Assembly (NCBI RefSeq): GCF_013315695.1
Contig: NZ_CP054353.1
Source of the DNA: Escherichia coli
Lineage (GTDB): Bacteria > Pseudomonadota > Gammaproteobacteria > Enterobacterales > Enterobacteriaceae
Length of the DNA: 64,000 nucleotides
Strand: one strand, 5' to 3'
Shown here: positions 1-64,000 of the stretch, piece by piece
Layout of the letters: each line of letters opens with the position of its first letter
Position numbering within the stretch: position 1 is the first letter of the stretch
Made by a program: the position numbers and the translations under genes
Notes under the pieces: generated by a model
The model's database searches: none
The model's input: only the letters and a program-made list of their open reading frames with translations
What the model was told of the DNA's origin: nothing

Positions 1-459
1 ATCTCCTGGCTCAATGGTTGGACACATACTGTCCCCACGAACGTTGATAACTTTAATGTGATTTGCTGGTCGTCCACCAAACATCGATACAGCATTATCA
101 GTTCTGTATTCAATGGCATGAATCACATCAATGACATCACCGCCCTGGATAAGGCCATTTCCCGCACTGGCACTGACATCCAGCATTTCAATACGGAATA
201 CATCCTTCACCTGCGTAACATCCTCACTAATACTGTTTTTACATACAGTATTACTTTTGAGGTCTGAGGTAAAGAGATCAGCAATATCAACACCTAAGCT
301 CCTGGCAATATTACTCAGGGCTTGTTCAGTGAATTGTTTCTGCTTACCTGTTTCGAGGCGCGAGATATTCGCCGCATCCACTCCTATTGCTTCAGCGAGA
401 TCGGCGATTTTCATGTTCTTCGCCTGGCGAAGTTGTCTGACTCGATTTCCTATGTTCAT
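1..459 (-). CDS. cI-like prophage repressor (HTH plus S24 LexA-like peptidase domain); N-terminus in window, C-terminus runs off the 5' edge
   Basis: Minus-strand translation from ATG at 459 gives MNIGNRVRQLRQAKNMKIADLAEAIGVDAANISRLETGK (XRE HTH) and later ...VINVRGDSMCPTIEPGD (S24 Ser motif GDSM). Divergent from a cro-like gene. Confidence 0.8.
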   Translation of the reverse strand, partial: MNIGNRVRQLRQAKNMKIADLAEAIGVDAANISRLETGKQKQFTEQALSNIARSLGVDIADLFTSDLKSNTVCKNSISEDVTQVKDVFRIEMLDVSASAGNGLIQGGDVIDVIHAIEYRTDNAVSMFGGRPANHIKVINVRGDSMCPTIEPGD

Positions 460-556
460 GCGTTTATTACATTTCTTTATTGCGCGTTAAGCAAATCAAC
501 TTGCGCAAAATATTTGCGTGAAATAATATGCTCATCACGCAATATGTGGAGGTTAT
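460..556. promoter_or_regulatory. Divergent cI/cro operator-promoter region with repeated CGCAA-AT-rich half-sites
   Basis: Near-palindrome TTGCGCAAAATATTTGCGTGAA (about 501-522) and a further CACGCAATATGTG copy (about 534-547) between divergent repressor and cro genes; GGAGG RBS before cro ATG at 557. Confidence 0.5.
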
Positions 557-817
557 ATGCAATCACCATTACGGAATGTGCGTAAGGCGCACGGATTTAC
601 TTTGCAGCATGTTGCTGCGGGCGTTCAGGTCAATCCAGCGACGCTGAGTCGTATTGAAAGACTGGAACAAATTCCATCTATCGATCTTGCAGAACGTCTG
701 GCCAATTTTTTTAAGGGTGAAATCAGCGAAATGCAGATTCTTTATCCGGCACGTTTTCAATCTAGCCAAAACCAGAATGGGTTTAAACCACAGGAACAGG
801 AGGTAAGCCGTGGGTAA
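557..817 (+). CDS. Cro-like HTH (XRE family) regulator
   Basis: 86 aa; HTH motif FTLQHVAAGVQVNPATLSRIE; position and orientation opposite the repressor. Confidence 0.7.
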   Translation: MQSPLRNVRKAHGFTLQHVAAGVQVNPATLSRIERLEQIPSIDLAERLANFFKGEISEMQILYPARFQSSQNQNGFKPQEQEVSRG

Positions 818-1367
818 GCATCATTGGAAAGTGGAAAAACAGCCTGAGTGGTACGTGAAAGCTGTCAGAAAAACTATCGCGGCGTTGCCGGGGGGTTACG
901 CTGAAGCTGCTGAGTGGCTGGATGTAACAGAGAACGCATTATTCAACCGCCTTCGTGCAGATGGCGATCAGATTTTCCCGCTGGGATGGGCAATGGTTTT
1001 ACAGCGTGCGGCTGGCACTCACTACATTGCGGATGCTGTCGCACAGTCTGCTGGTGGGGTGTTCGTATCGCTTCCTGAAATTGAGGCAGTAGAGAACGCC
1101 GATATAAACCAGCGCCTGCTGGAAGTCATTGAACAGATCGGCAGTTATTCCAGACAGATTCGTTCAGCAATCGAAGACGGTGTAGTGGAACCGCATGAGA
1201 AGACAGCAATTAACGACGAACTGTATCTTTCAATTTCGAAGCTCCAGGAGCATGCAGCACTGGTCTACAAAATCTTCTGCGCTCCAGAAAAGAGTAACGC
1301 CCGCGAGTGTGCAGCTCCGGGCGTCGTGGCGTCGATTGCTTCTGGTTGTGGAGAAACTAACGCATGA
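810..1367 (+). CDS. Early-region hypothetical protein in the cII position (possible CII-like regulator)
   Basis: 185 aa ORF, GTG start overlapping cro stop, preceded by GGAGG; function inferred only from position. Confidence 0.45.
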   Translation: MGKHHWKVEKQPEWYVKAVRKTIAALPGGYAEAAEWLDVTENALFNRLRADGDQIFPLGWAMVLQRAAGTHYIADAVAQSAGGVFVSLPEIEAVENADINQRLLEVIEQIGSYSRQIRSAIEDGVVEPHEKTAINDELYLSISKLQEHAALVYKIFCAPEKSNARECAAPGVVASIASGCGETNA

Positions 1368-2509
1368 ATAGTTTAACGGCAAATAACCGTTTGTCGCAAC
1401 AGCTGGTGGTCAGCGTCGCTGAACACCTGTTGTTACGGCATGAATGCAGATTACCAAATCACCTGGCTGTAAGTAACCACAGAGAACTTTACCTGACTGT
1501 GGGGGGCGAGTTGTGCAGGAACTTAACCGCTGGTTTCGTGACGGAAGAGGGCTTTATGTCCATGTTATTCGTTGGGAGCCAGAAACACAGCGCGTTATCT
1601 ATCTTCGCAAAGACTACCCGCATGAGTGCTTTAGTCCTTTGTGGAAATTCAGGCGTGATTTTGTTGAGTGTGAAGGACCACCAGCATATTGATTCTGCAA
1701 TTCCGGGACGTTACACTGTTCAGGCACCTTATAAAGCGGGTGCCGGGATTGGCGTCCTGAAATTCGCACATGCGCATAACCGCGCTTCAGCGGTTTTTTT
1801 GCGCACGTTTCCTCACATCCAAATTATGGTGGGGCGTGCAGGGGCATCGAAAGATGCGCCGGGGTCATGTGCGACCGGTTACGCCAACCCTGTACGTCTC
1901 ACCACCTCTGTGATTGGCGTCCCATGTGGTGAGTTTTCAAAATTCGCACATGAGGATGTCACTATGGCAACCACCCCTACCCAAACTCACCCTAAAATTG
2001 ATGTTATCCATGGGAAGGCTGTTACCTCTTCTTTGGCCGTTGCCGAATATTTCTGCAAGCAGCACAAAAACGTTATTCAAAAAATCCAGACGCTTGAGTG
2101 CTCTGTTGAATTCACTGAGCTGAATTTTCAGCCCAGTGATTACACCGATTGCACAGGCCGCAAACTCCCTTGTTACCAAATCACCCGCGACGGTTTTGCG
2201 TTTCTTGCCATGGGCTTCACGGGGAAACGTGCTGCCCGGTTCAAAGAGGCATACATCAATGCCTTTAACCAGATGGAGAAACAGCTTTCAAATCCCTCTG
2301 TACTGAGCGACGTTGCACATAACGCCAGCGTTCTCTATTCCTACATTTCATCAATTCATCAGGTCTGGCTGCAGCAGCTTTATCCTATGTTGGCAAAAGC
2401 CGAATCTCCGCTGGCTGTTAGCTTGTATGACTATATTAATGATGCTTCGGCGCTGGCCTGCCTCATAAATTTGTCGCTGAATCCTTCAGAGGTAAGGGGG
2501 CGTAAATGA
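1364..2509 (+). CDS. Rha-family phage regulatory protein, copy 1 (Rha core from ATG 1964; N-terminal extent uncertain)
   Basis: C-terminal 180 aa carry Rha signatures (KIDVIHGKAVTSSLAVAEYFCKQHKNVIQKI ... FLAMGFTGKRAARFKEAYINAFNQME). ATGA overlap with upstream stop at 1364; internal ATG 1964 has a GAGGA RBS. Confidence 0.6.
   Translation: MNSLTANNRLSQQLVVSVAEHLLLRHECRLPNHLAVSNHRELYLTVGGELCRNLTAGFVTEEGFMSMLFVGSQKHSALSIFAKTTRMSALVLCGNSGVILLSVKDHQHIDSAIPGRYTVQAPYKAGAGIGVLKFAHAHNRASAVFLRTFPHIQIMVGRAGASKDAPGSCATGYANPVRLTTSVIGVPCGEFSKFAHEDVTMATTPTQTHPKIDVIHGKAVTSSLAVAEYFCKQHKNVIQKIQTLECSVEFTELNFQPSDYTDCTGRKLPCYQITRDGFAFLAMGFTGKRAARFKEAYINAFNQMEKQLSNPSVLSDVAHNASVLYSYISSIHQVWLQQLYPMLAKAESPLAVSLYDYINDASALACLINLSLNPSEVRGRK
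1513..1692 (+). CDS. Small hypothetical protein (59 aa, GTG start), paralog of ORF 3384..3608; overlaps the copy-1 Rha upstream frame
   Basis: Frame-1 translation VQELNRWFRDGRGLYVHVIRWEPETQRVIYLRKDYPHECFSPLWKF... looks protein-like and shows DNA and protein similarity to 3384..3608 (HVLRV...QKVI); GGGGGG RBS-like run before the GTG. Confidence 0.3.
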   Translation: MQELNRWFRDGRGLYVHVIRWEPETQRVIYLRKDYPHECFSPLWKFRRDFVECEGPPAY

Positions 2510-3387
2510 TCCGGAATATTTTCAAACTGTTTACCAATCGCCACCAGCATATTGATTCTGCAATTCCGGGACGTTACACTGTTCAGGCACCTTATAAAGC
2601 GGGTGCCGGGATTGGCGTCCTGAAATTGTCAACGGCGATGTATGACGCGCCAGCGTCTTTTTTATCGTCCGCATTTGCTCACATCCAGATTATGGTGGGC
2701 TGGGCGGGGGCACCGAAAGGTGCGCCGGTCTCCGTTGACGCCGGTTACGCCAACCCCGTCCAGTTCACCACCAGTGAAATTGGCGTTTCCGGTGGTGGAA
2801 GTTTTTCACTGTCAACGGAGGCTGCCATCATGGCTACGATCCCAGCCCTCACTCAACCTGAAATCACCATTGACAACGGCCAGGCCGTTACCACTTCTTT
2901 GGCTGTTGCCAACTTCTTCTCCAAGCGTCACGACGATGTGCTGAAAAAGATCCGCACTCTGGATTGTTCCCCTGAGTTTTGTGCCCGCAATTTTGCGGAG
3001 ACATCGATTTCGGTAAATCAACCGAACGGTGGTACACGCAAGCTCCTTTGCTATCAAATCACACGAGACGGTTTTGCGTTTCTTGCTATGGGTTTCACGG
3101 GTAAACGTGCTGCCCGGTTCAAAGAGGCATACATCAATGCCTTTAACCAGATGGAAAAACTGCTTTCAAAGCCATCCACGCTGAGCGATGCCGCAGATAA
3201 CGCCAGCGTGCTTTACTCCCACCTGTCGGTAATCCACAAGGTCTGGCTGCAGCAGCTTTATCCCATGTTGGCAAAAGCCGAATCCCCGCTGGCTGTAAGT
3301 CTGTATGACCGCATCAACGACGCGGCGCTACTGGCCAGTCTCATAAATTTGTCGCTGAACCCTTCAGAGGTAAGGGGGCGTAAATGA
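2506..3387 (+). CDS. Rha-family phage regulatory protein, copy 2 (tandem paralog)
   Basis: 293 aa; Rha motifs AVTTSLAVANFFSKRHDDVLKKIRTL and FLAMGFTGKRAARFKEAYINAFNQME; ATGA start overlapping the copy-1 stop. Confidence 0.7.
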   Translation: MIRNIFKLFTNRHQHIDSAIPGRYTVQAPYKAGAGIGVLKLSTAMYDAPASFLSSAFAHIQIMVGWAGAPKGAPVSVDAGYANPVQFTTSEIGVSGGGSFSLSTEAAIMATIPALTQPEITIDNGQAVTTSLAVANFFSKRHDDVLKKIRTLDCSPEFCARNFAETSISVNQPNGGTRKLLCYQITRDGFAFLAMGFTGKRAARFKEAYINAFNQMEKLLSKPSTLSDAADNASVLYSHLSVIHKVWLQQLYPMLAKAESPLAVSLYDRINDAALLASLINLSLNPSEVRGRK

Positions 3388-3608
3388 TCCGGAATATTTT
3401 CAAACGGTTTACCAATCATACTTTCCGTTGTCCTCGTCCGGGTCAGTGGTACACCACGCCTGCAGGGCATGTTCTACGTGTTAGCCTGGTTGACCGTGAA
3501 TGTCAGAAGGTGATTTGTGAACCGCTGGGCCGTAATTACCGCGTCAGTATGCCGCTTATAGCCTTTCGCTCCGGAAAAAACATGAAGCATCTCGGAGGTG
3601 CTGCATGA
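3384..3608 (+). CDS. Small hypothetical protein (74 aa) sharing its first 22 nt with the Rha copy-2 start
   Basis: Starts ATGATCCGGAATATTTTCAAAC, identical to 2506-2527; ATGA overlap with the Rha copy-2 stop and with the downstream replication gene start. Confidence 0.4.
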   Translation: MIRNIFKRFTNHTFRCPRPGQWYTTPAGHVLRVSLVDRECQKVICEPLGRNYRVSMPLIAFRSGKNMKHLGGAA

Positions 3609-4423
3609 GTATGGAGTTGATGGTTAAAGCGATGAAAATTCGAGTGGGAAATCCATTGCGAAAACTGGTTCTGATTAAGCTGGCTGATAATGCCAGCGAT
3701 CAGGGTGAGTGCTGGCCCAGCTACCAGCATATTGCTGACCAGTGCGAGATTAGCAAACGTTCTGTGATGAATCATATTGCGGCCCTTTGTGAGTCCGGGC
3801 TGGTAAAAAAAGTCACCCGGAAAGGTGAAAAAGGTAACTCAAGTAATATCTATCTCCTTCATCTTGATGGTGCAGGAGATTCACTAGGGGGTAGTGCAAA
3901 TAATTCACTATCTGGTGCAGCAAATTCACCAGGTAGTGCAGGAGTTGCACCAGGGGGTAGTGCAGGAGATTCACCCAGAACCAGTCACTCTTTTGAACCA
4001 GTCAAAGAACCAGTCAATGAACCAATAGCTGTTGGTGCATCTGCTGATGAGTCTGTGCGAGTTCGTTCAAACCGACCGGAATACTCTCCGGAGTTTGAGC
4101 AGGCATGGCTGGCCTATCCAAAACGTGCTGGTGGCAATTCAAAATCTGCAGCCTTCAAAGCCTGGAAAGCCCGTTTGAATGAGGGGGTAAACCCCGAAAC
4201 CATGCTGGAAGGTGTGAAACGCTACGCGGGCTGGGTATCTGCGATGGGTAACAGCGGCACACAATTTGTGAAACAGGCTGTCACGTTCTTTGGCCCGGAT
4301 CGTCATTTCGAAGAATCCTGGGAAGTTCCTGCGGTATCTGCAGTCAGACGCGAGGACCCGTACTTCAAAGCCAGTTACGACAACGTGGACTACAGCCAGA
4401 TCCCGGAAGGATTCAGGGGGTGA
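3605..4423 (+). CDS. Phage replication initiation / replisome-organizer-like protein with N-terminal winged HTH
   Basis: 272 aa; N-terminus MSMELMVKAMKIRVGNPLRKLVLIKLADNASDQGECWPSYQHIADQCEISKRSVMNHIAAL; internal iteron-like DNA repeats; position after the cII/rha block. Confidence 0.6.
   Translation: MSMELMVKAMKIRVGNPLRKLVLIKLADNASDQGECWPSYQHIADQCEISKRSVMNHIAALCESGLVKKVTRKGEKGNSSNIYLLHLDGAGDSLGGSANNSLSGAANSPGSAGVAPGGSAGDSPRTSHSFEPVKEPVNEPIAVGASADESVRVRSNRPEYSPEFEQAWLAYPKRAGGNSKSAAFKAWKARLNEGVNPETMLEGVKRYAGWVSAMGNSGTQFVKQAVTFFGPDRHFEESWEVPAVSAVRREDPYFKASYDNVDYSQIPEGFRG
3865..3985 (+). repeat. Iteron-like direct repeats inside the replication gene (candidate ori)
   Basis: Repeated motifs GGTGCAGGAGATTCAC (x2), AGGGGGTAGTGCA (x2), GGTGCAGCAAATTCACC, AGGTAGTGCAGGAG; encode a G/S/A-rich linker GGSANNSLSGAANSPGSAGVAPGGSAGDSP. 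Confidence 0.5.
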
Positions 4424-4914
4424 TCATGAGTCTTTTGAATGAAGTTCAGAAATTCATTGAAGCCCATCCGGGCTGTACTTCCGGAGACATTGCGGATGCT
4501 TTTGCTGGTTACTCACGGCAGCGCGTTCTGCAGTCAGCAAGCAAGTTACGTCAGAGTGGGCGTGTGGCTCACCGTTGTGAAGGAGATACACGCAGACATT
4601 TCCCACGCCTGACTGAGAGAGCGCAGGATCCGGAACCACAACCAGTTCGTGAAACCAGACCTGTGCGCAATTTCTATGTCGGCACTAACGATCCCCGTGT
4701 GATTTTGTGCCTGACCCGCCAGGCTGAAGAACTGGAGTCCAGGGGCTTATACCGTCGTGCTGCAACGGTGTGGATGGCGGCATTCCGTGAAAGCCACTCC
4801 CAGCCAGAACGAAACAATTTTCTGGCACGTCGTGAGCGGTGCTTACGGAAAAGCAGCAAGCGCGCTGCATCGGGTGAAGAGTGGTATCTGTCAGGGAATT
4901 TCGTGGGGGCTTAA
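4420..4914 (+). CDS. Hypothetical protein with PerC/Pch-like C-terminal motif
   Basis: 164 aa; C-terminal LESRGLYRRAATVWMAAF...RRERCL resembles the PerC-family GLWRRAA..W...RR..C signature; ATGA-coupled to neighbours. Confidence 0.45.
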   Translation: MIMSLLNEVQKFIEAHPGCTSGDIADAFAGYSRQRVLQSASKLRQSGRVAHRCEGDTRRHFPRLTERAQDPEPQPVRETRPVRNFYVGTNDPRVILCLTRQAEELESRGLYRRAATVWMAAFRESHSQPERNNFLARRERCLRKSSKRAASGEEWYLSGNFVGA

Positions 4915-5567
4915 TGAGTAATAAATATTGCCAGGCGCTGGTGGAACTGCGGAACAAACCAGCCCATGAACTGAAGGAAGTGGGCGATCAGTGGCGCACG
5001 CCGGACAACATTTTCTGGGGAATTAACACCCTGTTTGGCCCGTTTGTTCTGGATCTGTTCACTGACGGTGATAACGCCAAATGTGCTGCGTATTACACTG
5101 CGGAAGACAACGCGCTGGCGCATGACTGGTCTGAACGTCTTGCGGAGCTTAAAGGTGCTGCCTTTGGTAATCCCCCGTACAGCCGCGCCAGTCAGCATGA
5201 GGGGCAATACATCACCGGCATGCGTTACATCATGAAACATGCCAGTGCCATGCGTGATAAAGGCGGGCGCTATGTTTTCCTGATCAAAGCTGCCACCAGC
5301 GAAGTGTGGTGGCCGGAAGATGCAGATCATATTGCTTTTATTCGCGGGCGTATTGGTTTTGAACTGCCTGCCTGGTTTATCCCGAAAGACGAAAAGCAGG
5401 TGCCAACAGGTGCTTTCTTCGCTGGTGCTATTGCTGTTTTCGACAAGACCTGGAAGGGACCGGCAATCAGCTACATAGGGCGCGATGAACTTGAGGCATG
5501 TGGTGAGGCGTTTCTGGCGCAGGTTCGCCAGCAGGCGGAAAAACTGGTCAGGGAGATGGCGGCATGA
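4914..5567 (+). CDS. Phage-type DNA N6-adenine methyltransferase (Dam family)
   Basis: 217 aa from ATG 4914 (TAATG overlap); catalytic NPPY motif (AAFGNPPYS); typical lambdoid nin-region gene. Confidence 0.8.
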   Translation: MSNKYCQALVELRNKPAHELKEVGDQWRTPDNIFWGINTLFGPFVLDLFTDGDNAKCAAYYTAEDNALAHDWSERLAELKGAAFGNPPYSRASQHEGQYITGMRYIMKHASAMRDKGGRYVFLIKAATSEVWWPEDADHIAFIRGRIGFELPAWFIPKDEKQVPTGAFFAGAIAVFDKTWKGPAISYIGRDELEACGEAFLAQVRQQAEKLVREMAA

Positions 5568-5890
5568 CGACGTTAACTCAATGCCAGCAGCAGGTGCTGG
5601 ATATGCTGATTTCTTATCAGAAAGAACGTGGCTTCCCGCCAACCAATCAGGAGGTGGCAACCATGCTGGGATACCGTTCGGTGAATGCAGCGGTGGAGCA
5701 TCTTCGCGCACTGGAGAAAAAAGGCGTCATCACGATAAAGCGTGGCGTGGCCCGGGGGATAACGCTTCATACTGCGATGAAGGACGACGACAGCGAGGCG
5801 GTCGGGATTATCCGCGCACTGCTTGCCGGTGAGGAAAACGCAAGGCTGCGTGCAACCCACTGGTTACATGAGAGGGGCCTGAAAGTATGA
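5564..5890 (+). CDS. LexA DNA-binding-domain-like protein lacking the S24 peptidase domain
   Basis: 108 aa; QQQVLDMLISYQKERGFPPTNQEVATMLGYRSVNAAVEHLRALEKKGVI parallels the LexA N-terminal winged helix ([50 protein letters not shown]). Confidence 0.75.
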   Translation: MTTLTQCQQQVLDMLISYQKERGFPPTNQEVATMLGYRSVNAAVEHLRALEKKGVITIKRGVARGITLHTAMKDDDSEAVGIIRALLAGEENARLRATHWLHERGLKV

Positions 5891-6282
5891 AGCTAATACT
5901 GCCTTTTCCGCCCAGCGTGAACACGTACTGGCGACACCCCAACAAAGGGGCGTTTGCTGGTAAGAGCCTGATAAGCGCGGCGGGGCGAAAATTCCAGAGC
6001 GCGGCGTGTGCAGCAATAGTTGAGCAGTTACGTCGTCTGCCGAAACCAACGTCGGCACCTGCTTCAGTGGAGATCGTGTTGTTTCCTCCGGATAACCGGA
6101 TCCGCGATCTGGACAACTATAACAAGGCGCTGTTTGACGCCCTGACCCACGCGGGTGTGTGGGAAGACGACAGTCAGGTGAAAAGAATGCTGGTGGAGTG
6201 GGGACCGGTTATCCCGGAGGGGAAGGTCGAGATCACTATCAGTAAGTACGAAAAAGCGAGTTGCAAATTAGCAACTCGGTAA
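5887..6282 (+). CDS. rusA: RusA Holliday-junction resolvase
   Basis: 131 aa; characteristic DLDNYNKALFDALTHAGVWEDDSQV; ATGA coupling. Confidence 0.85.
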   Translation: MKLILPFPPSVNTYWRHPNKGAFAGKSLISAAGRKFQSAACAAIVEQLRRLPKPTSAPASVEIVLFPPDNRIRDLDNYNKALFDALTHAGVWEDDSQVKRMLVEWGPVIPEGKVEITISKYEKASCKLATR

Positions 6283-6444
6283 CGGAATTGAGCAACACCC
6301 TAAATTTGGGTATTACCTCGTTAAAGATACTGTATTTATGAACAGTGTATCCTTGATAACTATTAAAAATCGCAGTAAGTTCATCCTGCATCAACGAAAA
6401 GGGAGTGCAGTCCCGCTCGTGGATAAAAATTTGTGGAGAAACCA

Positions 6445-7260
6445 ATGAATCAGTTGCTTGTAATTGATGGCGTTTCTGTGCGCCAGTACTTCGAATCTAA
6501 CTACTGTCTTAACGACCTTCAGAAAGCTGCTCTTCTTGCCGCTGGTGAGAATCGCTCCTCCCGTTCGCTGGAAGTTCACGAGTTTATGCGTCGTCCTGAA
6601 ACGAAGGCTCTTGTGGAATTATTGGAAGAAGAAACTACGGGAGATTCCCGTAGTATTCCTGTCATCACCATTCAGGGGCGCAATGGTGGGACGTATGTCT
6701 GTAAAGAGCTGGTCTATGCATATGCAATGTGGATCAGCCCGGCATTCAGCTTAAAAGTGATACGTACTTTTGATGCGCTTCATAATTCATCACCAGAAGA
6801 AACCACATCCGACAAAATTAAATCCGGGGTCATTCTGCTTGAATCAGCAGCAAAGACTCTAAATCTGTCAAACTCCTCGAAACTTGGTGCATACCAGAAA
6901 TTATCAAAGGTAGCTGGTCTTCCTGAACTTATGCCGATCTATGCCATTGATGCACCTGCTGATGCGCCAGATGGTTCAAGCCGCCCTACGCTGTCGCTGA
7001 GTGCACTGCTGAAGCAGTATGGTATCCGCCTGACGGCTAATCAGGCATATCACCAGATGGCGAAGCTGGGGATCGTTGAACAACGCGAACGATACAGCCG
7101 TACCGCGATTAACAACATCAAAAAATTCTGGTCGCTGACCGCGAAAGGCTGCATGTTCGGCAAGAACATCACCAGTCCTGCAAATCCGCGCGAGACGCAG
7201 CCGCATTTCTTCGAATCCCGATTTCCTGAGCTGTTAAAGCTGCTCGATACCGTTCATTGA
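6445..7260 (+). CDS. KilA-N domain protein
   Basis: KilA-N signature GGTYVCKELVYAYAMWISPAFSLKVIRTFD; ATG 6445 preceded by GGAG (ORF track begins at GTG 6433). Confidence 0.6.
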   Translation: MNQLLVIDGVSVRQYFESNYCLNDLQKAALLAAGENRSSRSLEVHEFMRRPETKALVELLEEETTGDSRSIPVITIQGRNGGTYVCKELVYAYAMWISPAFSLKVIRTFDALHNSSPEETTSDKIKSGVILLESAAKTLNLSNSSKLGAYQKLSKVAGLPELMPIYAIDAPADAPDGSSRPTLSLSALLKQYGIRLTANQAYHQMAKLGIVEQRERYSRTAINNIKKFWSLTAKGCMFGKNITSPANPRETQPHFFESRFPELLKLLDTVH

Positions 7261-7261
7261 G

Positions 7262-8257
7262 GTGACTGTGAGAGCACTACTGACCCCTGAAATTGCCCCG
7301 CGTATGGGGATCGTATTGTTCAGGCCAGGTTCAGAGCTGATGCCCCTGTTTATGCAGGGGCGTGTCCTGCTGGAGCCTGAGCCGGAGCGTTATTCATCTT
7401 TCGCCAGTGGTGCCGTTCCGGCGGCATCACAACCGCTGGCGGATGATCCTGCCGTTCGGGCCGTGTTCCGCCATGAGGCAGTGATCCGTCGTGCTGGTGG
7501 CGTGGAATGTCTTGAAAGCTGGTTACTTCGTGAAAAAGGCTGCCAGTGGCCTCATTCCGGATGGCACAGCGAGAACATGACCACAATGCGACACGCTCCG
7601 GGTGCAATCCGTCTGTGCTGGCACTGCGATAACCAGCTGCGCGATCAGTTCACGGAACGGCTGGAATCAATGGCAACGGATAACTGTGCCCGCTGGGTGT
7701 TGTCTGTTGTGCGTCGGGATCTCGGTTTTGATGACAGTCACGTTGTGACAATGCCGGAACTGTGCTGGTGGCTGATTCGTAATGACCTGGCGGATGCCTT
7801 ACCGGAAAGTGCAGCCCGTAAGGCACTGAGATTACCGAAGCCTGTTGTGCCGTCTGTCACCCGGGAAAGTGACCTTGTGCCTTCGGTTCCTGCCACCAGC
7901 ATCATCCAGGATAAAGCGAAAAAGGTGCTGGCGCTGAAAGTGGATCCGGAGTCGCCGGAGTCTTTTATGTTACGCCCCAAACGTCGCCGCTGGGTTAATG
8001 AAAAGTACACGCGCTGGGTTAAGACGCAGCCGTGTGCATGTTGTGGAAAGCCTGCTGATGATCCCCACCACCTGATAGGCCACGGTCAGGGGGGAATGGG
8101 TACAAAAGCGCATGACCTCTTCGTGCTGCCTTTGTGCAGAAAGCATCACGACGAGCTGCATGCGGATACCGTGGCATTTGAAGAGAAGTATGGCTCCCAG
8201 CTGGAGCTGATATTTCGTTTTATCGATCGTGCGCTGGCAATAGGCGTGCTGGCCTGA
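7262..8257 (+). CDS. DUF968-family prophage protein (YdfU-like) with C-terminal Cys/His cluster
   Basis: 331 aa; C-terminal ...TQPCACCGKPADDPHHLIGHGQGGMGTKAHDLFVLPLCRKHHDELH; common in Rac/Qin-type nin regions. Confidence 0.6.
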   Translation: MTVRALLTPEIAPRMGIVLFRPGSELMPLFMQGRVLLEPEPERYSSFASGAVPAASQPLADDPAVRAVFRHEAVIRRAGGVECLESWLLREKGCQWPHSGWHSENMTTMRHAPGAIRLCWHCDNQLRDQFTERLESMATDNCARWVLSVVRRDLGFDDSHVVTMPELCWWLIRNDLADALPESAARKALRLPKPVVPSVTRESDLVPSVPATSIIQDKAKKVLALKVDPESPESFMLRPKRRRWVNEKYTRWVKTQPCACCGKPADDPHHLIGHGQGGMGTKAHDLFVLPLCRKHHDELHADTVAFEEKYGSQLELIFRFIDRALAIGVLA

Positions 8258-8274
8258 TTTTGTGGAGAAAGTTG

Positions 8275-8646
8275 ATGCGTGATATTCAAATGGTTCTTGA
8301 ACGTTGGGGGGCATGGGTGGCAAATAATCACGAGGATGTGGAATGGTCATCTGTTGCTGCAGGTTTTAAGGGATTAATTCCTTCGAAAGTAAAATCCCGC
8401 CCGCAATGTAGCGATGACGATGGCCTGATCATTAGCTCTGCGATGACAGTTCTTAAGAAAAAGGAACCGTATCAATACGAATTACTGGAAATGTATTATG
8501 TGTATGGGGTTACATTACGGGTGTTGGGGGTAAAACTGGGGATATCACTTAATCAGGTTGTTATCAGACTGCAGAAAGCTGAAGGGTTTATTGACGGTTG
8601 TCTGGCAATGTTGGGGGTATCTTTAGAAATTGATTGTTACATATAG
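8275..8646 (+). CDS. Late-gene antiterminator Q (QuuD-like)
   Basis: N-terminus MRDIQMVLERWGAWVANNHEDVEWSS matches the QuuD/DLP12-type Q family; sits directly upstream of the late region; GGAG RBS before ATG 8275. Confidence 0.75.
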   Translation: MRDIQMVLERWGAWVANNHEDVEWSSVAAGFKGLIPSKVKSRPQCSDDDGLIISSAMTVLKKKEPYQYELLEMYYVYGVTLRVLGVKLGISLNQVVIRLQKAEGFIDGCLAMLGVSLEIDCYI

Positions 8647-8721
8647 TAATAAATTCAATCAAAGTAAATAATCATATTTTATTATAACCTCCTGATGATA
8701 CCTGTTCATTGGGAGGTTATT

Positions 8722-9339
8722 ATGGATAAAAATGTAGAGCATGTATTAGTTGATGCAATTGAAAATAAGCAATCTTTAACAGTCGTTTACTTAGGAGGGA
8801 GCCAGCCCGGAACATTAAGGAATATTTCTCCGATTAGTATAAATGGGGATAAATTGCGGGCAAGATGCCATAGTTCTGGAGCAGTAAAGGTTTTCAATCT
8901 TGGGAAAATACAGTTACCCAGTGACTCCTGCGCGGTATCTATGCACTATGGAGATTTAGAAGTTAAAGCTTATGAGACGATGCAGAGCGTAAATGACAAC
9001 TTTCATGCCCTTTATCCTGAAGGACGATGGGGTGTTGATTTTAATGAGCATCGCTTTGCTTTATTTGATTTTTTTAAAAACGGGAAACGAAAAAAAACGG
9101 CATTTATGGCAATTGAGTTCAGGGAAAGAGATGAAGAGAAAATAATAACAGGTGTAACAATTGATATTGGTATATCTGGAACAGTGATTTCTGAGAAGTC
9201 CCGAATCCCAAAAAGACGACCATGGGTAGTGGTTGGTCCCGAACACGGAGAATACAGTACTTATTCAACTTTGGACAAGGCTGCTACAGCGTTTTTTGAG
9301 AGGCTTTCGTTGATAGCATCCGGCCTGGAAGATAATTGA
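8722..9339 (+). CDS. Hypothetical moron protein (205 aa), unknown function, AT-rich
   Basis: Strong RBS GGGAGG 5 nt before ATG 8722; no recognisable motif, no signal peptide; followed by a terminator; lies between Q and the tRNA block. Confidence 0.6.
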   Translation: MDKNVEHVLVDAIENKQSLTVVYLGGSQPGTLRNISPISINGDKLRARCHSSGAVKVFNLGKIQLPSDSCAVSMHYGDLEVKAYETMQSVNDNFHALYPEGRWGVDFNEHRFALFDFFKNGKRKKTAFMAIEFRERDEEKIITGVTIDIGISGTVISEKSRIPKRRPWVVVGPEHGEYSTYSTLDKAATAFFERLSLIASGLEDN

Positions 9340-9468
9340 TTTTATGTTTGGTATTCAGAGTTCGCCGTGCTTAAGAAAGTCAAGATTCTAAAAATACTGA
9401 ATGAGCTACTTGTGTTATAACAAAAATGCTATTAGTGTGTTAAGAGTGGTTACTTCGCCACACAACTT

Positions 9469-9493
9469 AAACCCGCCACTGAGCGGGTTTTTT
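9469..9493 (+). terminator. Rho-independent terminator downstream of the moron gene
   Basis: AAACCCGC-CACTGA-GCGGGTTT hairpin followed by a T-run. Confidence 0.6.
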
Positions 9494-9617
9494 GTACCTG
9501 TAAACTTGGTGCAGTACAGTAAACACGCTGGTGGTCGTGAATACTGGCTTTTTATCTTGCTGGCTTTTTAGACAAGAGTTATTGGTATGTCACGTTAACC
9601 GGAAAGGGTAAAAAGAC

Positions 9618-9815
9618 ATGCTGAAACAGCAGGATATGACAGAAACCGCCAGAGTTGTGTTTGATGAATTAAGCGTTACCGAACCGGCGACAGTCGGGGA
9701 GATTGCGCAGAATACTTACCTTTCACGCGAACGCTGCCAGTTAATACTGACCCAGCTTGTTATGGCGGGTCTGGCAGACTATCAGTGCGGTTGTTACAGA
9801 CGCCTTCAGTCCTGA
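9618..9815 (+). CDS. Small hypothetical protein (65 aa), possible winged-helix regulator
   Basis: ORF with AAAGGGTAAAAAG region before the ATG; helix-rich sequence GEIAQNTYLSRERCQLILTQLVMAGLA; no confident family. Confidence 0.35.
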   Translation: MLKQQDMTETARVVFDELSVTEPATVGEIAQNTYLSRERCQLILTQLVMAGLADYQCGCYRRLQS

Positions 9816-9949
9816 AGGCTTTTTATTTGTGGTGAATGGGCGGCTGGTGGGGGGGCGACACCTGTCAGTCCTTTGCTTATGTGTTGATGATAATTTACCT
9901 TTTGGGGCTATAATTGAGCTAACCAATTGCTAATGAAAGTAAAATTATA

Positions 9950-10663
9950 ATGGCTGTTGTCTGTTCAGTTATCATGGTTTGCTCCCCAATTAATATTTTT
10001 CTTGAAAAGGATACGTTGTCACTTAAGCCAGGCTCAGTTGTTCTGGCCACCAAATGCATCAGGGAGCTTTTCCTTATGCATTATGGCAAAGTTAAAATTG
10101 TCGATATAAGCGAATCCGTCGTAAGTCAATATCTGGAAAGTCAGCATAAGCTGACGAGGACTCGTCTGACTGACATTCCGCTTTACCTGTTGCTGGAACC
10201 CAACAATCCTGCGTTGGCTGCGGCTTTAATTACCAGCCAGGGATTTTCCGGAGAGGCCACGGATATGTTTCTTATGATGGCCTGCCTGTCTCTGTTTGAA
10301 ACAGATGAACGGATGTCATTGTTTTTAAGTGGATGTTTATCCAGCATAAGTGCCAAAGTCAGGGCGATAATTCAGACAGATATATCAGCAAGCTGGACGC
10401 TTGGTGCGATTGCTCTACAGTTGCATATGAGTGAGAGTTTGTTAAAGACAAAACTGAAAAATGAAGGGGGCATGTTCAGTCGCTTGTTGCTGGAAGAGCG
10501 GATGCGTGTTGCTGTAAATATGTTATGTTCCCGGCATGGATATGGACAGGCTATAGCAGAAAAATGCGGTTATTCAAGCAGGTCCTACTTTATTTCTGTA
10601 TTTCACCGCTATTATGGCTTCCCGCCAGACAGATATGTATCCAGGCAAGGGCTTGATTATTGA
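9950..10663 (+). CDS. AraC-family transcriptional regulator (prophage-encoded; start uncertain)
   Basis: C-terminal AraC-type HTH (WTLGAIALQLHMSESLLKTKLKNEGGMFSRLLLEERMRVAVNML...GYSSRSYFISVFHRYYGFPPDRY). Confidence 0.7.
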   Translation: MAVVCSVIMVCSPINIFLEKDTLSLKPGSVVLATKCIRELFLMHYGKVKIVDISESVVSQYLESQHKLTRTRLTDIPLYLLLEPNNPALAAALITSQGFSGEATDMFLMMACLSLFETDERMSLFLSGCLSSISAKVRAIIQTDISASWTLGAIALQLHMSESLLKTKLKNEGGMFSRLLLEERMRVAVNMLCSRHGYGQAIAEKCGYSSRSYFISVFHRYYGFPPDRYVSRQGLDY

Positions 10664-10691
10664 TTTTCATCTGATTATTATTTTTTGGCTC

Positions 10692-10767
10692 GGCCCTTTA
10701 GCTCAGTGGTGAGAGCGAGCGATTCATAATCGCCAGGTCGCTGGTTCAAATCCAGCAAGGGCCACCA
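10692..10767 (+). tRNA. ileZ: tRNA-Ile2 (anticodon CAU, ileX/ileZ-like)
   Basis: 76 nt cloverleaf GGCCCTT...AAGGGCC-A-CCA; anticodon loop TTCATAA; close to the E. coli ileX sequence. Confidence 0.8.
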
Positions 10768-10774
10768 TCACATA

Positions 10775-10851
10775 CCGCCATTAGCTCATCAGGATAGAGC
10801 GCCAGCCTTCGAAGCTGGTTGCGCGGGGTTCGAGTCCTCGATGGCGGTCCA
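10775..10851 (+). tRNA. argN: tRNA-Arg (anticodon UCG)
   Basis: 77 nt; acceptor CCGCCAT/ATGGCGG; anticodon stem-loop CCAGC-CTTCGAA-GCTGG; T-loop GGTTCGAGTCC; 3' CCA. Confidence 0.8.
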
Positions 10852-10864
10852 TTATCTGTACCCT

Positions 10865-10941
10865 GCGTTATTAGCTCAGCCGGACAGAGCAATTGCCTTC
10901 TAAGCAATCGGTCACTGGTTCGAATCCAGTACAACGCGCCA
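10865..10941 (+). tRNA. argO: tRNA-Arg (anticodon UCU)
   Basis: 77 nt; anticodon loop CCTTCTAAG; T-loop GGTTCGAATCC; 3' GCCA; one acceptor-stem mismatch. Confidence 0.8.
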
Positions 10942-10952
10942 GACTTATTTTT

Positions 10953-10980
10953 CCCGGCTCGCTTTTGCGGGCTTTTTTTT
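10953..10980 (+). terminator. Terminator-like hairpin plus T8 after the tRNA cluster
   Basis: GCTCGC-TTTT-GCGGGC followed by TTTTTTTT. Confidence 0.45.
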
Positions 10981-11433
10981 AAATGTCTCACAATTCAGAC
11001 GGTTGACAGTTGTCTGTTTTGCGGGGAGTTTGTTAAAAGAAACTGGCATGGTGAATCCCCCTGTGCGGAGGGGCAATCAGCAACTGGTGTTTTGTCACCG
11101 ACCCTTATCCTTTCTGTGCGGGTTCAGGTGCTGATACTGAACTCACCGGGAGGCACCCGGCATCATGTGCATGATGATACAGATACGCGGCTTTAGCCCC
11201 TCTCCGGAGGGGCTTTCTTGTGGGCAAAAAAAAGCCCGAGTGGGTTCGGGCAACAGCATGAGATATACATTTTTATAATCGAATGGATTTTAACCAGAAT
11301 TCATAAGGCTGCGCAACTGCGCGGTCTTTTTCGAATTGCGGGCTGTCGTCTCTCTTCTGCCATTGTCCTGTAACTTCCGGACTTCAGCCCGCTCCTTATT
11401 TTACTCACAATATTATCCCGGCCGGGAGGATTC

Positions 11434-13395
11434 ATGGCATTTAAACACTATGACGTGGTCAGGGCGGCATCGCCGTCAGACCTTGCGAAACGACTGACAC
11501 AAAAACTGAAGGAGGGGTGGCAGCCATTTGGCAGTCCGGTGGCCATCACGCCTTATACCCTGATGCAGGCCATTGCGGCGGAAGGTGATGTCACCACACC
11601 TGTGGTGGTGAAGCCGTCGGATGGAGAAGGCGCAGTTATCAGCAACACCAGCAACCCGGAGTATTACTTTGTTGTTGCCCTGGCCGGGCAGTCAAACGGT
11701 ATGGCGTATGGTGAAGGGCTTCCGCTGCCGGAGACATATGACCGTCCGGACCCGCGTATTAAACAGCTGGCGCGTCGCAGCACTGTCACGCCGGGTGGTG
11801 CGTCCTGTAACTACAATGACATTATTCCTGCGGACCACTGCCTGCATGATGTTCAGGATTTGAGTAAGTTTTCACACCCGAAAGCCAGCGCAGCTCAGTA
11901 TGGATGCGTGGGGCAGGGATTACATATCGCGAAGAAATTGTTGCCGTTTATTCCGGCGAATGCCGGTATTCTTCTGGTTCCGTGCTGCCGTGGTGGTTCT
12001 GCATTTTTGGCGGGCGATGAAGGTACCTTCAGCGAATCCACCGGCGCAAGCGAGACCTCGGCACGCTGGGGTGTAGATAAGCCACTGTACAAGGACCTGC
12101 TTACCCGTACTCAGGCCGCACTGAAGGCCAACCCTAAAAATATTCTGCTTGCAGTGGTCTGGATGCAGGGCGAGTTTGATTTGAAACAGGGTGCATACGC
12201 CACTCAGCCGGGGCTGTTTGATTCCATGGTGGAAAAATATCGTTCTGACCTGTCGGAATTCGGAGGTCAGTGTCTCGGGGGCTCTCCGTCATCAGTTCCC
12301 TGGATTTGTGGCGACACGACCTACTACTGGAAGCAGACTTATTCTTCGCAATACGATGCGGTGTATGGTGCATATAAGACGAAATCCGCAAAAAAAATCT
12401 TCTTTGTGCCGTTTATGACGGATGAAAACGGGCGAAATGTGGGTACCAACGAGCCGTCAGAAGATCCGGATGTTGCGGATATTGGGTATTACGGAGCCGG
12501 TGGTCGAACGGACGCCAAAACCTGGACGACGGCTGACCGTAAAACGCATTTTGGATCATGGGCACGTCGTGGGATTATTTCCGACCGTCTGGCAACGGCG
12601 ATTCTTGTGCATGCCGGGAGAACCGCTGAATTCATTACCGGAAAACAGCCTGATACGGTGAAGCCCACCGGACCTTCCGGTGAAGGTACGGAGAGAGAGC
12701 CGGAAGGTCCGGTCAGTAACCGAACCCTGATGAGTCTGCTGGCGTCCGGCGAAGACCTGGCATCACAGGGCTGGCGCTATTATCACAAACCGGCGAGCGG
12801 AGACAATGTTAACAAAAACATTGCTGAAGCGGTGGTCAGTGATGCGGGGGCTACGGGAGGTAAGGCCCTGCAACTGAATAAACCGGAAAACCACATCTGG
12901 TTTCTGGAGCATGATGCAGCCGGGCAGGGGGCAGAGTTGCTGAAGAAAGGAGGACGTGTGAGCGTACGGTTTAAGTTGCCGGGTTCACTGGTGCCGAATC
13001 AGTTTGCCCTGGGCATTTACTGGCAGTTGTCGTCCCTGCCGGAGGGAGTGACGCTGGCAGAGGAAGGCAACGACATGCTGATGTCCTTCTTTCTGCAGAC
13101 GGATGCGACGAACCTGAACGCGATGCACCACAAGAAGCCGAATGCGAAGCTGGAAACGTTCGGGGTCTTTGATAACGGATGGCACACACTGGCTTTTGAG
13201 TTTGCCGGAAACAACAGCATTCAGGTGACGCCGGTACTGGATGAGAAACGGGGGACGCCGTTCACACTGGTGAAATCTCCGGCATCAGGGGCGGCGGACA
13301 AACTGCAACTGACAGGCATATCAAAGGCGGCGACATATACGCTGCTGATTGACAGTGTGAAGGTGGAAGTGAACAACGCGGATGCCGCGGCATGA
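11434..13395 (+). CDS. nanS: Prophage 9-O-acetyl-sialate esterase NanS-p (DUF1737 plus SASA/SGNH esterase)
   Basis: 653 aa; N-terminus MAFKHYDVVRAASPSDLAKRL (DUF1737); esterase motif YYFVVALAGQSNGMAYGE; sits where Stx phages carry nanS-p downstream of stx. Confidence 0.85.
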   Translation: MAFKHYDVVRAASPSDLAKRLTQKLKEGWQPFGSPVAITPYTLMQAIAAEGDVTTPVVVKPSDGEGAVISNTSNPEYYFVVALAGQSNGMAYGEGLPLPETYDRPDPRIKQLARRSTVTPGGASCNYNDIIPADHCLHDVQDLSKFSHPKASAAQYGCVGQGLHIAKKLLPFIPANAGILLVPCCRGGSAFLAGDEGTFSESTGASETSARWGVDKPLYKDLLTRTQAALKANPKNILLAVVWMQGEFDLKQGAYATQPGLFDSMVEKYRSDLSEFGGQCLGGSPSSVPWICGDTTYYWKQTYSSQYDAVYGAYKTKSAKKIFFVPFMTDENGRNVGTNEPSEDPDVADIGYYGAGGRTDAKTWTTADRKTHFGSWARRGIISDRLATAILVHAGRTAEFITGKQPDTVKPTGPSGEGTEREPEGPVSNRTLMSLLASGEDLASQGWRYYHKPASGDNVNKNIAEAVVSDAGATGGKALQLNKPENHIWFLEHDAAGQGAELLKKGGRVSVRFKLPGSLVPNQFALGIYWQLSSLPEGVTLAEEGNDMLMSFFLQTDATNLNAMHHKKPNAKLETFGVFDNGWHTLAFEFAGNNSIQVTPVLDEKRGTPFTLVKSPASGAADKLQLTGISKAATYTLLIDSVKVEVNNADAAA

Positions 13396-13546
13396 TAAAA
13401 AAAGGCCGCCAGCAATGAAGGAAAGGGATGAACTGTGTCCACTACATGAATGCTGGCGGCTGGTAAAACGACCACGATGACACCGAAGTTTGCGATATTT
13501 TTCTACAAAAATAAGTAAATCATGTCAACTATCACGGTGAGAAACC

Positions 13547-13729
13547 ATGACATTTCTGAACCAGTTAATGCTGTACTTCTGTACGGCAGTCTGTGTTATG
13601 TATCTTCTTTCGGGTGGGTACAGGGCAGTGCGCGATTTCTGGCGCAGGCAGATTGATAAAAGGGCCGCTGAGAGAATCAGCGCCAGTCAGTCAGCCGGAA
13701 GCAAACCCGAAGATCCGCTCATTCCGTAG
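13547..13729 (+). CDS. Small hypothetical membrane protein (60 aa)
   Basis: One hydrophobic helix LMLYFCTAVCVMYLLSGG then a basic tail; weak RBS; low confidence. Confidence 0.3.
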   Translation: MTFLNQLMLYFCTAVCVMYLLSGGYRAVRDFWRRQIDKRAAERISASQSAGSKPEDPLIP

Positions 13730-13766
13730 TCACTTTCTTGACAACACCTTTCAACGAGAAAATCCC

Positions 13767-14036
13767 ATGTCAGAAATCACATCCCTGGTCACTGCTGAGG
13801 CAGTGAAGGAAGTCCTGCGCTCTGAAGAAGTCCTGAGCGCACTGAAACAGAAACTCCGCCAGAACCTTGAGGCGCGTCTTGATGCAGAAGTGGATGCCAT
13901 TCTGGATGAGCTGCTGGGCGTACCAGCGGTTCCGGAGCCGGAAGGCATTGCGGATGACAGTACTGTTTCAGATGGCGTCGGGTCTCAGCCTGACGGTAGT
14001 GAAGAGCCTCAGCCTGACGGCGAAATGATGATGTAA
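13767..14036 (+). CDS. Small acidic hypothetical protein (89 aa)
   Basis: ATG 13767 inside the longer ORF-track call; acidic C-terminus ...DGSEEPQPDGEMMM; between nanS-p and the holin. Confidence 0.4.
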   Translation: MSEITSLVTAEAVKEVLRSEEVLSALKQKLRQNLEARLDAEVDAILDELLGVPAVPEPEGIADDSTVSDGVGSQPDGSEEPQPDGEMMM

Positions 14037-14111
14037 CCATGCGCAGGGGGTGTCGGTGTGAGCTGATGCCCCACTTGTTGTTGTGAGCTTCCGGATTGCG
14101 GGAGACGGGGT

Positions 14112-14327
14112 ATGTACCAGATGGAAAAAATCACAACAGGTGTGTCATACACCACGTCAGCGGTGGGAACGGGCTACTGGTTCCTGCAGTTGCTGGACAG
14201 GGTTTCCCCGTCTCAGTGGGCGGCAATAGGCGTGCTGGGGAGTCTGCTGTTTGGGCTGCTGACATATCTGACTAACCTGTATTTCAAAATCAGAGAGGAC
14301 CGGCGTAAGGCGGCGCGGGGAGAGTAA
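14112..14327 (+). CDS. Holin, phage 21 S-type (pinholin-like) with dual-start motif
   Basis: 71 aa; MYQMEK... dual Met start; ...[51 protein letters not shown] closely resembles S21. Confidence 0.85.
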
Positions 14328-14331
14328 AGTG

Positions 14332-14682
14332 ATGAATAAAAAATATGAACTGGTTGTTAAGGGGATAAATAATTACGGGGATAAGGTTACTGTTACTGTG
14401 AAGCCGGAAGGTGACGGGCAAGCGTCGCTGTTGTTGCCAGATGTGGCGATTAGTCTTGACCGTACTGAAGGTGCCACGCTGGAGTTTTACGAAGCTGAGG
14501 CGAAAAAGCAGGCGAAGCAGTTTTTCATGGATGTTGCTGCCGGGTTATGTGAAGGGGATGGTCCGTTGCCGGAAAAGCGCCCCGTAATTTTAGAGGCGCA
14601 GGATGTGTTGATAACCTACAAAGGAAAGCTACCGGGAAGAATTACTGGTTCTCTGAAGACTCCACCGGAATCACAACCTTAA
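14332..14682 (+). CDS. Hypothetical protein (116 aa) inserted between holin and endolysin
   Basis: ATG 14332 after GGGGAGAG; soluble, no known motif; unusual position inside the lysis cassette. Confidence 0.5.
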   Translation: MNKKYELVVKGINNYGDKVTVTVKPEGDGQASLLLPDVAISLDRTEGATLEFYEAEAKKQAKQFFMDVAAGLCEGDGPLPEKRPVILEAQDVLITYKGKLPGRITGSLKTPPESQP

Positions 14683-14745
14683 TTCACTGACCGGAACAGA
14701 TAAACCTGTCCGTGGGCAGAAACCGATAAATCCTGATAAATATCC

Positions 14746-15279
14746 ATGAACGCAAAAATCAGATACGGCCTGTCGGCTGCCGTTCTGGCGCTGATTGCCG
14801 CAGGTGCGCCTGCGCCTGACATTCTCGACCAGTTTCTGGATGAAAAGGAAGGTAACCACACCACGGCATACCGTGATGGTGCGGGTATCTGGACTATCTG
14901 CCGCGGTGCCATCCTGGTGGATGGCAAACCTGTCGTTCCGGGCATGAAGTTGTCGAAGGAAAAATGCGACCAGGTTAACGCCATTGAGCGTGATAAAGCG
15001 CTGGCGTGGGTGGAGAAAAACATCAGAGTGCCGCTGACCGAACCCCAGAAAGCGGGGATCGCGTCATTCTGTCCGTACAACATTGGTCCCGGTAAGTGTT
15101 TCCCGTCGACGTTTTATAAACGAATTAATGCAGGTGATCGCAGGGGAGCGTGTGAGGCGATTCGCTGGTGGATTAAGGACGGTGGCAGAGACTGCCGTAT
15201 CCGCTCAAACAACTGTTATGGTCAGGTATCCCGTCGTGACCAGGAGAGCGCGCTGGCGTGCTGGGGAATCGACAGATAA
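14746..15279 (+). CDS. SAR endolysin (phage 21 R-type lysozyme, GH24)
   Basis: 177 aa; N-terminal signal-anchor LSAAVLALIAAGAPAP; lysozyme motifs EGNHTTAYRDGAGIWTICRGA and YNIGPGKCFPSTFYKRINAGD. Confidence 0.85.
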   Translation: MNAKIRYGLSAAVLALIAAGAPAPDILDQFLDEKEGNHTTAYRDGAGIWTICRGAILVDGKPVVPGMKLSKEKCDQVNAIERDKALAWVEKNIRVPLTEPQKAGIASFCPYNIGPGKCFPSTFYKRINAGDRRGACEAIRWWIKDGGRDCRIRSNNCYGQVSRRDQESALACWGIDR

Positions 15280-15438
15280 GCAGAATATTTTGCTGAAAAA
15301 TAAGGCATGGCCACGCGGGCGGATAACACGAAATCCTGCGAACTGGCGAAACGTAAGTGAATAAAAGTAAAAACCCCGTTTGTTGGCACCAAGCGGGGTT
15401 TTGTGTTTCCTGACTCCGGAAAAGTCAAAGGAGAAAGT

Positions 15439-15576
15439 GTGTTTGATTTTAGCAAACTGATTCGGGAGATTCGAGTGATGGCTGAAAAATTATCCACCTG
15501 GAAGTTCATTCTTATCTGGCTGGTGTTTGTGATTATGGCCTCCGGTTATTTCATCGGTCAGATACGCTGGTGGTGA
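15439..15576 (+). CDS. Small hypothetical membrane protein (45 aa, GTG start) between endolysin and Rz
   Basis: AAGGAG RBS 6 nt before GTG 15439; hydrophobic core WKFILIWLVFVIMASGYFIG; stop 1 nt before the Rz start. Confidence 0.3.
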   Translation: MFDFSKLIREIRVMAEKLSTWKFILIWLVFVIMASGYFIGQIRWW

Positions 15577-15577
15577 A

Positions 15578-16015
15578 ATGAACCGCGTACTGTGCGTGGT
15601 CATCATTGCCCTGCTGGTGGCCTGTGGTGCGCTTAGTCTGGGGCTGAATCATTACCGTGATAACGCCATGACCTACAAAGAGCAGCGCGATAAAGCCACA
15701 TCCATCATCGCTGATATGCAGAAGCGTCAACGTGATGTAGCAGAACTCGACGCCAGATACACAAAGGAGCTTGCTGATGCTAACGCGACTATCGAAAGTC
15801 TCCGTGCTGATGTTTCTGCTGGTCGTAAGCGCCTGCAAGTCGCCGCCACCTGTGCAAAGTCAACGACCGGAGCCAGCAGCATGGGCGATGGAGAAAGCCC
15901 AAGACTTACAGCAGATGCTGAACTCAATTATTACCGTCTCCGAAGTGGAATCGACAAGATAACCGCGCAGGTTAACTACCTGCAGGAATACATCAGGACG
16001 CAATGCCTGAAATAA
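15578..16015 (+). CDS. Rz i-spanin
   Basis: 145 aa; N-terminal TM then coiled-coil; embedded Rz1 in the +1 frame. Confidence 0.8.
   Translation: MNRVLCVVIIALLVACGALSLGLNHYRDNAMTYKEQRDKATSIIADMQKRQRDVAELDARYTKELADANATIESLRADVSAGRKRLQVAATCAKSTTGASSMGDGESPRLTADAELNYYRLRSGIDKITAQVNYLQEYIRTQCLK
15771..15962 (+). CDS. Rz1 o-spanin lipoprotein (embedded in Rz)
   Basis: Lipobox LLVVSAC followed by a Pro-rich stretch KSPPPVQSQRPEP; wholly inside Rz in another frame. Confidence 0.7.
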   Translation: MLMLTRLSKVSVLMFLLVVSACKSPPPVQSQRPEPAAWAMEKAQDLQQMLNSIITVSEVESTR

Positions 16016-16216
16016 TTTTTTTGCAAATCACAAAGTCAATTTAATGAGCCTCGCGATGCGGGGCTTTTTGCAATAAATGCGTACCGCAACGCATGTTTTT
16101 TACACCGAACCTGCCCCTTTGGAATGGGCCTTTGAGGATACCAGTTAGTGCTGGCGAGCCTCGGTGGGCTGGTTTCCTATGCGGCAAAGGTTCATTTCAA
16201 ATGGTAGGTAAACGTT

Positions 16217-16738
16217 ATGAATATCGTGCCACTTAATTACAAAGGTGAAATTGTCAGTTTCAACACTGATGGTTGGATCAACGTCACAGGTGTTGCTGAG
16301 AGATTTGGAAAACGCATTGATAACTGGATGCGTTTGGCAGAAACGCTTGAATACGTTCGTGCTTTAGACGAAGCGTTGACCGGGAAAGAATCTCAAATTT
16401 TACATCCCTCACAATCGAGGTATGTAAAAACCAGCAAGGCACGAAAGGACAGGGGTGGTGGTACGTGGCTACATCCAAAACTTTCAGTTGCATTTGCCCG
16501 TTGGTGTGATGCTCGTTTTGCTGTGTGGTGCGACCTGCACATTGATAGTCTGCTTCGCGGTGAACTGACTGAGCAGCAGAAATATGAGCAAGCATGTCGC
16601 ATTCGCGATGACCGGAAATCAAAAGCCAGCAATGGGGCAAGAGAGATGGCTCGCTGGCGATGGGATAAGCCGGTTATTGAAGCAAATGTTGAGTACTGGC
16701 GCGAGCAACTGCAGTTGACTCTCGATATCGCGTGCTGA
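16217..16738 (+). CDS. KilA-N domain protein (second copy in this prophage)
   Basis: 173 aa; GGTWLHPKLSVAFARWCDARFAVWCDLHI is the KilA-N core. Confidence 0.55.
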   Translation: MNIVPLNYKGEIVSFNTDGWINVTGVAERFGKRIDNWMRLAETLEYVRALDEALTGKESQILHPSQSRYVKTSKARKDRGGGTWLHPKLSVAFARWCDARFAVWCDLHIDSLLRGELTEQQKYEQACRIRDDRKSKASNGAREMARWRWDKPVIEANVEYWREQLQLTLDIAC

Positions 16739-17446
16739 TGGCAAACGCAAAACTGCGTTATCGGAAAAATCAAAGCATTACGAGAACTGAGCAACGGCTA
16801 TCCATTACAAAGCCCATCTACGGGTGGGCTTGATAATGAAACCGGAATTTATTCTTGGCAACCAGTTACGGCAGTACCACGAAACAACCCAAGCCAGTAA
16901 GTGGGGAAATAACACTGGCAGCCACTGAAAGATGAAGCTCCTGCCTTAAGGCAAAAAAGATTCTTTGTGGTGGCGGACTGATGGAAAGACATCGGTTATT
17001 GCAGAGGCCATTCAATGAGTGGTCTCGACAATGGCTTATACCCTACACGGGATAACTTAACTGATATCCCTTTTAAAGGATAAAGGTATTCAAGCCTGAC
17101 ACATCATGCGCTGTATCGTCGCCGTATTCCTGCATTAACAGAGACCGCAGCCCGACAGGGAGACTCCTCTGCGCGAGTGTGCGGGGATAATCAAAAACGA
17201 TACACACCGGGGTTTACCGCGTTAACGGAGCGCGGCGTTGTCCCCTCATAGTCGCCTGTCCGGTGCGATGGTGGAAGAAACCGGATGTTTATCACTATTA
17301 ATTGATGACACAGAAATGGATTCATTGAATTTCAGCACGTTTTTGTATTCGTGTTATTGAACATCTGTTTATTTTACTTTTAACATATTGATAATAAAAA
17401 GAGCTGTAAATCTTTAGATGAGTCGATTTTGTCCGGGGAAGTTCAA

Positions 17447-17587
17447 ATGGATTTTATGCTGACGGTTTCTGGTGTGGTTATCCTGTCCATTGCTTATACT
17501 GCAGATAAATATGGCTGCCATTTGTTATCACGTATTGGCGCTTATTGTTCGTTGATGCTGATTTTCTCGTCGCTTTTTTTTGAGTAA
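17447..17587 (+). CDS. Small hydrophobic peptide (46 aa), candidate only
   Basis: MDFMLTVSGVVILSIAYTADKYGCHLLSRIGAYCSLMLIFSSLFFE; AT-rich island; convergent with the RHH gene; weak RBS. Confidence 0.2.
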   Translation: MDFMLTVSGVVILSIAYTADKYGCHLLSRIGAYCSLMLIFSSLFFE

Positions 17588-17719
17588 GTTATATTAATTA
17601 TAACAAATAATTTTCTGTGTTATTTTTTCAGGCTATCCCGTCAGAGGGGAAGCCTGTACTGCCGGGGAGCGAATGGAAAACTGATGTGTCCGGTAACTGC
17701 GTGTTCTGTGAACACCATG

Positions 17720-17905
17720 TTACTTAATTATGTAATTCATACCCGAACTCTCTGTTGACAGCCTTCTTCTGCAGGCTTCAATAACCCACGCTGAAAAGTT
17801 TCCTGAACCTTTCAGATCAAGAGCGATGTTAATTTGTTCAATCATCTGGTTTGGAAATCGGATGTTGCGGGTTGTTGTTCTGCGGGTTCTGTTCTTTGAT
17901 GACAT
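17720..17905 (-). CDS. Ribbon-helix-helix (CopG/Arc-like) DNA-binding protein
   Basis: 61 aa; RNIRFPNQMIEQINIALDLKGSGNFSAWVIEACRRRL fits the beta-strand/helix/helix RHH pattern; AT-rich promoter-like region upstream (17906-18060). Confidence 0.5.
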   Translation of the reverse strand: MSSKNRTRRTTTRNIRFPNQMIEQINIALDLKGSGNFSAWVIEACRRRLSTESSGMNYIIK

Positions 17906-18112
17906 AATGTTTCCCCATATTCAGTGTTGCTGATTTGTATTATCTGAAGTTGCTTTTACGTTAATTTGATGCAGATCAATTAATACGATACCTGCGTCAT
18001 AATTGATTATTTCTCGTGGTTTGATGGCGTACACACATGTTGTGATAAACCTTATATAGATGATAATCATTATCATTTTCGTGGGTCCTTTCCGGCGATC
18101 CGACCGGTTACG

Positions 18113-18124
18113 GGGCGGCGACCT
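18113..18124 (+). other. cosN cohesive-end site (lambda-type)
   Basis: ACGGGGCGGCGACCTCGCGGATTTTCACTATTTATGAAAATTTTCCGG matches the lambda cos region (GGGCGGCGACCT 12-nt cohesive end, then TCGCGGGTTTTCGCTATTTATGAAAATTTTCCGG) just upstream of Nu1. Confidence 0.7.
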
Positions 18125-18308
18125 CGCGGATTTTCACTATTTATGAAAATTTTCCGGGATCCATGTCCGGTTTCTCTGCAAGTTAACCATATGAAAAATA
18201 TAAAAACATGCTTTCCATGAACCGGGCATGCGCAAAAAATAGACACTAAAACCGGACATGACCGGTTTTGTTGTGATTGTGAGGTGAGAGTTTTTTGCGA
18301 GGTGAGGA

Positions 18309-18818
18309 GTGGCTACGCAGACTGAAGTTGCCAGGCATTTAAGTCTGACCGATCGCCAGCTTCGCAGATTGCAGAAATTGCCGGGTGCCCCGATATCGAA
18401 TAAGCGAGGGCAACTGGATCTGGATGCCTGGCGCGATTTTTACATATCGTATCTGAGAAGAAGTAAAAACGATGTGCCTGATGGCGATAGCGAAGACGAC
18501 TATGAGGAGAAATTGCTTATTGCCAGATGGGAACTGACAGCAGAACAGGCTGTTACACAGCAGTTAAAAAATGAGGTGTCAAAAGGAAAACTTATTGACA
18601 CCGGGTTCTGTATTTTTGCCCTCAGCAAGCTGGCAATGGCGTTATCCAGTACGCTTGATTCCATCCCTTTATCCATGCAGCGACAGTTTCCTGATTTAAC
18701 ACCGCGCCATCTTGACCATCTGAAAACCCTTATTGCGAAGGGGGCAAATCAGTGTGCGCGGGCGGGGGATAAATTACCGGATTTACTCGATGAATATATC
18801 AGAGCAACAACTGAATAA
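18309..18818 (+). CDS. nu1: Terminase small subunit (lambda Nu1 homolog)
   Basis: C-terminal half ...TGFCIFALSKLAMALSSTLDSIPLSMQRQFPDLTPRHLDHLK...LLDEYI parallels lambda Nu1; GTG start downstream of cos. Confidence 0.85.
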   Translation: MATQTEVARHLSLTDRQLRRLQKLPGAPISNKRGQLDLDAWRDFYISYLRRSKNDVPDGDSEDDYEEKLLIARWELTAEQAVTQQLKNEVSKGKLIDTGFCIFALSKLAMALSSTLDSIPLSMQRQFPDLTPRHLDHLKTLIAKGANQCARAGDKLPDLLDEYIRATTE

Positions 18819-20707
18819 TATGATGAGTGCTGTCACAACAGCATTACAGCCCCTGATAAGGGCATTGCCGGTGACGCCAGTTGAATGGGCTGATCAAAAT
18901 TATTATCTGCCTAAAGAATCTTCATATGGTGAGGGAGAATGGAAAACGCTGCCGTTCCAGATCGCCATCATGAACAGCATGGGGAATGATCAGATCCGGA
19001 CTGTTAATCTGATTAAATCTGCCCGTGTTGGCTATACAAAGATGTTGCTGGGGGTGGTCGGGTATTTTATTGAGCATAAATCCCGAAACAGTCTGCTTTT
19101 TCAGCCCACGGATTCTGCCGCTGAAGATTTTATGAAGTCTCACGTGGAGGCGACGATTCGGGATGTGCCATGTCTGAAAGACCTTTCTCCATGGCTGGGG
19201 CGTAAACATCGTGACAATACTCTCACGCTGAAACGCTTTTCATCGGGTGTGGGCTTCTGGTGCCTGGGCGGCGCTGCCGCCAAAAACTACCGTGAAAAAT
19301 CCGTGGACGTGGTCTGCTATGACGAACTTTCCTCGTTCGAACCGGATGTCGAAAAAGAGGGTTCGCCAACCCTGCTTGGGGATAAACGTATTGAGGGCTC
19401 TGTATGGCCCAAATCCATTCGCGGCTCGACGCCTAAAATCAAAGGCACCTGCCAGATCGAAAAAGCGGCCAACGAGTCGGCGCATTTCATGCGTTTTTAT
19501 GTGCCCTGCCCGCACTGTGGGGAGGCGCAGTATCTGAAATTTGGCGATGAGTCCACGCCTTTTGGCCTTAAATGGGAGAAGGACAGCCCCGAAAGCGTTT
19601 TCTACCTCTGTGAACATCATGGCTGCGTGATCCATCAGTCTGAGCTTGACCAGAGCAACGGGCGGTGGATCTGTGAAAACACGGGGATGTGGACCCGCGA
19701 CGGTCTGACGTTTTTCAGCGCTGCGGATAATGAAATTCCGCCGCCGCGCTCCATCACATTCCATATCTGGACGGCGTACAGTCCGTTCACCACCTGGGTA
19801 CAGATTGTCTATGACTGGCTGGATGCACTGAAAGATCCCAACGGCCTGAAAACCTTTGTGAACACCACGCTGGGCGAGACCTGGGAAGAGGCCGTGGGCG
19901 AAAAACTCGATCACCAGGTGCTGATGGATAAGGTTGTGCGTTACACGGCTGCGGTGCCTTCCCGGGTGGTTTATCTGACGGCGGGCATTGACTCGCAGCG
20001 AAACCGTTTTGAGATGTATGTCTGGGGATGGGCTCCGGGAGAGGAAGCCTTTCTGGTGGATAAAATCATCATTATGGGGCGTCCCGATGAGGAAGAGACG
20101 CTGTTACGTGTGGATGTGGCGATCAACAAAAAATACCGCCATGCAGACGGAACCGAAATGACCATTTCCCGTGTCTGCTGGGACACCGGGGGGAATTGTC
20201 TATCAGAGGTCAAAAAAACACGGTGTTTTCCGGGTGCTGCCGGTAAAAGGTGCATCTGTTTATGGCAAGCCGGTGATCACCATGCCAAAAACCCGCAATC
20301 AGCGGGGCGTGTATCTGTGCGAAGTGGGGACGGACACCGCAAAAGAAATTCTCTATGCCCGTATGAAAGCCGATCCCACGCCTGCGGATGAAGCCACGTC
20401 GTATGCCATCCGTTTTCCTGATGATCCGGAGATTTTTTCGCAGACAGAGGCGCAGCAACTGGTGGCGGAAGAGCTTGTGGAGAAGTGGGAAAAAGGAAAG
20501 ATGCGTCTGCTGTGGGATAACAAAAAGCGGCGTAACGAAGCGCTGGACTGCCTGGTGTATGCCTACGCGGCATTACGTGTGTCCGTGCAACGCTGGCAGC
20601 TTGATCTGGCTGTACTGGCAAAATCCCGGGAAGAAGAGACGACCCGGCCAACCCTTAAAGAACTGGCAGCGAAGCTGTCCGGAGGAGTGAATGGTTACAG
20701 TCGCTGA
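18790..20707 (+). CDS. A: Terminase large subunit (lambda gpA homolog) with an apparent +1 frameshift in a G6 run near 20188-20193
   Basis: Two overlapping ORFs (18733..20391 and 20171..20707) together align with lambda gpA (...ISRVCWDTGG | IVYQRSKKHGVFRV...); the frame changes at CCGGGGGGAATT. Confidence 0.8.
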
Positions 20708-20897
20708 ACTGCAGGCGCTGCGTCAGGCGCGCCTTGATTTATTAACCGGTAAACGGGTGGTGTCTGTCCAGAAAGATGGTCGCAGAATTGAATATACGGC
20801 AGCTTCTCTGGATGAGCTTAACCGGGCGATCAATGATGCGGAGTCGGTACTGGGGACAACCCGCCGTCGCCGTCGTCCGCTGGGAGTGAGGTTATGA
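20691..20897 (+). CDS. W: Head-tail joining protein gpW
   Basis: 68 aa; LTGKRVVSVQKDGRRIEYTAASLDELNRAI parallels lambda W. Confidence 0.8.
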   Translation: MVTVAELQALRQARLDLLTGKRVVSVQKDGRRIEYTAASLDELNRAINDAESVLGTTRRRRRPLGVRL

Positions 20898-22486
20898 AAC
20901 GAACGCCTGTCCTGATTGATGTGAACGGCGTTCCGCTTCGGGAGAGCCTCAGCTACAACGGTGGCGGTGCAGGATTTGGCGGGCAAATGGCAGAGTGGTT
21001 GCCACCCTCGCAGAGTGCCGATGCGGCCCTGCTGCCCGCGTTGCGTCTGGGGAATGCCCGTGCAGATGATCTGGTGCGCAATAACGGAATAGCGGCCAAT
21101 GCGGTGGCCCTGCATAAGGATCACATTGTCGGGCATATGTTTCTGATCAGTTACCGTCCGAACTGGCGCTGGCTGGGGATGCGGGAGACCGCGGCAAAAA
21201 GTTTTGTCGATGAGGTGGAGGCGGCCTGGTCAGAATACGCAGAAGGGATGTTTGGTGAGATCGACATGGAAGGGAAACGCACGTTCACGGAATTTATCCG
21301 TGAAGGTGTGGGCGTTCATGCGTTTAACGGCGAAATCTTTGTGCAGCCGGTCTGGGATACGGAGAGCACGCAACTGTTTCGTACGCGTTTTAAAGCCGTG
21401 AGTCCGAAACGGGTGGACACGCCAGGACACGGTATGGGGAACCGTTTTCTGCGGGCCGGTGTGGAGGTCGATCGATATGGTCGTGCCGTTGCGTACCATA
21501 TCTGTGAGGATGATTTTCCTCGCTCCGGGAGTGGACGATGGGAACGGATCCCGCGTGAACTTCCCACCGGGCGTCCGGCCATGCTGCATATTTTCGAGCC
21601 GGTGGAGGACGGGCAGACCCGTGGGGCCAATCAGTTTTACAGCGTAATGGAACGGCTGAAGATGCTCGATTCCCTGCAGGCAACACAGCTTCAGTCGGCC
21701 ATAGTGAAGGCGATGTATGCAGCGACGATTGAAAGTGAACTTGATACCGAAAAGGCCTTTGAATATATCGCCGGTGCGCCGCAGGGGCAGAAGGATAATC
21801 CGCTTATTAATATTCTGGAGAAGTTCTCCACCTGGTATGACACGAATAGCGTGACGCTGGGCGGTGTCAAAATTCCGCACCTTTTCCCCGGTGATGATCT
21901 GAAACTTCAGACCGCGCAGGATTCAGACAATGGATTTTCGGCGCTTGAACAGGCGCTGCTGCGGTATATCGCCGCCGGTCTTGGCGTTTCCTACGAACAG
22001 TTGTCCCGTGATTACTCGAAGGTCAGTTATTCAAGTGCCCGCGCATCCGCCAATGAGTCGTGGCGCTATTTTATGGGGCGGCGAAAATTTATTGCGTCCC
22101 GGCTGGCCACGCAGATGTTTTCCTGCTGGCTGGAAGAGGCACTTCTTCGGGGGATTATTCGTCCGCCACGGGCGCGTTTTGATTTTTATCAGGCGCGATC
22201 AGCCTGGTCACGGGCTGAGTGGATTGGAGCCGGAAGAATGGCCATTGACGGGCTCAAGGAGGTTCAGGAATCAGTGATGCGCATTGAGGCCGGACTGAGC
22301 ACGTATGAGAAAGAGCTGGCGCTGATGGGCGAGGATTATCAGGACATTTTCCGCCAGCAGGTCAGGGAATCTGCAGAGCGGGAAAAAGCCGGACTCTCAC
22401 GTCCGGTGTGGATAGCGCAGGCGTATCAGCAGCAGATAGCGGAGAGTCGCAGGCCGGAAGAGGAGACAACACCACGTGAGACGTAA
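20894..22486 (+). CDS. B: Portal protein gpB
   Basis: 530 aa; lambda-like order and size; ATGA coupling with W. Confidence 0.85.
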   Translation: MKRTPVLIDVNGVPLRESLSYNGGGAGFGGQMAEWLPPSQSADAALLPALRLGNARADDLVRNNGIAANAVALHKDHIVGHMFLISYRPNWRWLGMRETAAKSFVDEVEAAWSEYAEGMFGEIDMEGKRTFTEFIREGVGVHAFNGEIFVQPVWDTESTQLFRTRFKAVSPKRVDTPGHGMGNRFLRAGVEVDRYGRAVAYHICEDDFPRSGSGRWERIPRELPTGRPAMLHIFEPVEDGQTRGANQFYSVMERLKMLDSLQATQLQSAIVKAMYAATIESELDTEKAFEYIAGAPQGQKDNPLINILEKFSTWYDTNSVTLGGVKIPHLFPGDDLKLQTAQDSDNGFSALEQALLRYIAAGLGVSYEQLSRDYSKVSYSSARASANESWRYFMGRRKFIASRLATQMFSCWLEEALLRGIIRPPRARFDFYQARSAWSRAEWIGAGRMAIDGLKEVQESVMRIEAGLSTYEKELALMGEDYQDIFRQQVRESAEREKAGLSRPVWIAQAYQQQIAESRRPEEETTPRET

Positions 22487-23981
22487 TCTTTCACACATTA
22501 TTGCCGCAGCATTCAATGAACCGCTGCTTCTGGAGCCCGCCTATGCGCGGGTTTTCTTTTGCGCGCTCGGGCGCGAGATGGGGGCAGCAAGTCTTTCGGT
22601 ACCGCAACAGCAGGTACAGCTTGATGCTCCCGGGATGCTGGCTGAAACGGACGAGTACATGGCCGGAGGTAAACGACCGGCCCGTGTTTACCGGGTGGTG
22701 AACGGTATTGCGGTACTGCCGGTGACCGGCACGCTGGTGCACCGGCTGGGGGGGATGCGGCCATTTTCCGGAATGACTGGCTATGACGGCATTGTCGCCT
22801 GTCTTCAGCAGGCAATGGCAGATAGCCAGGTGCGGGGCATACTGCTGGACATTGACAGTCCGGGCGGGCAGGCCGCCGGCGCGTTTGACTGCGCTGACAT
22901 GATTTACCGCCTCCGGCAGCAGAAGCCGGTCTGGGCACTGTGTAATGACACGGCCTGTTCTGCAGCCATGCTGCTGGCGTCGGCCTGCTCCCGACGGCTG
23001 GTTACCCAGACATCCCGTATCGGCTCCATTGGCGTGATGATGAGCCATGTCAGCTATGCCGGTCATCTGGCGCAGGCCGGTGTGGATATCACGCTGATTT
23101 ACTCAGGAGCGCACAAGGTGGATGGCAATCAGTTTGAAGCGTTGCCGGCAGAGGTTCGCCAGGACATGCAGCAGCGGATTGATGCGGCGCGCCGGATGTT
23201 TGCCGAAAAAGTGGCGATGTATACCGGTCTGTCTGTTGATGCGGTCACGGGAACAGAGGCTGCCGTTTTTGAAGGTCAGTCCGGCATTGAGGCCGGGCTG
23301 GCGGATGAATTAATCAATGCGTCGGATGCCATCAGTGTGATGGCCACGGCGCTGAACAGTAATGTCAGAGGAGGCACTATGCCGCAATTAACTGCAACGG
23401 AAGCCGCCGTGCAGGAGAACCAGCGAGTGATGGGGATCCTGACATGCCAGGAAGCGAAAGGACGTGAACAGCTTGCCACGATGCTGGCAGGGCAACAGGG
23501 CATGAGCGTTGAACAGGCCCGGGCGATTCTGGCCGCGGCGGCACCGCAGCAGCCGGTGGCATCCGCACAGAGTGAAGCCGATCGCATTATGGCGTGTGAA
23601 GAAGCGAACGGTCGTGAACAACTGGCGGCAACGCTGGCGGCGATGCCGGAGATGACGGTGGAAAAAGCCCGCCCGATCCTGGCTGCTTCACCGCAGGCGA
23701 ATGCCGGACCATCACTCCGTGATCAGATCATGGCACTGGATGAGGCAAAAGGGGCTGAGGCGCAGGCTGAACAGCTGGCTGCCTGCCCGGGAATGACTGT
23801 GGAGAGCGCCCGGGCTGTGCTGGCTGCGGGATCAGGTAAGGCAGAACCGGTCTCTGCATCCACAACCGCCCTGTTTGAACATTTCATGGCGAACCATTCA
23901 CCGGCTGCGGTCCAGGGGGGCGTGTCACAGGCGTCAGAAGACGGTGATGCGGACGTGAAAATGCTCATGGCCATGCCATGA
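22476..23981 (+). CDS. C: Head maturation protease / scaffold (gpC with Nu3-like C-terminus, S49 peptidase)
   Basis: N-terminus AAFNEPLLLEPAYARVFFCAL and GIAVLPVTGTLVHR...SGMTGYDGI parallel lambda C; three tandem ~37-aa repeats in the C-terminus. Confidence 0.85.
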   Translation: MRRNLSHIIAAAFNEPLLLEPAYARVFFCALGREMGAASLSVPQQQVQLDAPGMLAETDEYMAGGKRPARVYRVVNGIAVLPVTGTLVHRLGGMRPFSGMTGYDGIVACLQQAMADSQVRGILLDIDSPGGQAAGAFDCADMIYRLRQQKPVWALCNDTACSAAMLLASACSRRLVTQTSRIGSIGVMMSHVSYAGHLAQAGVDITLIYSGAHKVDGNQFEALPAEVRQDMQQRIDAARRMFAEKVAMYTGLSVDAVTGTEAAVFEGQSGIEAGLADELINASDAISVMATALNSNVRGGTMPQLTATEAAVQENQRVMGILTCQEAKGREQLATMLAGQQGMSVEQARAILAAAAPQQPVASAQSEADRIMACEEANGREQLAATLAAMPEMTVEKARPILAASPQANAGPSLRDQIMALDEAKGAEAQAEQLAACPGMTVESARAVLAAGSGKAEPVSASTTALFEHFMANHSPAAVQGGVSQASEDGDADVKMLMAMP

Positions 23982-24017
23982 AGTCAGTGCTGAACATCAA
24001 TACGAGGTTTTTACAAT

Positions 24018-24365
24018 ATGGTGACGAAAACCATCACTGAACAGCGTGCGGAAGTACGTATTTTTGCCGGTAATGATCCGGCTCACACCGCCACAGGCAG
24101 CAGCGGGATTTCCTCGGCAACACCGGCACTGACACCCCTGATGCTGGATGGGGCCACCGGGAAACTGGTGGTCTGGGACGGACAGAAAGCCGGTAGTGCG
24201 GTTGGCATACTGGTACTGCCGCTTGAAGGCACAGAGGAGGTGCTGACCTATTACAAGTCGGGGACCTTTGCGACGGAGGCAATCCGCTGGCCTGAAAGTG
24301 TGGATGAACACAAAAAGGCCAACGCCTTTACCGGCAGTGCCCTGAGTCACGCGGCGCTGCCGTAA
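24018..24365 (+). CDS. D: Head decoration protein gpD
   Basis: 115 aa; NDPAHTATGSSG...TPLMLD...KLVVWDG...AVGILVLP parallels lambda D. Confidence 0.85.
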   Translation: MVTKTITEQRAEVRIFAGNDPAHTATGSSGISSATPALTPLMLDGATGKLVVWDGQKAGSAVGILVLPLEGTEEVLTYYKSGTFATEAIRWPESVDEHKKANAFTGSALSHAALP

Positions 24366-24422
24366 CACGTTATCAGGCCACCGCGTTGGCCTGACTGATT
24401 TCTTAATGAAAGGAACTGATTT

Positions 24423-25451
24423 ATGGGATTGTTTACGACCCGCCAGTTACTCGGTTATACCGAACAAAAAGTTAAATTCCGTGCGCTGTTTCTGGAGCTG
24501 TTTTTCCGCCGTACGGTGAATTTCCACACCGAAGAGGTGATGCTGGACAAAATTACCGGAAAAACGCCGGTGGCGGCCTATGTCTCCCCGATCGTTGAAG
24601 GAAAAGTGCTTCGCCATCGCGGTGGTGAAACCCGCGTGTTACGTCCGGGCTACGTCAAGCCCAAACACGAATTTAATTACCAGCAGGCGGTTGAGCGCCT
24701 TCCTGGTGAAGATCCGGCTCAGCTGAACGACCCGGCCTACCGTCGTCTGCGTATCATTACCGATAACCTCAAACAGGAAGAGCACGCCATTGTCCAGGTG
24801 GAAGAAATGCAGGCGGTGAATGCCGTGCTGTATGGCAAATACACCATGGAAGGGGATCAGTTTGATACTGTCGAGGTGGATTTCGGGCGCTCTGAAGGAA
24901 ATAACATTGAGCAGGCTGACGGTAAAAAATGGTCTGAGCAGGACCGTGATACGTTTGATCCGACGCATGATATTGACCTCTACTGCGATCAGGCCAGCGG
25001 CCTTGTGAATATCGCCATTATGGACGGTACGGTCTGGCGTCTGCTGAATGGCTTTAAGCTGTTCCGCGAAAAACTGGATACCCGTCGCGGCTCAAATTCA
25101 CAACTCGAAACGGCAGTGAAAGATCTGGGGGCGGTGGTGTCCTTCAAGGGGTATTACGGCGATCTGGCCATTGTGGTGGCGAAAACGTCTTATGTGGCAG
25201 AGGACGGTACCGAAAAACGTTATCTGCCGGAGGGCATGCTGGTGCTGGGGAATACGGCAGCAGAGGGCATTCGTTGCTATGGTGCCATTCAGGATGCGCA
25301 GGCGTTGTCCGAAGGTGTGGTGGCCTCTTCCCGTTACCCGAAACACTGGCTGACCGTGGGCGATCCGGCCCGTGAATTCACCATGACGCAGTCCGCACCG
25401 CTGATGGTGCTGCCGGATCCGGATGAGTTTGTGGTGGTACAGGTGAAATAA
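24423..25451 (+). CDS. E: Major capsid protein gpE
   Basis: 342 aa; YVSPIVEGKVLRHRGGETRVLRPGYVKPKHE ... TGDPAREFTMTQSAPLM parallel lambda E. Confidence 0.9.
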   Translation: MGLFTTRQLLGYTEQKVKFRALFLELFFRRTVNFHTEEVMLDKITGKTPVAAYVSPIVEGKVLRHRGGETRVLRPGYVKPKHEFNYQQAVERLPGEDPAQLNDPAYRRLRIITDNLKQEEHAIVQVEEMQAVNAVLYGKYTMEGDQFDTVEVDFGRSEGNNIEQADGKKWSEQDRDTFDPTHDIDLYCDQASGLVNIAIMDGTVWRLLNGFKLFREKLDTRRGSNSQLETAVKDLGAVVSFKGYYGDLAIVVAKTSYVAEDGTEKRYLPEGMLVLGNTAAEGIRCYGAIQDAQALSEGVVASSRYPKHWLTVGDPAREFTMTQSAPLMVLPDPDEFVVVQVK

Positions 25452-25502
25452 TCCGTGAGCGGGGGCGAAATGCCCCCGTGTCTTTTTTCACAGGAGGCTG
25501 AG

Positions 25503-25886
25503 ATGGCAACAAAAGAAGAAAATCTGAATCGTCTTCGTCAACTGGCTGGCCTGCTGGGGCGCGAGGCGGATATGTCGGGGAGTGCTGCGGATATTGCTCA
25601 ACGTGTGTCTGAGTGGGAAGAGGAGCTTGCTGTTTCCCCGGAGGGCATTATGCACTCTGATGAGAGCGGGGCTGATCAAAATCACACAGACGATGGTGAG
25701 CAGTTGCACAACACTGATGCTCCGGATGATGTTAAAGCGGTCCGTGTGCGGAAATGCCTGCATGTGATGGGGTATTGCCCGGAGACAGGCCGTCCCGTTG
25801 AACTGACGTACCGGGGCATGCGTGTTATGGTGCCATCACCACTGGCGACAGCCATGATACAGCACGGAACGGCTGAGCATGCGTGA
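25503..25886 (+). CDS. DNA-packaging protein FI-like
   Basis: ATG 25503 after AGGAGG; acidic protein in the FI position between E and FII. Confidence 0.55.
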   Translation: MATKEENLNRLRQLAGLLGREADMSGSAADIAQRVSEWEEELAVSPEGIMHSDESGADQNHTDDGEQLHNTDAPDDVKAVRVRKCLHVMGYCPETGRPVELTYRGMRVMVPSPLATAMIQHGTAEHA

Positions 25887-26232
25887 TTTTCAGAATGCCT
25901 TTGATGCTGCCCTCGCCGGGGTGGACAGTACGATCGTTGAAGTGATGGGGATCCGTGCGCAGTTCACCTCCGGAGCACAACGTGGCGGCGAAGTTCAGGG
26001 GGTTTTTGACGATCCGGAGTCGCTGGGTTTTGCCGGTGGCGGGGTCCGTATTGAAGGAAGCAGCCCGTCATTATTTGTGCGGACGGATACGGTGCGTGCC
26101 GTGCGGCGTGGTGACACGCTGACCATTAACGGCGAGATGTTCTGGGTGGATCGTGTTTCTCCGGATGACGGGGGAAGCTGTTATCTCTGGCTCAACCGTG
26201 GGCAACCACCCGCTGTTAACCGGCGACGATAA
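25879..26232 (+). CDS. Head-tail connector gpFII
   Basis: 117 aa; ...RGDTLTINGEMFWVDRVSPDDGGSCYLWLNRGQPPAVNRRR parallels the lambda FII C-terminus. Confidence 0.8.
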   Translation: MRDFQNAFDAALAGVDSTIVEVMGIRAQFTSGAQRGGEVQGVFDDPESLGFAGGGVRIEGSSPSLFVRTDTVRAVRRGDTLTINGEMFWVDRVSPDDGGSCYLWLNRGQPPAVNRRR

Positions 26233-26247
26233 ACGCAGGGTGAAATT

Positions 26248-26823
26248 ATGGCGATAAAAGGGCTTGATCAGGCGATTGATAATCTGAGCCGGGTTCGTAA
26301 AAACGCCATTCCGGCGGCTTCAGCAATGACGATTAACCGCGTGGCCACAACGGCGATTAATCAGTCTTCATCACAGGTTGCCCGGGAGACAAAGGTACGC
26401 CGGAAACTGGTTAAGGAACGGTCCAGACTGAAACGGGCCACGGTCAGAAATCCGAATGCAAAAATTATCGTTAACCGCGGTGATCTCCCTGTGATTAAGC
26501 TGGGGATCAGAATGCTGGGGCGTCGTCCGGACAGCATACTCAAAGCCGGTCAGCATCGTTATCAGCGGGCATTTATCCAGCGATTAAATAATGGGCGCTG
26601 GCATGTTATGCAACGTCTTCCCCAGGCCAGATATGAGGAGGGCAATGACGACAAGGGAAGGAAAAAGCGTAATCGCCTTCCCATTCAGGTGGTGAAAATC
26701 CCGATGGCGGCCCCACTGAAACAGGCATTTGATGAGAATGTTGACCGTATCCGGCGTGAACGCCTGCCTAAAGAACTGGCATACGCGCTGAAACAACAAC
26801 TGAGGATTGCGATAAAACGATGA
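26248..26823 (+). CDS. Z: Tail completion protein gpZ
   Basis: 191 aa; MAIKGL...VARETKVRRKLVKERSRLKRATV...[22 protein letters not shown] parallels lambda Z. Confidence 0.8.
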   Translation: MAIKGLDQAIDNLSRVRKNAIPAASAMTINRVATTAINQSSSQVARETKVRRKLVKERSRLKRATVRNPNAKIIVNRGDLPVIKLGIRMLGRRPDSILKAGQHRYQRAFIQRLNNGRWHVMQRLPQARYEEGNDDKGRKKRNRLPIQVVKIPMAAPLKQAFDENVDRIRRERLPKELAYALKQQLRIAIKR

Positions 26824-27215
26824 AACACACTGACATTCGTGCCGCAGTGCTGGATGCACTCGAGCAGCATGAACACGGGGCGACGCTGTTTGATGGTCGC
26901 CCCGTTGTTTTTGACGAAGAGGATTTTCCTGCGATCGCGGTTTATCTGACGGATGCAGAGTATACCGGTGAAGAGCTGGATGCAGATACCTGGCGGGCCA
27001 CGCTGCATATTGAGGTGTTTTTACCGGCACAGGTACCGGATTCAGAGCTTGATCAGTGGATGGAAAGCCGGATTTACCCGGCGATGACTGCGATCCCGGC
27101 ACTGGCAGGACTGATTACCACGATGGTTACGCAGGGCTATGAGTATCGTCGTGATGACGATATGGCGTTATGGAGCTCTGCGGATCTGACTTATTCCATT
27201 ACATACGAGATGTGA
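26820..27215 (+). CDS. U: Tail terminator gpU
   Basis: 131 aa; [33 protein letters not shown]...LTYSITYEM parallels lambda U. Confidence 0.85.
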
Positions 27216-27222
27216 GGACGAT

Positions 27223-27969
27223 ATGGCAACACCAAATCCCCTGGAGCCGGTAAAAGGTGCCGGTACCACTCTGTGGGTTTACAACGGCAAGGCTGATGCT
27301 TATGCAAACCCGTTGTCAGACGATGACTGGCAGCGACTGGCTAAGGTGAAGGATCTGACGCCGGGCGAGATGACGGCTGAATCCTACGATGATAACTACC
27401 TGGATGATGAAGACGCGGACTGGAGCGCGACCGGGCAGGGGCAGAAATCTGCAGGTGATACCAGTTTTACGCTGGCCTGGAAACCGGGAGAGGAAGGTCA
27501 GAAAGGGCTTATAGGCTGGTTTGAAAGCGGCGATGTCCGGGCCTATAAAATCCGTTTTCCGAATGGCACGGTGGATGTGTTTCGTGGCTGGGTCAGCAGT
27601 ATCGGTAAGGCCGTGACGGCGAAAGAAGTGATCACCCGCACGGTGAAAGTCACTAACGTGGGTAAACCTTCTGTAGCGGAAGAACGCAGCAAAATTACGC
27701 CGGTCACTGCGATTAAGGTAACGCCGACAGGTACGGTTGAAAAAGGGAAAACAACCACCCTGACCGTTACTGTGGAACCGGAAAATGCAACGGATAAGAC
27801 ATTCAGGGCGATTTCCGCCGATCCATCAAAAGCCACCATTAGCGTGAAAGATATGACGATTACTGTGACGGGGGTTAAGGATGGAAAAGTCAGCATCCCT
27901 GTGATTTCCGGTAATGGTCAGTTTGCTGCGGTGGCTGAAATTACCGTTAATAATGTGCCGGGTGGCTAA
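27223..27969 (+). CDS. V: Major tail protein gpV (with C-terminal Ig-like domain)
   Basis: 248 aa; lambda V-like N-terminus; C-terminal Big_2-like [14 protein letters not shown]...[13 protein letters not shown]. Confidence 0.85.
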
Positions 27970-27987
27970 AGAGCTGAGAGATAAGCG

Positions 27988-28419
27988 ATGTTCCTGAAAA
28001 CAGAACAATTTGAATATAACGGTGTATCCGTCACGCTTTCTGAGCTGTCTGCGCTGCAGCGTATTGAGCATCTTGCCCTCCTGAAACGGCGGGCAGAAGA
28101 GGCTGAAGCCAGCGGCAACCTGCAGGTGAGTGTGGAAGATCTTGTCAGAACCGGCGCGTTTCTGGTGGCGATGTCCCTGTGGCATAACCATCCACAGAAA
28201 ACGCAGTCACCGTCAATGAATGAGGCCGTGATGAAGATAGAGCAGGAAGTGCTCACCACCTGGCCTGCCGATGCCATTGCCCGGGCGGAAGACGTGGTGT
28301 TGTGCCTGTCCGGGATGATCGAAGCTGTTCGTCCGGATACTGATATTACTGAAGTGGCGAAAAATAACACGCTGACTGATGATGATTTTTCTGCGGGAAA
28401 GTCTTCGACGGCGAGCTGA
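27988..28419 (+). CDS. G: Tail assembly chaperone gpG
   Basis: 143 aa; MFLKTEQFEYNGVSVTLSELSALQRIEHLALLKRRAEE parallels lambda G; slippery site near the 3' end. Confidence 0.8.
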   Translation: MFLKTEQFEYNGVSVTLSELSALQRIEHLALLKRRAEEAEASGNLQVSVEDLVRTGAFLVAMSLWHNHPQKTQSPSMNEAVMKIEQEVLTTWPADAIARAEDVVLCLSGMIEAVRPDTDITEVAKNNTLTDDDFSAGKSSTAS

Positions 28420-28859
28420 ACTTTGCCCTCAGACTGGCGCGTGAGATGGGGAGACCCGACTGGCGCGCCATGCTTGCCGGGATGACATCCACCGAATATG
28501 CCGACTGGCACCGTTTTTACCGCACGCATTATTTTCAGGATACCCAGCTGGATATGCATTTTTCCGGGCTGACGTACGCTGTACTCAGCCTGTTTTTTTG
28601 CGATCCGGATATGCATCCCTCTGATTTCAGTCTGCTTGTCCCCCGGCATGAGGAAGAGCAGGTGGAGAGGCCGGATGAGGACAAAATGCTGATGCAGAAA
28701 GCGGCAGGACTTGCCGGAGGCGTCCGGTTCGGTGGGGACGGAGGGCGCGATATTTTATCGTCTGCGGATGTGGCGGATGTCATGGTGGATGATGCCGCAT
28801 TAATGATGGCTTCAGCGGGGATTCCGGGAGGTGTGAGATATGTCCCAGCCGGTTGGTGA
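27988..28859 (+). CDS. T: gpGT fusion made by -1 programmed ribosomal frameshift at GGGAAAG (28395-28401)
   Basis: Heptamer G GGA AAG sits 6 codons before the G stop; the -1 frame continues ...GKVFDGELNFALRLAREMGRPDWRAM... into the T ORF (28446..28859). Confidence 0.7.
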
Positions 28860-31401
28860 TCTTGTTATTGACCTTAGTCTGGATGCTGTCCGTTTCGATG
28901 AGCAGATGAGCCGGGTAAGGCGTCATTTTTCAGGTCTGGATACCGACGCCAGAAAAACCGCCAGTGCTGTTGAACAGGGCCTGAGCCGCCAGGCGCTGGC
29001 TGCACAAAAAGCAGGGATTTCCGTCGGGCAGTATAAAGCGGCCATGCGAACCCTGCCCGCACAGTTTACGGATATCGCCACGCAGCTTGCCGGTGGTCAG
29101 AATCCCTGGCTGATCCTGCTGCAACAGGGCGGTCAGGTGAAGGACTCCTTCGGCGGGATGATCCCCATGTTCAGGGGGCTTGCCGGTGCGATCACCCTGC
29201 CGATGGTCGGGGTCACCTCGCTGGCGGTGGCGACAGGTGCGCTGGTGTACGCCTGGTACCAGGGAGATTCCACGCTTTCAGCGTTTAATAAAACCCTGGT
29301 TCTTTCCGGTAATCAGTCCGGACTGACTGCCGATCGCATGCTGACGCTCTCCAGAGCCGGACAGGCCGCAGGGCTGACGTTTAACCAGGCGAGTGAGTCA
29401 CTGGCAGCCATGGTGAATGCCGGTGTGCGTGGTGGTGAACAGTTTGATGCCATCAACCAGAGTGTCGCGCGTTTTGCGTCTGCATCCGGTGTGGAGGTGG
29501 ACAAGGTTGCAGAGGCTTTCGGAAAACTGACCACTGACCCGACGTCGGGGCTGATTGCGATGGCGAAGCAGTTCCATAACGTGACGGCGGAGCAGATTGC
29601 GTATGTTGCTCAGTTGCAGCGTTCCGGCGATGAAACCGGGGCATTGCAGGCGGCGAACGAGGCCGCAACGAAAGGGTTTGATGACCAGACCCGCCGCCTG
29701 AAAGAGAACATGGGCACGCTGGAGACCTGGGCAGACAGGACAGCGCGGGCATTCAAATCCATGTGGGATGCGGTGCTGGATATTGGTCGTCCTGATACCG
29801 CGCAGGAGATGCTGATTAAGGCAGAGGCTGCGTTTAAGAAAGCAGACGACATCTGGAATCTGCGCAAGGATGATTATTTTGTTAACGATGAAGCGCGGGC
29901 GCGTTACTGGGATGATCGTGAAAAGGCCCGTCTTGCGCTTGAAGCCGCCCGAAAGAAGGCTGAGCAGCAGACTCAACAGGACAAAAATGCGCAGCAGCAG
30001 AGCGATACCGAAGCGTCACGGCTGAAATATACCGAAGAGGCGCAGAAGGCTTACGAACGGCTGCAGACGCCGCTGGAGAAATATACCGCCCGTCAGGAAG
30101 AACTGAACAAGGCACTGAAAGACGGGAAAATCCTGCAGGCGGATTACAACACGCTGATGGCGGCGGCGAAAAAGGATTATGAAGCGACGCTGAAAAAGCC
30201 GAAACAGTCCGGCGTGAAGGTGTCTGCGGGCGATCGTCAGGAAGACAGTGCTCATGCTGCCCTGCTGACGCTTCAGGCAGAACTCCGGACGCTGGAGAAG
30301 CATGCCGGAGCAAATGAGAAAATCAGCCAGCAGCGCCGGGATTTGTGGAAGGCGGAGAGTCAGTTCGCGGTACTGGAGGAGGCGGCGCAACGTCGCCAGC
30401 TGTCTGCACAGGAGAAATCCCTGCTGGCGCATAAAGATGAGACGCTGGAGTACAAACGCCAGCTGGCTGCACTTGGCGACAAGGTTACGTATCAGGAGCG
30501 CCTGAACGCGCTGGCGCAGCAGGCGGATAAATTCGCACAGCAGCAACGGGCAAAACGGGCCGCCATTGATGCGAAAAGCCGGGGGCTGACTGACCGGCAG
30601 GCAGAACGGGAAGCCACGGAACAGCGCCTGAAGGAACAGTATGGCGATAATCCGCTGGCGCTGAATAACGTCATGTCAGAGCAGAAAAAGACCTGGGCGG
30701 CTGAAGACCTGCTTCGCGGGAACTGGATGGCAGGCCTCAGGTCCGGCTGGAGTGAGTGGGAAGAGAGTGCCACGGACAGTATGTCGCAGGTAAAAAGTGC
30801 TGCCACGCAGACCTTTGACGGTATTGCACAGAATATGGCAGCGATGCTGACCGGCAGCGAACAGAACTGGCGTGGTTTCACCCGTTCTGTGCTGTCCATG
30901 CTGACAGAGATTTTTCTGAAGCAGGCGATGGTGGGGATAGTCGGGAGTATCGGCAGCGCCATTGGCGGTGCTTTCGGTGGTGGTGCGTCTGCCTCCACGG
31001 GGACGGCCATTCAGGCTGCGGCGGCGAACTTCCATTTCGCGACCGGGGGATTTACGGGGACGGGGGGTAAATATGAACCTGCGGGGATTGTTCATCGCGG
31101 GGAGTTTGTCTTCACGAAGGAGGCGACCAGCCGGATTGGTGTCGGCAATCTGTACCGCCTGATGCGGGGCTATGCGGAAGGTGGTTATGTCGGCGGTGCC
31201 GGAAGTCCGGCGCAGATGCGGCGGGCGGAAGGCATTAATTTTAATCAGAACAATCACGTGGTGATTCAGAACGACGGCCCCAACGGGCGGGCAGGGCCGC
31301 AGCTGATGAAAGCGGTGTATGAGATGGCCCGCAAGGGGGCACAGGATGAACTCCGGCTGCAGTTGCGTGATGGCGGTATGTTATCAGGGAGCGGTGGATG
31401 A
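28840..31401 (+). CDS. H: Tail tape measure protein gpH
   Basis: 853 aa, same length as lambda H; coiled-coil rich; position between G/T and M. Confidence 0.9.
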   Translation: MSQPVGDLVIDLSLDAVRFDEQMSRVRRHFSGLDTDARKTASAVEQGLSRQALAAQKAGISVGQYKAAMRTLPAQFTDIATQLAGGQNPWLILLQQGGQVKDSFGGMIPMFRGLAGAITLPMVGVTSLAVATGALVYAWYQGDSTLSAFNKTLVLSGNQSGLTADRMLTLSRAGQAAGLTFNQASESLAAMVNAGVRGGEQFDAINQSVARFASASGVEVDKVAEAFGKLTTDPTSGLIAMAKQFHNVTAEQIAYVAQLQRSGDETGALQAANEAATKGFDDQTRRLKENMGTLETWADRTARAFKSMWDAVLDIGRPDTAQEMLIKAEAAFKKADDIWNLRKDDYFVNDEARARYWDDREKARLALEAARKKAEQQTQQDKNAQQQSDTEASRLKYTEEAQKAYERLQTPLEKYTARQEELNKALKDGKILQADYNTLMAAAKKDYEATLKKPKQSGVKVSAGDRQEDSAHAALLTLQAELRTLEKHAGANEKISQQRRDLWKAESQFAVLEEAAQRRQLSAQEKSLLAHKDETLEYKRQLAALGDKVTYQERLNALAQQADKFAQQQRAKRAAIDAKSRGLTDRQAEREATEQRLKEQYGDNPLALNNVMSEQKKTWAAEDLLRGNWMAGLRSGWSEWEESATDSMSQVKSAATQTFDGIAQNMAAMLTGSEQNWRGFTRSVLSMLTEIFLKQAMVGIVGSIGSAIGGAFGGGASASTGTAIQAAAANFHFATGGFTGTGGKYEPAGIVHRGEFVFTKEATSRIGVGNLYRLMRGYAEGGYVGGAGSPAQMRRAEGINFNQNNHVVIQNDGPNGRAGPQLMKAVYEMARKGAQDELRLQLRDGGMLSGSGG

Positions 31402-31727
31402 AAACCTTTCGCTGGAAAGTGAAGCCGGATATGGAGGTGAACTCGCAGCCATCGGTGCGTGAAGTGCGTTTTGGTGACGGGTACTCACAGCGTATGGCGG
31501 CAGGGCTGAATGCTGACCTGAAAACATACAGGGTGACGCTTTCCGTGACCCGGGAGGAGGCCCGGCATCTGGAAGCGTTCCTGGCAGAGCACGGTGGCTG
31601 GAAGGCATTTTTGTGGAAGCCACCCTATGCATACCGGCAGATAAAGGTGACCTGTGCCGGGTGGTCTGCGCGGGTCGGGATGTTGCGCGTTGAGTTCAGC
31701 GCGGAGTTTAAGCAGGTGGTGAACTGA
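31398..31727 (+). CDS. M: Minor tail protein gpM
   Basis: 109 aa; lambda order and size. Confidence 0.85.
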   Translation: MKTFRWKVKPDMEVNSQPSVREVRFGDGYSQRMAAGLNADLKTYRVTLSVTREEARHLEAFLAEHGGWKAFLWKPPYAYRQIKVTCAGWSARVGMLRVEFSAEFKQVVN

Positions 31728-32425
31728 TGCAGGATATTCGCGAAGAAAGTCTGAACGAGTCGGTTAAGTCAGAGCAGTCACCGCGGGTGGTACTCTGGGA
31801 AATCGACCTGACGGTACAGGGTGGTGAGCGGTATTTTTTCTGTAATGAGCTGAATGAAAAAGGGGAGCCGGTCACCTGGCAGGGGCGTAAGTATGAGGCA
31901 TACCCGATTGACGGCAGCGGCTTTGAGATGAACGGCCGGGGCAGCAGTGCCAGACCGTCGCTGACGGTGTCCAATCTGTTCGGTCTGGTCACCGGGATGG
32001 CGGAAGACCTGCAGAGTCTGGTGGGGGCCACGGTGGTCCGCCGCCGGGTGTATGCCCGTTTTCTGGATGCGGTGAATTTCGTTGCGGGCAATCCGGAGGC
32101 GGACCCGGAGCAGGAGCTGAGTGACCGCTGGGTGGTGGAGCAGATGTCGCAGCTGACAGCCATGACGGCCTCGTTTGTGCTGGCCACACCGACCGAGACG
32201 GACGGGGCGCTGTTTCCCGGTCGCATCATGCTGGCGAACACCTGTATGTGGGATTACCGGGGAGATGAATGCGGGTATAACGGTCCTGCGGTGGCGGATG
32301 AGTTCGACAACCCCACCACGGATATCCGTAAGGACAGATGCAGCAAGTGCATGCGCGGGTGTGAGATGCGCGGCATGGTGGCTAATTTTGGCGGTTTCCT
32401 TTCCATTAACAAACTTTCGCAGTAA
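31727..32425 (+). CDS. L: Minor tail protein gpL
   Basis: 232 aa; C-terminal Cys cluster CSKCMRGCEMRG; lambda L-like. Confidence 0.85.
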   Translation: MQDIREESLNESVKSEQSPRVVLWEIDLTVQGGERYFFCNELNEKGEPVTWQGRKYEAYPIDGSGFEMNGRGSSARPSLTVSNLFGLVTGMAEDLQSLVGATVVRRRVYARFLDAVNFVAGNPEADPEQELSDRWVVEQMSQLTAMTASFVLATPTETDGALFPGRIMLANTCMWDYRGDECGYNGPAVADEFDNPTTDIRKDRCSKCMRGCEMRGMVANFGGFLSINKLSQ

Positions 32426-32430
32426 ATCCA

Positions 32431-33174
32431 ATGACACAGACAGAATCAGCGATTCTGGCGCATGCCCGGCGGTGTGTGCCTGCGGAGTCGTGCGGCTTAG
32501 TGGTGAGAACGCCGGAGGGGGAGCGGTATATCCCTTGTGTGAATATCTCTGCAGAGCCGGAGGCGTATTTTCGTATTGCACCGGAAGACTGGCTGCGGGC
32601 AGAGATGCAGGGGGAGATTGTGGCACTGGTCCACAGTCATCCCGGTGGGCTGCCCTGGCTGAGCGAGGCTGACCGGCGGCTGCAGATAAAAAGCGCACTG
32701 CCCTGGTGGCTGGTCTGCCGGGGTGACATTCACAAATTCCGCTGCGTGCCGCACCTGACGGGACGGCGCTTTGAGCACGGGGTGACGGACTGTTACACCC
32801 TGTTCCGGGATGCATACCATCTGGCGGGGACTGAAATGCCGGATTTTCATCGCGAGGATGACTGGTGGCGCAACGGTCAGAACCTTTACCTGGACAATAT
32901 GGCGGTCACCGGCTTTTACCGGGTGCCCCTGTCCTCTGCACAGGCGGGCGATATTCTGCTGTGCTGCTTTGGTGCTTCGGTACCGAACCATGCCGCCATT
33001 TACTGCGGCAACGGTGAGCTGCTTCACCATCTGCCTGAACAACTGAGTAAACGGGAGAGGTATTCCGAAAAATGGCAACGACGAACGCATTCTGTCTGGC
33101 GTCACCGCCACTGGCACGCATCTGCCTTCACGGGGATTTGCAACGATTTGGCCGCCGCCTCAGCCTGTATGTGA
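32431..33174 (+). CDS. K: Tail assembly protein gpK (MPN/JAB plus NlpC/P60-like)
   Basis: 247 aa; JAMM-like motif EIVALVHSHPGG; lambda K position. Confidence 0.8.
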   Translation: MTQTESAILAHARRCVPAESCGLVVRTPEGERYIPCVNISAEPEAYFRIAPEDWLRAEMQGEIVALVHSHPGGLPWLSEADRRLQIKSALPWWLVCRGDIHKFRCVPHLTGRRFEHGVTDCYTLFRDAYHLAGTEMPDFHREDDWWRNGQNLYLDNMAVTGFYRVPLSSAQAGDILLCCFGASVPNHAAIYCGNGELLHHLPEQLSKRERYSEKWQRRTHSVWRHRHWHASAFTGICNDLAAASACM

Positions 33175-33752
33175 ACACGGCAGCGGAAGCCATTCGCGCC
33201 CTGTCGATGCAGATGCCGGGCTTTCGCCGTCAGATGAACGAAGGCTGGTACCAGATACGTATTGCCGGTGATGACACGGCACCGGAGGCGGTGTATGCCC
33301 GTCTTCACGAACAGCTGGGTGAGGGAACGGTCATCCACATTGTGCCGCGACTGGCCGGGGCCGGAAAGGGTGGACTGCAGATTGTGCTGGGGGCGGCAGC
33401 CATCGTGGGCTCTTTCTTCACGGCCGGAGGCTCGATGGCGTTATGGGGTACAGCCCTGAGTGCCGGTGGTTTTTCTGCCACCACGATGCTGTTTTCACTG
33501 GGTGCCAGCATGATACTGGGCGGAGTGGCCCAGATGCTGGCCCCGAAGGCAAAAACACCGGATTACCGCGCAACGGATAACGGCAGACAGAACACGTACT
33601 TTTCCTCGCTGGATAACATGATTGCCCAGGGGAACCCGATGCCGGTGCCTTACGGGGAAATGCTGGTTGGCTCCCGCCGTATATCCCAGGACATCAGCAC
33701 CCGTGATGAAGGCGGGGGCGGAAAGGTCGTGGTTATCGGGCGGCAGGGGTAA
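33072..33752 (+). CDS. I: Tail assembly protein gpI
   Basis: 226 aa; overlaps the K 3' end in another frame; Gly-rich hydrophobic C-terminal half; start uncertain. Confidence 0.65.
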   Translation: MATTNAFCLASPPLARICLHGDLQRFGRRLSLYVNTAAEAIRALSMQMPGFRRQMNEGWYQIRIAGDDTAPEAVYARLHEQLGEGTVIHIVPRLAGAGKGGLQIVLGAAAIVGSFFTAGGSMALWGTALSAGGFSATTMLFSLGASMILGGVAQMLAPKAKTPDYRATDNGRQNTYFSSLDNMIAQGNPMPVPYGEMLVGSRRISQDISTRDEGGGGKVVVIGRQG

Positions 33753-33961
33753 AAAGAATAAAAAAATCCCGCAGTGATCGCGGACAGGAACTGCGGGAGA
33801 GTTACGAAGATTAAGTGTAAGGAATTATTCTTATATCACGACAAAAAAATTAACGCAGAGAAATTATACGCGCCACAGTCAGTTTGTGAAAATGTGAAGA
33901 TATTCAGAATTTTTATGCCATTACCGGTTTTAACCAACAGGATTATCGGTGGGCATGAAAG

Positions 33962-33993
33962 AAAACCCCGGTATCTGCTGATACCGGGGTTTC
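33962..33993. terminator. Strong bidirectional hairpin in the I-J spacer
   Basis: AAAACCCCGGTATC-TGCT-GATACCGGGGTTTC (10-13 bp stem), T-rich downstream and A-rich upstream. Confidence 0.5.
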
Positions 33994-34095
33994 TCTTTAG
34001 CATGGCAGAAATGTGTTTCATGCTTTTCGGGCGAAGGATATCCGACTTCTGTACGGAATGGCAAGTGGCGGTTAATTTATTCAGGGGAAGGCTGT

Positions 34096-37000
34096 ATGGG
34101 AAAAGGTGGCGGTAAGGCACACACGCCTCGTGAGGCGAAGGATAATCTCAAATCCACGCAGATGATGAGTGTGATTGATGCGATTGGTGAGGGACCGATA
34201 GAAGGTCCGGTGAAGGGACTGCAGAGTATTCTGGTGAACAAAACCCCGCTGACGGACACGGACGGTAATCCCGTGATACACGGTGTGACTGCGGTCTGGC
34301 GTGCCGGGGAGCAGGAGCAGACACCACCGGAAGGCTTTGAGTCCTCCGGAGCTGAAACCGGACTGGGCGTGGAAGTGACGAAGGCAAAACCGGTGACGCG
34401 CACCATTACGTCCGCGAACATTGACCGCCTGCGGGTTACCTTCGGGGTGCAGTCACTGGTGCAGACCACGTCAAAGGGCGACCGTAATCCTTCCTCTGTC
34501 CGGATTCTGATTCAGTTACAGCGTAATGGCCGCTGGGTGACGGAAAAGGATGTCACCATTAACGGCAAGACCACCTCGCAGTTCCTGGCCTCGGTGATTC
34601 TGGATAATCTGCCTCCCCGGCCCTTTAACATCCGGATGGTCAGGGAGACGGCGGACAGCACCACGGACCAGCTGCAGAATAAGACGCTGTGGTCGTCATA
34701 CACCGAAATCATCGATGTGAAACAGTGCTACCCGAACACGGCCATTGTGGGGCTGCAGGTGGATGCGGAGCAGTTCGGCGGCCAGCAGATGACGGTGAAC
34801 TACCATATCCGCGGTCGCATCATCCAGGTGCCGTCAAACTATGACCCGGAAAAACGCACGTACAGTGGTATCTGGGACGGCAGCCTGAAACCGGCATACA
34901 GCAACAACCCGGCCTGGTGTCTGTGGGACATGCTGACTCACCCGCGCTACGGCATGGGAAAACGTCTGGGGGCGGCGGATGTGGACAAGTGGGCGCTGTA
35001 TGCCATCGGGCAGTACTGCGACCAGACGGTCCCGGATGGTTTCGGGGGGACCGAGCCGCGGATGACCTTTAATGCGTACCTGGCACAACAGCGTAAGGCG
35101 TGGGACGTTCTCAGTGATTTCTGCTCTGCGATGCGCTGTATGCCGGTATGGAACGGCCAGACGCTGACGTTCGTTCAGGACCGTCCGTCGGATGTGGTGT
35201 GGCCGTACACCAACAGCGATGTGGTGGTGGATGATAACGGCGTGGGTTTCCGCTACAGCTCCAGTGCCCTGAAGGACCGGCACACGGCAGTGGAGGTGAA
35301 TTACACCGACCCGCAGAACGGCTGGCAGACCTCCACGGAACTGGTGGAAGACCCGGAAGCCATACTGCGCTACGGACGCAACCTGCTGAAGATGGACGCG
35401 TTCGGCTGTACCAGCCGCGGTCAGGCCCACCGTGCCGGGCTGTGGGTGATAAAGACCGAACTGCTGGAAACGCAGACGGTGGATTTCACGCTTGGGTCAC
35501 AGGGGCTGCGTCACACACCCGGTGACATCATTGAAATCTGTGATAACGACTATGCCGGGACCATGACCGGCGGACGTGTCCTGTCCATCGATGCCGCCAG
35601 CCGTACCCTGACGCTGGACCGGGAGGTGACACTGCCGGAGACCGGCACGGCCACTGTTAATCTGATTAACGGCAGCGGTAAGCCGGCGAGCGTGGCCATC
35701 ACCGCACACCCCGCGCCTGACCGGATACAGGTCAGCACCCTGCCGGATGGTGTGGAGACATACGGTGTGTGGGGACTCTCCCTGCCGTCACTGCGTCGTC
35801 GCCTGTTCCGCTGTGTCTCCATCCGGGAAAACACGGACGGCACCTTTGCCATCACGGCGGTGCAGCACGTACCTGAAAAAGAAGCCATCGTGGATAACGG
35901 GGCCCGCTTTGAGCCGCAGTCAGGCACCCTGAACAGCGTTATCCCACCGGCAGTGCAGCACCTGACGGTGGAGGTGAGCGCAGCTGACGGCCAGTATCTG
36001 GCGCAGGCTAAATGGGACACGCCGCGGGTGGTGAAGGGCGTGCGCTTCAGTCTGCGCCTGACCAGTGGTAAGGGAACGGATGCCAGACTGGTGACCACCG
36101 CCATCACCGCAGACACGGAGCACCGTTTCAGCGGCCTGCCACTGGGGGAATACACCCTGACGGTGCGGGCCATTAACAGCTACGGCCAGCAGGGCGAACC
36201 TGCGACCACCACCTTCCGGATTAACGCGCCTGCAAAACCCGCCACCATTGAGCTGACGCCGGGGTATTTTCAGATAACGGCGGTACCGGTGCTGGCGGTG
36301 TATGACCCGACGGTGCAGTTTGAATTCTGGTTCTCAGAAAAACGCATCACGAACACGGCACAGGTGGAAAAATCTGCCCGTTATCTGGGGACCGGCAGTC
36401 AGTGGACTGTCCAGGGGAGCCGGATTAAGCCGGGGACGGATTTCTGGTTTTACGTGCGAAGCGTCAACCTGGTGGGAAAATCTGCTTTTGTGGAAGCCAG
36501 CGGGCAGCCCAGCAATGATGGTGAAGGGTATCTGGAAATTTTCCGGGGGCTGATAGATGAGACGCTTCTGGGGCAGGCACTGAAAGAGCGCATTGATGCT
36601 TCAGCGCTGCGTACGGAGGTCACGCAACTGGAAGAAGATATCCGTCAGCGGATGGACACGGATATCGCAGAAGTGACCCGGAAAATCGGGAAGGCGGAAA
36701 ACAGCCTCACGCAGCTGGTTGCGAAAAAGAATGAGGACCAGACACTGGCCATCGCGCAGGTGAGCCAGAAAGTGGACCGGGTGAGCAGTGAAATCTCACA
36801 GACTGTCAGCCAGGGGCAGTCAGAAAACGCCCGACAGATAGCACAGGTCCGCCAGTACGTGGATAAAAAAGGGAGTGAAATTACCTCGACCACGGATAAA
36901 AAGCTGGGTGACCAGGCCGTGACCATACAGCAAATCCAGCGGGTTCAGTCAGACACGCGCAATGAGCTGAATGCCATGTATATGCTGAAGGTGCAGAAAA

Positions 37001-37788
37001 CAAAAAACGGTATTCCCTATGTGGCCGGGATTGGCGCGGGGATTGAGGATGTTGATGGTCAGACCCTGAGTAACATTCTGCTGCAGGCCGATCGCATTGC
37101 GATGATTACCCCGGAGAACGGCAACACCACGCCGCTGTTTGTGGCGCAGGGGAATCAGCTGTTCATGAACGACGTGTTCCTGAAGCGACTGTTTGCGGTG
37201 AGCATCACGTCATCCGGCAATCCTCCGACGTTTTCCCTGACGCCGGATGGCAGGCTGACAGCCCGCAATGCGGATATCAGTGGAGCCATCACGGCGAATA
37301 CCGGCACGCTCAATAATGTCACCATTAACGAGAACTGTGTCATCAGAGGGAAACTGTCTGCAAACCAGATTGAAGGCGATCTCGTTAAAACAGTGGGTAA
37401 GGCTTTCCCCCGTGACTCCCGTGCACCGAAGCGTTGGCCATCAGGAACCATTACCGTCAGGGTTTATGACGATCAGCCGTTTAACCGGCAGATTGTTATT
37501 CCGGCGGTGGCTTTCAGCGGTGCCAGACATGAGCGGGAGAACAGCGATACTTATTCGTCATGCCGCCTGATAGTGAAGAAAAACGGTGCTGAAATTTATA
37601 ACCGTACCGCGATGGATAATACGCTGGTTTACAGTGGTGTTATTGATATGCCTGCTGGTCGCGGCCACATGACGCTGGAGTTTTCTGTATCAGCATGGTG
37701 GGTAAATGGCTGGTATCCCACAGCAAGTATCAGCGATTTGCTGGTTGTTGTGATGAAGAAAGCCACTGCAGGCATCACGATTAGCTGA
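34096..37788 (+). CDS. J: Central tail fiber / host specificity protein gpJ
   Basis: 1230 aa; lambda J-like size and position; fibronectin-like repeats in the middle. Confidence 0.9.
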
Positions 37789-37855
37789 ATTTTATAACCC
37801 CAATACGGGCGCCAGAAATGGCGCCTTTTTTATTGCAGAAAAGCGAGAGGTAATT

Positions 37856-38455
37856 ATGCGTAAATTATGTGCAGCCATTTTGTCCGCAGCCATCTGTCTG
37901 TCCGTATCCGGTGCGCCTGCATGGGCGTCTGAACATCAGTCCACACTGAGCGCGGGGTATCTTCATGCCCGTACGAACGCTCCCGGCAGCGATAATCTGA
38001 ACGGGATTAACGTGAAATACCGTTATGAGTTTACGGACACGCTGGGGCTGATTACGTCCTTCAGTTATGCCAATGCTGAGGATGAGCAAAAAACGCACTA
38101 CAACGATACCCGCTGGCATGAAGATTCCGTGCGTAACCGCTGGTTCAGCGTGATGGCGGGGCCGTCTGTACGCGTGAATGAATGGTTCAGCGCGTATGCG
38201 ATGGTGGGTGTGGCTTACAGCCGTGTGTCGACTTTCTCCGGGGATTATCTCCGCGTAACTGACAACAAGGGGAAAACGCACGACGTGCTGACCGGAAGTG
38301 ATGACGGTCGCCACAGCAACACGTCTCTGGCGTGGGGGGCTGGCGTGCAGTTTAACCCGACCGAATCCGTGACCATTGACCTTGCTTATGAAGGTTCCGG
38401 TAGTGGCGACTGGCGAACGGATGCATTTATTGTTGGTATCGGATACCGTTTCTGA
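37856..38455 (+). CDS. lom: Lom/Ail/PagC-family outer-membrane beta-barrel protein
   Basis: 199 aa; signal peptide MRKLCAAILSAAICLSVSGAPAWA; C-terminal FIVGIGYRF; lambda lom position after J. Confidence 0.8.
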   Translation: MRKLCAAILSAAICLSVSGAPAWASEHQSTLSAGYLHARTNAPGSDNLNGINVKYRYEFTDTLGLITSFSYANAEDEQKTHYNDTRWHEDSVRNRWFSVMAGPSVRVNEWFSAYAMVGVAYSRVSTFSGDYLRVTDNKGKTHDVLTGSDDGRHSNTSLAWGAGVQFNPTESVTIDLAYEGSGSGDWRTDAFIVGIGYRF

Positions 38456-59355: not shown

Positions 59356-61389
59356 TTATTTCACCTGATGACCCGGTTTAGCACCAGCATCCGGGCTTAG
59401 CAGGAAGATATCTTTCCCGCCAGGACCGGCAGCCATCACCATGCCTTCGGAGATACCGAAGCGCATTTTACGTGGTGCCAGGTTAGCCACCATAATGGTG
59501 TGACGACCAATCAGTGCCTGCGGATCCGGGTAAGCAGAACGAATGCCGGAGAAGACATTGCGTTTTTCACCGCCGAGATCCAGCGTCAGGCGCAGCAGTT
59601 TGTCAGAACCTTCAACAAACTCTGCGTTTTCGATCAGCGCCACGCGCAGGTCAACTTTGGCGAAGTCGTCAAAGGTGATGGTTTCCTGAATCGGATCATC
59701 TGCCAGTGGGCCAGTAATTGGCGCGGCAGCTGCTTTCACTTCTTCTTTAGACGCTTCCACCAGTGCTTCAACCTGCTTCATATCGATGCGGTTATACAGC
59801 GCTTTGAACGGATTCACTTTGTGGCCCAGCAGCGGTTGCTGGATACCATCCCAGGTCAGTTCTGTATTGAGGAATGCTTCTGCGCGCTCGGTCAGTTTCG
59901 GCAGTACCGGCTTCAGGTAAGTCATCAGCACGCGGAACAGGTTTATGCCCATTGAGCAAATTGCCTGCAGGTCGGCATCGCGGCCTTCCTGTTTTGCCAC
60001 CACCCACGGAGCCTGTTCATCGACATAGCGGTTAGCCAGATCAGCCAGCGCCATGATTTCGCGTACTGCTTTACCAAATTCGCGGCTTTCCCACGCTTCA
60101 CCAATCACTTCAGCGGCATCAGTGAAGGTTTTGTACAACTGCGGGTCAGCCAGTTCGCTTGCCAGCACGCCGTCAAAACGCTTGTTGATAAAGCCCGCAT
60201 TACGAGAGGCCAGGTTAACCACTTTGTTAACGATATCGGCATTCACGCGCTGAACGAAATCTTCCAGGTTGAGATCGATATCATCAATGCGCGAAGAGAG
60301 TTTCGCAGTGTAGTAGTAACGCAGGCTGTCGGCGTCAAAATGATTCAGCCAGGTGCTGGCCTTAATAAAGGTACCGCGAGACTTAGACATCTTCGCGCCG
60401 TTCACCGTCACATAGCCATGAACAAACAGGTTGGTCGGCTTGCGGAAGTTGCTGCCTTCCAGCATTGCTGGCCAGAACAGGCTGTGGAAGTAAACAATAT
60501 CTTTACCGATGAAGTGGTACAGCTCGGCGGTGGAGTCTTTCTTCCAGTATTCATCGAAGCTTACGCTGTCGCCGCGCTTGTCGCACAGATTCTTGAAAGA
60601 ACCCATATAGCCAATCGGCGCATCCAGCCAGACGTAGAAATATTTACCCGGCGCGTTCGGAATTTCAAAACCGAAGTACGGCGCGTCGCGGGAGATATCC
60701 CACTGTTGCAGGCCGGATTCAAACCACTCCTGCATTTTATTTGCCACCTGCTCCTGCAACGCACCGCTGCGGGTCCATGCCTGCAACATTTCGCTGAAAG
60801 AGGGCAGATCAAAGAAGAAGTGTTCAGAATCACGCATTACCGGCGTAGCGCCAGAAACCACCGATTTCGGTTCGATCAATTCAGTCGGGCTGTAGGTCGC
60901 GCCGCAGACTTCGCAGTTATCGCCGTATTGATCCGGGGATTTACATTTCGGGCAGGTGCCTTTCACAAAACGGTCCGGCAGGAACATGCCTTTTTCCGGA
61001 TCGTACAGCTGAGAAATAGTGCGGTTTTTAATAAAACCGTTTTCTTTCAGGCGGCTGTATATAAGCTCTGACAGCTGACGGTTCTCTTCGCTGTGCGTAG
61101 AGTGGTAATTGTCGTAGCTAATGTTAAAGCCTGCGAAATCAGTCTGATGCTCCTGACTCATTTCGCCAATCATCTGCTCCGGGGTGATACCGAGCTGCTG
61201 AGCTTTCAGCATGATCGGTGTACCGTGGGCATCGTCGGCGCAGATGAAGTTGACCTCGTGGCCGCGCATTCGCTGGTAACGGACCCAGACATCAGCCTGG
61301 ATGTGCTCCAGCATATGGCCGAGGTGGATTGAGCCGTTAGCGTACGGCAGTGCGCACGTCACCAGAATTTTCTTCGCGACTTGAGTCAT
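59356..61389 (-). CDS. metG: Methionyl-tRNA synthetase
   Basis: 677 aa from [38 protein letters not shown] (HIGH motif), KMSKS present, Zn knuckle CPKC...CEVC. Confidence 0.95.
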
Positions 61390-61520
61390 AGTAGGCATTA
61401 CTTCTTAATAGTGAAAAGGGGTTAGATAGTACCAAATGGGAAAATGTTAAGTAAGTACTTCTCTATATTCTTCAGGTAAACTATCAGCTGATGGTTTATC
61501 TATACAAAAAAGGAGTCGGG

Positions 61521-62630
61521 ATGAACGAACAATCCCAGGCCAAATCACCAGAAGCCTTGCGCGCAATGGTCGCCGGGACACTGGCCAATTTTCAGCACCC
61601 AACCCTGAAGCATAACCTCACCACGCTGAAAGCGTTGCACCATGTCGCCTGGATGGACGACACGTTGCATGTGGAACTGGTTATGCCATTCGTCTGGCAT
61701 AGCGCGTTCGAAGAGTTAAAAGAGCAATGTAGCGCCGAACTGCTGCGTATCACCGGGGCGAAAGCTATCGACTGGAAACTGTCGCACAATATCGCCACCT
61801 TAAAACGCGTGAAGAATCAGCCGGGAATTAACGGCGTGAAGAACATCATTGCGGTCAGCTCCGGTAAAGGCGGCGTGGGTAAATCCTCCACGGCGGTAAA
61901 CCTGGCGCTGGCACTGGCGGCGGAAGGGGCGAAAGTCGGCATTCTGGACGCCGATATCTACGGCCCATCAATCCCCACCATGCTGGGCGCAGAAAATCAG
62001 CGTCCAACTTCGCCGGACGGTACCCACATGGCACCGATTATGTCTCATGGCCTTGCAACCAATTCAATTGGTTATCTGGTCACTGACGACAATGCGATGG
62101 TGTGGCGTGGTCCGATGGCGAGCAAGGCGTTAATGCAAATGTTGCAGGAAACCTTGTGGCCGGATCTCGACTATCTGGTGCTTGATATGCCGCCAGGCAC
62201 CGGTGACATTCAATTGACACTGGCACAAAACATTCCAGTAACTGGCGCGGTAGTGGTCACCACCCCGCAGGACATTGCGTTGATCGATGCGAAAAAAGGC
62301 ATTGTGATGTTCGAGAAAGTCGAGGTTCCGGTGCTCGGTATTGTCGAGAACATGAGTGTGCATATTTGCAGTAACTGTGGTCACCATGAACCGATTTTCG
62401 GTACCGGTGGTGCAGAGAAACTGGCCGAGAAATACCACACGCAGTTGCTGGGGCAGATGCCGTTACACATCTCCTTACGTGAAGATCTCGATAAAGGCAC
62501 GCCAACGGTTATCAGCCGTCCGGAGAGCGAATTTACCGCTATCTACCGCCAGCTGGCTGACCGCGTTGCAGCCCAGCTTTATTGGCAGGGAGAAGTCATT
62601 CCTGGCGAGATTTCCTTCCGCGCGGTCTAA
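61521..62630 (+). CDS. apbC: Fe-S cluster carrier ATPase ApbC (Mrp)
   Basis: 369 aa from MNEQSQAKSPEALRAM; P-loop SGKGGVGKSS; CxxC motif ICSNCGHHE. Confidence 0.9.
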   Translation: MNEQSQAKSPEALRAMVAGTLANFQHPTLKHNLTTLKALHHVAWMDDTLHVELVMPFVWHSAFEELKEQCSAELLRITGAKAIDWKLSHNIATLKRVKNQPGINGVKNIIAVSSGKGGVGKSSTAVNLALALAAEGAKVGILDADIYGPSIPTMLGAENQRPTSPDGTHMAPIMSHGLATNSIGYLVTDDNAMVWRGPMASKALMQMLQETLWPDLDYLVLDMPPGTGDIQLTLAQNIPVTGAVVVTTPQDIALIDAKKGIVMFEKVEVPVLGIVENMSVHICSNCGHHEPIFGTGGAEKLAEKYHTQLLGQMPLHISLREDLDKGTPTVISRPESEFTAIYRQLADRVAAQLYWQGEVIPGEISFRAV

Positions 62631-62660
62631 CGCGTATTAACCTTTTTGGTTGTTTTTCAT

Positions 62661-62700
62661 ACACCGCAGAGATGTACATTGATGCGGTGTATTTGTTTTT
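62661..62700 (+). terminator. Rho-independent terminator after apbC
   Basis: ACACCGCA-(14 nt)-TGCGGTGT followed by ATTTGTTTTT. Confidence 0.55.
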
Positions 62701-62891
62701 GCCGCATTAATGAACACTTATTTAATGCTACGAATATTCTGCGGACCTTCGTCCGAAACTCTATAAAGTCGATTGATCGTACAGGCAATGCTTCATTATC
62801 ATCCTTCGTGGCTGTGTAGTGGATGTACAGCTATAGTTTGTTATGCACTCATTCTATCCAGGCATAACCTTTACTACAGGGATAACGTTCA

Positions 62892-63170
62892 ATGAATAAG
62901 TACTGGCTGTCAGGAATTATTTTTCTTGCCTATGGAATGGCTTCTCCCGCGTTCTCTTCACAGACTGCCACATTAACGATTAATGGCAGGATCAGTCCCC
63001 CAACATGCAGTATGGCTATGGTTAATGGTCAACCTCAACAGCATTGTGGTCAGTTAACGTATGATGTTGATACCCGTCATCAGGTTTCTTCGCCAGTCAA
63101 AGGTGTAACGACAGAAGTGGTTGTTGCAGGTAGCGATAGCAAACGTCGGGTGATGCTGCCAACTTACTGA
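62892..63170 (+). pseudogene. yehE: yehE-like small protein, C-terminus replaced at the IS1 junction
   Basis: MNKYWLSGIIFLAYGMASPAFSSQTATLTINGRISPPTCSMAMVNGQPQQHCG...; the last codons and stop lie inside IS1 (starts 63149). Confidence 0.6.
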
Positions 63171-63203
63171 TTTAGTGTATGATGGTGTTTTTGAGGTGCT
63201 CCA

Positions 63204-63479
63204 GTGGCTTCTGTTTCTATCAGCTGTCCCTCCTGTTCAGCTACTGACGGGGTGGTGCGTAACGGCAAAAGCACCGCCGGACATCAGCGCTATCTCTGCT
63301 CTCACTGCCGTAAAACATGGCAACTGCAGTTCACTTACACCGCTTCTCAACCCGGTACGCACCAGAAAATCATTGATATGGCCATGAATGGCGTTGGATG
63401 CCGGGCAACAGCCCGCATTATGGGCGTTGGCCTCAACACGATTTTACGTCACTTAAAAAACTCAGGCCGCAGTCGGTAA
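63204..63479 (+). CDS. insA: IS1 InsA (copy 2)
   Basis: Identical to copy-1 InsA. Confidence 0.9.
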
Positions 63480-63901
63480 CCTCGCGCATACAGCCGGGCA
63501 GTGACGTCATCGTCTGCGCGGAAATGGACGAACAGTGGGGCTATGTCGGGGCTAAATCGCGCCAGCGCTGGCTGTTTTACGCGTATGACAGGCTCCGGAA
63601 GACGGTTGTTGCGCACGTATTCGGTGAACGCACTATGGCGACGCTGGGGCGTCTTATGAGCCTGCTGTCACCCTTTGACGTGGTGATATGGATGACGGAT
63701 GGCTGGCCGCTGTATGAATCCCGCCTGAAGGGAAAGCTGCACGTAATCAGCAAGCGATATACGCAGCGAATTGAGCGGCATAACCTGAATCTGAGGCAGC
63801 ACCTGGCACGGCTGGGACGGAAGTCGCTGTCGTTCTCAAAATCGGTGGAGCTGCATGACAAAGTCATCGGGCATTATCTGAACATAAAACACTATCAATA
63901 A
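63398..63901 (+). CDS. insB: IS1 InsB (copy 2)
   Basis: Identical to copy-1 InsB. Confidence 0.9.
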
Positions 63902-64000
63902 GTTGGAGTCATTACCTAAATAGGCTTGATGAAAGTTCTATTTCTATATTTTTCAATATACAAATTTCCCCAAAAACGGCGTGAATATCACGCCGATCAA

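Follow-up and report, generated by a model that had tools for sequence, protein, structure and literature searches.

Late-control region of an stx-negative lambdoid prophage with a probably unoccupied moron slot in Escherichia coli

We analyzed a 64,000-nt stretch of the Escherichia coli contig NZ_CP054353.1 (hereafter the window), in which prophage late genes are arranged on one strand in the order Q, morons, tRNAs with CAU, UCG and UCU anticodons, spacer, nanS-p and an S21-type lysis cassette. This order, with about 490 bp between the tRNAs and nanS-p, had been proposed in an earlier note made from the sequence alone, and it was confirmed with ARAGORN, Rfam, Pfam, PHROGs and RefSeq. The sialate esterase gene and the rare-codon tRNAs, which the prophage was said to have kept, were both found. 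NCBIfam returned no family for Q, the WYL protein, NanS-p, the holin or Rz, and these assignments were supplied by PHROGs and Pfam. The features are listed below (+ and - denote the strand).

8275-8646, +: antiterminator Q gene (late-gene regulator); phrog_79 Q-like, E=1e-43
8722-9339, +: moron ORF, WYL-domain protein of phrog_8498 (function unknown); RefSeq 'WYL domain-containing protein'
9618-9815, +: small 65-aa ORF; RefSeq hypothetical protein, phrog_331
9802-9819, +: terminator-like hairpin after the 65-aa ORF; terminator scan
9950-10663, +: moron ORF, YdeO/GadX-like AraC-family regulator (Psr/PatE-type prophage regulator); NCBIfam
10653-10681, +: promoter-like site just 5' of the tRNAs, counterpart of 933W 'pT'; TTGATT-17-TATTAT, 9/12 matches, a consensus match only
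10692-10767, +: CAU tRNA, homolog of 933W ileZ (tRNA-Ile2-like; AUA reader if lysidine-modified); ARAGORN, Rfam 72 bits
10775-10851, +: tRNA-Arg (UCG), argN homolog; ARAGORN, Rfam, 933W alignment
10865-10941, +: tRNA-Arg (UCU), argO homolog, AGA/AGG reader; ARAGORN, Rfam, 933W alignment
10956-10979, +: intrinsic terminator-like hairpin with T-run, end of the left homology arm; terminator scan
10980-10983, no strand: probable empty cargo (moron) slot, 4 nt (TAAA); blastn breakpoints against 933W
11017-11225, +: STnc100-family sRNA gene (EcOnc27/PasD-like counterpart); Rfam RF02076
11195-11214, +: terminator hairpin ending the STnc100 gene; terminator scan
11229-11281, -: AsxR/AgvB-family anti-sRNA-like gene, convergent with STnc100; Rfam RF02703
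11287-11316, -: putative anti-sRNA promoter, -35 TTGCGC, 18-nt spacer, -10 TAAAAT, +1 near 11281; hexamers identical to 933W
11305-11433, +: nanS-p leader with two terminator-like hairpins; conservation, RNA fold z=-2.5
11434-13395, +: nanS-p-type sialate O-acetylesterase gene, 653 aa; Pfam, RefSeq 'SASA family carbohydrate esterase'
13547-16015, +: lysis cassette, including DUF1378 and DUF826; RefSeq, PHROGs holin, endolysin and Rz
14112-14327, +: class II (S21-type) holin, 71 aa; 98.6% identical to 933W S
14332-14682, +: YdfR-family ORF; RefSeq
14746-15279, +: endolysin R; 93% identical to 933W R
15578-16015, +: Rz spanin; RefSeq, PHROGs

The Q gene corresponds to the 'antiterminator Q family protein' annotated by RefSeq in the 99% identical locus of strain S88. 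When the Q-distal DNA was aligned to phage 933W and to a non-Stx prophage of EDL933 in search of pR', qut and tR', no alignment was obtained. The moron block has a GC content of 41.5%, and both the WYL and the YdeO-like moron are rich in rare codons of the AUA and AGA/AGG type, their load having been compared with that of nanS-p and host genes; per 1000 codons, the WYL moron contains 32.7 ATA and 28 AGA+AGG. The top NCBIfam matches of the AraC-family moron were YdeO (4e-31) and GadX, all under the equivalog cut-offs, and in the EDL933 non-Stx prophage a homolog with 90.7% identity occupies the equivalent position. The family context of such YdeO/GadX-like, Psr/PatE-type prophage regulators has been described (PMC10877973).

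ARAGORN found exactly three tRNAs in the window, and all three were confirmed by the Rfam tRNA model. Together with the downstream terminator, they are 94% identical to the annotated ileZ, argN and argO of 933W. The CAU tRNA differs from 933W ileZ by one substitution, and its acceptor stem, as read off the sequence, has the pairs C4-G69 and C5-G68, which we take to be TilS determinants. ARAGORN and RefSeq label the present allele Met, and near-identical alleles are labelled tRNA-Ile by RefSeq; the CAU tRNA may be an isoleucine tRNA with lysidine at position 34. The promoter-like site upstream of the cluster has the same spacing to the first tRNA as the annotated 933W pT. Scans of the region found 9 terminator-like hairpins on the + strand (2.8 expected) and 7 sigma-70 promoter-like sites (6.1 expected), the latter showing no enrichment.

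Since the spacer between the last tRNA and the nanS-p-type gene (10942-11433) is 492 bp long, a 960-bp stxA cannot fit into it, and no ORF wholly within it exceeds 53 aa. Searches across all 64 kb by tblastn with StxA2/StxB2 and Stx1A/Stx1B gave noise only (best E about 0.7-1.3), and blastn of the 1,335-bp stx cassette of 933W against the whole window gave only chance matches. The late region of an Stx-converting phage holds stxA and stxB, and neither gene is present within the 64 kb, in agreement with the earlier note. Its further statement that the interval holds only hairpins was overturned by Rfam, which finds an STnc100-family gene and an AsxR-family anti-sRNA there. The STnc100 match reached 131.7 bits against a gathering threshold of 47 (E=1.4e-29) and covered model positions 1-206 of 206. 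Its position agrees with the published location of STnc100, 75 nt downstream of stx2 (PMC12370729), and a PasD/STnc100-esterase-holin-lysozyme synteny has also been described (bioRxiv 10.64898/2026.05.13.724894). RefSeq annotates neither spacer sRNA in S88 or strain 582. Weak Rfam matches to Plastid-ycf2, Leu_leader, YrlA, snoZ30 and STnc130 were rejected, since their scores fall far short of the respective gathering cut-offs and all of them overlap with a tRNA or a terminator hairpin.

The anti-sRNA-like gene scored 63.0 bits with the AsxR model (RF02703), exactly at the gathering threshold of 63, and 43.4 bits with the AgvB model (RF02702), under its threshold of 56. Members of the AsxR/AgvB family are 51-60 nt sRNAs that lie 3' of the moron site, converge with another sRNA and have a conserved 3' stretch of about 42 nt that includes a terminator, and such convergent sRNAs are known from Sp5, the non-Stx prophages Sp3, 4, 9, 10, 11 and 17, and the Stx1 prophage Sp15 (PMC4104026). 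Like the AsxR/AgvB genes of Tree et al. 2014, the present 53-nt gene lies 3' of the moron site and converges with a + strand sRNA, and it shares with them the promoter hexamers, a near-identical 3' part and a Rho-independent terminator, whose hairpin is conserved. It is identical to 933W AsxR at 47 of 53 nt, and four of the six differences fall in the 5' target-determining region. No GcvB-type motif is present in the anti-sRNA. The transcription start of AsxR in Sp5 was mapped by 5' RACE (PMC4104026), and at the present locus the promoter at 11287-11316 and a start near 11281 are predicted. We also compared duplexes with FnrS, using a query that matched 5,392 genomes at 100% identity and in single copy, lies between zntB and dbpA and scores 134.8 bits with the Rfam frnS model. 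RNAduplex gave -7.6 kcal/mol for the present allele and -10.1 kcal/mol for AsxR, and one of the four 5' changes falls inside the AsxR stretch that is predicted to pair with the FnrS terminator. The pairing was not better than that of shuffles, 193 of 500 reaching the observed value for the present allele and 127 of 500 for AsxR; since even AsxR does not stand out from shuffles, this computation cannot decide the target of the anti-sRNA. That the gene is a functionally distinct allele, fixed in a prophage of extraintestinal/neonatal-meningitis E. coli, is a speculative idea to which we give rather little credence. Next to the anti-sRNA, the nanS-p leader shares 90-100% identity with both 933W and the non-Stx prophage of EDL933, compared to 56-88% for the adjoining segments.

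The NanS-p-type protein contains DUF1737 (residues 3-50), SASA (83-274; a modest match, E=2.8e-8) and DUF6645 (503-616), and the GQSN-type motif AGQSNG was read in its translation. An N-terminal DUF1737, a central SASA domain and an extended C-terminal domain, encoded upstream of the lysis genes, correspond to the published NanS-p domain architecture (PMC10462455), and the protein is predicted to have Neu5,9Ac2 esterase activity. Alleles of nanS-p are known from both Stx and non-Stx prophages (PMC8065619, PMC10462455). In the lysis cassette, the 71-aa class II holin is followed by the endolysin, which is the S21-type arrangement; the S genes of Stx2a phages belong to the P21 holin family (PMC10462455). 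Endolysin R is possibly of the SAR type, as suggested by its hydrophobic N-terminus.

Q, three tRNAs, a homologous spacer, nanS-p, and a class II holin with endolysin and Rz together make up a lambdoid late region of the 933W type. Compared to 933W/Sp5 (Stx2a), the left arm (tRNAs and terminator) is 94% identical and the right arm 80% identical, which shows that the flanks match Stx-phage late regions as the earlier note had expected. In 933W, the spacer homology runs from 42 nt past stxB2 to the nanS-p start, and STnc100 and AsxR share their positions and orientations with the present locus. In contrast, Q is only 56% identical to Q933 and NanS-p only 60% identical to L0105 over its full length, and the approximately 2 kb between Q and the tRNAs holds different morons. 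933W is a short-tailed phage, whereas the virion module of the present prophage is lambda-like, with long-tail genes (gpG, gpT, tape measure and gpJ).

By blastn against 933W, the left arm stops at 10979 and the right arm begins at 10984. The hairpin at 10956-10979 has its aligned counterpart in the 'terminator upstream of the stx genes' of 933W, and the equivalent of the 4 nt at 10980-10983 is a 1,335-bp segment of 933W with the stx2 promoter, stxA2 and stxB2. Alignment to Stx-phage flanks, proposed in the earlier note as a way to look for deletion scars, gave these breakpoints, and no scar or direct repeat was evident at the junction as read from the alignments. The same breakpoint flanks stx1, stx2 or TerB cargo in other prophages, and where matches to other genomes are split, the break falls at 10976-10979. 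AREA_486, with a left (tRNA) arm of 97.6% identity, has a TerB+DUF3927 cargo at the same left breakpoint and a duplicated STnc100 module beside that cargo. In an Stx1 phage, the boundary motif that opens the right homology arm sits about 50 nt past stx1B, and significant blastn homology starts only at 11046. The slot content differs among genomes (stx1, stx2, TerB+DUF3927, IraM or empty), the empty state being the most common among the arrangements sampled.

Of 5,426 complete E. coli genomes, 1,068 (~20%) contain the junction without interruption, and it is also seen in this form in non-Stx prophages of O157:H7 EDL933; it is identical in dozens of independent ExPEC-type genomes and is found at 95.7% in O157 and O111 non-Stx prophages. 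An 8.1-kb stretch including the junction is present at an identity of at least 99% in 26 complete genome records from independent projects, and annotated chromosomes of human extraintestinal-type strains match the region at 99-100% identity. E. coli S88 (NC_011742, 571.4-579.5 kb) and strain 582 (NZ_CP120568) carry the same prophage, with 99.1-99.9% identity over 8.1 kb. RefSeq annotates every gene and tRNA of it; strain 582 has an IS21 insertion past the lysis genes, and the first 1.3 kb of the window differs there. Since the large terminase gene terL of the window is frameshifted by an 11-bp deletion, the prophage is probably defective for packaging; the terL frameshift is flagged in S88 too, while terL is intact in strain 582. 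The non-Stx prophage of EDL933 (1.264-1.270 Mb, NZ_CP008957) has the same Q-morons-tRNA-esterase order with a cargo-free spacer of about 490 bp and is collinear over the junction (86.5% identity), but its anti-sRNA segment is another allele (64% identity over 11234-11283). Other O157:H7 non-Stx prophages, including Sakai Sp3, 4, 9, 10, 11 and 17, also carry convergent spacer sRNAs (PMC4104026), in EHEC hosts as opposed to the extraintestinal-type, S88-like host here. The nearest spacer matches in the phage collection were stx-negative PhiR12 phages (83%), with Stx2 phages at about 78%. The host flank in the window extends from btsS to metG, and the prophage appears to occupy the site mlrA(yehV)-btsS(yehU), its left end (integrase, mlrA) being placed beyond the window by comparison with strain 582. 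We take this yehV/mlrA site to be the one used by the O157:H7 Stx1 phage (CP-933V/Sp15).

Taken together, these results suggest, with a probability of about 0.82, that this extraintestinal-type E. coli carries an stx-negative lambdoid prophage and that the locus is its late-control region, in which the moron slot is unoccupied. By homology with 933W and lambda, Q would modify RNA polymerase upon induction at a late promoter beside the Q gene, and the modified polymerase would read through five successive intrinsic terminators, namely those behind the small ORF and the tRNA cluster, the one closing STnc100 and the two of the nanS-p leader, allowing nanS-p and the S21-type lysis genes (holin, endolysin, Rz) to be expressed. 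The tRNAs, which have their own promoter-like site, would decode AUA, CGN and AGA/AGG, and their most plausible clients would be the adjacent low-GC WYL and YdeO-like AraC morons, rich in those codons. The 492-bp spacer is homologous to the segment between stxB and nanS-p in Stx phages, and its convergent pair, STnc100 (+) and the AsxR-family anti-sRNA (-), probably targets sRNA networks of the host during lysogeny. The slot itself most likely represents a recombination hot spot in its unfilled state rather than an stx deletion.

The earlier note had offered two possibilities, an stx-negative relative of Stx phages or a prophage that has lost stx; the relationship is well supported, whereas loss found no support, as there is no remnant or scar and the junction lies at a module boundary. 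A recent deletion of stxAB from an Stx-converting phage, as in EHEC that lose stx, would account for the homology to Stx-phage flanks and for an insertion at yehV/mlrA, presumably the site of the O157:H7 Stx1 phage. Repeated stx loss at related loci has also been listed as possible (bioRxiv 10.64898/2026.05.13.724894). We nevertheless consider such a deletion highly improbable: stx remnants are absent at the protein and DNA level, and both breakpoints are module boundaries of unrelated cargos, which a random deletion would rarely hit together. The flanks are just 94% and 80% identical and NanS-p 60% identical to 933W, and the Stx phages of the collection reach at most about 78% in the spacer. 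Moreover, the empty junction recurs in dozens of ExPEC-type genomes and in diverged O157/O111 non-Stx prophages, and documented stx loss in EHEC usually takes the entire prophage.

An ancient exchange, in which homologous recombination with a co-resident lambdoid prophage put an empty module in the place of one bearing stx or other cargo, is also regarded as unlikely. The conserved stretches are suited to recombination (tRNA arm 94-98%, nanS-p leader 90-100%), identity shifts abruptly in a mosaic pattern along the region, and the duplicated STnc100 module of AREA_486 would be a recombination footprint at the slot. However, nothing in the sequence shows which way an exchange went, an empty slot is the most frequent of the sampled arrangements, and the data fit a prophage that never had cargo equally well. 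Lambdoid prophages share long repeats that confuse assemblers (PMC8065619), and a collapse or mis-join of such repeats at the tRNA/nanS-p region could hide stx. This artefact was rejected with near certainty, as the junction recurs in many independent complete genomes (1,068, with the 8.1-kb stretch at 99% or more in 26 independent complete records) and stx sequence is found nowhere else in the window.

The preferred reading, an unoccupied slot, concerns a locus that, judged by its 99-100% identity to annotated RefSeq genomes such as S88, is already known. Descriptions of its layout go back to the O157 genome papers and include the studies of NanS-p from the Schmidt laboratory and Tree et al. 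2014, who reported the convergent sRNA pair in both Stx and non-Stx lambdoid prophages (PMC4104026). The gene order does match the Stx-converting-phage architecture named in the earlier note, but this layout is widespread among lambdoid late regions and not confined to those of Stx phages, stx being one optional cargo among several. With the empty junction present in ~20% of complete E. coli genomes, neither the tRNAs nor nanS-p nor the STnc100/AsxR-type sRNAs mark an Stx phage. In practice, the locus can serve as a clean reference for the unoccupied stx moron slot, with the breakpoints 10979/10984 marking where stx1, stx2 and TerB cargos join, and it is relevant to the detection of stx phages by their flanks, the calling of 'stx-lost' strains and the annotation of prophage sRNAs. 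If the anti-sRNA does sponge a core sRNA other than FnrS, the seemingly empty region would itself be regulatory cargo, and such cargo would rewire host sRNA networks in a non-EHEC pathotype.

The late region at 10692-13395, for which the earlier note had claimed the gene order of an Stx phage without stx, is real according to ARAGORN, domain searches, tblastn and blastn. The tRNA genes, nanS-p and the antiterminator gene were found at the following positions.

8275-8646: Q-like antiterminator (phrog_79, E=1e-43; 56% identical to Q933)
10692-10767, plus strand: tRNA, anticodon CAT (ARAGORN; Rfam tRNA model, 72 bits)
10775-10851, plus strand: tRNA, anticodon TCG (ARAGORN; Rfam tRNA model, 56 bits)
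10865-10941, plus strand: tRNA, anticodon TCT (ARAGORN; Rfam tRNA model, 64 bits)
11434-13395: nanS-p ORF, 653 aa, with DUF1737, SASA and DUF6645 domains as in prophage NanS-p esterases

These three are the only tRNA genes in the whole 64-kb window (ARAGORN). The 3′ side of nanS-p is occupied by a 71-aa class II holin, a YdfR-family ORF, an endolysin and an Rz spanin. Compared with the Stx2a phage 933W (AF125520), the holin is 98.6% identical to S and the endolysin 93% identical to R, while NanS-p aligns over its full length to L0105 with 60% identity. The interval between the tRNAs and nanS-p (10942-11433) contains no ORF longer than 53 aa; tblastn with Stx2A, Stx2B, Stx1A and Stx1B against the window gave chance matches only, and blastn with the entire 933W stx cassette gave nothing beyond chance. 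Since the tRNAs, nanS-p and flanking genes are present and stx is absent, the original observation is confirmed at the coordinates given.

The blastn comparison with 933W resolved the locus into two collinear arms. The left arm (10688-10979) matched 933W 21116-21408 at 94% and spans ileZ, argN, argO and the sequence annotated in 933W as "terminator upstream of the stx genes". The right arm (10984-11541) matched 933W 22744-23296 at 80%, starting 42 nt past the stxB2 stop and extending into L0105. Between the arms, the four bases TAAA (10980-10983) stand in place of 1,335 bp of 933W that hold the stx2 promoter, stxA2 and stxB2. Based on this two-arm match, the 492-bp interval is the homolog of the spacer between stxB and nanS-p, fused directly to the terminator that follows the tRNAs.

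This spacer had been described as holding only hairpins, which was incorrect, as two known sRNA genes were detected with Rfam.

11017-11225, plus strand: STnc100, full length (RF02076, 131.7 bits against a gathering threshold of 47, E=1.4e-29)
11229-11281, minus strand: AsxR match (RF02703, 63.0 bits against a gathering threshold of 63)

The AgvB model also hit the AsxR locus with 43.4 bits, below its threshold of 56. STnc100 and the AsxR match converge, with a terminator-like hairpin at the end of each. This is the arrangement reported from Hfq crosslinking by Tree et al. 2014 (PMC4104026), in which EcOnc02 (AsxR) and EcOnc27 converge 3′ of stx2B in Sp5, with "a similar gene organization" in Sp3, 4, 9, 10, 11, 15 and 17, Sp15 being the Stx1 prophage. 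STnc100 has been reported 75 nt past the stx2 operon (PMC12370729), which is consistent with its position here (42 nt + 33 nt). STnc100 is linked to PasD in a 2026 preprint, which gives the gene order PasD/STnc100, sialate esterase, PasA/C, holin and lysozyme (bioRxiv 10.64898/2026.05.13.724894). The same preprint locates the PasA/PasC sRNAs of related prophages between nanS-p and the holin, where the window (13396-14111) has DUF1378 and DUF826 ORFs; PasA/PasC have no Rfam family. In the short anti-sRNAs of Tree et al., a 3′ region of about 42 nt is conserved, whereas the 5′ region (14-18 nt) varies (PMC4104026). The anti-sRNA allele of the window, with identical copies in S88 (NC_011742), strain 582 (NZ_CP120568) and AREA_486 (NZ_CP123346), differs from the AsxR of 933W at 6 of 53 positions, with four of the changes in the 5′ region, and has the same -35 (TTGCGC) and -10 (TAAAAT) hexamers as 933W. 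The predicted duplex with the terminator of the verified FnrS sequence was -10.1 kcal/mol for AsxR and -7.6 kcal/mol for the window allele, neither of which was separable from shuffled controls.

Other prophages share the boundaries of the cargo position between the tRNAs and nanS-p. A non-Stx prophage of EDL933 (NZ_CP008957) is collinear with the window through the junction (86.5%), and therefore its slot is also empty. In AREA_486, a 749-bp TerB+DUF3927 cargo is inserted exactly after the equivalent of 10979, with two copies of the right-arm (STnc100) module in tandem behind it (locus L004, 1795-3300), which suggests that cargo segments travel with a copy of STnc100 on their 3′ end. The stx-negative PhiR12 phages lack the tRNAs and have the right arm in common with the window from 10976, and the Stx1 phage AP005153 has the boundary motif of this arm, TAAAT..CTCA(C)AATTCAG..GTTG, about 50 nt past stx1B. 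Among 5,426 complete E. coli genomes, the unbroken junction (query 10900-11060) was present in 1,068, and split matches broke at 10976-10979. With a 2.5-kb query, the slot was found empty or holding stx2AB, TerB+DUF3927 or IraM+DUF3927. Taken together, these shared boundaries and varied contents show that the slot is a general moron insertion point whose empty state is common.

Upstream of the tRNAs, the block from Q (8647-10691) has a GC content of 41.5% compared with 51-55% around it, and encodes a WYL-domain protein, a 65-aa ORF and a YdeO/GadX-like AraC regulator. The EDL933 non-Stx prophage has a 90.7% identical regulator at the equivalent position; the regulator of the window resembles Psr/PatE-type prophage regulators (acid resistance, T3SS), of which NMEC homologs are on record (PMC10877973). 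A promoter-like site lies directly 5′ of the tRNAs, matching the location of pT in 933W. Codons ATA, AGA and AGG are unusually frequent in the WYL-protein and AraC-regulator genes.

Codon frequencies per 1000 codons
Two adjacent morons: ATA 26.6, AGG 17.7
Host genes in the window: ATA 5.9, AGG 2.7
nanS-p: ATA 1.5, AGG 1.5
stx2AB: ATA 36.8, AGG 4.9

Given the ATA and AGG counts of the morons compared with those of host genes and nanS-p, the neighbouring low-GC morons are the most plausible clients of the tRNAs where stx is absent. The annotation of the CAU tRNA (10692-10767) is inconsistent: ARAGORN and RefSeq call this allele Met, and in EDL933 and AREA_486 alleles that differ by a single base (C to T at position 32) carry the label Ile. 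Its acceptor stem shows C4-G69 and C5-G68, as does that of tRNA-Ile2.

Terminator-like hairpins were enriched over shuffled sequences (9 vs 2.8).

9527-9548, plus strand: terminator-like hairpin
9802-9819, plus strand: terminator-like hairpin
10956-10973, plus strand: terminator-like hairpin
11195-11214, plus strand: terminator-like hairpin
nanS-p leader, plus strand: two terminator-like hairpins (leader fold z=-2.5)

By analogy with lambda and 933W, upon induction the Q-modified polymerase from the late promoter would pass these terminators and continue through nanS-p and the lysis genes, and a lysogen would express the tRNAs, morons and both sRNAs from promoters of their own. The segment 11334-11483, which is the leader of about 100 nt plus the first 50 nt of nanS-p, is 90-100% identical to 933W and the EDL933 non-Stx prophage, compared with 56-88% for the adjacent spacer and just 60% for the proteins; it may be a 5′ UTR under constraint, or may serve as a linker for recombination.

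Chromosomes of human isolates, the neonatal-meningitis strain S88 among them, match the 8.1 kb around the locus at 99.1-99.9% identity; RefSeq annotates every gene and tRNA there and leaves out the sRNAs. Collinearity with strain 582 begins in the early region of the prophage and continues across head and tail genes of the lambda type as far as about 42 kb; host btsS(yehU) to metG come next, the prophage-host border on this side being at about 41900-42200. The other end is seen only in strain 582, where it adjoins mlrA(yehV) (locus L007, 2320-4328). The mlrA(yehV)-btsS(yehU) interval is the attachment region of the Stx1 prophage CP-933V/Sp15 of O157:H7, and thus an stx-negative prophage sits at an Stx-phage site in ExPEC-type strains. 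Strain 582 carries an IS21 that the window prophage lacks. Strain 582 has an intact terL; compared with it, the terL of the window (18790-20704) lacks 11 bp, so that the frame shifts near 20194 and ORFs of 533 aa and 100 aa are left, and RefSeq likewise flags terL of S88 as frameshifted; therefore, the prophage is probably defective in DNA packaging. At the left edge, 1-1275 has no match in strain 582 (the following 16 kb is 99.9% identical) and a neighbouring pair of Rha-family regulator genes at about 1364-3387 consists of paralogs with 78% identity to each other, which suggests a different immunity or early module. In the host segment yehL/yehK to metG (52400-59000), the alignment with strain 582 is patchy, with gaps at 52.4-53.3 kb and 54-59 kb and a yehI-paralog segment at 85% identity, which points to strain-by-strain variation of DUF4132 (yehI-like) genes.

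The earlier note had left open an stx-negative relative or a loss of stx. Our results bear out the former and argue against a recent deletion: no stx remnant was found, and both breakpoints fall on shared module borders. In addition, the flanks have diverged from those of all Stx phages in the collection (spacer, about 78% at best; NanS-p, 60%; Q, 56%), the host background is of the ExPEC type, and the empty junction is common to prophages that are 5-14% apart. In the deeper past, however, module exchange by homologous recombination in conserved flanks (tRNA arm, 94-98%; nanS-p leader, 90-100%) could have swapped slot states in either direction, and the STnc100-module duplication of AREA_486 is a footprint of such recombination.

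Taken together, these results show that the observation holds, as does its reading as an stx-negative relative, and that the layout is the common form of a slot with stx as one optional cargo rather than a depleted Stx-phage layout. The arrangement is ordinary, widespread, previously annotated and in the literature; any novelty would lie in the target of the variant anti-sRNA allele.

What the first reader, a model, noticed from the sequence alone, without database searches (positions are those of the whole stretch)
13396..14110. Two small ORFs between nanS-p and the holin
A 60-aa single-TM ORF (13547..13729) and an 89-aa acidic ORF (13767..14036) occupy the nanS-p-to-S interval. Their function is unknown, and the hairpin-rich sequence suggests late-transcript processing or termination signals.
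Basis: seen in the sequence. Interest (0 to 1): 0.3.

Follow-up and report, generated by a model that had tools for sequence, protein, structure and literature searches.

The report
Two small phage genes beside holin
The two small ORFs are real, conserved prophage genes (Pfam DUF1378, a one-helix membrane protein, and DUF826, an acidic helical protein) already catalogued with unknown function, and the hairpins around them are a convergent small-RNA terminator, a terminator before the lysis genes and a stem-loop at the holin start.

Summary
ORF 13547..13729 is a full-length DUF1378 protein and ORF 13767..14036 a DUF826 protein. Both are annotated in RefSeq, are identical in other E. coli prophages, and are under purifying selection (dN/dS 0.28 and 0.36; control frames above 1).

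The pair occurs in about 19% of complete E. coli genomes, nearly always in the order nanS-p, DUF1378, DUF826, P21-type holin. It is also mobile:
- In Mu-like prophages it follows a SASA esterase, far from any lysis genes.
- In one group the gene order is reversed, after the tail-fibre genes.
- DUF1378 alone closes two unrelated lysis cassettes, its ATG overlapping the Rz stop.
- Some prophages lack the pair entirely.

Function is untested. My best inference (about 0.35) is a late-expressed membrane module that tunes lysis timing.

Of the three hairpins:
- 13404-13461 is the terminator of a minus-strand sRNA gene placed like PasC/PasA/EcOnc52, though sequence similarity to these is not significant.
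- 14047-14072 is a terminator hairpin supported by covariation.
- 14088-14104 is an invariant stem at the holin start.

This is ordinary, catalogued biology with an open functional question. Interest 0.3.

The parts
11434..13395 (+). nanS-p type esterase (DUF1737-SASA-DUF6645). This is the upstream neighbour and context of the module.
   Evidence: Pfam hits. RefSeq annotates it as a SASA family carbohydrate esterase.
13397..13492 (-). Predicted convergent small RNA of about 96 nt, placed like PasC/PasA/EcOnc52. The 5' end near 13492 is inferred. The 3' end is the T7 run at 13403-13397, abutting the nanS-p stop.
   Evidence: The layout matches PasC, PasA and the PP2 unit in alignment A6. PasC's 3' end at 1290832 abuts the esterase stop at 1290830. 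EcOnc52 at 1181998-1182075 (-) overlaps the esterase end at 1182008. Of 59 distinct esterase-to-DUF1378 spacers, 54 have the same layout. Sequence similarity to PasA/PasC is not significant.
13404..13461 (-). Terminator hairpin of that sRNA. The arms GCCGCCAGCA / TGCTGGCGGC (13405-13414 and 13451-13460) are 10 bp perfect, extended by one or two pairs in the fold, with a 36-nt loop. A7 lies on the + side, which is T7 on the - side.
   Evidence: Inverted repeat I3. Folds have z -3.6 on the + strand and -2.9 on the - strand. Different stem sequences occupy the same place in 55 variants.
13499..13528 (-). Promoter-like element of the sRNA on the minus strand: -35 TTGACA (13528-13523), an 18-nt spacer ending in TGT, then AGAAAA (13504-13499).
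   Evidence: Aligned with the PasC/PasA promoter region. TTGAC lies 18 nt from the DUF1378 ATG in 45 of 54 variants, and 46 of 54 have TTGACA. The simple sigma-70 scan did not report it because the -10 is imperfect.
13547..13729 (+). DUF1378 gene: a 60-aa bitopic membrane protein with an N-terminal TM helix and a basic cytoplasmic tail. The N-out/C-in topology is inferred from the positive-inside rule.
   Evidence: Pfam PF07125 and phrog_494. dN/dS is 0.28. AF2 predicts one helix spanning residues 2-46.
13767..14036 (+). DUF826 gene: an 89-aa acidic protein with helices 10-17 and 20-49, followed by a disordered Pro/Asp/Glu tail ending in MMM.
   Evidence: Pfam PF05696 and phrog_311. dN/dS is 0.36. 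AF2 gives pLDDT 85-90 for the long helix and below 50 for residues 58-79. The longer in-frame GTG ORF 13593..14036 is an annotation artefact: conservation starts at M1.
14047..14085 (+). Intrinsic-terminator-like hairpin GGGGTGTCGGT-GTGA-GCTGATGCCCC (14047-14072), followed by a weak T-rich tail ACTTGTTGTTGTG.
   Evidence: It is the top terminator-like site. Covariation on alignment A5 supports it. An equivalent hairpin with a T-run follows DUF826 in the lambdoid, Mu-like and post-Rz contexts. It also precedes S in loci that lack the pair.
14088..14104 (+). Stem-loop CUUCCG-GAUUG-CGGGAG immediately upstream of the holin Shine-Dalgarno sequence and dual start (Met1 and Met4).
   Evidence: It is present in the MFE fold. 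The stem is invariant in 16 variants while the loop varies. It is retained in pair-less loci. A role in start-codon choice rests on my recollection of the literature and was not tested.
14112..14327 (+). P21-type class II holin (pinholin) with an MYQMEK dual-start motif. This is the downstream neighbour.
   Evidence: Pfam PF04971. RefSeq annotates it as a class II holin family protein.

Best explanation
Shown:
- The interval holds two genuine protein-coding late genes of a lambdoid prophage, DUF1378 and DUF826.
- It also holds three RNA or DNA structural elements: a convergent sRNA gene with its terminator, a terminator hairpin after DUF826, and a stem-loop at the holin start.
- The two genes travel together as a mobile pair.
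- DUF1378 can occur alone. DUF826 was never seen without an intact or decayed DUF1378 beside it, where the flanking sequence was long enough to tell.

Inferred mechanism:
1. DUF1378 inserts into the inner membrane with a very short periplasmic N-terminus, one TM helix rich in Tyr, Gly, Ser and Cys, and a conserved basic juxtamembrane helix (GGY[KR]xxRxxxR[RK]xxD) in the cytoplasm.
2. DUF826 is a cytoplasmic acidic helical partner that modulates DUF1378.
3. Both are made only from the Q-antiterminated late transcript, together with holin, endolysin and spanin.
4. They adjust when or how the membrane step of lysis fires, acting as a holin accessory or antiholin-like timing device rather than as an essential lysis protein.
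5. The terminator after DUF826 stops any transcription not modified by Q before it reaches the holin.
6. The convergent sRNA is fully complementary to the nanS-p/DUF1378 spacer of the late mRNA, so it could also act on it in cis.
For: Coding and family:
- Family assignment.
- Purifying selection.
- 1014 of 5426 complete E. coli genomes carry the region.

Late-operon position:
- No sigma-70-like promoter was found on either strand in 13000-14600.

Link to lysis:
- In 160 loci the order is esterase, DUF1378, DUF826, S21 holin.
- In 27 loci DUF1378 directly follows Rz: a large group with an S21 pinholin, SAR lysozyme and a distinct Rz (24 loci), and 3 loci with a lambda-S type holin (PF05106), soluble lysozyme and Rz/Rz1.
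- In all seven such loci checked, the DUF1378 ATG overlaps the Rz stop (ATGA) with a GGAG inside Rz.
- In a further lambdoid group DUF826 follows Rz.

Pair behaviour:
- The genes are adjacent in both orders, DUF1378 then DUF826, or DUF826 then DUF1378 in L136 and L138.
- Their charges are complementary, about +2.8 for the DUF1378 tail against -15.5 for DUF826.

Dispensability:
- Natural loci run from esterase straight to holin without the pair: L234, L239, L240, L242, L244 and E2348/69 PP2.

Precedent for this kind of protein:
- LysF1b, a single N-terminal TMD, N-out/C-in holin-like protein that works with a two-TMD holin-like protein (PMC13056207).
- ORF52 of phage BSPM4, which modulates holin timing (PMC11657625).

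Terminator:
-.
Against: - There is no experiment on either protein.
- The pair also sits far from lysis genes. In 17-18 Mu-like prophage loci it lies between gin plus a SASA esterase and com/mom. Elsewhere it lies after tail-fibre and Tfa genes at a prophage end.
- All these places, including the Q-to-S interval and the post-Rz site, are classic moron slots. Adjacency to lysis genes may therefore reflect insertion tolerance rather than function.
- DUF1378 has no detectable homology to the S21 holin (BLASTP none; hhalign probability 0.4%).
- It is not tied to one holin type.
- S21 already has its own antiholin form. As I recall, the K-12 prophages DLP12 and Qin carry P21-type holins without the pair.
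- An AF2 model of a DUF1378-linker-DUF826 fusion gave no confident complex (pTM 0.18; the DUF826 part fell from 85-90 to about 50 pLDDT).
- DUF1378 and DUF826 sequence types recombine freely.
Confidence: 0.35

Rival explanations
1. The pair is a generic moron with a role unrelated to lysis. One example would be a membrane protein that blocks DNA entry of superinfecting phage, or otherwise alters the host envelope, with DUF826 as its regulator. It rides passively at the ends of late operons.
For: - The pair is found at several different moron-tolerant sites in lambdoid, Mu-like and P2-like or Mu-like tail-fibre contexts.
- It has a narrow, patchy distribution. Only 3 loci were found among representative genomes of about 100,000 species, and only 45 DUF826 representatives among 1.84 billion proteins.
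- It is frequently lost.
- A terminator at its 3' end in every context is typical of a self-contained cassette.
- From my own knowledge, small bitopic inner-membrane proteins at such sites include HK97 gp15 and T4 Imm.
Against: - No promoter of its own was detected in the window. In some Mu-like loci only 35 nt separate the esterase stop from the DUF1378 start. Expression from a repressed prophage, which exclusion normally needs, is therefore not evident.
- In two cassette types the start codon overlaps the Rz stop, an operon integration not typical of morons.
- There is no hit to any PADLOC defence model.
Confidence: 0.25
2. The pair is an accessory of the NanS-p/SASA esterase. It forms one three-gene unit with the esterase and could, for example, tether, release or regulate an enzyme that lacks a signal peptide.
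For: - The order esterase, DUF1378, DUF826, terminator is kept in two unrelated phage backbones: the lambdoid late region and the Mu-like right end.
- Even DUF826 relatives of roughly 35-45% identity keep this order.
- A terminator closes the unit directly after DUF826 in both backbones.
Against: - DUF1378 occurs without any esterase in the post-Rz and tail-fibre contexts, and the pair occurs without an esterase in L136, L138 and L253-256.
- Esterase genes occur without the pair.
- That NanS-p lacks a signal peptide is my recollection and was not tested here.
Confidence: 0.12
3. DUF1378 is a small membrane toxin and DUF826 its acidic antidote. The pair would be a toxin-antitoxin-like or addiction cassette that is merely carried by phages.
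For: - The asymmetry of occurrence: DUF826 is never found without DUF1378, while DUF1378 is sometimes alone.
- The charges are opposite.
- The proteins are very small and the pair is mobile.
Against: - A toxin gene standing alone in about 30 loci, translationally coupled to Rz, is hard to reconcile with a need for an antidote.
- There is no autoregulated promoter.
- Neither protein resembles any PADLOC, Pfam or PDB toxin or antitoxin family.
Confidence: 0.08
4. The ORFs are not translated, and the interval is only regulatory RNA consisting of sRNA, terminators and a leader.
For: Three structured elements do lie in the interval.
Against: - Frame-specific purifying selection.
- Full-length Pfam matches.
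- Conserved Shine-Dalgarno sequences.
- Homologues at 30-55% identity in other genera and phage types.
Confidence: 0.02

Closest known systems
DUF1378 (PF07125) and DUF826 (PF05696) genes of Stx phages: 933W orf25/orf26, phi24B vb_24B_23/24, Sakai Sp5 ECs_1210/ECs_1211
   Same: - Same families, same order and same neighbours (nanS-p upstream, S holin downstream).
- DUF1378 is 88-93% identical to the phage copies and DUF826 69-78% identical.
   Different: - The window prophage has no stx. An HTH gene and tRNAs sit where stx would be.
- Its esterase-to-DUF1378 spacer belongs to a different sequence group.
- Its DUF826 tail differs from the phage copies.
LysF1b of F1-cluster mycobacteriophages (PMC13056207)
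   Same: [quoted passage not shown]
- It is encoded in a lysis cassette next to a two-TMD N-in/C-in holin-like protein, and it affects lysis timing.
- DUF1378 has the same architecture next to the two-TMD S21 holin.
   Different: - No sequence relationship was shown.
- The host is Gram-positive or mycobacterial.
- LysF1b has genetic evidence, whereas DUF1378 has none.
- DUF1378 is also found away from lysis cassettes.
T4 antiholins RI (membrane/periplasmic) and RIII (cytoplasmic)
   Same: The logic is the same: two small proteins, one membrane-tethered and one cytoplasmic, acting on a holin (PMC11413866 and PMC8385771, seen as abstracts).
   Different: - There is no homology.
- RI's functional domain is periplasmic, whereas nearly all of DUF1378 outside the membrane is cytoplasmic.
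- No evidence of holin binding exists for DUF1378 or DUF826.
PasC/PasA sRNAs of EPEC E2348/69 and EcOnc51/52 of EHEC Sakai (Hfq-bound, prophage-encoded)
   Same: - Convergent orientation, with the 3' end abutting the esterase stop codon.
- A TTGACA -35, an A-rich -10 preceded by TG, and a GC-rich terminator with GCCAGC-type arms followed by T7.
- A seed that overlaps the terminator stem.
- Sources.
   Different: - BLAST and nhmmer find no significant similarity between PasA or PasC and the window element.
- The spacer variants fall into at least 8 groups unlinked by BLAST, and the window type is a separate group from PasA/PasC.
- The terminator loop is unusually long (36 nt).
- Expression of the window element is untested.
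- E2348/69 PP2 and PP5 lack DUF1378 and DUF826.
Stem-loop upstream of dual-start holin genes (lambda sdi; S21 dual-start motif)
   Same: A short stem directly 5' of the Shine-Dalgarno sequence and the two start codons (Met1 and Met4) of a class II holin.
   Different: That this structure sets the ratio of the two products is my recollection (Barenboim et al. 1999). My literature search did not retrieve it, and it was not tested here.

Membership tests
Pfam DUF1378 (PF07125) | Score above the gathering threshold over the whole ~59-residue profile | tested here: met
   124.8 bits against a cut-off of 25, covering positions 1-59 of 59. Members from other genera also pass, for example the Stenotrophomonas phage protein at 62 bits.
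Pfam DUF826 (PF05696) | Score above the gathering threshold | tested here: met
   126.8 bits against a cut-off of 25, covering positions 1-73 of 75.
Holin (functional class) | Small membrane protein with at least one TMD and a charged, hydrophilic C-terminus | tested here: met
   DUF1378 has its hydrophobic segment within the uncharged residues 1-25 (best 19-residue window 3-21), and a tail with 8 K/R. AF2 predicts a helix over residues 2-46. This feature is generic and not diagnostic.
Holin (functional class) | Homology to a described holin family | tested here: not met
   The only Pfam hit is DUF1378. BLASTP finds nothing and hhalign gives probability 0.4% against the S21 holin.
Holin (functional class) | Lethal, energy-poison-triggered permeabilisation that releases or activates the endolysin | not testable with these tools
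   This needs expression and lysis assays.
Antiholin / lysis-timing accessory | Encoded in or next to the lysis cassette and co-expressed with it | tested here: inconclusive
   It is adjacent to the cassette in most loci and overlaps the Rz stop in two cassette types. It is distant from lysis genes in the Mu-like and tail-fibre contexts.
Antiholin / lysis-timing accessory | Binds the holin and shifts triggering time | not testable with these tools
   There are no experiments in the literature searched.
PasA/PasC (EcOnc51/52) sRNA family | Gene convergent with the sialate esterase, with its 3' end at the esterase stop codon | tested here: met
   In the window the T7 run at 13403-13397 abuts the stop at 13393-13395. 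PasC and EcOnc52 have the same geometry.
PasA/PasC (EcOnc51/52) sRNA family | 3' stem-loop followed by poly-U (intrinsic terminator and Hfq site) | tested here: met
   The stem is 10-12 bp followed by T7 on the minus strand. The same holds in 54 of 59 spacer variants.
PasA/PasC (EcOnc51/52) sRNA family | Significant sequence similarity to PasA or PasC | tested here: not met
   blastn-short and nhmmer give no significant hit at 13397-13530. There is no BLAST path between the window group and the PasA/PasC group. Only motif-level similarity is seen in alignment A6.
PasA/PasC (EcOnc51/52) sRNA family | Expressed, Hfq-bound RNA | not testable with these tools
   RIL-seq and CRAC data exist only for the E2348/69 and Sakai alleles.
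Rho-independent terminator (14047-14085) | GC-rich stem maintained by selection | tested here: met
   The stem has 11 pairs, with 93.7% of cells paired and 4 pairs showing compensatory changes. Slid controls give 41-65%.
Rho-independent terminator (14047-14085) | U-tract directly after the stem | tested here: inconclusive
   The window tail is ACTTGTTGTT, with 6 T in 10 and interrupted. Sister variants have TTTTTTATTG or TTTTTCATG.
Moron (autonomous inserted transcription unit) | Own promoter and own terminator | tested here: inconclusive
   A terminator is present in all contexts. No + strand promoter was found in the window.
Rfam families | Covariance-model match inside 13396-14110 | tested here: not met
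   The only match is a chance-level snoZ30 hit (E 0.73). The real matches lie upstream: STnc100, AsxR/AgvB and tRNAs.

The most novel reading that the evidence does not exclude
DUF1378 and DUF826 form a previously unrecognised two-component regulator of the membrane step of phage lysis. DUF1378 would be a bitopic N-out/C-in effector and DUF826 its acidic cytoplasmic modulator. The module would be portable between pinholin/SAR-endolysin and canonical holin/endolysin cassettes and between lambdoid, Mu-like and P2-like phages. In Stx phages it would co-determine the timing of toxin and NanS-p release.
Probability: 0.25. Interest if true: 0.55.

Novelty: already known. Interest (0 to 1): 0.3.

Why it matters
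These two genes sit between the Shiga toxin/nanS-p cargo and the lysis genes in most Stx phages. They are present, often in several copies, in about one in five complete E. coli genomes. Nobody has tested what they do.

Toxin and esterase are released by phage lysis. If the pair tunes lysis timing, it would influence how much toxin and how many phage an induced cell releases.

Three practical points follow for annotation and for construct design in this region:
- The older 139-147 aa 'orf43'-type annotation of DUF826 is too long.
- The spacer after nanS-p carries a convergent sRNA gene.
- A conserved terminator shields the holin gene.

Tried and rejected
1. **Holin homology.** I tested whether DUF1378 is a truncated or diverged S21 holin. 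BLASTP found nothing and hhalign gave probability 0.4%. Rejected.
2. **Structural or family clues.**
   - No NCBIfam or PADLOC model matches, and PHROGs lists both only as 'unknown function'.
   - PDB profile searches found nothing meaningful.
   - Foldseek of the DUF826 model against BFVD gave no match below E 1.
3. **AF2 complex.** A DUF1378-(GGGGS)5-DUF826 fusion with a paired alignment gave pTM 0.18 and no confident complex. The test was uninformative rather than negative, because the alignment is shallow, a monomer model was used and no PAE was returned.
4. **Literature by locus tag.** L0106/L0107, Z1467/Z1468 and ECs1208/1209 returned only noise; ECs1208/1209 turn out to be IS629 in Sakai. 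ECs1210/1211 gave one microarray table entry, ECs1211 at -3.29 at a growth transition.
5. **phi24B 24B_1 microRNA.** Its predicted target is 'upstream of S and vb_24B_23'. The 20-nt sequence is absent from the window even with 3 mismatches allowed.
6. **Pas membership by sequence.** Direct sequence membership of the window sRNA in PasA/PasC was not met. I did not build a covariance model, because a hairpin-plus-T-run model would not discriminate.
7. **Co-variation of protein types.** DUF1378 and DUF826 sequence types are mixed by recombination.
8. **The 32-aa ORF 13382..13480.** It overlaps the hairpin and has no family. I treat it as spurious.
Full report
**Observation.**
- ORF 13547..13729 (+, 60 aa) has a GGTGAG Shine-Dalgarno sequence, an uncharged hydrophobic N-terminal 25 residues and a basic C-terminal part (pI 10.7).
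- ORF 13767..14036 (+, 89 aa) is strongly acidic (pI 4.05, net charge about -15.5).
- Upstream lies a DUF1737-SASA-DUF6645 esterase of the nanS-p type (11434..13395).
- Downstream come a P21-type class II holin (14112..14327), a YdfR/DUF1327 gene, a lysozyme with a hydrophobic N-terminal extension like that of SAR endolysins, and Rz.
- The window DNA is 100% identical to stx-negative prophages of human E. coli isolates, for example a urine isolate, and there the two ORFs are already annotated.

**Identity and coding status.**
- The ORFs are full-length members of Pfam DUF1378 (124.8 bits) and DUF826 (126.8 bits). In PHROGs they fall in families of unknown function.
- No NCBIfam, PADLOC or PDB relative exists.
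- I compared 26 DUF1378 alleles and 52 DUF826 alleles drawn from about 240 fetched loci. NG86 dN/dS is 0.28 and 0.36 in the annotated frames, and 1.2-2.2 in the shifted frames.
- The longer in-frame ORF 13593..14036 corresponds to the 139-aa 'orf43' of VT2-Sakai and to vb_24B_24. It is an over-extension: conservation begins at the ATG at 13767 and the upstream extension is not conserved.

**Distribution.**
- The region matches 1014 of 5426 complete E. coli genomes, with a median of 3 places per positive genome.
- It also matches 306-309 phage records, nearly all Stx phages.
- Outside Escherichia and Shigella the families are rare.
  - A scan of one genome per species (about 100,000 species) found only Cedecea and Lonsdalea, plus one contaminant-like contig.
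  - A profile search of 1.84 billion representative proteins found 45 DUF826 proteins.

**Gene contexts**:
- (A) Lambdoid: esterase, DUF1378, DUF826, S21 holin, optional DUF1327, lysozyme, Rz. This covers 160 loci, and DUF826 relatives at roughly 35-45% identity keep the same order.
- (B) S21 holin, a lysozyme with the same SAR-like N-terminal extension, a different Rz, then DUF1378, followed by a tailspike. There are about 24 loci, including phages deposited as Stenotrophomonas phages BUCT708 and BUCT709, whose 48% GC is unlike what I recall for that host.
- (C) Lambda-S type holin, soluble lysozyme, Rz/Rz1, then DUF1378 (Lonsdalea type, 3 loci).
- In all seven B and C loci checked, the DUF1378 ATG overlaps the Rz stop (ATGA) and a GGAG lies inside Rz.
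- (D) Tail fibre, Tfa, DUF826, DUF1378 (reversed order), then Dam and a host gene.
- (E) Mu-like: gin, SASA-DUF6645 esterase, DUF1378, DUF826, terminator, com/mom (17-18 loci).
- (F) Rz, a hairpin, an apparently frameshifted DUF1378-like relic that the HMM does not detect (my reading), then DUF826.
- (G) Tail fibre, DUF1378, Dam (Cedecea).

DUF826 was never found without an intact or decayed DUF1378, where the flanking sequence was long enough to tell, while DUF1378 stands alone in B, C and G. Several lambdoid loci run from esterase to holin with no pair at all, as does E2348/69 PP2.

**Proteins.**
- AF2 models DUF1378 as a single helix spanning residues 2-46 (pLDDT 65-76).
- It models DUF826 as a short helix (10-17) plus a long amphipathic helix (20-49, pLDDT 85-90), followed by a disordered Pro/Asp/Glu tail.
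- Invariant DUF1378 positions lie in the TM segment (L9, Y10, F11, V15, Y19, L20, G23, G24, Y25) and in the juxtamembrane segment (R29, D37).
- A linker fusion gave no confident complex (pTM 0.18). I treat this as uninformative.
- DUF1378 is not related to the S21 holin.

**RNA and DNA structures.**

*Hairpin 13404-13461.*
- It directly follows the esterase stop. It is preceded by A7 and has no U-run after it, so it is a minus-strand terminator.
- Of 59 distinct esterase-to-DUF1378 spacers (181 loci), 54 share one minus-strand layout. This is TTGAC(A) at a near-fixed 18 nt from the DUF1378 ATG, a 16-19 nt spacer, an A-rich -10-like hexamer, a variable body, a GC hairpin with many different stem sequences, and a T5-8 run (mostly T7).
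- That is the position and architecture of several experimentally detected Hfq-bound sRNAs.
  - PasC: its 3' end at 1290832 abuts the esterase stop at 1290830.
  - PasA: its minor form ends at the esterase stop.
  - EcOnc52: it overlaps the end of ECs_1088.
  - Sources: PMC8550237 table S6; PMC4104026 supplement.
- The preprint by Zhu, Shabalina and Storz (2026) describes an 'esterase-PasA-holin-lysozyme' arrangement and a seed overlapping the terminator stem.
- Alignment A6 shows the shared promoter and terminator motifs.
- However, BLAST and nhmmer find no significant similarity between PasA/PasC and the window, and the variants split into at least 8 unlinked sequence groups.
- I therefore call it a positional and architectural counterpart of PasC/PasA, not a demonstrated family member.
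- Such an RNA is fully complementary to the late mRNA spacer. A cis-antisense effect on the late transcript is possible but is only an inference.

*Hairpin 14047-14072.*
- It lies 10 nt after the DUF826 stop. In 16 distinct variants, 93.7% of cells are paired and 4 of 11 pairs carry compensatory changes, against 41-65% paired in slid controls.
- A hairpin plus T-run follows DUF826 in contexts A, E and F, and one precedes S in pair-less loci.
- The window allele has a weaker T-tail than its sister alleles.
- Its likely role is to stop transcription not modified by Q before the holin gene. This is an inference.

*Stem 14088-14104.* The stem (CUUCCG/CGGGAG) is invariant, its loop varies, and it sits directly before the holin Shine-Dalgarno sequence and the Met1/Met4 dual start. 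A role in start-site choice is my recollection of the S21 and lambda literature and was not verified.

**Mechanism.** Nothing has been tested experimentally.
- The best-supported inference is a late-expressed inner-membrane module, with DUF1378 as effector and DUF826 as cytoplasmic modulator, that tunes the membrane step of lysis.
  - For it: adjacency to lysis cassettes of three different compositions, the overlap with the Rz stop, holin-like architecture, dispensability, and functional precedents (LysF1b; BSPM4 ORF52).
  - Against it: the pair also occupies tail-fibre and Mu right-end sites, all of these are moron-tolerant sites, and no interaction or homology supports the model.
  - I put it at about 0.35.
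- The rivals are:
  - a lysis-unrelated moron such as an exclusion protein (0.25);
  - an esterase accessory (0.12);
  - a toxin/antidote pair (0.08);
  - non-coding (0.02).

**Verdict.** The genes are already catalogued families of unknown function, and the structured elements belong to known kinds: a prophage convergent sRNA, an intrinsic terminator and a holin leader stem. The finding is ordinary, but it leaves a cheap, testable question in a medically relevant phage region.

**Limits.**
- The context counts come from loci seeded by similarity, so they are not an unbiased census.
- Host assignments are as deposited.
- The sRNA 5' end and all expression statements for the window allele are predictions.

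Noticed in passing
window 11017-11281: Upstream of nanS-p lies a convergent sRNA pair: STnc100 (11017-11225, +, 131.7 bits) and an AsxR/AgvB-type anti-sRNA (11229-11281, -, AsxR 63 bits, at its gathering score). This is the arrangement Tree et al. 2014 describe at the PR' moron site. With the Pas-like element after nanS-p, it mirrors the PasD2-esterase-PasA arrangement of E2348/69.
   Followed up: partly
window 9950-10938: This prophage has no stx. A 237-aa helix-turn-helix (AraC-like) gene and three tRNAs (Met, Arg, Arg) occupy the Q-to-nanS-p interval, where Stx phages carry tRNAs plus stxAB.
   Followed up: partly
L136 2955-3412; L138 2637-3094: The gene order is reversed here (DUF826 then DUF1378), directly after the tail-fibre and tail-fibre-assembly genes at a prophage end. 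This is the best evidence that the two genes are functionally linked.
   Followed up: yes
L258-L261 around 3600-6520: Mu-like prophages carry a SASA-DUF6645 esterase (without DUF1737), then DUF1378, DUF826 and a clean intrinsic terminator, between gin and com/mom. The esterase and the pair therefore move as one cassette between unrelated phage types.
   Followed up: partly
L253 5880-6000 (also L254-L256): Between Rz and DUF826 there is a TM-plus-basic coding remnant (...YYCIA / FIVLAGAGFRTYQKRNQ...). It looks like a DUF1378 gene broken by a frameshift at a T5 run. It is identical in four assemblies and is not detected by the HMM.
   Followed up: partly
L234, L239, L240, L242, L244 (about 5756-6130); L250 5852-6124: These are natural variants in which nanS-p is followed by about 370 nt of non-coding DNA and then S, with no DUF1378 or DUF826. 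L245 and L246 also lack a DUF1378 hit but were not read. In L250 DUF1378 is lost and DUF826 has a replaced N-terminus. The terminator and the stem before S are retained.
   Followed up: partly
L265 (Sakai Sp5) 2835-6501: In the Sakai chromosome the Sp5 nanS-p gene is interrupted by IS629 (ECs_1208/1209). DUF1378 and DUF826 are ECs_1210 and ECs_1211. ECs1211 appears once in a 2007 microarray table, at -3.29 at a growth transition.
   Followed up: partly
L011 (phage BUCT709) and L102: Phages deposited as Stenotrophomonas phages carry an S21-type holin and a lysozyme with the same SAR-like N-terminal extension, closely similar to the E. coli prophage one by eye. Their GC content is about 48%, far from what I recall for Stenotrophomonas (about 66%). 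The S21-like holin region in BUCT709 is annotated on the wrong strand.
   Followed up: no
window 14329-14682: A YdfR/DUF1327 gene (117 aa) is inserted between the holin and the lysozyme. In other loci the same family is 114-328 aa long or absent. It is another variable gene of unknown function inside the lysis cassette.
   Followed up: no
L157, L159 around 6697-6774: Here a partial second esterase 3' end with a 98.7% identical PasC copy lies between DUF826 and S. Pas-type sRNA units and the DUF pair can therefore coexist in one interval.
   Followed up: no

Follow-up and report, generated by a model that had tools for sequence, protein, structure and literature searches.

The small open reading frame (ORF) between the endolysin gene R and the spanin gene Rz in the Escherichia coli DNA analysed here (64,000 nucleotides of contig NZ_CP054353.1, referred to as the window) is a real gene under purifying selection, and we are very confident that it travels in a mobile cassette that bears its own RNA leader. 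Both hairpins of this leader covary across diverse loci, and several codons at the start of the gene are constrained at the nucleotide level. As a whole, the sequence can be read as a tightly gated, type I toxin-antitoxin-like cassette for a membrane peptide, a reading to which we assign a probability of about 0.5. The first-pass annotation of this DNA had drawn attention to the ORF; its observation is confirmed and its interpretation is partly supported.

In its long form the ORF has 45 codons and a GTG start, and its translation is VFDFSKLIREIRVMAEKLSTWKFILIWLVFVIMASGYFIGQIRWW. The TGA stop occupies 15574-15576, and the single base 15577 separates it from the Rz ATG. The sequence and the ORF list agree with the first-pass annotation on the ORF, its start codon, the upstream AAGGAG, the stop 1 nt ahead of Rz and the location between endolysin and Rz; only the spacing between AAGGAG and GTG had to be corrected, from 6 nt to 5 nt. 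The genes around it form a phage-21-type lysis cassette (Table 1), with an endolysin of the SAR type, and the RefSeq annotation of the lysis genes in a near-identical region of E. coli S88 agrees with this assignment. The frame is open further upstream as far as a GTG at 15403, which would give a protein of 57 aa; this start was rejected, as it falls in the T-run of the terminator hairpin and is not conserved in homologues.

Table 1. Features of the small ORF, its leader and its neighbours (positions are those of the window)
Feature	Position	Strand	Basis or remark
Class II holin	14112-14327		lysis cassette
YdfR-family ORF	14329-14682		lysis cassette
Endolysin R, lysozyme with N-terminal SAR-like segment	14746-15279	+	ORF list; 'lysozyme' in E. 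coli S88 annotation
Whole leader, covariance model R1 match	15362-15441	+	76.4 bits, E=5e-18
Predicted cis-antisense RNA, ~75 nt	15364-15440	-	predicted from promoter/terminator geometry
Hairpin 1, intrinsic terminator, A-run/T-run flanks, bidirectional look	15370-15402		13-bp stem, T-rich tail
Hairpin 2, RBS-masking	15406-15434	+	MFE folds and covariation
Shine-Dalgarno AAGGAG	15428-15433	+	5 nt before GTG (sequence)
Small ORF, long form, 45 codons, GTG start	15439-15576	+	sequence and ORF list
Predicted extended -10 promoter TGCTAAAAT	15446-15454 (15454 down to 15446)	-	sequence, frozen synonymous sites
GGGAG, codons 9-10, SD-like	15464-15468	+	codon usage; fold
Weak -35, TCGAAT	15474-15469	-	sequence
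Candidate nested short form, 32 aa, MAEKLSTWKF...IRWW, ATG codon 14	15478-15576	+	codon conservation
Rz (i-spanin)	15578-16015	+	ORF list; 'lysis protein' in E. coli S88; Rz annotated in SPN3UB
Rz1 embedded in Rz	15771-15962		ORF list; Rz1 annotated in SPN3UB
KilA-N gene	16217-16738		after Rz

The single transmembrane (TM) segment reported earlier is borne out by hydropathy, which places it at residues ~21-41, and by an AlphaFold2 model built from a 33-sequence alignment (mean pLDDT 84), in which helices span residues 4-17 and 20-44. The N-terminal helix is amphipathic and positively charged, just 4-5 residues extend beyond the TM helix, the C-terminus reads QIRWW and Cys is absent. Neither a lipobox nor a periplasmic coiled-coil, the features of spanins (Rz/Rz1/u-spanin), was found in the peptide, while with its 45 aa and its TM segment it falls within the range of type I toxins (<60 aa, hydrophobic or TM).

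Over its full length the peptide matches PHROG 6632 (residues 1-45 to profile positions 1-45 of 45, E=6.4e-30). The entries for this family and for WP_000459345.1 read 'hypothetical protein', without function, leader or link to sister families. PGAP calls the identical ORF in some genomes (WP_000459345.1, E. coli S88) and omits it in others; most phage records likewise leave it out, among them that of H-19B, where a 100% identical copy is unannotated. Other Stx phages carry the small ORF as well. Among 5426 complete E. coli genomes, 2059 have a match to the 301-nt region 15280-15580 and 870 cover ≥80% of it, which puts the number with the ORF at about 870. Beyond E. coli, diverged homologues occur in Salmonella among others, and a profile search of 1.84 billion cluster representatives returned 58 clusters at E≤1e-3. 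These are mostly 42-57 aa in length, a few representatives being shorter or longer gene calls, and share the consensus x-D-[FI]-S-K-[LI]-I-R-E-[LIV]-R-x-M-x-E-K-L-[SP]-x-W-[KR]-F, followed by a TM helix and often an RWW end. Homologous DNA came from phages (Salmonella SPN3UB and SEN34, Pseudomonas YMC11/02/R656) and from genomes of Citrobacter, Yersinia, Sodalis, Pantoea, Providencia, Trabulsiella, Pseudomonas and Aquitalea; a viral-contig scan that used a mixed alignment yielded near-identical E. coli copies only.

Codon-aligned, 26 diverse copies give dN/dS values from 0.11 to 0.58 where dS is unsaturated. At residues 3-13 the amino acids are kept, with synonymous and conservative changes free around them, and this conservation of the N-terminus indicates that translation from the upstream GTG, TTG or ATG is real. 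Furthermore, the substitution pattern has a period of three and not one of about 130 retrieved copies has a disrupted frame. That the ORF is short, lacks an ATG start and is unannotated in many records might suggest a chance frame and no gene at all, an explanation of negligible probability that is refuted by conservation: the family is deep and diverged, its substitutions follow the codon period and its frames are intact. The first-pass annotation had also held that absence of the ORF from close relatives would speak against it. It is indeed absent from many, yet every copy retrieved by our protein-based searches is intact and conserved, as would be expected of an accessory cassette.

Searches for a known function were negative. 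Pfam holds no family for the peptide, its sole signal being a 13-bit chance match, and NCBIfam and PADLOC gave no family either. No homology to known type I toxins (Hok/Gef, Ldr, Ibs, TisB, ShoB, DinQ, ZorO and others) was found in Pfam, NCBIfam or PADLOC, nor did Pfam, NCBIfam or PHROGs return any holin family. The peptide is absent from the EHEC Sakai small-gene ribosome-profiling supplements, and the sRNA family of the EHEC Hfq-CRAC paper was set aside as a different one with a conserved 3' end. In a searched literature that excludes many subscription papers, we found no publication on the peptide, its accession, its PHROG id, the hairpin or the C-terminal motifs.

The genomic contexts of the homologues identify the ORF as a mobile accessory cassette rather than a component of the lysis machinery. 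A homologous Rz or R adjoins the copy only in E. coli, Salmonella SPN3UB, Citrobacter and Providencia. The copies of SEN34, Pantoea and Yersinia lie between baseplate genes V and W, that of one P2-like contig between the tail tube gene and gene E, those of lambda-like Pseudomonas and enterobacterial prophages among the tail genes K/I/J, and that of Sodalis directly after a tail-fibre gene. Further copies adjoin ParE, RelB/YafQ, HicAB, PrlF/YhaV or HigA modules, or SIR2/WYL/AAA defence genes near an integrase. The R-Rz junction itself is variable: in Qin, R overlaps Rz with no gap and without the ORF, some other lambdoid phages have Ant and a 44-aa TM ORF instead, and PhiR12_2 has TM ORFs of 60 and 43 aa.

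These contexts bear on the possibility that the peptide serves lysis specifically, regulating the pinholin and SAR endolysin in the manner of an antiholin or holin: it would be produced along with the late genes, and two isoforms from its dual start would tune the timing of lysis. Its location between R and Rz in the late operon, repeated in SPN3UB, Citrobacter and Providencia, would suit such a role, as would its single TM helix and a candidate nested start (see below) that recalls the dual-start motifs of holins. However, consistent linkage to an endolysin, as expected of a holin or antiholin, was not found across the homologues, and the lysis-cassette membership that the first-pass annotation had implied does not hold for the family, as most diverged homologues sit in tail, baseplate or toxin-antitoxin/defence contexts. 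Many lambdoid relatives, moreover, lack the ORF or have different cargo between R and Rz, a class II holin gene already lies further upstream, and neither Pfam nor PHROGs links the peptide to holins, all of which makes a dedicated lysis role distinctly unlikely. Dual-start holin/antiholin genes, such as lambda S107/S105 and S21 71/68, produce a longer form with an extra N-terminal positive charge. Our ORF shares with them the small membrane product within a lysis cassette and, if its putative inner start is used, the two in-frame starts and the extra positive charge of the longer form; unlike theirs, its starts are 13 codons apart instead of 1-3, and it has one TM helix, no charged C-terminal tail, no holin family match and a distribution mostly outside lysis cassettes.

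Of 31 diverse family loci, 29 have this leader ahead of the ORF, with its elements in a fixed order: a AAAAGCAAAA-like motif, a GC-rich hairpin that has an A-run on one side and a T-run on the other, then UUUC(C/U), next a further, small hairpin with a 3' arm that extends into the Shine-Dalgarno sequence, and finally the start codon, usually GTG or TTG. Hairpin 1 is preceded by a conserved AAAAG(C/T)AAAA motif. In MFE folds, hairpin 2 pairs the anti-SD UUUCCU (15406-15411) with AGGAGA (15429-15434) and has GACU/AGUC as its inner stem, which varies by lineage (CCUUG/CAAGG, GACU/AGUC, CAUG/CAUG, CCUUCUG/CAGAAGG). When 29 instances were realigned with the covariance model R1, a fit that biases the counts towards structure, 91.5% of cells were paired; column shuffles reached 80% and partners slid by 1-3 columns no more than 55%, the slid controls thus still being far lower. 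Compensatory changes on both sides were found in 16 of 23 pairs: 8 of the 13 pairs of helix 1 (96.6% of cells paired) and 8 of the 10 pairs of helix 2. Single-sequence folds agree with the R1 structure. RNAalifold on a plain MAFFT alignment recovered hairpin 1 only; hairpin 2 required the covariance-model realignment.

This pairing changes the picture of the ribosome-binding site (RBS), which had been called strong. It lies behind an intrinsic terminator and is predicted to be paired with the anti-SD in a conserved, covarying hairpin, and thus to be masked rather than freely strong. Rfam contains no family that fits the leader on either of its strands, and the isrK model gave no match at E≤1 in positions 13000-17500 nor at E≤0.5 in six related loci. 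Two matches were rejected, the sole Rfam signal, to rimP-leader on the minus strand of two loci (24.7 and 30.5 bits, below the gathering score of 47), which we treat as a generic terminator-plus-hairpin resemblance, and a second R1 match at 33955-34015 (27 bits) that covers a terminator hairpin only and has no small TM ORF behind it.

The wobble pairs of the two helices differ between strands. G-U pairs are valid on the plus strand alone and A-C pairs on the minus strand alone; helix 1 has 18 of the former against 2 of the latter, and helix 2 has 10 against 18. The preference in helix 1 points to a terminator tuned for the sense RNA; antisense termination at the same hairpin is what we infer. 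In single-sequence folds the leader is more stable on the plus strand in enterobacterial copies and on the minus strand in those of the Pseudomonas type. Together, this strand pattern is consistent with a bidirectional terminator serving convergent transcripts.

At codons 3-5 the gene is frozen at synonymous sites, which probably marks an opposite-strand promoter for a cis-antisense RNA. Among the 26 diverse copies, Asp3 is GAT in 18 of 18 cases, although Asp elsewhere in the same genes is GAC nine times and GAT once; Phe4 is TTT in 14 of 14 (elsewhere TTT 34, TTC 22) and Ser5 is AGC in 23 of 23, while Lys6 at its third position and codons 7-9 show free variation. Where codons 3-4 do change, xAT and xTT are mostly preserved, and the GC-rich Pseudomonas copies still use the AT-rich GAT/TTT/ATT/AGC. 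Read on the minus strand, codons 3-6 (GAT TTT AGC A) give TG-C-TAAnAT, an extended -10 in which the variable base of TGnTAAnAT is the least informative position of the hexamer. A minus-strand hexamer with at least 5 of 6 matches at the ORF start is present in 21 of 28 modules, compared with 10.5% of 427 control ORF starts from the same loci, and one family copy without hairpins (L110) also lacks the -10. AT-rich N-terminal codons are able to mimic -10 hexamers. Another minus-strand promoter-like site, proposed by the scanner at 15561-15532, was rejected, its -10 not being conserved in homologues.

Transcription from this promoter would start near A15440 or A15438. The predicted RNA would begin with a 5' tail complementary to the start codon and the spacer, continue through the anti-SD, hairpin 2' and hairpin 1' and end in the U-tail UUUUUACUUUU; its predicted fold has -23.2 kcal/mol (z=-3.06) and leaves the first 8 nt unpaired.

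The frozen synonymous sites also matter for the view that the peptide is a lysogenic-conversion or superinfection-exclusion membrane protein, a non-toxic moron like HK97 gp15, with the -10 incidental or otherwise used. The moron concept reportedly goes back to Juhala et al. in 2000. A classical moron consists of promoter, gene and terminator ('The moron comes of age', PMC3594210). As in morons, the cassette is present or absent between conserved late genes of related phages, is missing from close relatives and has spread horizontally among unrelated phages, and its insertion in tail and baseplate gaps, as known for exclusion morons, along with defence genes among its neighbours, would be in keeping with exclusion. 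Unlike in morons, neither an own sense promoter nor a downstream terminator was found: a scan of 14000-16300 detected no promoter-like site on the plus strand, the terminator precedes the ORF instead of following it, and the one promoter-like element that was found is directed the opposite way. A masked RBS and non-ATG starts, furthermore, point to repression and not to constitutive expression in the lysogen, and the frozen sites would be left in need of an explanation. We therefore regard a non-toxic exclusion protein as unlikely. A precedent for an antisense RNA in a prophage late operon with an exclusion function is given by STnc6030 (PMC7067206).

A second set of frozen positions lies further into the gene. 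Codon 14 is ATG in 25 of the 26 diverse copies and Glu10 is GAG in all 26, though GAA predominates at Glu16; together they place an SD-like motif 8-10 nt before an in-frame ATG. An in-frame internal ATG at codon 12-18 is found in 24 of 26 modules, across all cargo families, and most of these ATGs have an SD-like GGAG, GAGG or AGGA 6-12 nt upstream. The frozen GAG and ATG suggest a nested product of 32 aa. Alternatively or additionally, GGGAG may compete for the anti-SD UUUCC as a decoy; in the fold of 15362-15480, UUUCCUGA is paired with UCGGGAGA. An opposite-strand promoter does not account for the frozen GAG and ATG.

The leader is not confined to this peptide family. Model R1 also detects it ahead of nine or more single-TM ORFs 51-60 aa in length. 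Most of these fall into other PHROGs without a known function, phrog_1115/4493 and phrog_12997 among them; one (L134 2923) is a distant member of PHROG 6632 (E=1.5e-5) and two others match little or nothing. Several of these sister ORFs end in AIRWW/VIRWW or GNLPWDxLL, as in the target family, and 7 of the 8 checked have an internal in-frame ATG (codon 12-18) with an upstream SD-like motif. A minus-strand match of at least 5 of 6 to TATAAT is present in 8 of 8 sister ORFs checked, compared with the 10.5% of control starts given above, a count of eight that overstates independence, as they represent only about three independent N-terminal types, so that its statistical weight is nearer 10^-3 to 10^-4 than 10^-8. 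The 3' ends of these hexamers (TATACT three times, TATAAT, TACAAT, TATCAT, TG-C-TATTAT and TAAAAT) lie at +4 to +13 from the start codon.

We tentatively suggest, with somewhat more doubt than conviction, that PHROG 6632 and its sisters (phrog_1115/4493, 12997 and others) form an unrecognised superfamily of RNA-gated cassettes in temperate phages of proteobacteria, a new class of type I toxin-antitoxin loci that times lysis or aborts superinfection. Its unit would comprise, on the sense strand, a terminator, an RBS-masking hairpin and a dual-start peptide often ending in IRWW, and, on the antisense strand, a promoter embedded in the opening codons and an sRNA ending at the common terminator; the cargo would be exchangeable behind the common leader.

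For the cassette in the window, we propose the following mechanism under the toxin-antitoxin-like reading, for which we infer antisense transcription, two protein isoforms, toxicity and a biological role from the sequence. The product would be a small bitopic inner-membrane peptide, encoded by a cassette that inserts in late-operon gaps of temperate phages of Gamma- and Betaproteobacteria, here at the R-Rz junction. The upstream intrinsic terminator would insulate the ORF from upstream transcription, hairpin 2 would hide the RBS of the weak GTG/TTG start, which is followed by the nested SD and ATG, and the opposite-strand extended -10 in codons 3-6 would drive an antisense RNA of ~75 nt that covers the start codon and RBS and ends at the same terminator. 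Such triple gating (terminator; masked RBS and weak start; antisense RNA) would make sense if the peptide is harmful. As no plus-strand promoter was found, the ORF would depend on read-through of its own upstream terminator, and the peptide would be made only if transcription is strong enough to overcome the terminator, the hidden RBS and the antisense RNA, or if this RNA decays. Read-through of terminators by Q-modified polymerase is established lambda biology. Late in infection, such a polymerase may read through hairpin 1 and the peptide would appear alongside holin and endolysin, where it may perturb or depolarise the inner membrane and thereby help to trigger pinholin/SAR-endolysin lysis or abort superinfection. 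In the lysogen, the antisense RNA would silence the peptide, and its loss on superinfection could release it, following a logic of the hok/sok type.

The closest functional analogues are type I toxin-antitoxin loci with a 5'-overlapping antisense RNA, together with hokW-sokW. SymR starts near the symE start codon, and the antisense RNA predicted here likewise begins near the start codon. As in symE/SymR and hok/Sok-mok, a small hydrophobic ORF of <60 aa has its RBS masked by mRNA structure; the nested upstream start resembles the coupling of mok and hok, and the cassette is prophage-borne with other toxin-antitoxin genes as neighbours, hokW-sokW being a type I system of the Sakai prophage Sp5 (PMC8621323). 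Traits of type I toxins that the peptide displays are a length below 60 aa, one TM segment, non-ATG starts, a masked RBS and toxin-antitoxin or defence neighbours. The differences are that homology to known toxins and a dedicated toxin promoter were not found here, and that the terminator of the antisense RNA, itself predicted, lies upstream of the toxin RBS and doubles as a sense-strand terminator. Reliance on read-through of its own terminator is unusual among type I systems.

In architecture, the closest analogue is isrK-orf45-anrP of Gifsy-1, in which the terminator of an sRNA is read through into a 45-codon ORF with its RBS in a hairpin, the stop of orf45 abuts the start of anrP, alternative RNA structures form and the orf45 peptide is not conserved (PMC4825925). 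The terminator, the 45-codon ORF, the RBS in a hairpin, the stop abutting the next start and the involvement of alternative RNA structures are common to both, while the peptide is conserved here and the position in the phage genome differs; moreover, IsrK acts in trans from the same strand, unlike the predicted cis-antisense regulator. Homology to IsrK/orf45 was rejected for want of an Rfam match, leaving a mechanistic analogue only. The parallel with a terminator followed by a 45-codon ORF (PMC4825925) does raise the question of whether our ORF is a translated leader that couples translation to Rz, as orf45 does to anrP behind the IsrK terminator, the more so as its stop falls 1 nt before the Rz ATG and its RWW codons create GGUGGUGA just upstream. 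We consider this very unlikely, since the amino acids are conserved (dN/dS < 1) also beside unrelated downstream genes, convergent genes or none, in contrast to the orf45 protein, which is reported as not conserved, and since Rfam gave no IsrK match.

Beyond the ORF itself, interest lies in a leader common to several families, in codons constrained on two strands and in how widely the family is distributed. If the toxin-antitoxin-like reading is true, about one in six complete E. coli genomes would carry an unannotated, RNA-gated, toxin-like peptide in late operons, as would H-19B, many Stx1a/Stx2c phages and phages of Salmonella and Pseudomonas. This would reveal an annotation gap, as most phage records omit the gene and none includes the RNA, and would provide a natural example of one stretch of DNA under both codon and opposite-strand promoter constraint. 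It would also be relevant to prophage-encoded abortive infection and to the timing of lysis, and hence to the release of Shiga toxin.

The junction between the endolysin gene (R) and Rz is a hot spot for cargo. More than 300 phage records share the roughly 95 nt directly 3' of the endolysin stop codon (window 15280-15374), with identities of 84-92%, and this segment is kept regardless of whether the cargo is the 45-codon membrane-peptide ORF (hereafter the family ORF), Ant, an IS629 insertion or other small ORFs. Perhaps it serves as a 3'-UTR element, or else as a segment for junction formation or recombination. Cargo found in phage PhiR12_2 and in Stx2 phages is included in the table below, where L numbers denote loci from other phages or genomes. 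In Salmonella phage SPN3UB, we observed an unannotated 36-aa hydrophobic ORF (MSKRDVSALCFLMAAAVAISGNDGWGWLIFAGIIIL; L005 2735-2845) whose ATG overlaps the endolysin stop codon and which has no counterpart in the window.

Coordinates of cargo, hairpins and an additional leader copy (TM, transmembrane)
Feature	Location	Description
PhiR12_2 R-Rz cargo	L094 2657-2985	same leader, then 60-aa TM ORF (phrog_1115) and 43-aa TM ORF (phrog_4906)
Stx2 phage R-Rz cargo	L093 4672-4806; L095 2651-2785	Ant and related 44-aa TM ORF, ending just 5' of Rz
Two terminator-like hairpins	window 16047-16075 and 16077-16094	5' of KilA-N gene 16217-16738 (region 16020-16236)
Third leader copy	L089 6149-6231	

The family ORF and its leader, i.e. 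the terminator hairpin and the predicted RBS-masking hairpin upstream of it, were also found in their E. coli-type form, 98% identical, on a 1274-bp contig binned as a Collinsella MAG (L097, JAIJJM010000840.1), most likely a binning contaminant.

Upstream of the KilA-N gene, a 47-codon ORF (16093-16236) comes after both hairpins and overlaps the start of the gene, an architecture that recalls the isrK-orf45-anrP locus of Gifsy-1, although for isrK there was no Rfam match at E<=1. A similar leader (CCTTGAGGATACC...GGTTCAT; L095 1960-2068) precedes ant of the Stx2 II phage. Rfam sRNA-Xcc1 matched at L086 5130-5218 (-), with 63.3 bits against a gathering score of 53, directly 5' of a Bro-N gene within a tail-region moron island. 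The rimP-leader model gave sub-threshold matches to the leader's minus strand at two independent loci, window 15360-15435 and L005 2856-2997 (24.7 and 30.5 bits, respectively, against a gathering score of 47), which probably reflect a generic hairpin and U-tract resemblance. The covariance model of the leader (R1) also weakly matched window 33955-34015 (27 bits), a GC hairpin terminator (AAAACCCCGGTATC...GATACCGGGGTTT); there is no small TM ORF behind this hairpin and we therefore rejected it as an instance of the cassette.

In some loci the leader occurs in more than one copy. In L089, an element of ~400 nt is present twice just 5' of the terminase genes (3590-3985 and 4300-4700). It includes a promoter-like TTTACA-17-TATCAT and then a first terminator, which ~200 nt separate from the leader. 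The family ORF follows one copy, and a different ORF of 58 aa that ends in IRWW follows the other. This element may represent a late-promoter/terminator unit. Further small TM ORFs often lie 3' of the family ORF (L003 3671-3787; L113 3280-3456), and the one that comes next in L113 carries a leader copy of its own, giving rise to tandem arrays of small membrane-peptide genes.

What the first reader, a model, noticed from the sequence alone, without database searches (positions are those of the whole stretch)
17300..18060. AT-rich island next to cos carrying an RHH protein and a convergent small hydrophobic peptide
Between the second KilA-N gene and cos lies about 1.4 kb with no large ORF; the last roughly 750 bp are strongly AT-rich. 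It contains a 61-aa ribbon-helix-helix protein on the minus strand (17720..17905) with AT-rich promoter-like DNA upstream, and a convergent 46-aa hydrophobic peptide ORF (17447..17587). An RHH regulator beside a small membrane peptide resembles toxin-antitoxin or other addiction-type modules and prophage repressors of moron expression. This is the slot where lambda carries bor. I cannot assign a function.
Basis: partly seen in the sequence, partly recalled or inferred. Interest (0 to 1): 0.55.

Follow-up and report, generated by a model that had tools for sequence, protein, structure and literature searches.

The report
YlcI gene and small-peptide cassette beside cos
The AT-rich stretch next to the phage packaging site holds a copy of ylcI/ynfO, a small DNA-binding gene of unknown function that phage lambda also carries, plus an E. 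coli-only mini membrane-protein gene swapped in beside it; this is ordinary lambdoid prophage mosaicism, and nothing shows it to be a toxin-antitoxin pair.

Summary
Window 17300-18060 is 37% GC against 52% for the window. Both ORFs exist and are annotated in RefSeq.

The 46-aa peptide (17447..17587) is a plausible real gene. It has a Shine-Dalgarno sequence and two hydrophobic segments, and it is intact in an 80%-identical allele with dN/dS about 0.3. It is E. coli-only and matches no family. It sits in a ~440-bp AT-rich cassette that other prophages lack or replace with unrelated genes (lambda p79, K-12 ybcW).

The toxin-antitoxin reading is not supported: the genes are convergent, only about 8% of ylcI copies have the peptide, and neither protein hits a TA or defence family. 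The function of both proteins is still unknown. My working model is a lysogen-expressed RHH regulator beside a late-strand moron. Interest is low.

The parts
17300..18060 (.). AT-rich island (37% GC) at the right end of a lambdoid prophage
   Evidence: Composition profile and window-wide comparison.
17288..17735 (.). Mosaic cassette of about 440 bp. It carries the peptide gene, its AT-rich upstream block, the inter-ORF hairpins and the last ~11 codons of ylcI. It is absent from a related contig.
   Evidence: In ENA contig L022 a lambda-type ylcI abuts the GC-rich block directly. All 73 IMG/VR copies of the peptide that have enough flanking sequence sit beside a ylcI ending in ...MNYIIK.
17320..17400 (+). 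Conserved AT-rich block upstream of the peptide ORF; candidate promoter or regulatory region, with GATAAT at 17390-17395
   Evidence: The core, roughly 17367-17400, is fully identical between the window and the SHP24 allele, and scattered substitutions occur further 5', although the ORF is only ~80% identical. No consensus sigma-70 hit on the + strand. The promoter role is inferred.
17447..17587 (+). 46-aa small hydrophobic protein gene (RefSeq WP_000347013.1), with two hydrophobic segments (residues ~3-17 and ~30-45) and a GGGGA Shine-Dalgarno sequence 7 nt upstream
   Evidence: The ORF is kept in the 80%-identical allele, dN/dS 0.31 against 0.6-0.74 in the off-frames. It is found only in E. 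coli and has no Pfam family.
17629..17656 (.). Inter-ORF hairpin CAGGCTATCCC-N6-GGGGAAGCCTG
   Evidence: region z-score about -3.3 on both strands. Not conserved in the SHP24 allele.
17693..17723 (.). Hairpin overlapping the ylcI stop codon. On the + strand it is followed by a U-rich tail, making it a weak terminator-like site for the peptide transcript.
   Evidence: (terminator-like hit at 17701-17715, + strand).
17720..17905 (-). ylcI/ynfO-family gene, 61 aa; DUF3950; probable ribbon-helix-helix DNA-binding protein
   Evidence: Pfam PF13132 E 1.4e-18. NCBIfam NF041551 35.2 bits against a cutoff of 30. phrog_949 E 9e-32. Structure evidence.
17906..18082 (.). Spacer between ylcI and cosQ, highly conserved among lambda-type phages. 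It contains an inverted repeat at 17975-18007 and a palindrome at 18060-18076.
   Evidence: Nearly identical across window, lambda, DLP12, Qin, SHP24 and ev099. Repeats. Absent from the HNH-type context.
18083..18089 (+). cosQ (GGGTCCT)
   Evidence: Aligned with the right end of lambda. The identification as cosQ rests on established lambda knowledge (PMC6739421 describes the cosQ/cosN/cosB layout).
18113..18124 (+). cosN cohesive-end sequence GGGCGGCGACCT
   Evidence: Read directly from the sequence. The lambda right end stops at ...GGTTACG immediately before it.

Best explanation
The island is the ordinary right-end segment of a lambdoid prophage. It is made of two independent pieces.

(1) ylcI/ynfO (17720..17905, minus strand) encodes a small DUF3950 protein that most likely folds as a ribbon-helix-helix dimer and binds DNA through its N-terminal basic arm and beta-ribbon. 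It is the conserved last gene before cos or the terminase genes. It is the only gene here that points against the Q-dependent late operon. It must therefore be transcribed on its own, most plausibly in the lysogen, as a small repressor-type regulator whose target is unknown.

(2) A ~440-bp AT-rich cassette (about 17288-17735) has been recombined in next to it. The junction lies inside the 3' end of ylcI. The cassette carries a 46-aa two-segment membrane peptide on the late-operon strand. This is a moron-like accessory gene. It would be transcribed at least by the late transcript that crosses this slot, and possibly from its own conserved AT-rich upstream block.

The two genes are neighbours by mosaic recombination, not an obligate pair. 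Because they are convergent and only 132 bp apart, their transcripts may interfere with each other, as reported for ybcW-ylcI in K-12.

Shown here: family membership, position, distribution, cassette boundaries, and conservation of both ORFs. Inferred: RHH dimer and DNA binding, expression in the lysogen, the peptide's membrane location, and any transcriptional interference.
For: Family: Pfam DUF3950 E 1.4e-18, NCBIfam YlcI_YnfO_N above its cutoff, phrog_949.

Lambda has an unannotated 64-aa homologue at 48109..48303(-), with a sequence identical to K-12 YlcI.

Same position and orientation in S88, O104, SHP24, an O157 prophage, DLP12, Qin and ev099. Present in 4173 of 5426 E. coli genomes.

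Every gene from Q (8297) to the KilA-N gene is on the + strand, and ylcI is the lone minus-strand gene.

In lambda the + strand of this slot belongs to the late transcript: CRISPRi on p79 is polar on essential late genes (PMC10695390). ybcW-ylcI is listed as a convergent excludon in K-12 RNA-seq (PMC12288877).

Distant homologues are likewise solitary, oppositely oriented genes in integrase-bearing elements (L009, L014, Pmp7).

Cassette: a contig with ylcI abutting the GC-rich block directly; AT composition; peptide ORF conserved with dN/dS 0.31; 73 of 73 viral contigs keep the same peptide-ylcI spacing.
Against: No experiment on any YlcI/YnfO protein was found.

No consensus promoter was found for either gene. 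No shared motif, and so no common auto-operator, lies upstream of ylcI in the lambda-type and HNH-type contexts.

The peptide test rests on one diverged allele pair with only 24 substitutions, and its translation is untested. The inter-ORF hairpins are not conserved in the SHP24 allele.
Confidence: 0.55

Rival explanations
1. Toxin-antitoxin or addiction module. The membrane peptide is a toxin, and YlcI is its RHH antitoxin or transcriptional repressor.
For: RHH is a common antitoxin DNA-binding fold, and several fold hits are antitoxins (ParD2, MazE9, CopA_SO, VapB12, AtaR). The peptide is small and hydrophobic. Wherever the peptide occurs, ylcI lies 129-136 bp away. A fully conserved AT-rich block upstream of the peptide could be an operator.
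Against: The genes are convergent, not a co-directional operon. ylcI has about 9500 copies, and fewer than ~800 have the peptide. The slot holds unrelated genes in lambda, DLP12 and Qin. No PADLOC, NCBIfam or PHROG toxin or antitoxin family hit clears significance. The peptide-ylcI linkage is explained by recent common ancestry of one cassette whose junction lies inside ylcI. The peptide has a net charge of about -1, unlike typical cationic pore-forming toxins (read from the sequence).
Confidence: 0.07
2. RNA-level (type I-like, excludon) control. In the lysogen the ylcI transcript runs on into the peptide gene as an antisense RNA and silences it. During lytic growth the antiterminated late transcript overrides ylcI. 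The protein function of YlcI is secondary.
For: Convergent genes 132 bp apart with no strong bidirectional terminator between them. In K-12, ybcW-ylcI is reported as a convergent excludon in at least 50% of RNA-seq samples (PMC12288877). The late transcript crosses this slot in lambda (PMC10695390).
Against: No transcript data exist for this locus. No Rfam match to a known antitoxin RNA. The YlcI protein is strongly conserved down to 33-50% identity in distant elements, so the protein itself is under selection. The intergenic hairpins are not conserved.
Confidence: 0.12
3. YlcI is a packaging-associated factor. It binds DNA next to cos or the terminase genes, or binds TerS itself. In this way it modulates cos cleavage or termination, or excludes competing phages and satellites.
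For: Invariant position as the gene nearest to cos, or nearest to the HNH-terS-terL cluster. The ylcI-cosQ spacer is almost invariant among lambda-type phages and contains palindromes. One satellite-like contig encodes a DUF3950 domain fused to the N-terminal DNA-binding domain of a small terminase (phrog_641 E 1.6e-17, Pfam Terminase_2 2.4e-6).
Against: Other distant homologues sit in contexts unrelated to packaging: next to cytochrome bd genes, and between a fimbrial operon and a type I R-M system. The gene is antisense to the packaging operon. Small cos fragments are understood to suffice for lambda packaging in cosmids (my own background knowledge, not tested here). The upstream DNA differs completely between the two terminase contexts. 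The fusion is a single metagenomic example.
Confidence: 0.1
4. The 46-aa ORF is not a gene. It is a chance ORF in AT-rich spacer DNA that annotation pipelines propagate, and only ylcI is functional.
For: An ORF of this length is not improbable by chance. No family, domain or homologue exists outside E. coli. Nearly all copies are at least 95% identical, so conservation carries little information. Some database variants are frameshifted.
Against: The ORF, its start codon, its Shine-Dalgarno sequence and both hydrophobic segments survive in an allele with ~20% nucleotide divergence. There, dN/dS is 0.31, while the other two frames are interrupted by stop codons.
Confidence: 0.16

Closest known systems
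YlcI (E. coli K-12 DLP12 prophage, b4589), which matches the unannotated 64-aa ORF of phage lambda at 48109..48303(-)
   Same: Same family (DUF3950 / NF041551). About 80% identity over residues 1-50. Same position (last gene before cos, divergent from the Nu1-type small terminase) and same orientation. The upstream DNA as far as cosQ is about 93% identical.
   Different: The C-terminal tail differs (STESSGMNYIIK against TSEKRAYTSIKSDEE), because the cassette junction lies inside the gene. The convergent neighbour is the 46-aa peptide instead of ybcW / lambda p79.
YnfO (E. coli K-12 Qin prophage, b4533)
   Same: Same family and the same cos-proximal, nohA-divergent position.
   Different: YnfO is 77 aa and is followed co-directionally by ydfO (DUF1398), not faced by a convergent small gene.
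Small phage and plasmid ribbon-helix-helix repressors (P22 Arc/Mnt, pSM19035 omega, CopG)
   Same: Size (~50-60 aa), predicted strand-helix-helix layout, basic N-terminal arm, and best structural matches.
   Different: No significant sequence or profile match to any RHH Pfam family. No operator has been identified. DNA binding is untested.
Accessory (moron) genes of the lambda lysis-to-cos interval: bor, p78 (DUF1398), p79/ybcW
   Same: Same variable slot between the spanin genes and ylcI. Non-essential in lambda (PMC10695390). The peptide cassette has deviant base composition and is absent from related genomes.
   Different: The peptide is unrelated in sequence to any of them. It lies on the late strand like p79, whereas bor and p78 are antisense. 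It is not known whether it is expressed in the lysogen.
Type I toxin peptides of E. coli prophages (Hok/Gef family such as HokD, and others)
   Same: Small hydrophobic peptide encoded in a prophage, with a possible overlapping antisense transcript.
   Different: Two short hydrophobic segments instead of one transmembrane helix. Net acidic charge. No match to Rfam antitoxin RNAs or to toxin families. Toxicity is untested.

Membership tests
YlcI/YnfO family (Pfam DUF3950 PF13132; NCBIfam NF041551) | Significant match to the Pfam DUF3950 model | tested here: met
   E 1.4e-18, residues 21-49 against model positions 1-29 of 30. 17 of 18 aligned relatives also match.
YlcI/YnfO family (Pfam DUF3950 PF13132; NCBIfam NF041551) | Score above the curated NCBIfam cutoff | tested here: met
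   35.2 bits against a cutoff of 30. RefSeq names the identical protein 'YlcI/YnfO family protein'.
YlcI/YnfO family (Pfam DUF3950 PF13132; NCBIfam NF041551) | Conserved core I-R-F ... N-F-S-x-W-V-x-x-A-C | tested here: met
   I15, R16, F37, V41 and C45 are invariant, and F17, W40 and A44 nearly invariant, in an 18-sequence alignment reaching down to 33% identity.
YlcI/YnfO family (Pfam DUF3950 PF13132; NCBIfam NF041551) | Synteny in lambdoid phages: last gene before cos/terminase, antisense to the late operon | tested here: met
   Seen in window, S88, lambda, DLP12, Qin, SHP24, O104, an O157 prophage and ev099.
Ribbon-helix-helix (Arc/MetJ/CopG) superfamily | Strand-helix-helix topology | tested here: inconclusive
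Ribbon-helix-helix (Arc/MetJ/CopG) superfamily | Sequence-profile match to an RHH family | tested here: not met
   Only DUF3950 is found by Pfam. There are only weak PHROG hits to HicB-like (E 0.012) and, for a relative, Arc-like repressors (E 7e-4). No PDB sequence relative.
Ribbon-helix-helix (Arc/MetJ/CopG) superfamily | Obligate dimer that binds DNA through a two-stranded beta-ribbon | not testable with these tools
   Needs purified protein (SEC-MALS, EMSA) or a solved structure.
Type II toxin-antitoxin module | Antitoxin and toxin genes co-directional in one operon | tested here: not met
   ylcI has no co-directional partner ORF. The peptide is convergent, 132 bp away.
Type II toxin-antitoxin module | The two partners co-occur across genomes | tested here: not met
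   ylcI is in 4173 genomes (~9500 places). The peptide is in 733 genomes and is contiguous with ylcI in 724. The linkage is one-sided and explained by a single young cassette.
Type II toxin-antitoxin module | Either protein matches a known toxin, antitoxin or defence family | tested here: not met
   No PADLOC hit. No NCBIfam or PHROG toxin family. The peptide has no Pfam family.
Type II toxin-antitoxin module | Toxicity of one partner, neutralised by the other | not testable with these tools
   Requires expression experiments.
Type I toxin-antitoxin (hydrophobic peptide plus antisense RNA) | Small hydrophobic membrane peptide | tested here: met
   GRAVY 1.11. Two hydrophobic segments are conserved in both alleles.
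Type I toxin-antitoxin (hydrophobic peptide plus antisense RNA) | Cognate antisense or antitoxin RNA | tested here: inconclusive
   No Rfam family matches 15500-19000. Overlap of the ylcI 3' UTR with the peptide gene is conceivable (K-12 ybcW-ylcI excludon, PMC12288877) but unmeasured here.
Moron (autonomous accessory cassette in a phage late region) | Present or absent between conserved flanks in related phages | tested here: met
   Contig L022 joins ylcI directly to the GC-rich block. Lambda, DLP12 and Qin carry other genes in the slot.
Moron (autonomous accessory cassette in a phage late region) | Base composition deviating from the flanks | tested here: met
   30-42% GC for the cassette's parts against 52% for the window.
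Moron (autonomous accessory cassette in a phage late region) | Own promoter and terminator | tested here: inconclusive
   A conserved AT-rich block with GATAAT lies upstream but gives no consensus promoter hit. There is a terminator-like hairpin at 17701-17715 (+) with a weak U tail.
Moron (autonomous accessory cassette in a phage late region) | Expression from the repressed prophage | not testable with these tools
   Needs RNA-seq of the lysogen.

The most novel reading that the evidence does not exclude
YlcI-family RHH proteins could be lysogen-expressed guardians of the packaging locus. Made from the lone antisense gene next to cos or terS, they would bind cos-proximal DNA or the small terminase of incoming lambdoid phages or satellites. 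Conversely, satellites may have captured the domain: one satellite-like contig fuses it to a TerS DNA-binding domain. In that picture the convergent late-strand peptide is a lytic-phase membrane effector, kept silent in the lysogen by ylcI antisense transcription.
Probability: 0.07. Interest if true: 0.6.

Novelty: already known. Interest (0 to 1): 0.2.

Why it matters
As a discovery it matters little. Both genes are already in RefSeq. The RHH gene belongs to a named family found in three quarters of complete E. coli genomes and in lambda itself.

The residual value is as a reminder that even lambda still carries a conserved protein gene of unknown function directly beside cos, and that the gene is left unannotated in the RefSeq lambda record. 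Its invariant position and antisense orientation make a cheap experiment attractive: delete it in lambda, then run ChIP or EMSA with the protein.

The 46-aa peptide is one more candidate for the catalogue of uncharacterised prophage small membrane proteins.

Tried and rejected
- **Known RNA families.** Rfam scan of 15500-19000 at permissive E-values returned only two chance eukaryotic hits. No known sRNA or antitoxin RNA is present.
- **Promoters.** The consensus scan found no hit for ylcI and none on the + strand upstream of the peptide. The two hits it did return (+ strand at 18040-18067, - strand at 17410-17382) are no more than shuffles give, and the + strand hit depends on an 8-bp insertion that lambda lacks.
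- **Shared operator upstream of ylcI.** I compared the lambda-type and HNH-type contexts. No shared 8-mers were found, and shared 7-mers were below the shuffle expectation.
- **Conserved RNA structure between the two ORFs.** The window folds better than shuffles (z about -3.3), but the hairpins are not conserved in the SHP24 allele.
- **GC-rich conserved block 17100-17290 as a structured RNA.** Rejected: z-scores -0.9 and -0.2.
- **Sequence relatives with solved structures.** None found with either the single sequence or the family profile.
- **Long 'fusion' homologues (142-205 aa) from the representative search.** These are read-through or frameshift artefacts of E. coli sequences. The exceptions are P0206 and P0223, which are genuine two-domain proteins.
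- **Rpp of E. coli PICIs as a relative.** Rejected: Rpp is a winged HTH protein (PMC6739421).
- **Listeria TerI as an analogue.** It is not located near cos and is not homologous.
- **Literature.** Searches by gene name, accession and peptide sequence found no functional study.
Full report
**What is there**

The window is a lambdoid, Stx-phage-like prophage. Positions 17280-18110 are 100% identical to E. coli S88, APEC O18 and many other genomes.

The S88 annotation places the finding at the end of the late lysis region. The order is:
- Q antiterminator (8297-8668)
- three tRNAs
- a SASA esterase
- holin, lysozyme and spanin
- a KilA-N gene (16217-16738)
- a 46-aa 'hypothetical protein' (17447-17587, +)
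- a 'YlcI/YnfO family protein' (17720-17905, -)
- the small terminase (from 18301)

Every gene from Q onward is on the + strand except ylcI.

The AT-richness is real. The island is 37.2% GC against a window mean of 52%, which places it in the lowest 0.13% of equal-sized windows.

cos is adjacent. cosQ GGGTCCT lies at 18083-18089 and the cohesive-end sequence GGGCGGCGACCT at 18113-18124. Both align with the two ends of lambda DNA.

**The 61-aa protein**

It matches Pfam DUF3950 (E 1.4e-18), NCBIfam NF041551 'YlcI_YnfO_N' above the curated cutoff, and phrog_949, whose function is unknown.

The gene is extremely common. It is found in 4173 of 5426 complete E. coli genomes, at about 9500 places and up to 13 per genome. 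It is also in 155 phage records, nearly all Escherichia lambdoid or Stx phages.

Phage lambda itself has a 64-aa homologue at 48109..48303 on the minus strand. NC_001416 does not annotate it, and its sequence is identical to K-12 YlcI. From about 17750 to cos the window is roughly 93% identical to the right end of lambda.

In DLP12 (ylcI), Qin (ynfO), SHP24, O104 and ev099 the gene has the same place and orientation. It is the last gene before cos, divergent from the Nu1-type small terminase.

In O157-type prophages and PPyecE it instead sits 41 bp from an HNH endonuclease gene that heads a different terminase cluster. There the DNA upstream of the ATG is unrelated. It is therefore the protein-coding unit that is conserved, not a fixed upstream control region. 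The two upstream regions share no k-mers beyond chance.

The family is small. Only 106 representatives at 50% identity exist among 1.84 billion proteins.

**Fold**

The sequence has the classic ribbon-helix-helix pattern: a basic arm (KNRTRRTTTR), a short strand (NIRFP), helix A, a G-S-G-N turn and helix B.

An AlphaFold model built on an 18-sequence alignment has mean pLDDT 75. It shows an extended segment followed by helices 19-32 and 37-55.

None of these scores is individually significant. No RHH Pfam family matches any member, and no solved relative exists by sequence. I accept RHH as the probable fold, not a demonstrated one.

**The 46-aa peptide**

It has a GGGGA Shine-Dalgarno sequence 7 nt before the ATG. 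It has two hydrophobic segments separated by the sequence ADKYG..LLSR.

It is found only in E. coli: 13 clusters among 5.8 billion proteins, with no Pfam family. It occurs in 733 of 5426 genomes, nearly all at 95% identity or more.

One allele, in strain SHP24, is 80% identical in DNA. It keeps the start codon, the reading frame and both hydrophobic segments. Between the two alleles dN/dS is 0.31, against pN/pS of 0.6-0.74 in the other two frames, and those frames contain stop codons.

This is modest support for a real small membrane-protein gene, resting on 24 substitutions. Translation is untested.

Part of the AT-rich block upstream (roughly 17367-17400) is identical between the two alleles. 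That suggests a constrained regulatory element, but no consensus promoter is detected.

**The two genes are not an obligate pair**

A metagenomic contig joins a lambda-type ylcI directly to the GC-rich block that lies left of 17288 in the window. The window's segment from about 17288 to 17735 is therefore an alternative cassette. It contains the AT-rich upstream block, the peptide, two hairpins and the last ~11 codons of ylcI.

In all 73 IMG/VR contigs with enough flanking sequence, the peptide is followed at 129-136 bp by a convergent ylcI with the same ...MNYIIK tail. Of these, 53 lie next to a lambda-type cosN and 17 do not.

The peptide's constant linkage to ylcI thus reflects one young cassette whose right junction lies inside ylcI. 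Most ylcI copies lack the cassette. Lambda has p79 and DLP12 has ybcW in the convergent slot. Qin and ev099 have a DUF1398 gene co-directional with ylcI.

Neither protein matches PADLOC or any toxin or antitoxin family. No known antitoxin RNA is present. The convergent arrangement is also not that of a type II operon. I therefore reject the toxin-antitoxin interpretation as unsupported, although only an expression experiment can exclude it.

**How it most likely works**

Established lambda biology holds that the Q-antiterminated late transcript runs from the lysis genes across cos into the head genes. A CRISPRi study supports this for the slot in question: a roadblock in p79 (+ strand, same slot) is polar on essential late genes, whereas bor and p78 on the other strand score as non-essential (PMC10695390). 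The peptide gene, being on the + strand, will therefore at least be transcribed late in lytic growth.

ylcI points the other way and needs its own promoter. In K-12 the ybcW-ylcI pair is reported as a convergent 'excludon' with overlapping transcripts in at least half of the RNA-seq samples (PMC12288877). ylcI is therefore transcribed from a cryptic, uninduced prophage.

Distant homologues show the same habit. In a satellite-like contig (integrase, primase), in a second integrase-bearing element and in the 10.7-kb Pasteurella element Pmp7, the DUF3950 gene is a solitary gene opposed to, or divergent from, a long unidirectional operon. Other homologues sit in unrelated chromosomal contexts.

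Together this fits a small RHH repressor-type regulator made in the integrated state, with an unknown target. Convergent-transcription interference with its + strand neighbour is a possible side effect. The steps from 'RHH-like, antisense, conserved' to 'lysogen-expressed DNA-binding regulator' are inference.

**Comparison with what is known, and novelty**

The RHH gene is a member of the named YlcI/YnfO family, and all tested membership criteria are met. The identical protein and the identical peptide are already RefSeq entries.

No functional study of the family was found. The finding is therefore a correct observation of an ordinary, already catalogued feature of lambdoid phages, with an interpretation that goes beyond the evidence.

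One lead is worth keeping. A satellite-like contig encodes DUF3950 fused to the N-terminal DNA-binding domain of a small terminase. Combined with the invariant cos/terS-proximal position, this leaves a small chance of a link to packaging.

Noticed in passing
lambda NC_001416 48109..48303 (-) = L003 3110..3304: The RefSeq lambda record does not annotate this 64-aa ORF. Its product is identical to K-12 YlcI and belongs to DUF3950. Other lambda-like records annotate it as a hypothetical protein.
   Followed up: yes
window 18821-20747 (ORFs 18733..20391 and 20171..20707): The large terminase gene is split by a frameshift and is flagged 'frameshifted' in S88 and in O104:H4 2009EL-2050. This prophage is probably unable to package DNA.
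   Followed up: partly
window 16868-17290: GC-rich block of ~420 bp with no ORF over 49 aa. It is conserved (88-95%) in O157 prophages, in SHP24 and in Shigella phage POCJ13. POCJ13 lacks ylcI and has a different terminase. There is no Rfam hit and no excess RNA folding (z -0.9 and -0.2). Its function is unknown.
   Followed up: partly
L009 4714-5103 (Logan SRR22184587 contig): A 129-aa protein that fuses a DUF3950 domain to the first ~54 residues of a small terminase (phrog_641 E 1.6e-17). It lies in a satellite-like element with an integrase and a primase-helicase, divergent from the primase operon.
   Followed up: partly
L103 (Pasteurella phage Pmp7, OR544138) 4853-5032 (+): A clear 59-aa DUF3950 ORF lies antisense under an annotated 224-aa 'transcriptional repressor' whose sequence looks like a spurious call. 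It is the only + strand gene besides the integrase in this 10.7-kb element.
   Followed up: partly
window 17921-18076 (-): A 51-aa ORF lies directly upstream of ylcI inside the conserved ylcI-cosQ spacer. It is 37 aa in lambda, annotated as a hypothetical protein in ev099, and read in frame with ylcI in some database entries. Window-versus-lambda differences look mostly non-synonymous, so it is probably not coding.
   Followed up: no
window 8241-9641: The only other region of the window as AT-rich as the island (minimum 36.7% GC). It covers the Q antiterminator gene and a WYL-domain protein gene just downstream of Q, the position where Stx phages carry stx.
   Followed up: no
window 17975-18007 and 18060-18076: A 13-nt inverted repeat (ATCAATTAATACG / CGTCATAATTGAT) and a perfect palindrome (ATGATAAT-C-ATTATCAT) lie in the spacer left of cosQ. 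The inverted repeat is invariant across lambda, DLP12, Qin, SHP24 and ev099; the palindrome is nearly so (one position varies). Their role (ylcI control, packaging, or neither) is unknown.
   Followed up: partly

What the first reader, a model, noticed from the sequence alone, without database searches (positions are those of the whole stretch)
18100..18130. Lambda-type cos site upstream of Nu1
The 12-nt cohesive-end sequence GGGCGGCGACCT and the flanking TCGCGG-TTTTC-CTATTTATGAAAATTTTCCGG are almost identical to lambda cos. This fixes the packaging origin and shows that the region from the second KilA-N gene to cos is the right end of the phage genome.
Basis: partly seen in the sequence, partly recalled or inferred. 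Interest (0 to 1): 0.35.

Follow-up and report, generated by a model that had tools for sequence, protein, structure and literature searches.

The report
Lambda-like cos site, non-lambda cosB
This is a genuine lambda-family DNA-packaging (cos) site in an E. coli prophage: its cutting and termination signals match lambda's, but its terminase-docking repeats and the matching small-terminase DNA-binding domain are of a different, common and untested type, and the prophage's own large terminase gene is broken.

Summary
The 12-mer GGGCGGCGACCT occurs once, at 18113-18124. It lies in a 387-bp stretch (17771-18157) that is 88% identical to the lambda right end, cosN and the first 45 bp of the left end, including cosQ GGGTCCT at 18083-18089.

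From 18158 onwards nothing is lambda. cosB carries four copies of CATGNCCGGTT (18162-18268), the only four in 64 kb. An IHF-like core lies between the first two copies.

The small terminase (18309-18818) resembles lambda Nu1 only in its C-terminal half (46% identity). Its N-terminal DNA-binding domain is divergent.

In 11 diverged relatives from several enterobacterial genera and metagenomes, the first repeat keeps its position and, in the ten with a complex cosB, so does the second. The repeat sequence co-varies with one recognition-helix residue (Arg with G; Asp/Asn/Thr with T). The same pattern separates phage 21 from lambda.

I read this as a lambda-like cos whose cosB/TerS pair is probably a distinct packaging specificity, different from lambda, 21 and N15. 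It is found in 1142 of 5426 complete E. coli genomes and in plaque-forming PhiR12 phages.

This copy's large terminase has a unique 11-bp deletion that truncates the nuclease domain. The site can therefore only be used in trans. This is an ordinary kind of element and of modest interest.

The parts
17771..18082 (+). Right-end region of the virion chromosome, homologous to the last ~340 bp of lambda DNA. It is mostly non-coding and overlaps the 3' part of a minus-strand YlcI/YnfO (DUF3950) ORF at 17720-17905.
   Evidence: Megablast gives 88.4-88.9% identity to lambda, HK629, HK630 and DE3 over window 17771-18157. Alignment A1. Pfam DUF3950 for 17720-17905 on the minus strand.
18083..18089 (+). 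cosQ (GGGTCCT), the packaging-termination subsite, at -30 to -24 relative to the first base of the cohesive end.
   Evidence: It has the same sequence and the same distance from the end as the cosQ annotated in the phage 21 record OL657228. GGGTCCT is found in every relative with sequence there (one contig starts too close to the gene to show it), and the longer GGGTCCTTTCC in the seven relatives. Its conservation is stated in PMC4669245.
18113..18124 (+). cosN cohesive-end sequence GGGCGGCGACCT. By analogy with lambda, the inferred nicks fall before 18113 on the top strand and after 18124 on the bottom strand.
   Evidence: Exact single match. Identical to lambda and phage 21 cosN. The nick positions are inferred, not measured.
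18125..18157 (+). cosN-to-cosB spacer (CGCGGATTTTCACTATTTATGAAAATTTTCCGG). It is conserved with lambda and phage 21 and contains an IHF-like core at bp 30-42, which is lambda's I2 region.
   Evidence: Two differences from lambda, at 18130 and 18136. Both are minority variants among 39 natural variants. The IHF-like TATGAAAATTTTC at bp 30-42 is present in nearly all relatives. The label I2 comes from my own knowledge of lambda.
18162..18173 (+). R3-equivalent small-terminase binding site, CATGTCCGGTTT, at bp 50-61 from the cohesive end.
   Evidence: Invariant in 39 of 39 natural cos variants linked to this TerS. The CCGG core sits at bp 55-56 in the ten diverged relatives that could be placed on the cos scale. 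Lambda R3 is at bp 50-65 (PMC9026076).
18184..18196 (-). I1-equivalent IHF-like core (TTTCATATGGTTA on the minus strand, bp 72-84), followed by an A/T-rich tract.
   Evidence: It has 2 mismatches to WATCAANNNNTTR. That is not significant alone, since shuffles give about 2 such hits per region. Relatives carry 0-1 mismatch cores at bp 72-86, against 0.2 expected. Lambda and phage 21 I1 lie at bp 74-86.
18219..18230 (-). R2-equivalent site, inverted relative to R3 (CATGCCCGGTTC on the minus strand, bp 107-118). It carries a minority A-to-G variant at 18226.
   Evidence: The core sits at bp 108-109 in the ten relatives with a complex cosB. The G at 18226 differs from the nearest relatives but is shared by a few other prophages, including E. 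coli CE10.
18249..18268 (.). Third and fourth R-like copies forming a near-palindrome: CATGTCCGGTTT on the minus strand (18249-18260) overlapping CATGACCGGTTT on the plus strand (18257-18268). This is the R1-equivalent region.
   Evidence: Essentially invariant among the 39 variants. A minus-strand third copy is also present in L089 (bp 138) and L084 (bp 151). It is absent from the relatives with short cosB. The region also scores as a terminator-like hairpin.
18309..18818 (+). Small terminase (TerS, 169 aa, GTG start at bp 197). It has a divergent N-terminal winged-HTH-like DNA-binding domain and a Nu1-like C-terminal half.
   Evidence: Pfam Phage_Nu1 covers residues 49-150 only. Identity to lambda Nu1 is 46% over residues 73-164. 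phrog_57 matches full length. The A2 alignment places its helix RQLRRLQK on lambda's RTIQNWQE. The AF2 model shows strand, helix, helix, wing, helix, with pLDDT about 83 in the N-terminal domain. RefSeq annotates the identical gene as terminase small subunit.
18790..20707 (+). Large terminase (TerL/gpA-type) pseudogene. An 11-bp deletion after 20193 shifts the frame at about codon 468 of 643, giving a stop at 20391. The rest of the gene continues in another frame to 20707.
   Evidence: Alignment to E. coli N1 and translation. Pfam GpA_nuclease is truncated at profile position 159 of 294, against 286 of 294 in the intact homologue. The deletion is found in none of 1704 complete E. coli genomes that carry this segment.

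Best explanation
The site is the cos (cohesive-end) packaging site of a lambdoid prophage. Its layout follows the lambda plan: cosQ, cosN, spacer, then R3, I1, R2 and one or more further R sites, then terS and terL.

Shown directly:
- cosQ, cosN and the spacer are lambda-identical or nearly so.
- cosB is a different sequence built from CATGNCCGGTT repeats.
- TerS has a divergent N-terminal domain.

Inferred mechanism, by analogy with lambda and phage 21:
- Dimers of the TerS winged-HTH domain bind R3 (bp 50-61) and the inverted R2 (bp 107-118) across an IHF-induced bend at I1.
- This positions TerL to make the two nicks 12 bp apart at cosN.
- cosQ together with cosN ends packaging at the next cos.

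The R sites and the recognition helix differ from lambda, 21 and N15. The cosB/TerS pair therefore probably sets its own packaging specificity, while the ends (GGGCGGCGACCT) stay compatible with lambda.

In this particular prophage TerL has lost half of its nuclease domain and its C-terminus. The cos is intact, but it can only be cut and packaged if a co-resident prophage of the same cosB class supplies terminase.
For: (1) The match to lambda covers 387 bp at 88%, including cosQ at -30 to -24 and cosN.

(2) All four CATGNCCGGTT matches in 64 kb lie within 18162-18267, against 0.21 expected. R3 starts at bp 50, as in lambda and phage 21.

(3) Footprinting across 39 natural variants shows invariant R sites and variable spacers.

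(4) In ten relatives with 61-80% TerS identity that carry a complex cosB, the R3 core stays at bp 55-56 and the R2 core at bp 108-109. An IHF core with 0-1 mismatches lies at bp 72-86.

(5) All R copies within a genome change together, and they change with TerS helix residue 20. Arg pairs with ..ATGTCC. Asp, Asn or Thr pairs with ..TTTCC or CTTCC. This holds in 12 of 12 cases, including three loci fetched as a prediction test. Lambda (Asn21, T56) and phage 21 (Arg21, G56) follow the same rule.

(6) A relative with the same C-terminal half but an N15/Monarch-like N-terminal domain has GGTGGTTGTTGT repeats instead (N15 R3 is given in PMC4669245).

(7) Phages PhiR12_1 to PhiR12_5, recorded on K-12 and C hosts, carry the same TerS (99.4%) and cosB (98.8%) with an intact TerL.

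(8) The TerL frameshift is documented.

(9) There is a precedent for packaging in trans. Sakai prophage Sp4 was most likely packaged by the terminase of Sp14, whose cos is nearly identical (PMC2669165). Genomes carrying this cosB class have a median of 2 copies.
Against: - No binding, cutting or end-sequencing data exist for this cosB class. The nick positions and the TerS-R contacts are inferred.
- The window's I1 core has 2 mismatches, which is not significant on its own.
- R2 carries a non-consensus G at 18226.
- The best third R copy is in the same orientation as R2, unlike lambda's R1. It forms a palindrome that also fits a hairpin or terminator pattern.
- The fold search gave only weak winged-HTH, MerR and excisionase matches (E > 0.3).
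- The helix-base covariation rests on 12 related sequences that are not phylogenetically independent.
- The literature assigns the lambda/21 contact at bp 56 to Glu24, not residue 21.
- N15 terminase packages lambda DNA despite dissimilar R sites. Distinct sequence therefore does not prove distinct specificity.
Confidence: 0.85

Rival explanations
1. It is a cos site of true lambda specificity: lambda cosB recognised by a lambda-type Nu1. This is what the first reader's title implies.
For: cosQ, cosN and the first 45 bp are lambda-like. The downstream gene hits Pfam Phage_Nu1.
Against: Similarity to lambda ends at 18157. No CGTTTCC-type R site is present. The TerS N-terminal domain has no detectable pairwise similarity to Nu1 residues 1-72. 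The recognition helix differs at 6 of 8 positions.
Confidence: 0.03
2. It is a dead relic. The cos is conserved only by recent descent in a decaying prophage and has no present function in this strain.
For: TerL is frameshifted by a deletion unique among the 1704 genomes carrying this segment. R2 has a non-consensus base. Related prophages often carry IS insertions next to cos.
Against: Every cos subsite is intact. TerS, the portal, and the head and tail genes are colinear at 99.5% with an apparently intact prophage. The R2 variant also occurs in other prophages. Defective lambdoid prophages with an intact cos have been seen to be packaged in trans. This rival concerns present use, not the identity of the site.
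Confidence: 0.1
3. The CATGNCCGGTT repeats are not terminase sites. They could be operators for another regulator, or hairpin or terminator elements. In that case cosB lies elsewhere or is minimal.
For: The 18247-18270 palindrome matches a terminator-like pattern on both strands. Distant relatives L090 and L100 manage with a single site.
Against: The repeats sit at the positions of lambda and phage 21 R3 and R2 relative to cosN, flanking an IHF core. They are invariant while the spacers vary. They co-vary with the TerS recognition helix and swap together with the TerS N-terminal domain.
Confidence: 0.03
4. The 12-mer matches lambda cosN by chance.
For: With one mismatch allowed, 28% of shuffles give a hit.
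Against: The match extends over 387 bp at 88% and over a 47-nt pattern with 0 expected. The gene context is also correct.
Confidence: 0

Closest known systems
Bacteriophage lambda cos (cosQ-cosN-cosB with R3-I1-R2-R1) and terminase Nu1/gpA
   Same: The cohesive-end 12-mer and cosQ heptamer are identical. The right end and the spacer are 88% identical. R3 starts at bp 50, the IHF core lies between R3 and an inverted R2, and terS starts at bp 197 against 191 in lambda. [quoted passage not shown]
   Different: The R-site sequence is CATGTCCGGTT rather than CGTTTCC(G/T)TTCT. The R3 core begins 3 bp closer to cosN. The third R copy is inverted and part of a palindrome. The TerS DNA-binding domain is not alignable pairwise.
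Phage 21 cos and gp1 (the second documented lambda-like packaging specificity)
   Same: cosN and cosQ are identical and cosB is complex. The R sites resemble each other: phage 21 R1 CATGTCGGGCCT against the window's CATGTCCGGTTT, 9 of 12 ungapped. Both have Arg at the same recognition-helix position and G at the corresponding base.
   Different: Phage 21 gp1 is a close Nu1 relative throughout, whereas the window's N-terminal domain is not. The phage 21 core starts at bp 53, not bp 50. The 3' half of the site differs (GGnCCT against CGGTTT).
N15 / Monarch cosB (the third documented specificity)
   Same: The principle is the same: conserved cosQ and cosN joined to a swapped cosB/TerS-DBD cassette. 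This family also has both complex forms (the window) and simple single-R forms (L090, L100), paralleling Monarch and N15.
   Different: The N15/Monarch R site is GAGGTTGTTGTT-like. Locus L091, which has the N15-like N-terminal domain, carries GGTGGTTGTTGT repeats rather than CCGG-type repeats.
PhiR12_1 to PhiR12_5 phages (PV340549-PV340554) and the prophages of E. coli N1, N10 and CE10
   Same: Same cosB (98.8-100%) and TerS (99.4%), and the same gene order.
   Different: They have an intact 643-aa TerL. PhiR12 has a different, non-lambda sequence to the left of about 18061. In those records cos is not annotated, and a small 'hypothetical protein' is called across it.

Membership tests
[quoted passage not shown] | A 12-bp cohesive-end sequence matching lambda's, flanked by the conserved CG dinucleotides | tested here: met
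   ACG|GGGCGGCGACCT|CGCGG at 18110-18129 is identical to lambda and phage 21. The definition is quoted.
Lambda-like cos phages | The 7-bp cosQ at -30 to -24 | tested here: met
   GGGTCCT at 18083-18089 lies at the same distance from the end as the cosQ annotated in phage 21.
Lambda-like cos phages | Virion DNA actually ends in 12-nt 5' overhangs at this site | not testable with these tools
   This needs end sequencing or run-off sequencing of PhiR12-type virion DNA.
Complex cosB (R3-I1-R2-R1) | At least three related repeats, with R2 inverted relative to R3 and R3 at about bp 50 | tested here: met
   There are four copies: a plus-strand copy at bp 50-61, a minus-strand copy at bp 107-118, a minus-strand copy at bp 137-148 and a plus-strand copy at bp 145-156.
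Complex cosB (R3-I1-R2-R1) | An IHF site between R3 and R2 | tested here: inconclusive
   The window's core at bp 72-84 has 2 mismatches, which is at chance level. Relatives have 0-1 mismatches at the same place. Binding was not tested.
Complex cosB (R3-I1-R2-R1) | R1 in the same orientation as R3 | tested here: inconclusive
   The perfect third copy is on the minus strand. An overlapping plus-strand copy has one mismatch. In relatives the third copy, where present, is on the minus strand.
Lambda packaging specificity (cosB-lambda / Nu1) | R sites of the CGTTTCC(G/T)TTCT type | tested here: not met
   No such site lies between cosN and terS. The alignment with lambda breaks down after 18157.
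Lambda packaging specificity (cosB-lambda / Nu1) | The Nu1 winged-HTH with recognition helix RTIQNWQE | tested here: not met
   The helix here is RQLRRLQK. BLASTP aligns only residues 73-164.
Pfam PF07471 Phage_Nu1 / PHROG 57 small terminases | Profile match above the curated threshold | tested here: met
   Pfam gives 67.9 bits against a cut-off of 30, covering residues 49-150 only. phrog_57 matches full length at E = 1.7e-55, and the N-terminal 72 aa alone match at E = 1.7e-11.
Winged-HTH (MerR-like) TerS DNA-binding domain | A strand, helix, helix, wing, helix fold | tested here: inconclusive
   The AF2 secondary structure fits, with helices at 4-10, 15-22 and 38-55 and pLDDT about 83. The best Foldseek hits are winged-HTH proteins (RdfS, RacA, BldC, MerR family, 6hn7), but all have E > 0.3.
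Phage 21 packaging specificity | R sites of the C(A/G)TGTCGGnnCTT type starting at bp 53, and a gp1 DNA-binding domain | tested here: not met
   The sites are similar (9 of 12) but not the same, and they are offset by 3 bp. The DNA-binding domain is not gp1-like.
PICI cos (Rpp-dependent) | cos followed by rpp, with no terminase or head genes | tested here: not met
   This cos is followed by terS, terL, gpW, portal, protease and capsid genes.

The most novel reading that the evidence does not exclude
The CATGTCCGGTT-type cosB and its divergent TerS domain form a fourth lambda-like packaging specificity that has not been tested experimentally. It would be insulated from lambda, 21 and N15 while keeping lambda-compatible cohesive ends, and it is carried by about a fifth of complete E. 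coli genomes. Within the family, a single recognition-helix position appears to read one base of the R site: Arg with G, and Asp, Asn or Thr with T. The same rule separates phage 21 from lambda. If it holds, this is a simple natural code for re-targeting terminase.
Probability: 0.5. Interest if true: 0.4.

Novelty: new member of a known kind. Interest (0 to 1): 0.25.

Why it matters
For annotation, the result fixes the virion map of this prophage: the left end is at 18113 and the right end at 18112. It also shows that small ORFs called across the site are probably spurious.

For biology, it shows how lambdoid phages keep the cutting and termination signals constant while exchanging the recognition cassette, cosB plus the TerS DNA-binding domain. 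This cassette is not among the three specificities documented in the papers I could read (lambda, 21, N15), yet it is very common in E. coli. It decides which co-resident prophages can package each other. That includes defective prophages such as this one, and so it affects the mobilisation of prophage-borne genes.

The helix-base covariation is a testable handle on how terminase specificity is read.

Tried and rejected
- A sequence search of TerS against solved structures found nothing meaningful.
- NCBIfam gave no hit.
- The Foldseek search of the AF2 model gave only sub-threshold winged-HTH matches. The fold assignment stays inconclusive.
- The first scan of viral contigs returned 80 loci, all 99% identical in TerS. 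They were useful for footprinting but not for covariation, so I used diverged protein hits and their contigs instead.
- Literature searches for the R-site strings and for the PhiR12 phages found no description of this cosB class.
- The most relevant survey, Vahanian et al. [quoted passage not shown] I cannot exclude that this class is catalogued there.
- I considered that the window came from E. coli CE10, which has a 100% cosB match. I rejected this because CE10 has an IS3 insertion left of cos and an intact TerL.
- I considered a PICI cos and rejected it on gene content.
- The IHF consensus match in the window alone is not significant. I rely on positional conservation in relatives.

Full report
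**Observation**

The cohesive-end 12-mer GGGCGGCGACCT occurs exactly once in the 64-kb window, at 18113-18124 on the + strand. A 12-mer alone is weak evidence: with one mismatch allowed, 28 of 100 shuffles give a hit. The surrounding sequence settles the matter.

- Megablast aligns window 17771-18157 to lambda, HK629, HK630, 434 and DE3 at 88.4-88.9%. The three-way alignment with lambda (DE3 copy, cos annotated) and phage PhiR12_1 shows the match base by base.
- A 47-nt pattern from cosQ through cosN matches with no mismatch, against 0 expected.
It differs from lambda only at 18130 and 18136, A for G in both cases.

**Genomic context**

Window 1 to about 41,900 is colinear at 99.5% with a lambdoid prophage of E. 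coli strain N1. Host genes (btsS, btsR, yehS and onwards) follow it.

The gene order around the site is holin, lysozyme, Rz, KilA-N (16217-16738), a DUF3950/YlcI ORF on the minus strand, cos, then terS, terL, gpW, portal, protease, decoration protein and capsid. The prophage map is permuted, so cos is internal.

**Where the resemblance to lambda stops**

From 18158 onwards the window no longer aligns with lambda. It is 98.8% identical to phages PhiR12_1 to PhiR12_5 and 99-100% identical to many E. coli prophages.

The small terminase (GTG at 18309, 169 aa) matches lambda Nu1 only over residues 73-164, at 46% identity. Pfam Phage_Nu1 covers residues 49-150 only. The N-terminal 72 residues match only PHROG families (phrog_57 at 1.7e-11; phrog_7289). 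In a 30-sequence alignment this domain lines up with the Nu1 and gp1 winged-HTH. Its helix RQLRRLQK falls on lambda's RTIQNWQE and phage 21's RTIERWQS.

An AlphaFold model (mean pLDDT 77, about 83 in the N-terminal domain) gives strand, helix 4-10, helix 15-22, a loop or wing, then helix 38-55. Foldseek returns winged-HTH proteins first: RdfS excisionase, RacA, BldC, MerR-family regulators and 6hn7 from the PICI/TerS study. None is significant (E > 0.3). I treat the fold as likely but unproven.

**Anatomy of cosB**

Coordinates below count bp 1 as 18113.

- **Repeats.** Four copies of CATGNCCGGTT lie at bp 50-61 (+), 107-118 (-), 137-148 (-) and 145-156 (+). They are the only four matches in the whole window, against 0.21 expected.
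- **R3 position.** The first copy starts at bp 50. The literature and the annotated phage 21 genome place R3 at bp 50-65.
- **IHF core.** Between the first two copies lies TTTCATATGGTTA (minus strand, bp 72-84), followed by an A/T-rich tract. It has two mismatches to WATCAANNNNTTR, which is at chance level on its own. Relatives have cores with 0-1 mismatches at bp 72-86, and I1 of lambda and phage 21 is at bp 74-86.
- **cosQ.** GGGTCCT sits at 18083-18089. This is the same -30 to -24 position as the cosQ annotated in phage 21.
- **terS start.** terS begins at bp 197, against bp 191 in lambda.

**Comparative evidence that the repeats are terminase sites**

First, 39 distinct natural versions of this cos region are linked to a TerS that is 99% identical. 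Among them the R copies, cosQ and cosN are invariant or nearly so, while the spacers vary at many positions.

Second, I fetched the upstream DNA of TerS homologues with 61-80% identity from Klebsiella, E. coli, Salmonella, Citrobacter and Enterobacter genomes and from metagenome assemblies. In all ten with a complex cosB, the R3 core CCGG is at bp 55-56 and the inverted R2 core at bp 108-109. This holds despite divergent spacers and cohesive-end sequences that vary.

Third, the copies within one genome change together, and they change with residue 20 of the TerS helix.

- The window and four relatives with Arg have (C/G/T)ATGTCC.
- Seven genomes with Asp, Asn or Thr have CATTTCC, CACTTCC, GTTTCC or GCTTCC.

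That is 12 of 12. Three of these loci (L097, L098, L099) were fetched afterwards as a test of the prediction. The window's closest relatives (80% and 77% identity) belong to the other class. The pattern therefore does not simply follow overall similarity, though the sequences are not independent.

Lambda (Asn21, T at bp 56) and phage 21 (Arg21, G at bp 56) obey the same rule under alignment A2. The literature attributes the bp 56 contact to Glu24. Which residue reads the base therefore remains a hypothesis.

Fourth, a Klebsiella relative has the same C-terminal half but an N15/Monarch-like N-terminal domain. It carries GGTGGTTGTTGT repeats in the same places. This matches the published N15 R3 sequence GAGGTTGTTGTT.

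**Comparison with known systems**

The Feiss laboratory defines lambda-like phages by their cohesive ends. [quoted passage not shown]

The present site meets the definition and has a complex cosB. Its R sites are closest to those of phage 21: CATGTCGGGCCT against CATGTCCGGTTT, 9 of 12. However, they start 3 bp closer to cosN and differ in the 3' half, and the DNA-binding domain is not gp1-like.

The third copy is inverted relative to R3, unlike lambda's R1. It forms a near-palindrome that also fits a terminator-like hairpin pattern.

Two distant family members (L090, L100) have a single R site immediately before terS. This simple form parallels N15 against Monarch.

I found no description of this cosB class in the papers I could search. 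One relevant survey is not held.

**How common it is, and whether it works**

The 153-bp cosB segment is found in 1142 of 5426 complete E. coli genomes, with a median of two copies per genome that has any. Five phages recorded on K-12 or C hosts carry the same TerS and cosB with an intact 643-aa TerL. This is the best available sign that the system functions.

**This copy is crippled**

Relative to its closest relatives, the window lacks 11 bp (ATCGATGGCGA) after 20193 in terL. The frame shifts at about codon 468 of 643 and stops at 20391. Pfam shows the ATPase domain intact but the nuclease domain cut at profile position 159 of 294. None of 1704 complete genomes with this segment has the deletion. 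It is therefore either specific to this strain or a sequencing or assembly error.

The window also has a minority G at 18226 in R2, which other prophages share.

The cos itself is intact. Its use would need terminase from a co-resident prophage of the same class. The precedent is Sakai prophage Sp4, which lacks an intact terminase and was most likely packaged by the terminase of Sp14, whose cos is nearly identical.

**Verdict**

This is a real and correctly located cos site of the lambda-like group. The label 'lambda-type ... [quoted passage not shown] It does not hold for cosB or the DNA-binding domain, which belong to a common, uncharacterised recognition class.

It is an ordinary kind of element. 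The modest interest lies in the probable fourth specificity and the helix-base covariation.

Noticed in passing
window 18790-20707 (deletion after 20193): The large terminase gene has an 11-bp deletion (ATCGATGGCGA) that shifts the frame at about codon 468 of 643. This truncates the nuclease domain and removes the C-terminus. The deletion is absent from all 1704 complete E. coli genomes that carry this segment.
   Followed up: yes
window 18226: An A-to-G change in the R2-like repeat relative to the nearest relatives. It is a minority natural variant, also seen in E. coli CE10 and in a few IMG/VR prophages.
   Followed up: partly
window 10692-10941: Three tRNA genes inside the prophage: anticodons CAU, UCG and UCU. 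ARAGORN calls the first one Met, while RefSeq annotates the homologue as tRNA-Ile. They lie in the late-region leader downstream of the Q antiterminator gene.
   Followed up: no
window 18073-18246 (minus strand); L001 6077-6199: A 57-aa ORF runs across cosQ, cosN and cosB on the minus strand. PhiR12 records annotate a small 'hypothetical protein' across the same site. These calls are probably spurious.
   Followed up: no
L094 1609-2822 (E. coli CE10); hits H33, H34, H44: Related prophages often carry IS elements in or near this region. CE10 has an IS3-family element immediately left of cos. Other strains have IS903B, IS21 or IS1 within the 6-kb homologous stretch.
   Followed up: no
L090 1-70; L100 300-380: Distant members of the same TerS family have a 'simple' cosB. 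A single R site (TTCCGGTTCCGGTT) lies immediately before the terS start codon, as in N15.
   Followed up: partly
window ~41,300-41,900 and 52,500-59,000: The prophage ends just upstream of btsS (yehU). Further right, the yehI-yehK region of the window diverges from E. coli N1 and is only partly alignable.
   Followed up: no
window 18247-18270: The third and fourth R copies form a 20-bp near-palindrome (AAAACCGGACATGACCGGTTTT). It also scores as a terminator-like hairpin on both strands. In the lambda sequence read here there is an unrelated inverted repeat at a similar position between R2 and R1.
   Followed up: partly

What the first reader, a model, noticed from the sequence alone, without database searches (positions are those of the whole stretch)
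20171..20200. Apparent +1 frameshift in the terminase large-subunit gene at a G6 homopolymer
The gpA-like reading frame aligns with lambda gpA up to ...ISRVCWDTGG, then continues only in the +1 frame (IVYQRSKKHGVFRV...). The junction is CCGGGGGGAATT (six G at 20188-20193); five G would restore the frame. This is either a sequencing/assembly homopolymer error or a genuine inactivating mutation that would leave the prophage unable to package DNA.
Basis: seen in the sequence. Interest (0 to 1): 0.5.

Follow-up and report, generated by a model that had tools for sequence, protein, structure and literature searches.

The report
11-bp deletion breaks prophage terminase gene
The large terminase gene of a lambda-like prophage in this E. 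coli is broken by a private 11-base deletion next to a run of six G (not by an extra G), an ordinary case of a prophage losing its own DNA-packaging enzyme.

Summary
The frame break is real. The gpA-type terminase gene (18790-20707) reads in frame 1 to ...CWDTGG (codon 468, ending at 20193) and continues only in frame 2 (IVYQRSKKHG...). The six G at 20188-20193 are there. Intact relatives (phage 21, PhiR12_1, and the near-clonal E. coli MSB1_4I) also have six G, encoding Gly-Gly in frame. The window instead lacks the next 11 bases (ATCGATGGCGA, part of codons Ile-Asp-Gly-Glu). Apart from this the gene encodes a protein identical to the intact 642-aa protein of MSB1_4I. The 23.4-kb chromosomal flank differs from that strain by 1 SNP and no indel, so a genuine, recent deletion is much more likely than a sequencing error. 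The deletion was found nowhere else: none of the 1,707 complete E. coli genome records that match this stretch has it, and viral, metagenome and species-representative collections gave no hits. The predicted product keeps the ATPase domain and half of the nuclease domain. It loses 174 residues, including the C-terminus that in lambda docks on the prohead. The prophage probably cannot package itself, but its cos site is intact, so a co-resident prophage with the same terminase could rescue it. Ordinary; low interest.

The parts
18113..18124 (+). cosN core GGGCGGCGACCT, the 12-base cohesive-end sequence, 185 nt upstream of the small terminase gene
   Evidence: Exact match, the only one in the window. 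The position corresponds to cos in phage 21, where the cohesive end is at 1-12 and the small subunit gene starts at 189.
18309..18818 (+). Small terminase subunit gene (Nu1/gp1 type), intact, 169 aa
   Evidence: ORF. It has the same length and position as the annotated terminase small subunit WP_000235436.1 in MSB1_4I and AF3.
18790..20193 (+). Large terminase gene, native N-terminal part in frame 1, codons 1-468, ending ...CWDTGG. Holds the ATPase domain and the first half of the nuclease domain.
   Evidence: Identical at 468 of 468 residues to the intact MSB1_4I protein. Pfam on the intact protein: GpA_ATPase 48-293, GpA_nuclease 323-601.
20188..20193 (+). G6 run encoding Gly467-Gly468. This is the wild-type length.
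   Evidence: G6 in phage 21, PhiR12_1, MSB1_4I and both AF3 copies.
20193..20195 (+). Deletion junction. 11 bp are missing here (ATCGATGGCGA after 20193, or equivalently TCGATGGCGAA after 20194), with only 1 nt of microhomology (A).
   Evidence: Alignments A1 and A3. It is the only frame-breaking indel against MSB1_4I in 40.9 kb, and appears as the same 11-bp gap against AF3.
20194..20391 (+). Out-of-frame tail of the truncated product: 65 missense codons (NCLSEVKKTRCF...) and stop TGA at 20389-20391
   Evidence: Translation; stop context.
20195..20707 (+). Large terminase gene, stranded C-terminal part in frame 2, equal to codons 473-642 of the intact gene. Holds the second half of the nuclease domain and the C-terminal tail.
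   Evidence: Identical at 170 of 170 residues to MSB1_4I; alignment A2.
20691..20897 (+). Head-tail joining gene (W/gp3 type), intact. Its start overlaps the normal terminase stop.
20894..22486 (+). Portal protein gene, intact, 530 aa
   Evidence: same length as the annotated portal gene.

Best explanation
This is a genuine, recent, strain-private 11-bp deletion. It removes ATCGATGGCGA, the bases that follow the Gly-Gly codons GGG GGG and encode most of Ile-Asp-Gly-Glu 469-472. The deletion shifts the large terminase gene of a phage-21/lambda-like prophage, integrated between mlrA and btsS, into the +1 frame. Shown: translation from ATG 18790 gives 468 native residues plus 65 missense residues and then stops at 20391. 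The product therefore lacks residues 469-642, which are the second half of the GpA nuclease domain and the C-terminal tail. Inferred from lambda genetics: the terminase cannot both cut cos correctly and dock on the portal, so the prophage cannot package its own DNA. Also inferred: ribosomes now stop about 300 nt before gene W, so the overlap-based coupling to W and the portal gene may weaken as well. All other late genes in the window are full length and cosN is intact. The element could therefore still be packaged in trans by a co-resident prophage that makes the same terminase.
For: (1) Intact genes carry G6 plus the 11 bases: phage 21, PhiR12_1, MSB1_4I and the AF3 second prophage. AF3's same-site copy, broken elsewhere, carries them too. 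(2) Both halves of the window's gene encode residues identical to the intact 642-aa protein WP_001530580.1. That protein is seen on 382 contigs. There is no secondary decay, so the lesion is recent. (3) The assembly is clean. The chromosomal flank 40500-63916 differs from MSB1_4I by 1 SNP and 0 gaps in 23,417 bp. Within the prophage the only unpaired indels in 40.9 kb are this one and a 5-bp difference at 32431 inside a mosaic block, apparently between the L and K genes. (4) An 11-bp loss of non-repetitive sequence is not a homopolymer-type error. (5) Pfam places residue 468 inside GpA_nuclease 323-601. (6) Lambda Aam42, which lacks only the last 5 residues of gpA, is defective in prohead binding and gives very low yield (PMC4856287). 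(7) cosN is exact at 18113-18124. (8) Trans rescue has a precedent: Sp4 of O157 Sakai lacks an intact terminase, yet its DNA is packaged, probably by the terminase of Sp14, which has a near-identical cos (PMC2669165). The sister genomes hold 2-3 copies of this terminase region. AF3's second prophage has identical TerS and TerL proteins and differs from the window by 0-1 bases per 500 bp across 17.5-19 kb, which includes cos.
Against: No reads are available, so an assembly or polishing artefact cannot be excluded. The allele was found in no other sequence, so nothing independent confirms that it exists in nature. The lesion sits next to a G6 run and starts inside a GATC Dam site, and both contexts are error-prone on some platforms. 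Loss of function is inferred from lambda genetics and domain boundaries, not measured. The rest of the genome is not visible, so a helper terminase in this strain is inferred only from relatives.
Confidence: 0.85

Rival explanations
1. Assembly, consensus or polishing artefact: the strain really has the intact gene, and the 11 bases were lost in silico. For example, short reads from the 2-3 near-identical terminase copies in the genome could have been mis-mapped during polishing, or a long-read consensus could have dropped bases at a G6/GATC context.
For: The allele is unique among all collections searched and shows no secondary decay. Relatives carry 2-3 paralogous copies of this region, which complicates assembly. 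The site adjoins a homopolymer and a Dam site.
Against: The missing bases are non-repetitive and there are 11 of them, unlike typical 1-2-base homopolymer errors. No other unpaired indel occurs in 23.4 kb of flank. In the rest of the prophage the only one is a 5-bp difference inside a mosaic block, apparently between genes. Every paralogous copy inspected contains the 11 bases, so mixing copies could not create the deletion.
Confidence: 0.1
2. One reading: a one-base expansion of a G5 run to G6, either a real slipped-strand mutation or a homopolymer sequencing error, is what shifted the frame.
For: Removing one G would put the downstream sequence back in frame. The tract does vary in length elsewhere: four complete genomes have G5.
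Against: Intact genes have G6, not G5. In the G5 genomes the gene is annotated 'frameshifted'. The window additionally lacks 11 bases that all relatives have. A G5-to-G6 origin would need a separate in-frame 12-bp deletion plus a 1-base insertion, two events instead of one.
Confidence: 0.01
3. Recoding or leaky expression: a +1 shift on the G run (ribosomal GGG-to-GGA re-pairing, or RNA polymerase slippage) yields some full-length 638-aa protein lacking IDGE, and this keeps packaging activity.
For: Frames 1 and 2 overlap without stops from 20162 to 20391. The run offers a possible re-pairing site exactly at the junction.
Against: The two-frame arrangement is not conserved: none of the 1,707 records that match this stretch has it. 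No known +1 stimulator is present; the next codon in frame 1 is AAT, not a stop codon. I-D of the missing IDGE is conserved between the phage-21 type and lambda and lies right after the conserved WDTGG motif, so a protein lacking these four residues may be inactive. G6 is short for transcriptional slippage (general knowledge).
Confidence: 0.03

Closest known systems
Phage 21 gp2 / lambda gpA large terminase (intact reference genes; Pfam GpA_ATPase PF05876 + GpA_nuclease PF20454)
   Same: Same gene order: cos, small subunit, large subunit, W, portal. About 92% nucleotide identity to phage 21 over most of the 2,051-bp query. The intact sister protein is 91% identical to phage 21 gp2 and 66% identical to lambda gpA. 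Same two Pfam domains.
   Different: The window's copy lacks 11 bp after codon 468 and cannot encode residues 469-642 in frame.
Intact allele of the same prophage in E. coli MSB1_4I (NZ_LR898874, WP_001530580.1)
   Same: Same integration site and gene content. The flank has 1 SNP in 23.4 kb. The terminase-coding residues are identical on both sides of the break.
   Different: MSB1_4I has the 11 bases and an uninterrupted 1,929-nt gene. It also differs in two mosaic blocks at 21-24.5 kb and 31.5-33.5 kb.
G5 frameshift alleles of the same G tract (E. coli ExPEC XM, 95-3192, BEC1-S17-ESBL-09, RM10809-3)
   Same: Same gene and same tract. The result is likewise a terminase pseudogene annotated 'frameshifted'.
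   Different: Those are one-base contractions of the homopolymer (-1 frame) with the 11 bases present. The window keeps G6 and loses the 11 bases (+1 frame).
Sp4 of E. coli O157:H7 Sakai, a lambdoid prophage without an intact terminase (PMC2669165)
   Same: A lambdoid prophage whose own packaging enzyme is broken, in a host that carries other similar lambdoid prophages. Trans-packaging by a neighbour's terminase with a near-identical cos was proposed there.
   Different: In Sp4 the small subunit gene is hit by an IS insertion. Here the large subunit carries a small deletion. Trans rescue has not been tested for this strain.
Lambda A amber mutants such as Aam42 (PMC4856287)
   Same: C-terminally truncated gpA, with loss of the prohead-binding end and very low phage yield that is rescued in trans by wild-type terminase.
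   Different: Aam42 loses 5 residues and still nicks cos. This allele loses 174 residues, including half of the nuclease domain.

Membership tests
Lambda gpA-type large terminase gene (functional member) | N-terminal GpA ATPase domain | tested here: met
   Pfam GpA_ATPase 48-293, E = 3e-55, on the intact sister protein. Window residues 1-468 are identical to it.
Lambda gpA-type large terminase gene (functional member) | Complete C-terminal GpA nuclease domain and C-terminal tail in one reading frame | tested here: not met
   The nuclease domain spans 323-601. The frame breaks after residue 468, and the frame-1 product ends with 65 unrelated residues.
Lambda gpA-type large terminase gene (functional member) | Position between the small terminase gene and the W/portal genes, downstream of cos | tested here: met
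Homopolymer-length (slipped-strand) frameshift | Run length differs from that of intact relatives | tested here: not met
   G6 in the window and in the intact relatives.
Homopolymer-length (slipped-strand) frameshift | The indel consists of repeat units of the run | tested here: not met
   The missing bases are ATCGATGGCGA, which are not G.
Programmed ribosomal frameshift | The two-frame arrangement is conserved among relatives | tested here: not met
   None of the 1,707 E. coli records that match this stretch has the junction, and there are no hits in three other collections. By contrast, the conserved gpG/gpGT heptamer GGGAAAG is present at 28395-28401.
Programmed ribosomal frameshift | Slippery site plus a stimulatory element, and a detectable trans-frame product | not testable with these tools
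   This needs protein analysis. Only the overlap of the open frames (20162-20391) was established.
Defective (packaging-deficient) prophage | At least one essential morphogenesis or packaging gene is disrupted | tested here: met
   The large terminase gene is frame-broken.
Defective (packaging-deficient) prophage | Failure to produce infectious particles on induction | not testable with these tools
   This needs an induction experiment. The integrase/excisionase end of the prophage lies outside the window; the window starts at position 1702 of locus L004.

The most novel reading that the evidence does not exclude
The break may be reversible through the neighbouring G run. The 11-bp loss put the gene in the +1 frame, so a G6-to-G5 contraction would restore the frame here. 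The same contraction is seen in four other complete genomes, where it breaks the gene. The contraction could occur in DNA, or the equivalent slip could occur during transcription or translation. The result would be a 638-aa terminase lacking only Ile-Asp-Gly-Glu. If that protein works, the prophage is switchable or leaky rather than permanently unable to package itself.
Probability: 0.04. Interest if true: 0.3.

Novelty: already known. Interest (0 to 1): 0.1.

Why it matters
On its own it matters little. Small deletions that inactivate prophage genes are routine, and terminase-defective lambdoid prophages are well described in E. coli. The practical value lies in annotation: the gene should be called a pseudogene caused by an 11-bp deletion, not flagged as a homopolymer error to be 'corrected' to G5. 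There is also a modest population observation. In three closely related strains the prophage at this site has an intact terminase (MSB1_4I), this deletion (the window), and an independent nonsense codon E190* (AF3). Four further genomes carry G5 frameshifts at the same tract. The packaging gene of this prophage family is therefore hit repeatedly.

Tried and rejected
(1) I searched the exact 37-base junction in viral contigs, metagenome contigs and genome contigs and got 0 hits in each, so there is no independent occurrence of the allele. (2) Exact look-ups of the 533-aa truncated product and the 178-aa frame-2 ORF found neither in the 15-billion-protein collection or its contig index. This is uninformative about the source genome, because NCBI annotation emits no protein for a pseudogene. 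(3) Junction-spanning queries against complete E. coli genomes and plasmids reached at best 88.9% identity, which corresponds to the G5 alleles. (4) A sequence search of the intact protein against PDB chains found no match, so I attempted no residue-level structural mapping. I did not run structure prediction or the large protein searches, because the answer did not depend on them. (5) A literature search for the lambda gpA nuclease residues I recalled (D401, E586) returned only a T4 gp17 paper, so I do not use that claim as evidence. The alignment does show that the lambda residues at those numbers are conserved acidic positions, one on each side of the break. (6) I looked for a direct repeat or other microhomology that could explain the deletion and found only 1 nt (A). 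The start inside GATC/ATCGAT is noted but not interpreted. (7) I considered chimeric assembly between paralogous prophages and rejected it, because every copy inspected contains the 11 bases.

Full report
OBSERVATION. The sequence at 20181-20200 is ggacaccggggggaattgtc, so six G occupy 20188-20193 as reported. Two overlapping ORFs are present. ORF 18733..20391 is in frame 1; the real start is ATG 18790, by comparison with annotated relatives. ORF 20171..20707 is in frame 2. Frame 1 translated from 18790 gives 468 residues ending ...ISRVCWDTGG, followed by 65 unrelated residues and a stop at 20389-20391. Frame 2, which is open from 20162, encodes IVYQRSKKHGVFRV... up to the normal terminase stop at 20705-20707.

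WHAT ACTUALLY HAPPENED. A megablast of 18700-20750 against phage genomes found full-length matches to PhiR12-type phages (97.9%) and matches over most of the query to phage 21 (92%). In each case the record span was 11 bases longer than the query. The base-level alignment (A1) shows that intact genes read ACC GGG GGG ATC GAT GGC GAA ATT GTC, which is T G G I D G E I V. They also have six G, and these encode Gly-Gly in frame. The window reads ACC GGG GGG | AAT TGT C. It lacks the 11 bases ATCGATGGCGA; the placement TCGATGGCGAA is equivalent, with 1 nt of microhomology. The same holds against E. coli MSB1_4I, both copies in strain AF3, and phage 21. At the protein level lambda has WDTGG-IDPT-IVYE and the phage-21 type has WDTGG-IDGE-IVYQ. 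The G run is not altered. The lesion is an 11-bp deletion, and a loss of 11 bases has the same effect on frame as a +1 shift.

CONTEXT. The window is E. coli chromosome carrying a lambdoid prophage. The prophage has a Q antiterminator, tRNA Met/Arg/Arg, a SASA esterase, lysis genes, cos, phage-21-type head genes and lambda-type tail genes. To its right lie btsS/btsR, the yeh genes, metG and apbC. The left boundary at mlrA is seen in AF3 and lies outside the window. MSB1_4I (NZ_LR898874) carries the same prophage at the same site. The chromosomal flank 40500-63916 differs from it by 1 SNP and no gaps in 23,417 bp. Across the prophage (1-40895) there are 214 substitutions, clustered in two mosaic blocks at 21-24.5 kb and 31.5-33.5 kb. 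The indels in those blocks are compensating pairs, plus a 5-bp difference at 32431 that appears to fall between the L and K genes. The only frame-breaking indel is the 11-bp deletion. In MSB1_4I the gene is an uninterrupted 1,929 nt encoding the 642-aa protein WP_001530580.1, a sequence seen on 382 contigs. The window's residues 1-468 and 473-642 are identical to that protein, so no further decay has accumulated. All other late genes in the window have the lengths annotated in MSB1_4I. The cohesive-end core GGGCGGCGACCT is exact at 18113-18124.

REAL OR ARTEFACT. No reads are available. Several points favour a real mutation. The loss is 11 non-repetitive bases, unlike a homopolymer miscall. 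The surrounding 64 kb is otherwise free of unpaired indels relative to a near-clonal genome, apart from the 5-bp difference inside a mosaic block. Every paralogous copy inspected contains the 11 bases, so mixing copies could not create the deletion. The points that prevent certainty are these. The allele is unique. An 80-base junction query matched 1,707 complete-genome records, all at 88.9% identity or less, and plasmid records behaved the same way. The 37-base junction is absent from the viral, metagenome and species-representative collections. The truncated proteins are not on record. I put a real deletion at about 0.85 and an artefact at about 0.1.

CONSEQUENCE (shown and inferred). Shown: Pfam places GpA_ATPase at 48-293 and GpA_nuclease at 323-601 of the intact protein. 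The break after residue 468 leaves the ATPase domain and 146 residues of the nuclease domain. It removes 174 residues, including the C-terminal tail. Inferred from lambda work: the gpA C-terminus contacts the portal, and Aam42, which lacks only the last five residues, is defective in prohead binding and gives very low yield unless wild-type terminase is supplied in trans (PMC4856287). A product lacking 174 residues should therefore be unable to support packaging. Also inferred: gene W starts at 20691, overlapping the normal terminase stop, so premature termination at 20391 may reduce expression of W and the portal gene. Because cos and the other late genes are intact, trans-packaging is plausible. 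Sp4 of O157 Sakai, which has no intact terminase, is still packaged, probably by the terminase of Sp14, which has a near-identical cos (PMC2669165). The sister genomes carry 2-3 copies of this terminase region. AF3's second prophage encodes the same TerS and TerL proteins and differs from the window by 0-1 bases per 500 bp across 17.5-19 kb, which includes cos. Whether the window's own genome has such a helper cannot be seen from the window.

A G5-to-G6 expansion is ruled out, because intact genes have G6. It would also require a separate 12-bp deletion. The tract is nonetheless a real length-variation site. Four complete genomes (ExPEC XM, 95-3192, BEC1-S17-ESBL-09, RM10809-3) have G5 with the 11 bases present. 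These lie on two sequence backgrounds, and all are annotated 'frameshifted'. One consequence is that the same G6-to-G5 contraction would restore the frame in this window, giving a protein without IDGE. I keep that as the low-probability novel reading. No evidence supports programmed recoding: the arrangement is not conserved, and the next codon in frame 1 is AAT rather than a stop codon. The window's canonical programmed frameshift is elsewhere, at the gpG/gpGT heptamer GGGAAAG, 28395-28401.

COMPARISON AND VERDICT. The gene belongs to the lambda gpA/phage 21 gp2 family by sequence, domains and synteny, but it fails the requirement of a complete nuclease domain and C-terminus in one frame. It is a terminase pseudogene in an otherwise well-preserved prophage. 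This kind of lesion is well known. One local point is of some interest. The prophage at this site in AF3 carries an independent nonsense mutation in the same gene (E190*, GAG to TAG) and a G7-to-G8 frameshift in the S49 protease gene, while MSB1_4I is intact. Packaging genes of this prophage are therefore being lost repeatedly in one lineage. Novelty: already known. Interest: about 0.1.

Noticed in passing
L002 2590-2604; L010, L011 and L012 61-150 (same tract as window 20188-20193): Four complete E. coli genomes (ExPEC XM, 95-3192, BEC1-S17-ESBL-09, RM10809-3) have G5 instead of G6 at this tract, with the 11 bases present. They lie on two backgrounds (GGC or GGT in the following Gly codon), and all four genes are annotated 'frameshifted'. 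The tract is a recurrent one-base contraction site, or a recurrent sequencing-error site.
   Followed up: yes
L009 26828-28756 and 30780-30815 (E. coli AF3, prophage at the same mlrA/btsS site): The same-site prophage in strain AF3 has an independent nonsense mutation in the large terminase gene (codon 190, GAG to TAG). It also has a G7-to-G8 frameshift in the S49 head protease/scaffold gene. The window and MSB1_4I have G7 there.
   Followed up: yes
window 28395-28401: The canonical -1 slippery heptamer G GGA AAG lies in frame near the end of the tail assembly chaperone gene G (27988..28419), ahead of gene T (28446..28859). This is the conserved gpG/gpGT programmed frameshift of lambda-like phages.
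   Followed up: partly
window 21000-24500 and 31500-33500: Substitutions against the near-clonal MSB1_4I prophage are concentrated in two blocks: portal/protease-scaffold genes and tail genes L/K. The second block differs from the AF3 same-site prophage by only one base, while 23.5-24.5 kb differs from every relative fetched. This looks like patchwise recombination among lambdoid prophages.
   Followed up: partly
window 47671-48737: yehP (vWA-domain protein) is split into two ORFs. Both sister genomes annotate the same gene as 'frameshifted', and the flank is gap-free against them, so this pseudogene is inherited in the lineage.
   Followed up: partly
window 52494-53262, 55672-57018, 63149-63916: There are two IS1 copies and one IS4 copy in the chromosomal flank. 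IS4 and one IS1 interrupt WGR/DUF4132-domain genes next to metG, and the second IS1 truncates a fimbrial adhesin-like gene after yehE.
   Followed up: partly
window 10692-13395: A tRNA Met/Arg/Arg cluster lies downstream of the Q antiterminator and is followed by a 653-aa SASA-family carbohydrate esterase gene. From my own knowledge, this late-region layout is typical of Shiga-toxin phages. No ORF of 120 aa or more other than 10819..11196 lies between the tRNAs and the esterase gene, so the stx A-subunit gene does not appear to be present.
   Followed up: no
window 20388-20691: The premature frame-1 stop TGA (20389-20391) overlaps an ATG at 20388 (ATGA). That ATG opens a 100-codon frame-3 ORF ending at 20690, one base before the ATG of gene W. 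It is probably coincidence, but it could relay ribosomes to W in the mutant.
   Followed up: no
window 20193-20194 (ancestral sequence GGGGGGATCGATGGCGAA): The deleted segment begins inside a Dam methylation site (GATC, formed by the last G of the run) and a ClaI palindrome (ATCGAT). Only 1 nt of microhomology flanks the deletion. No mechanism is inferred.
   Followed up: no
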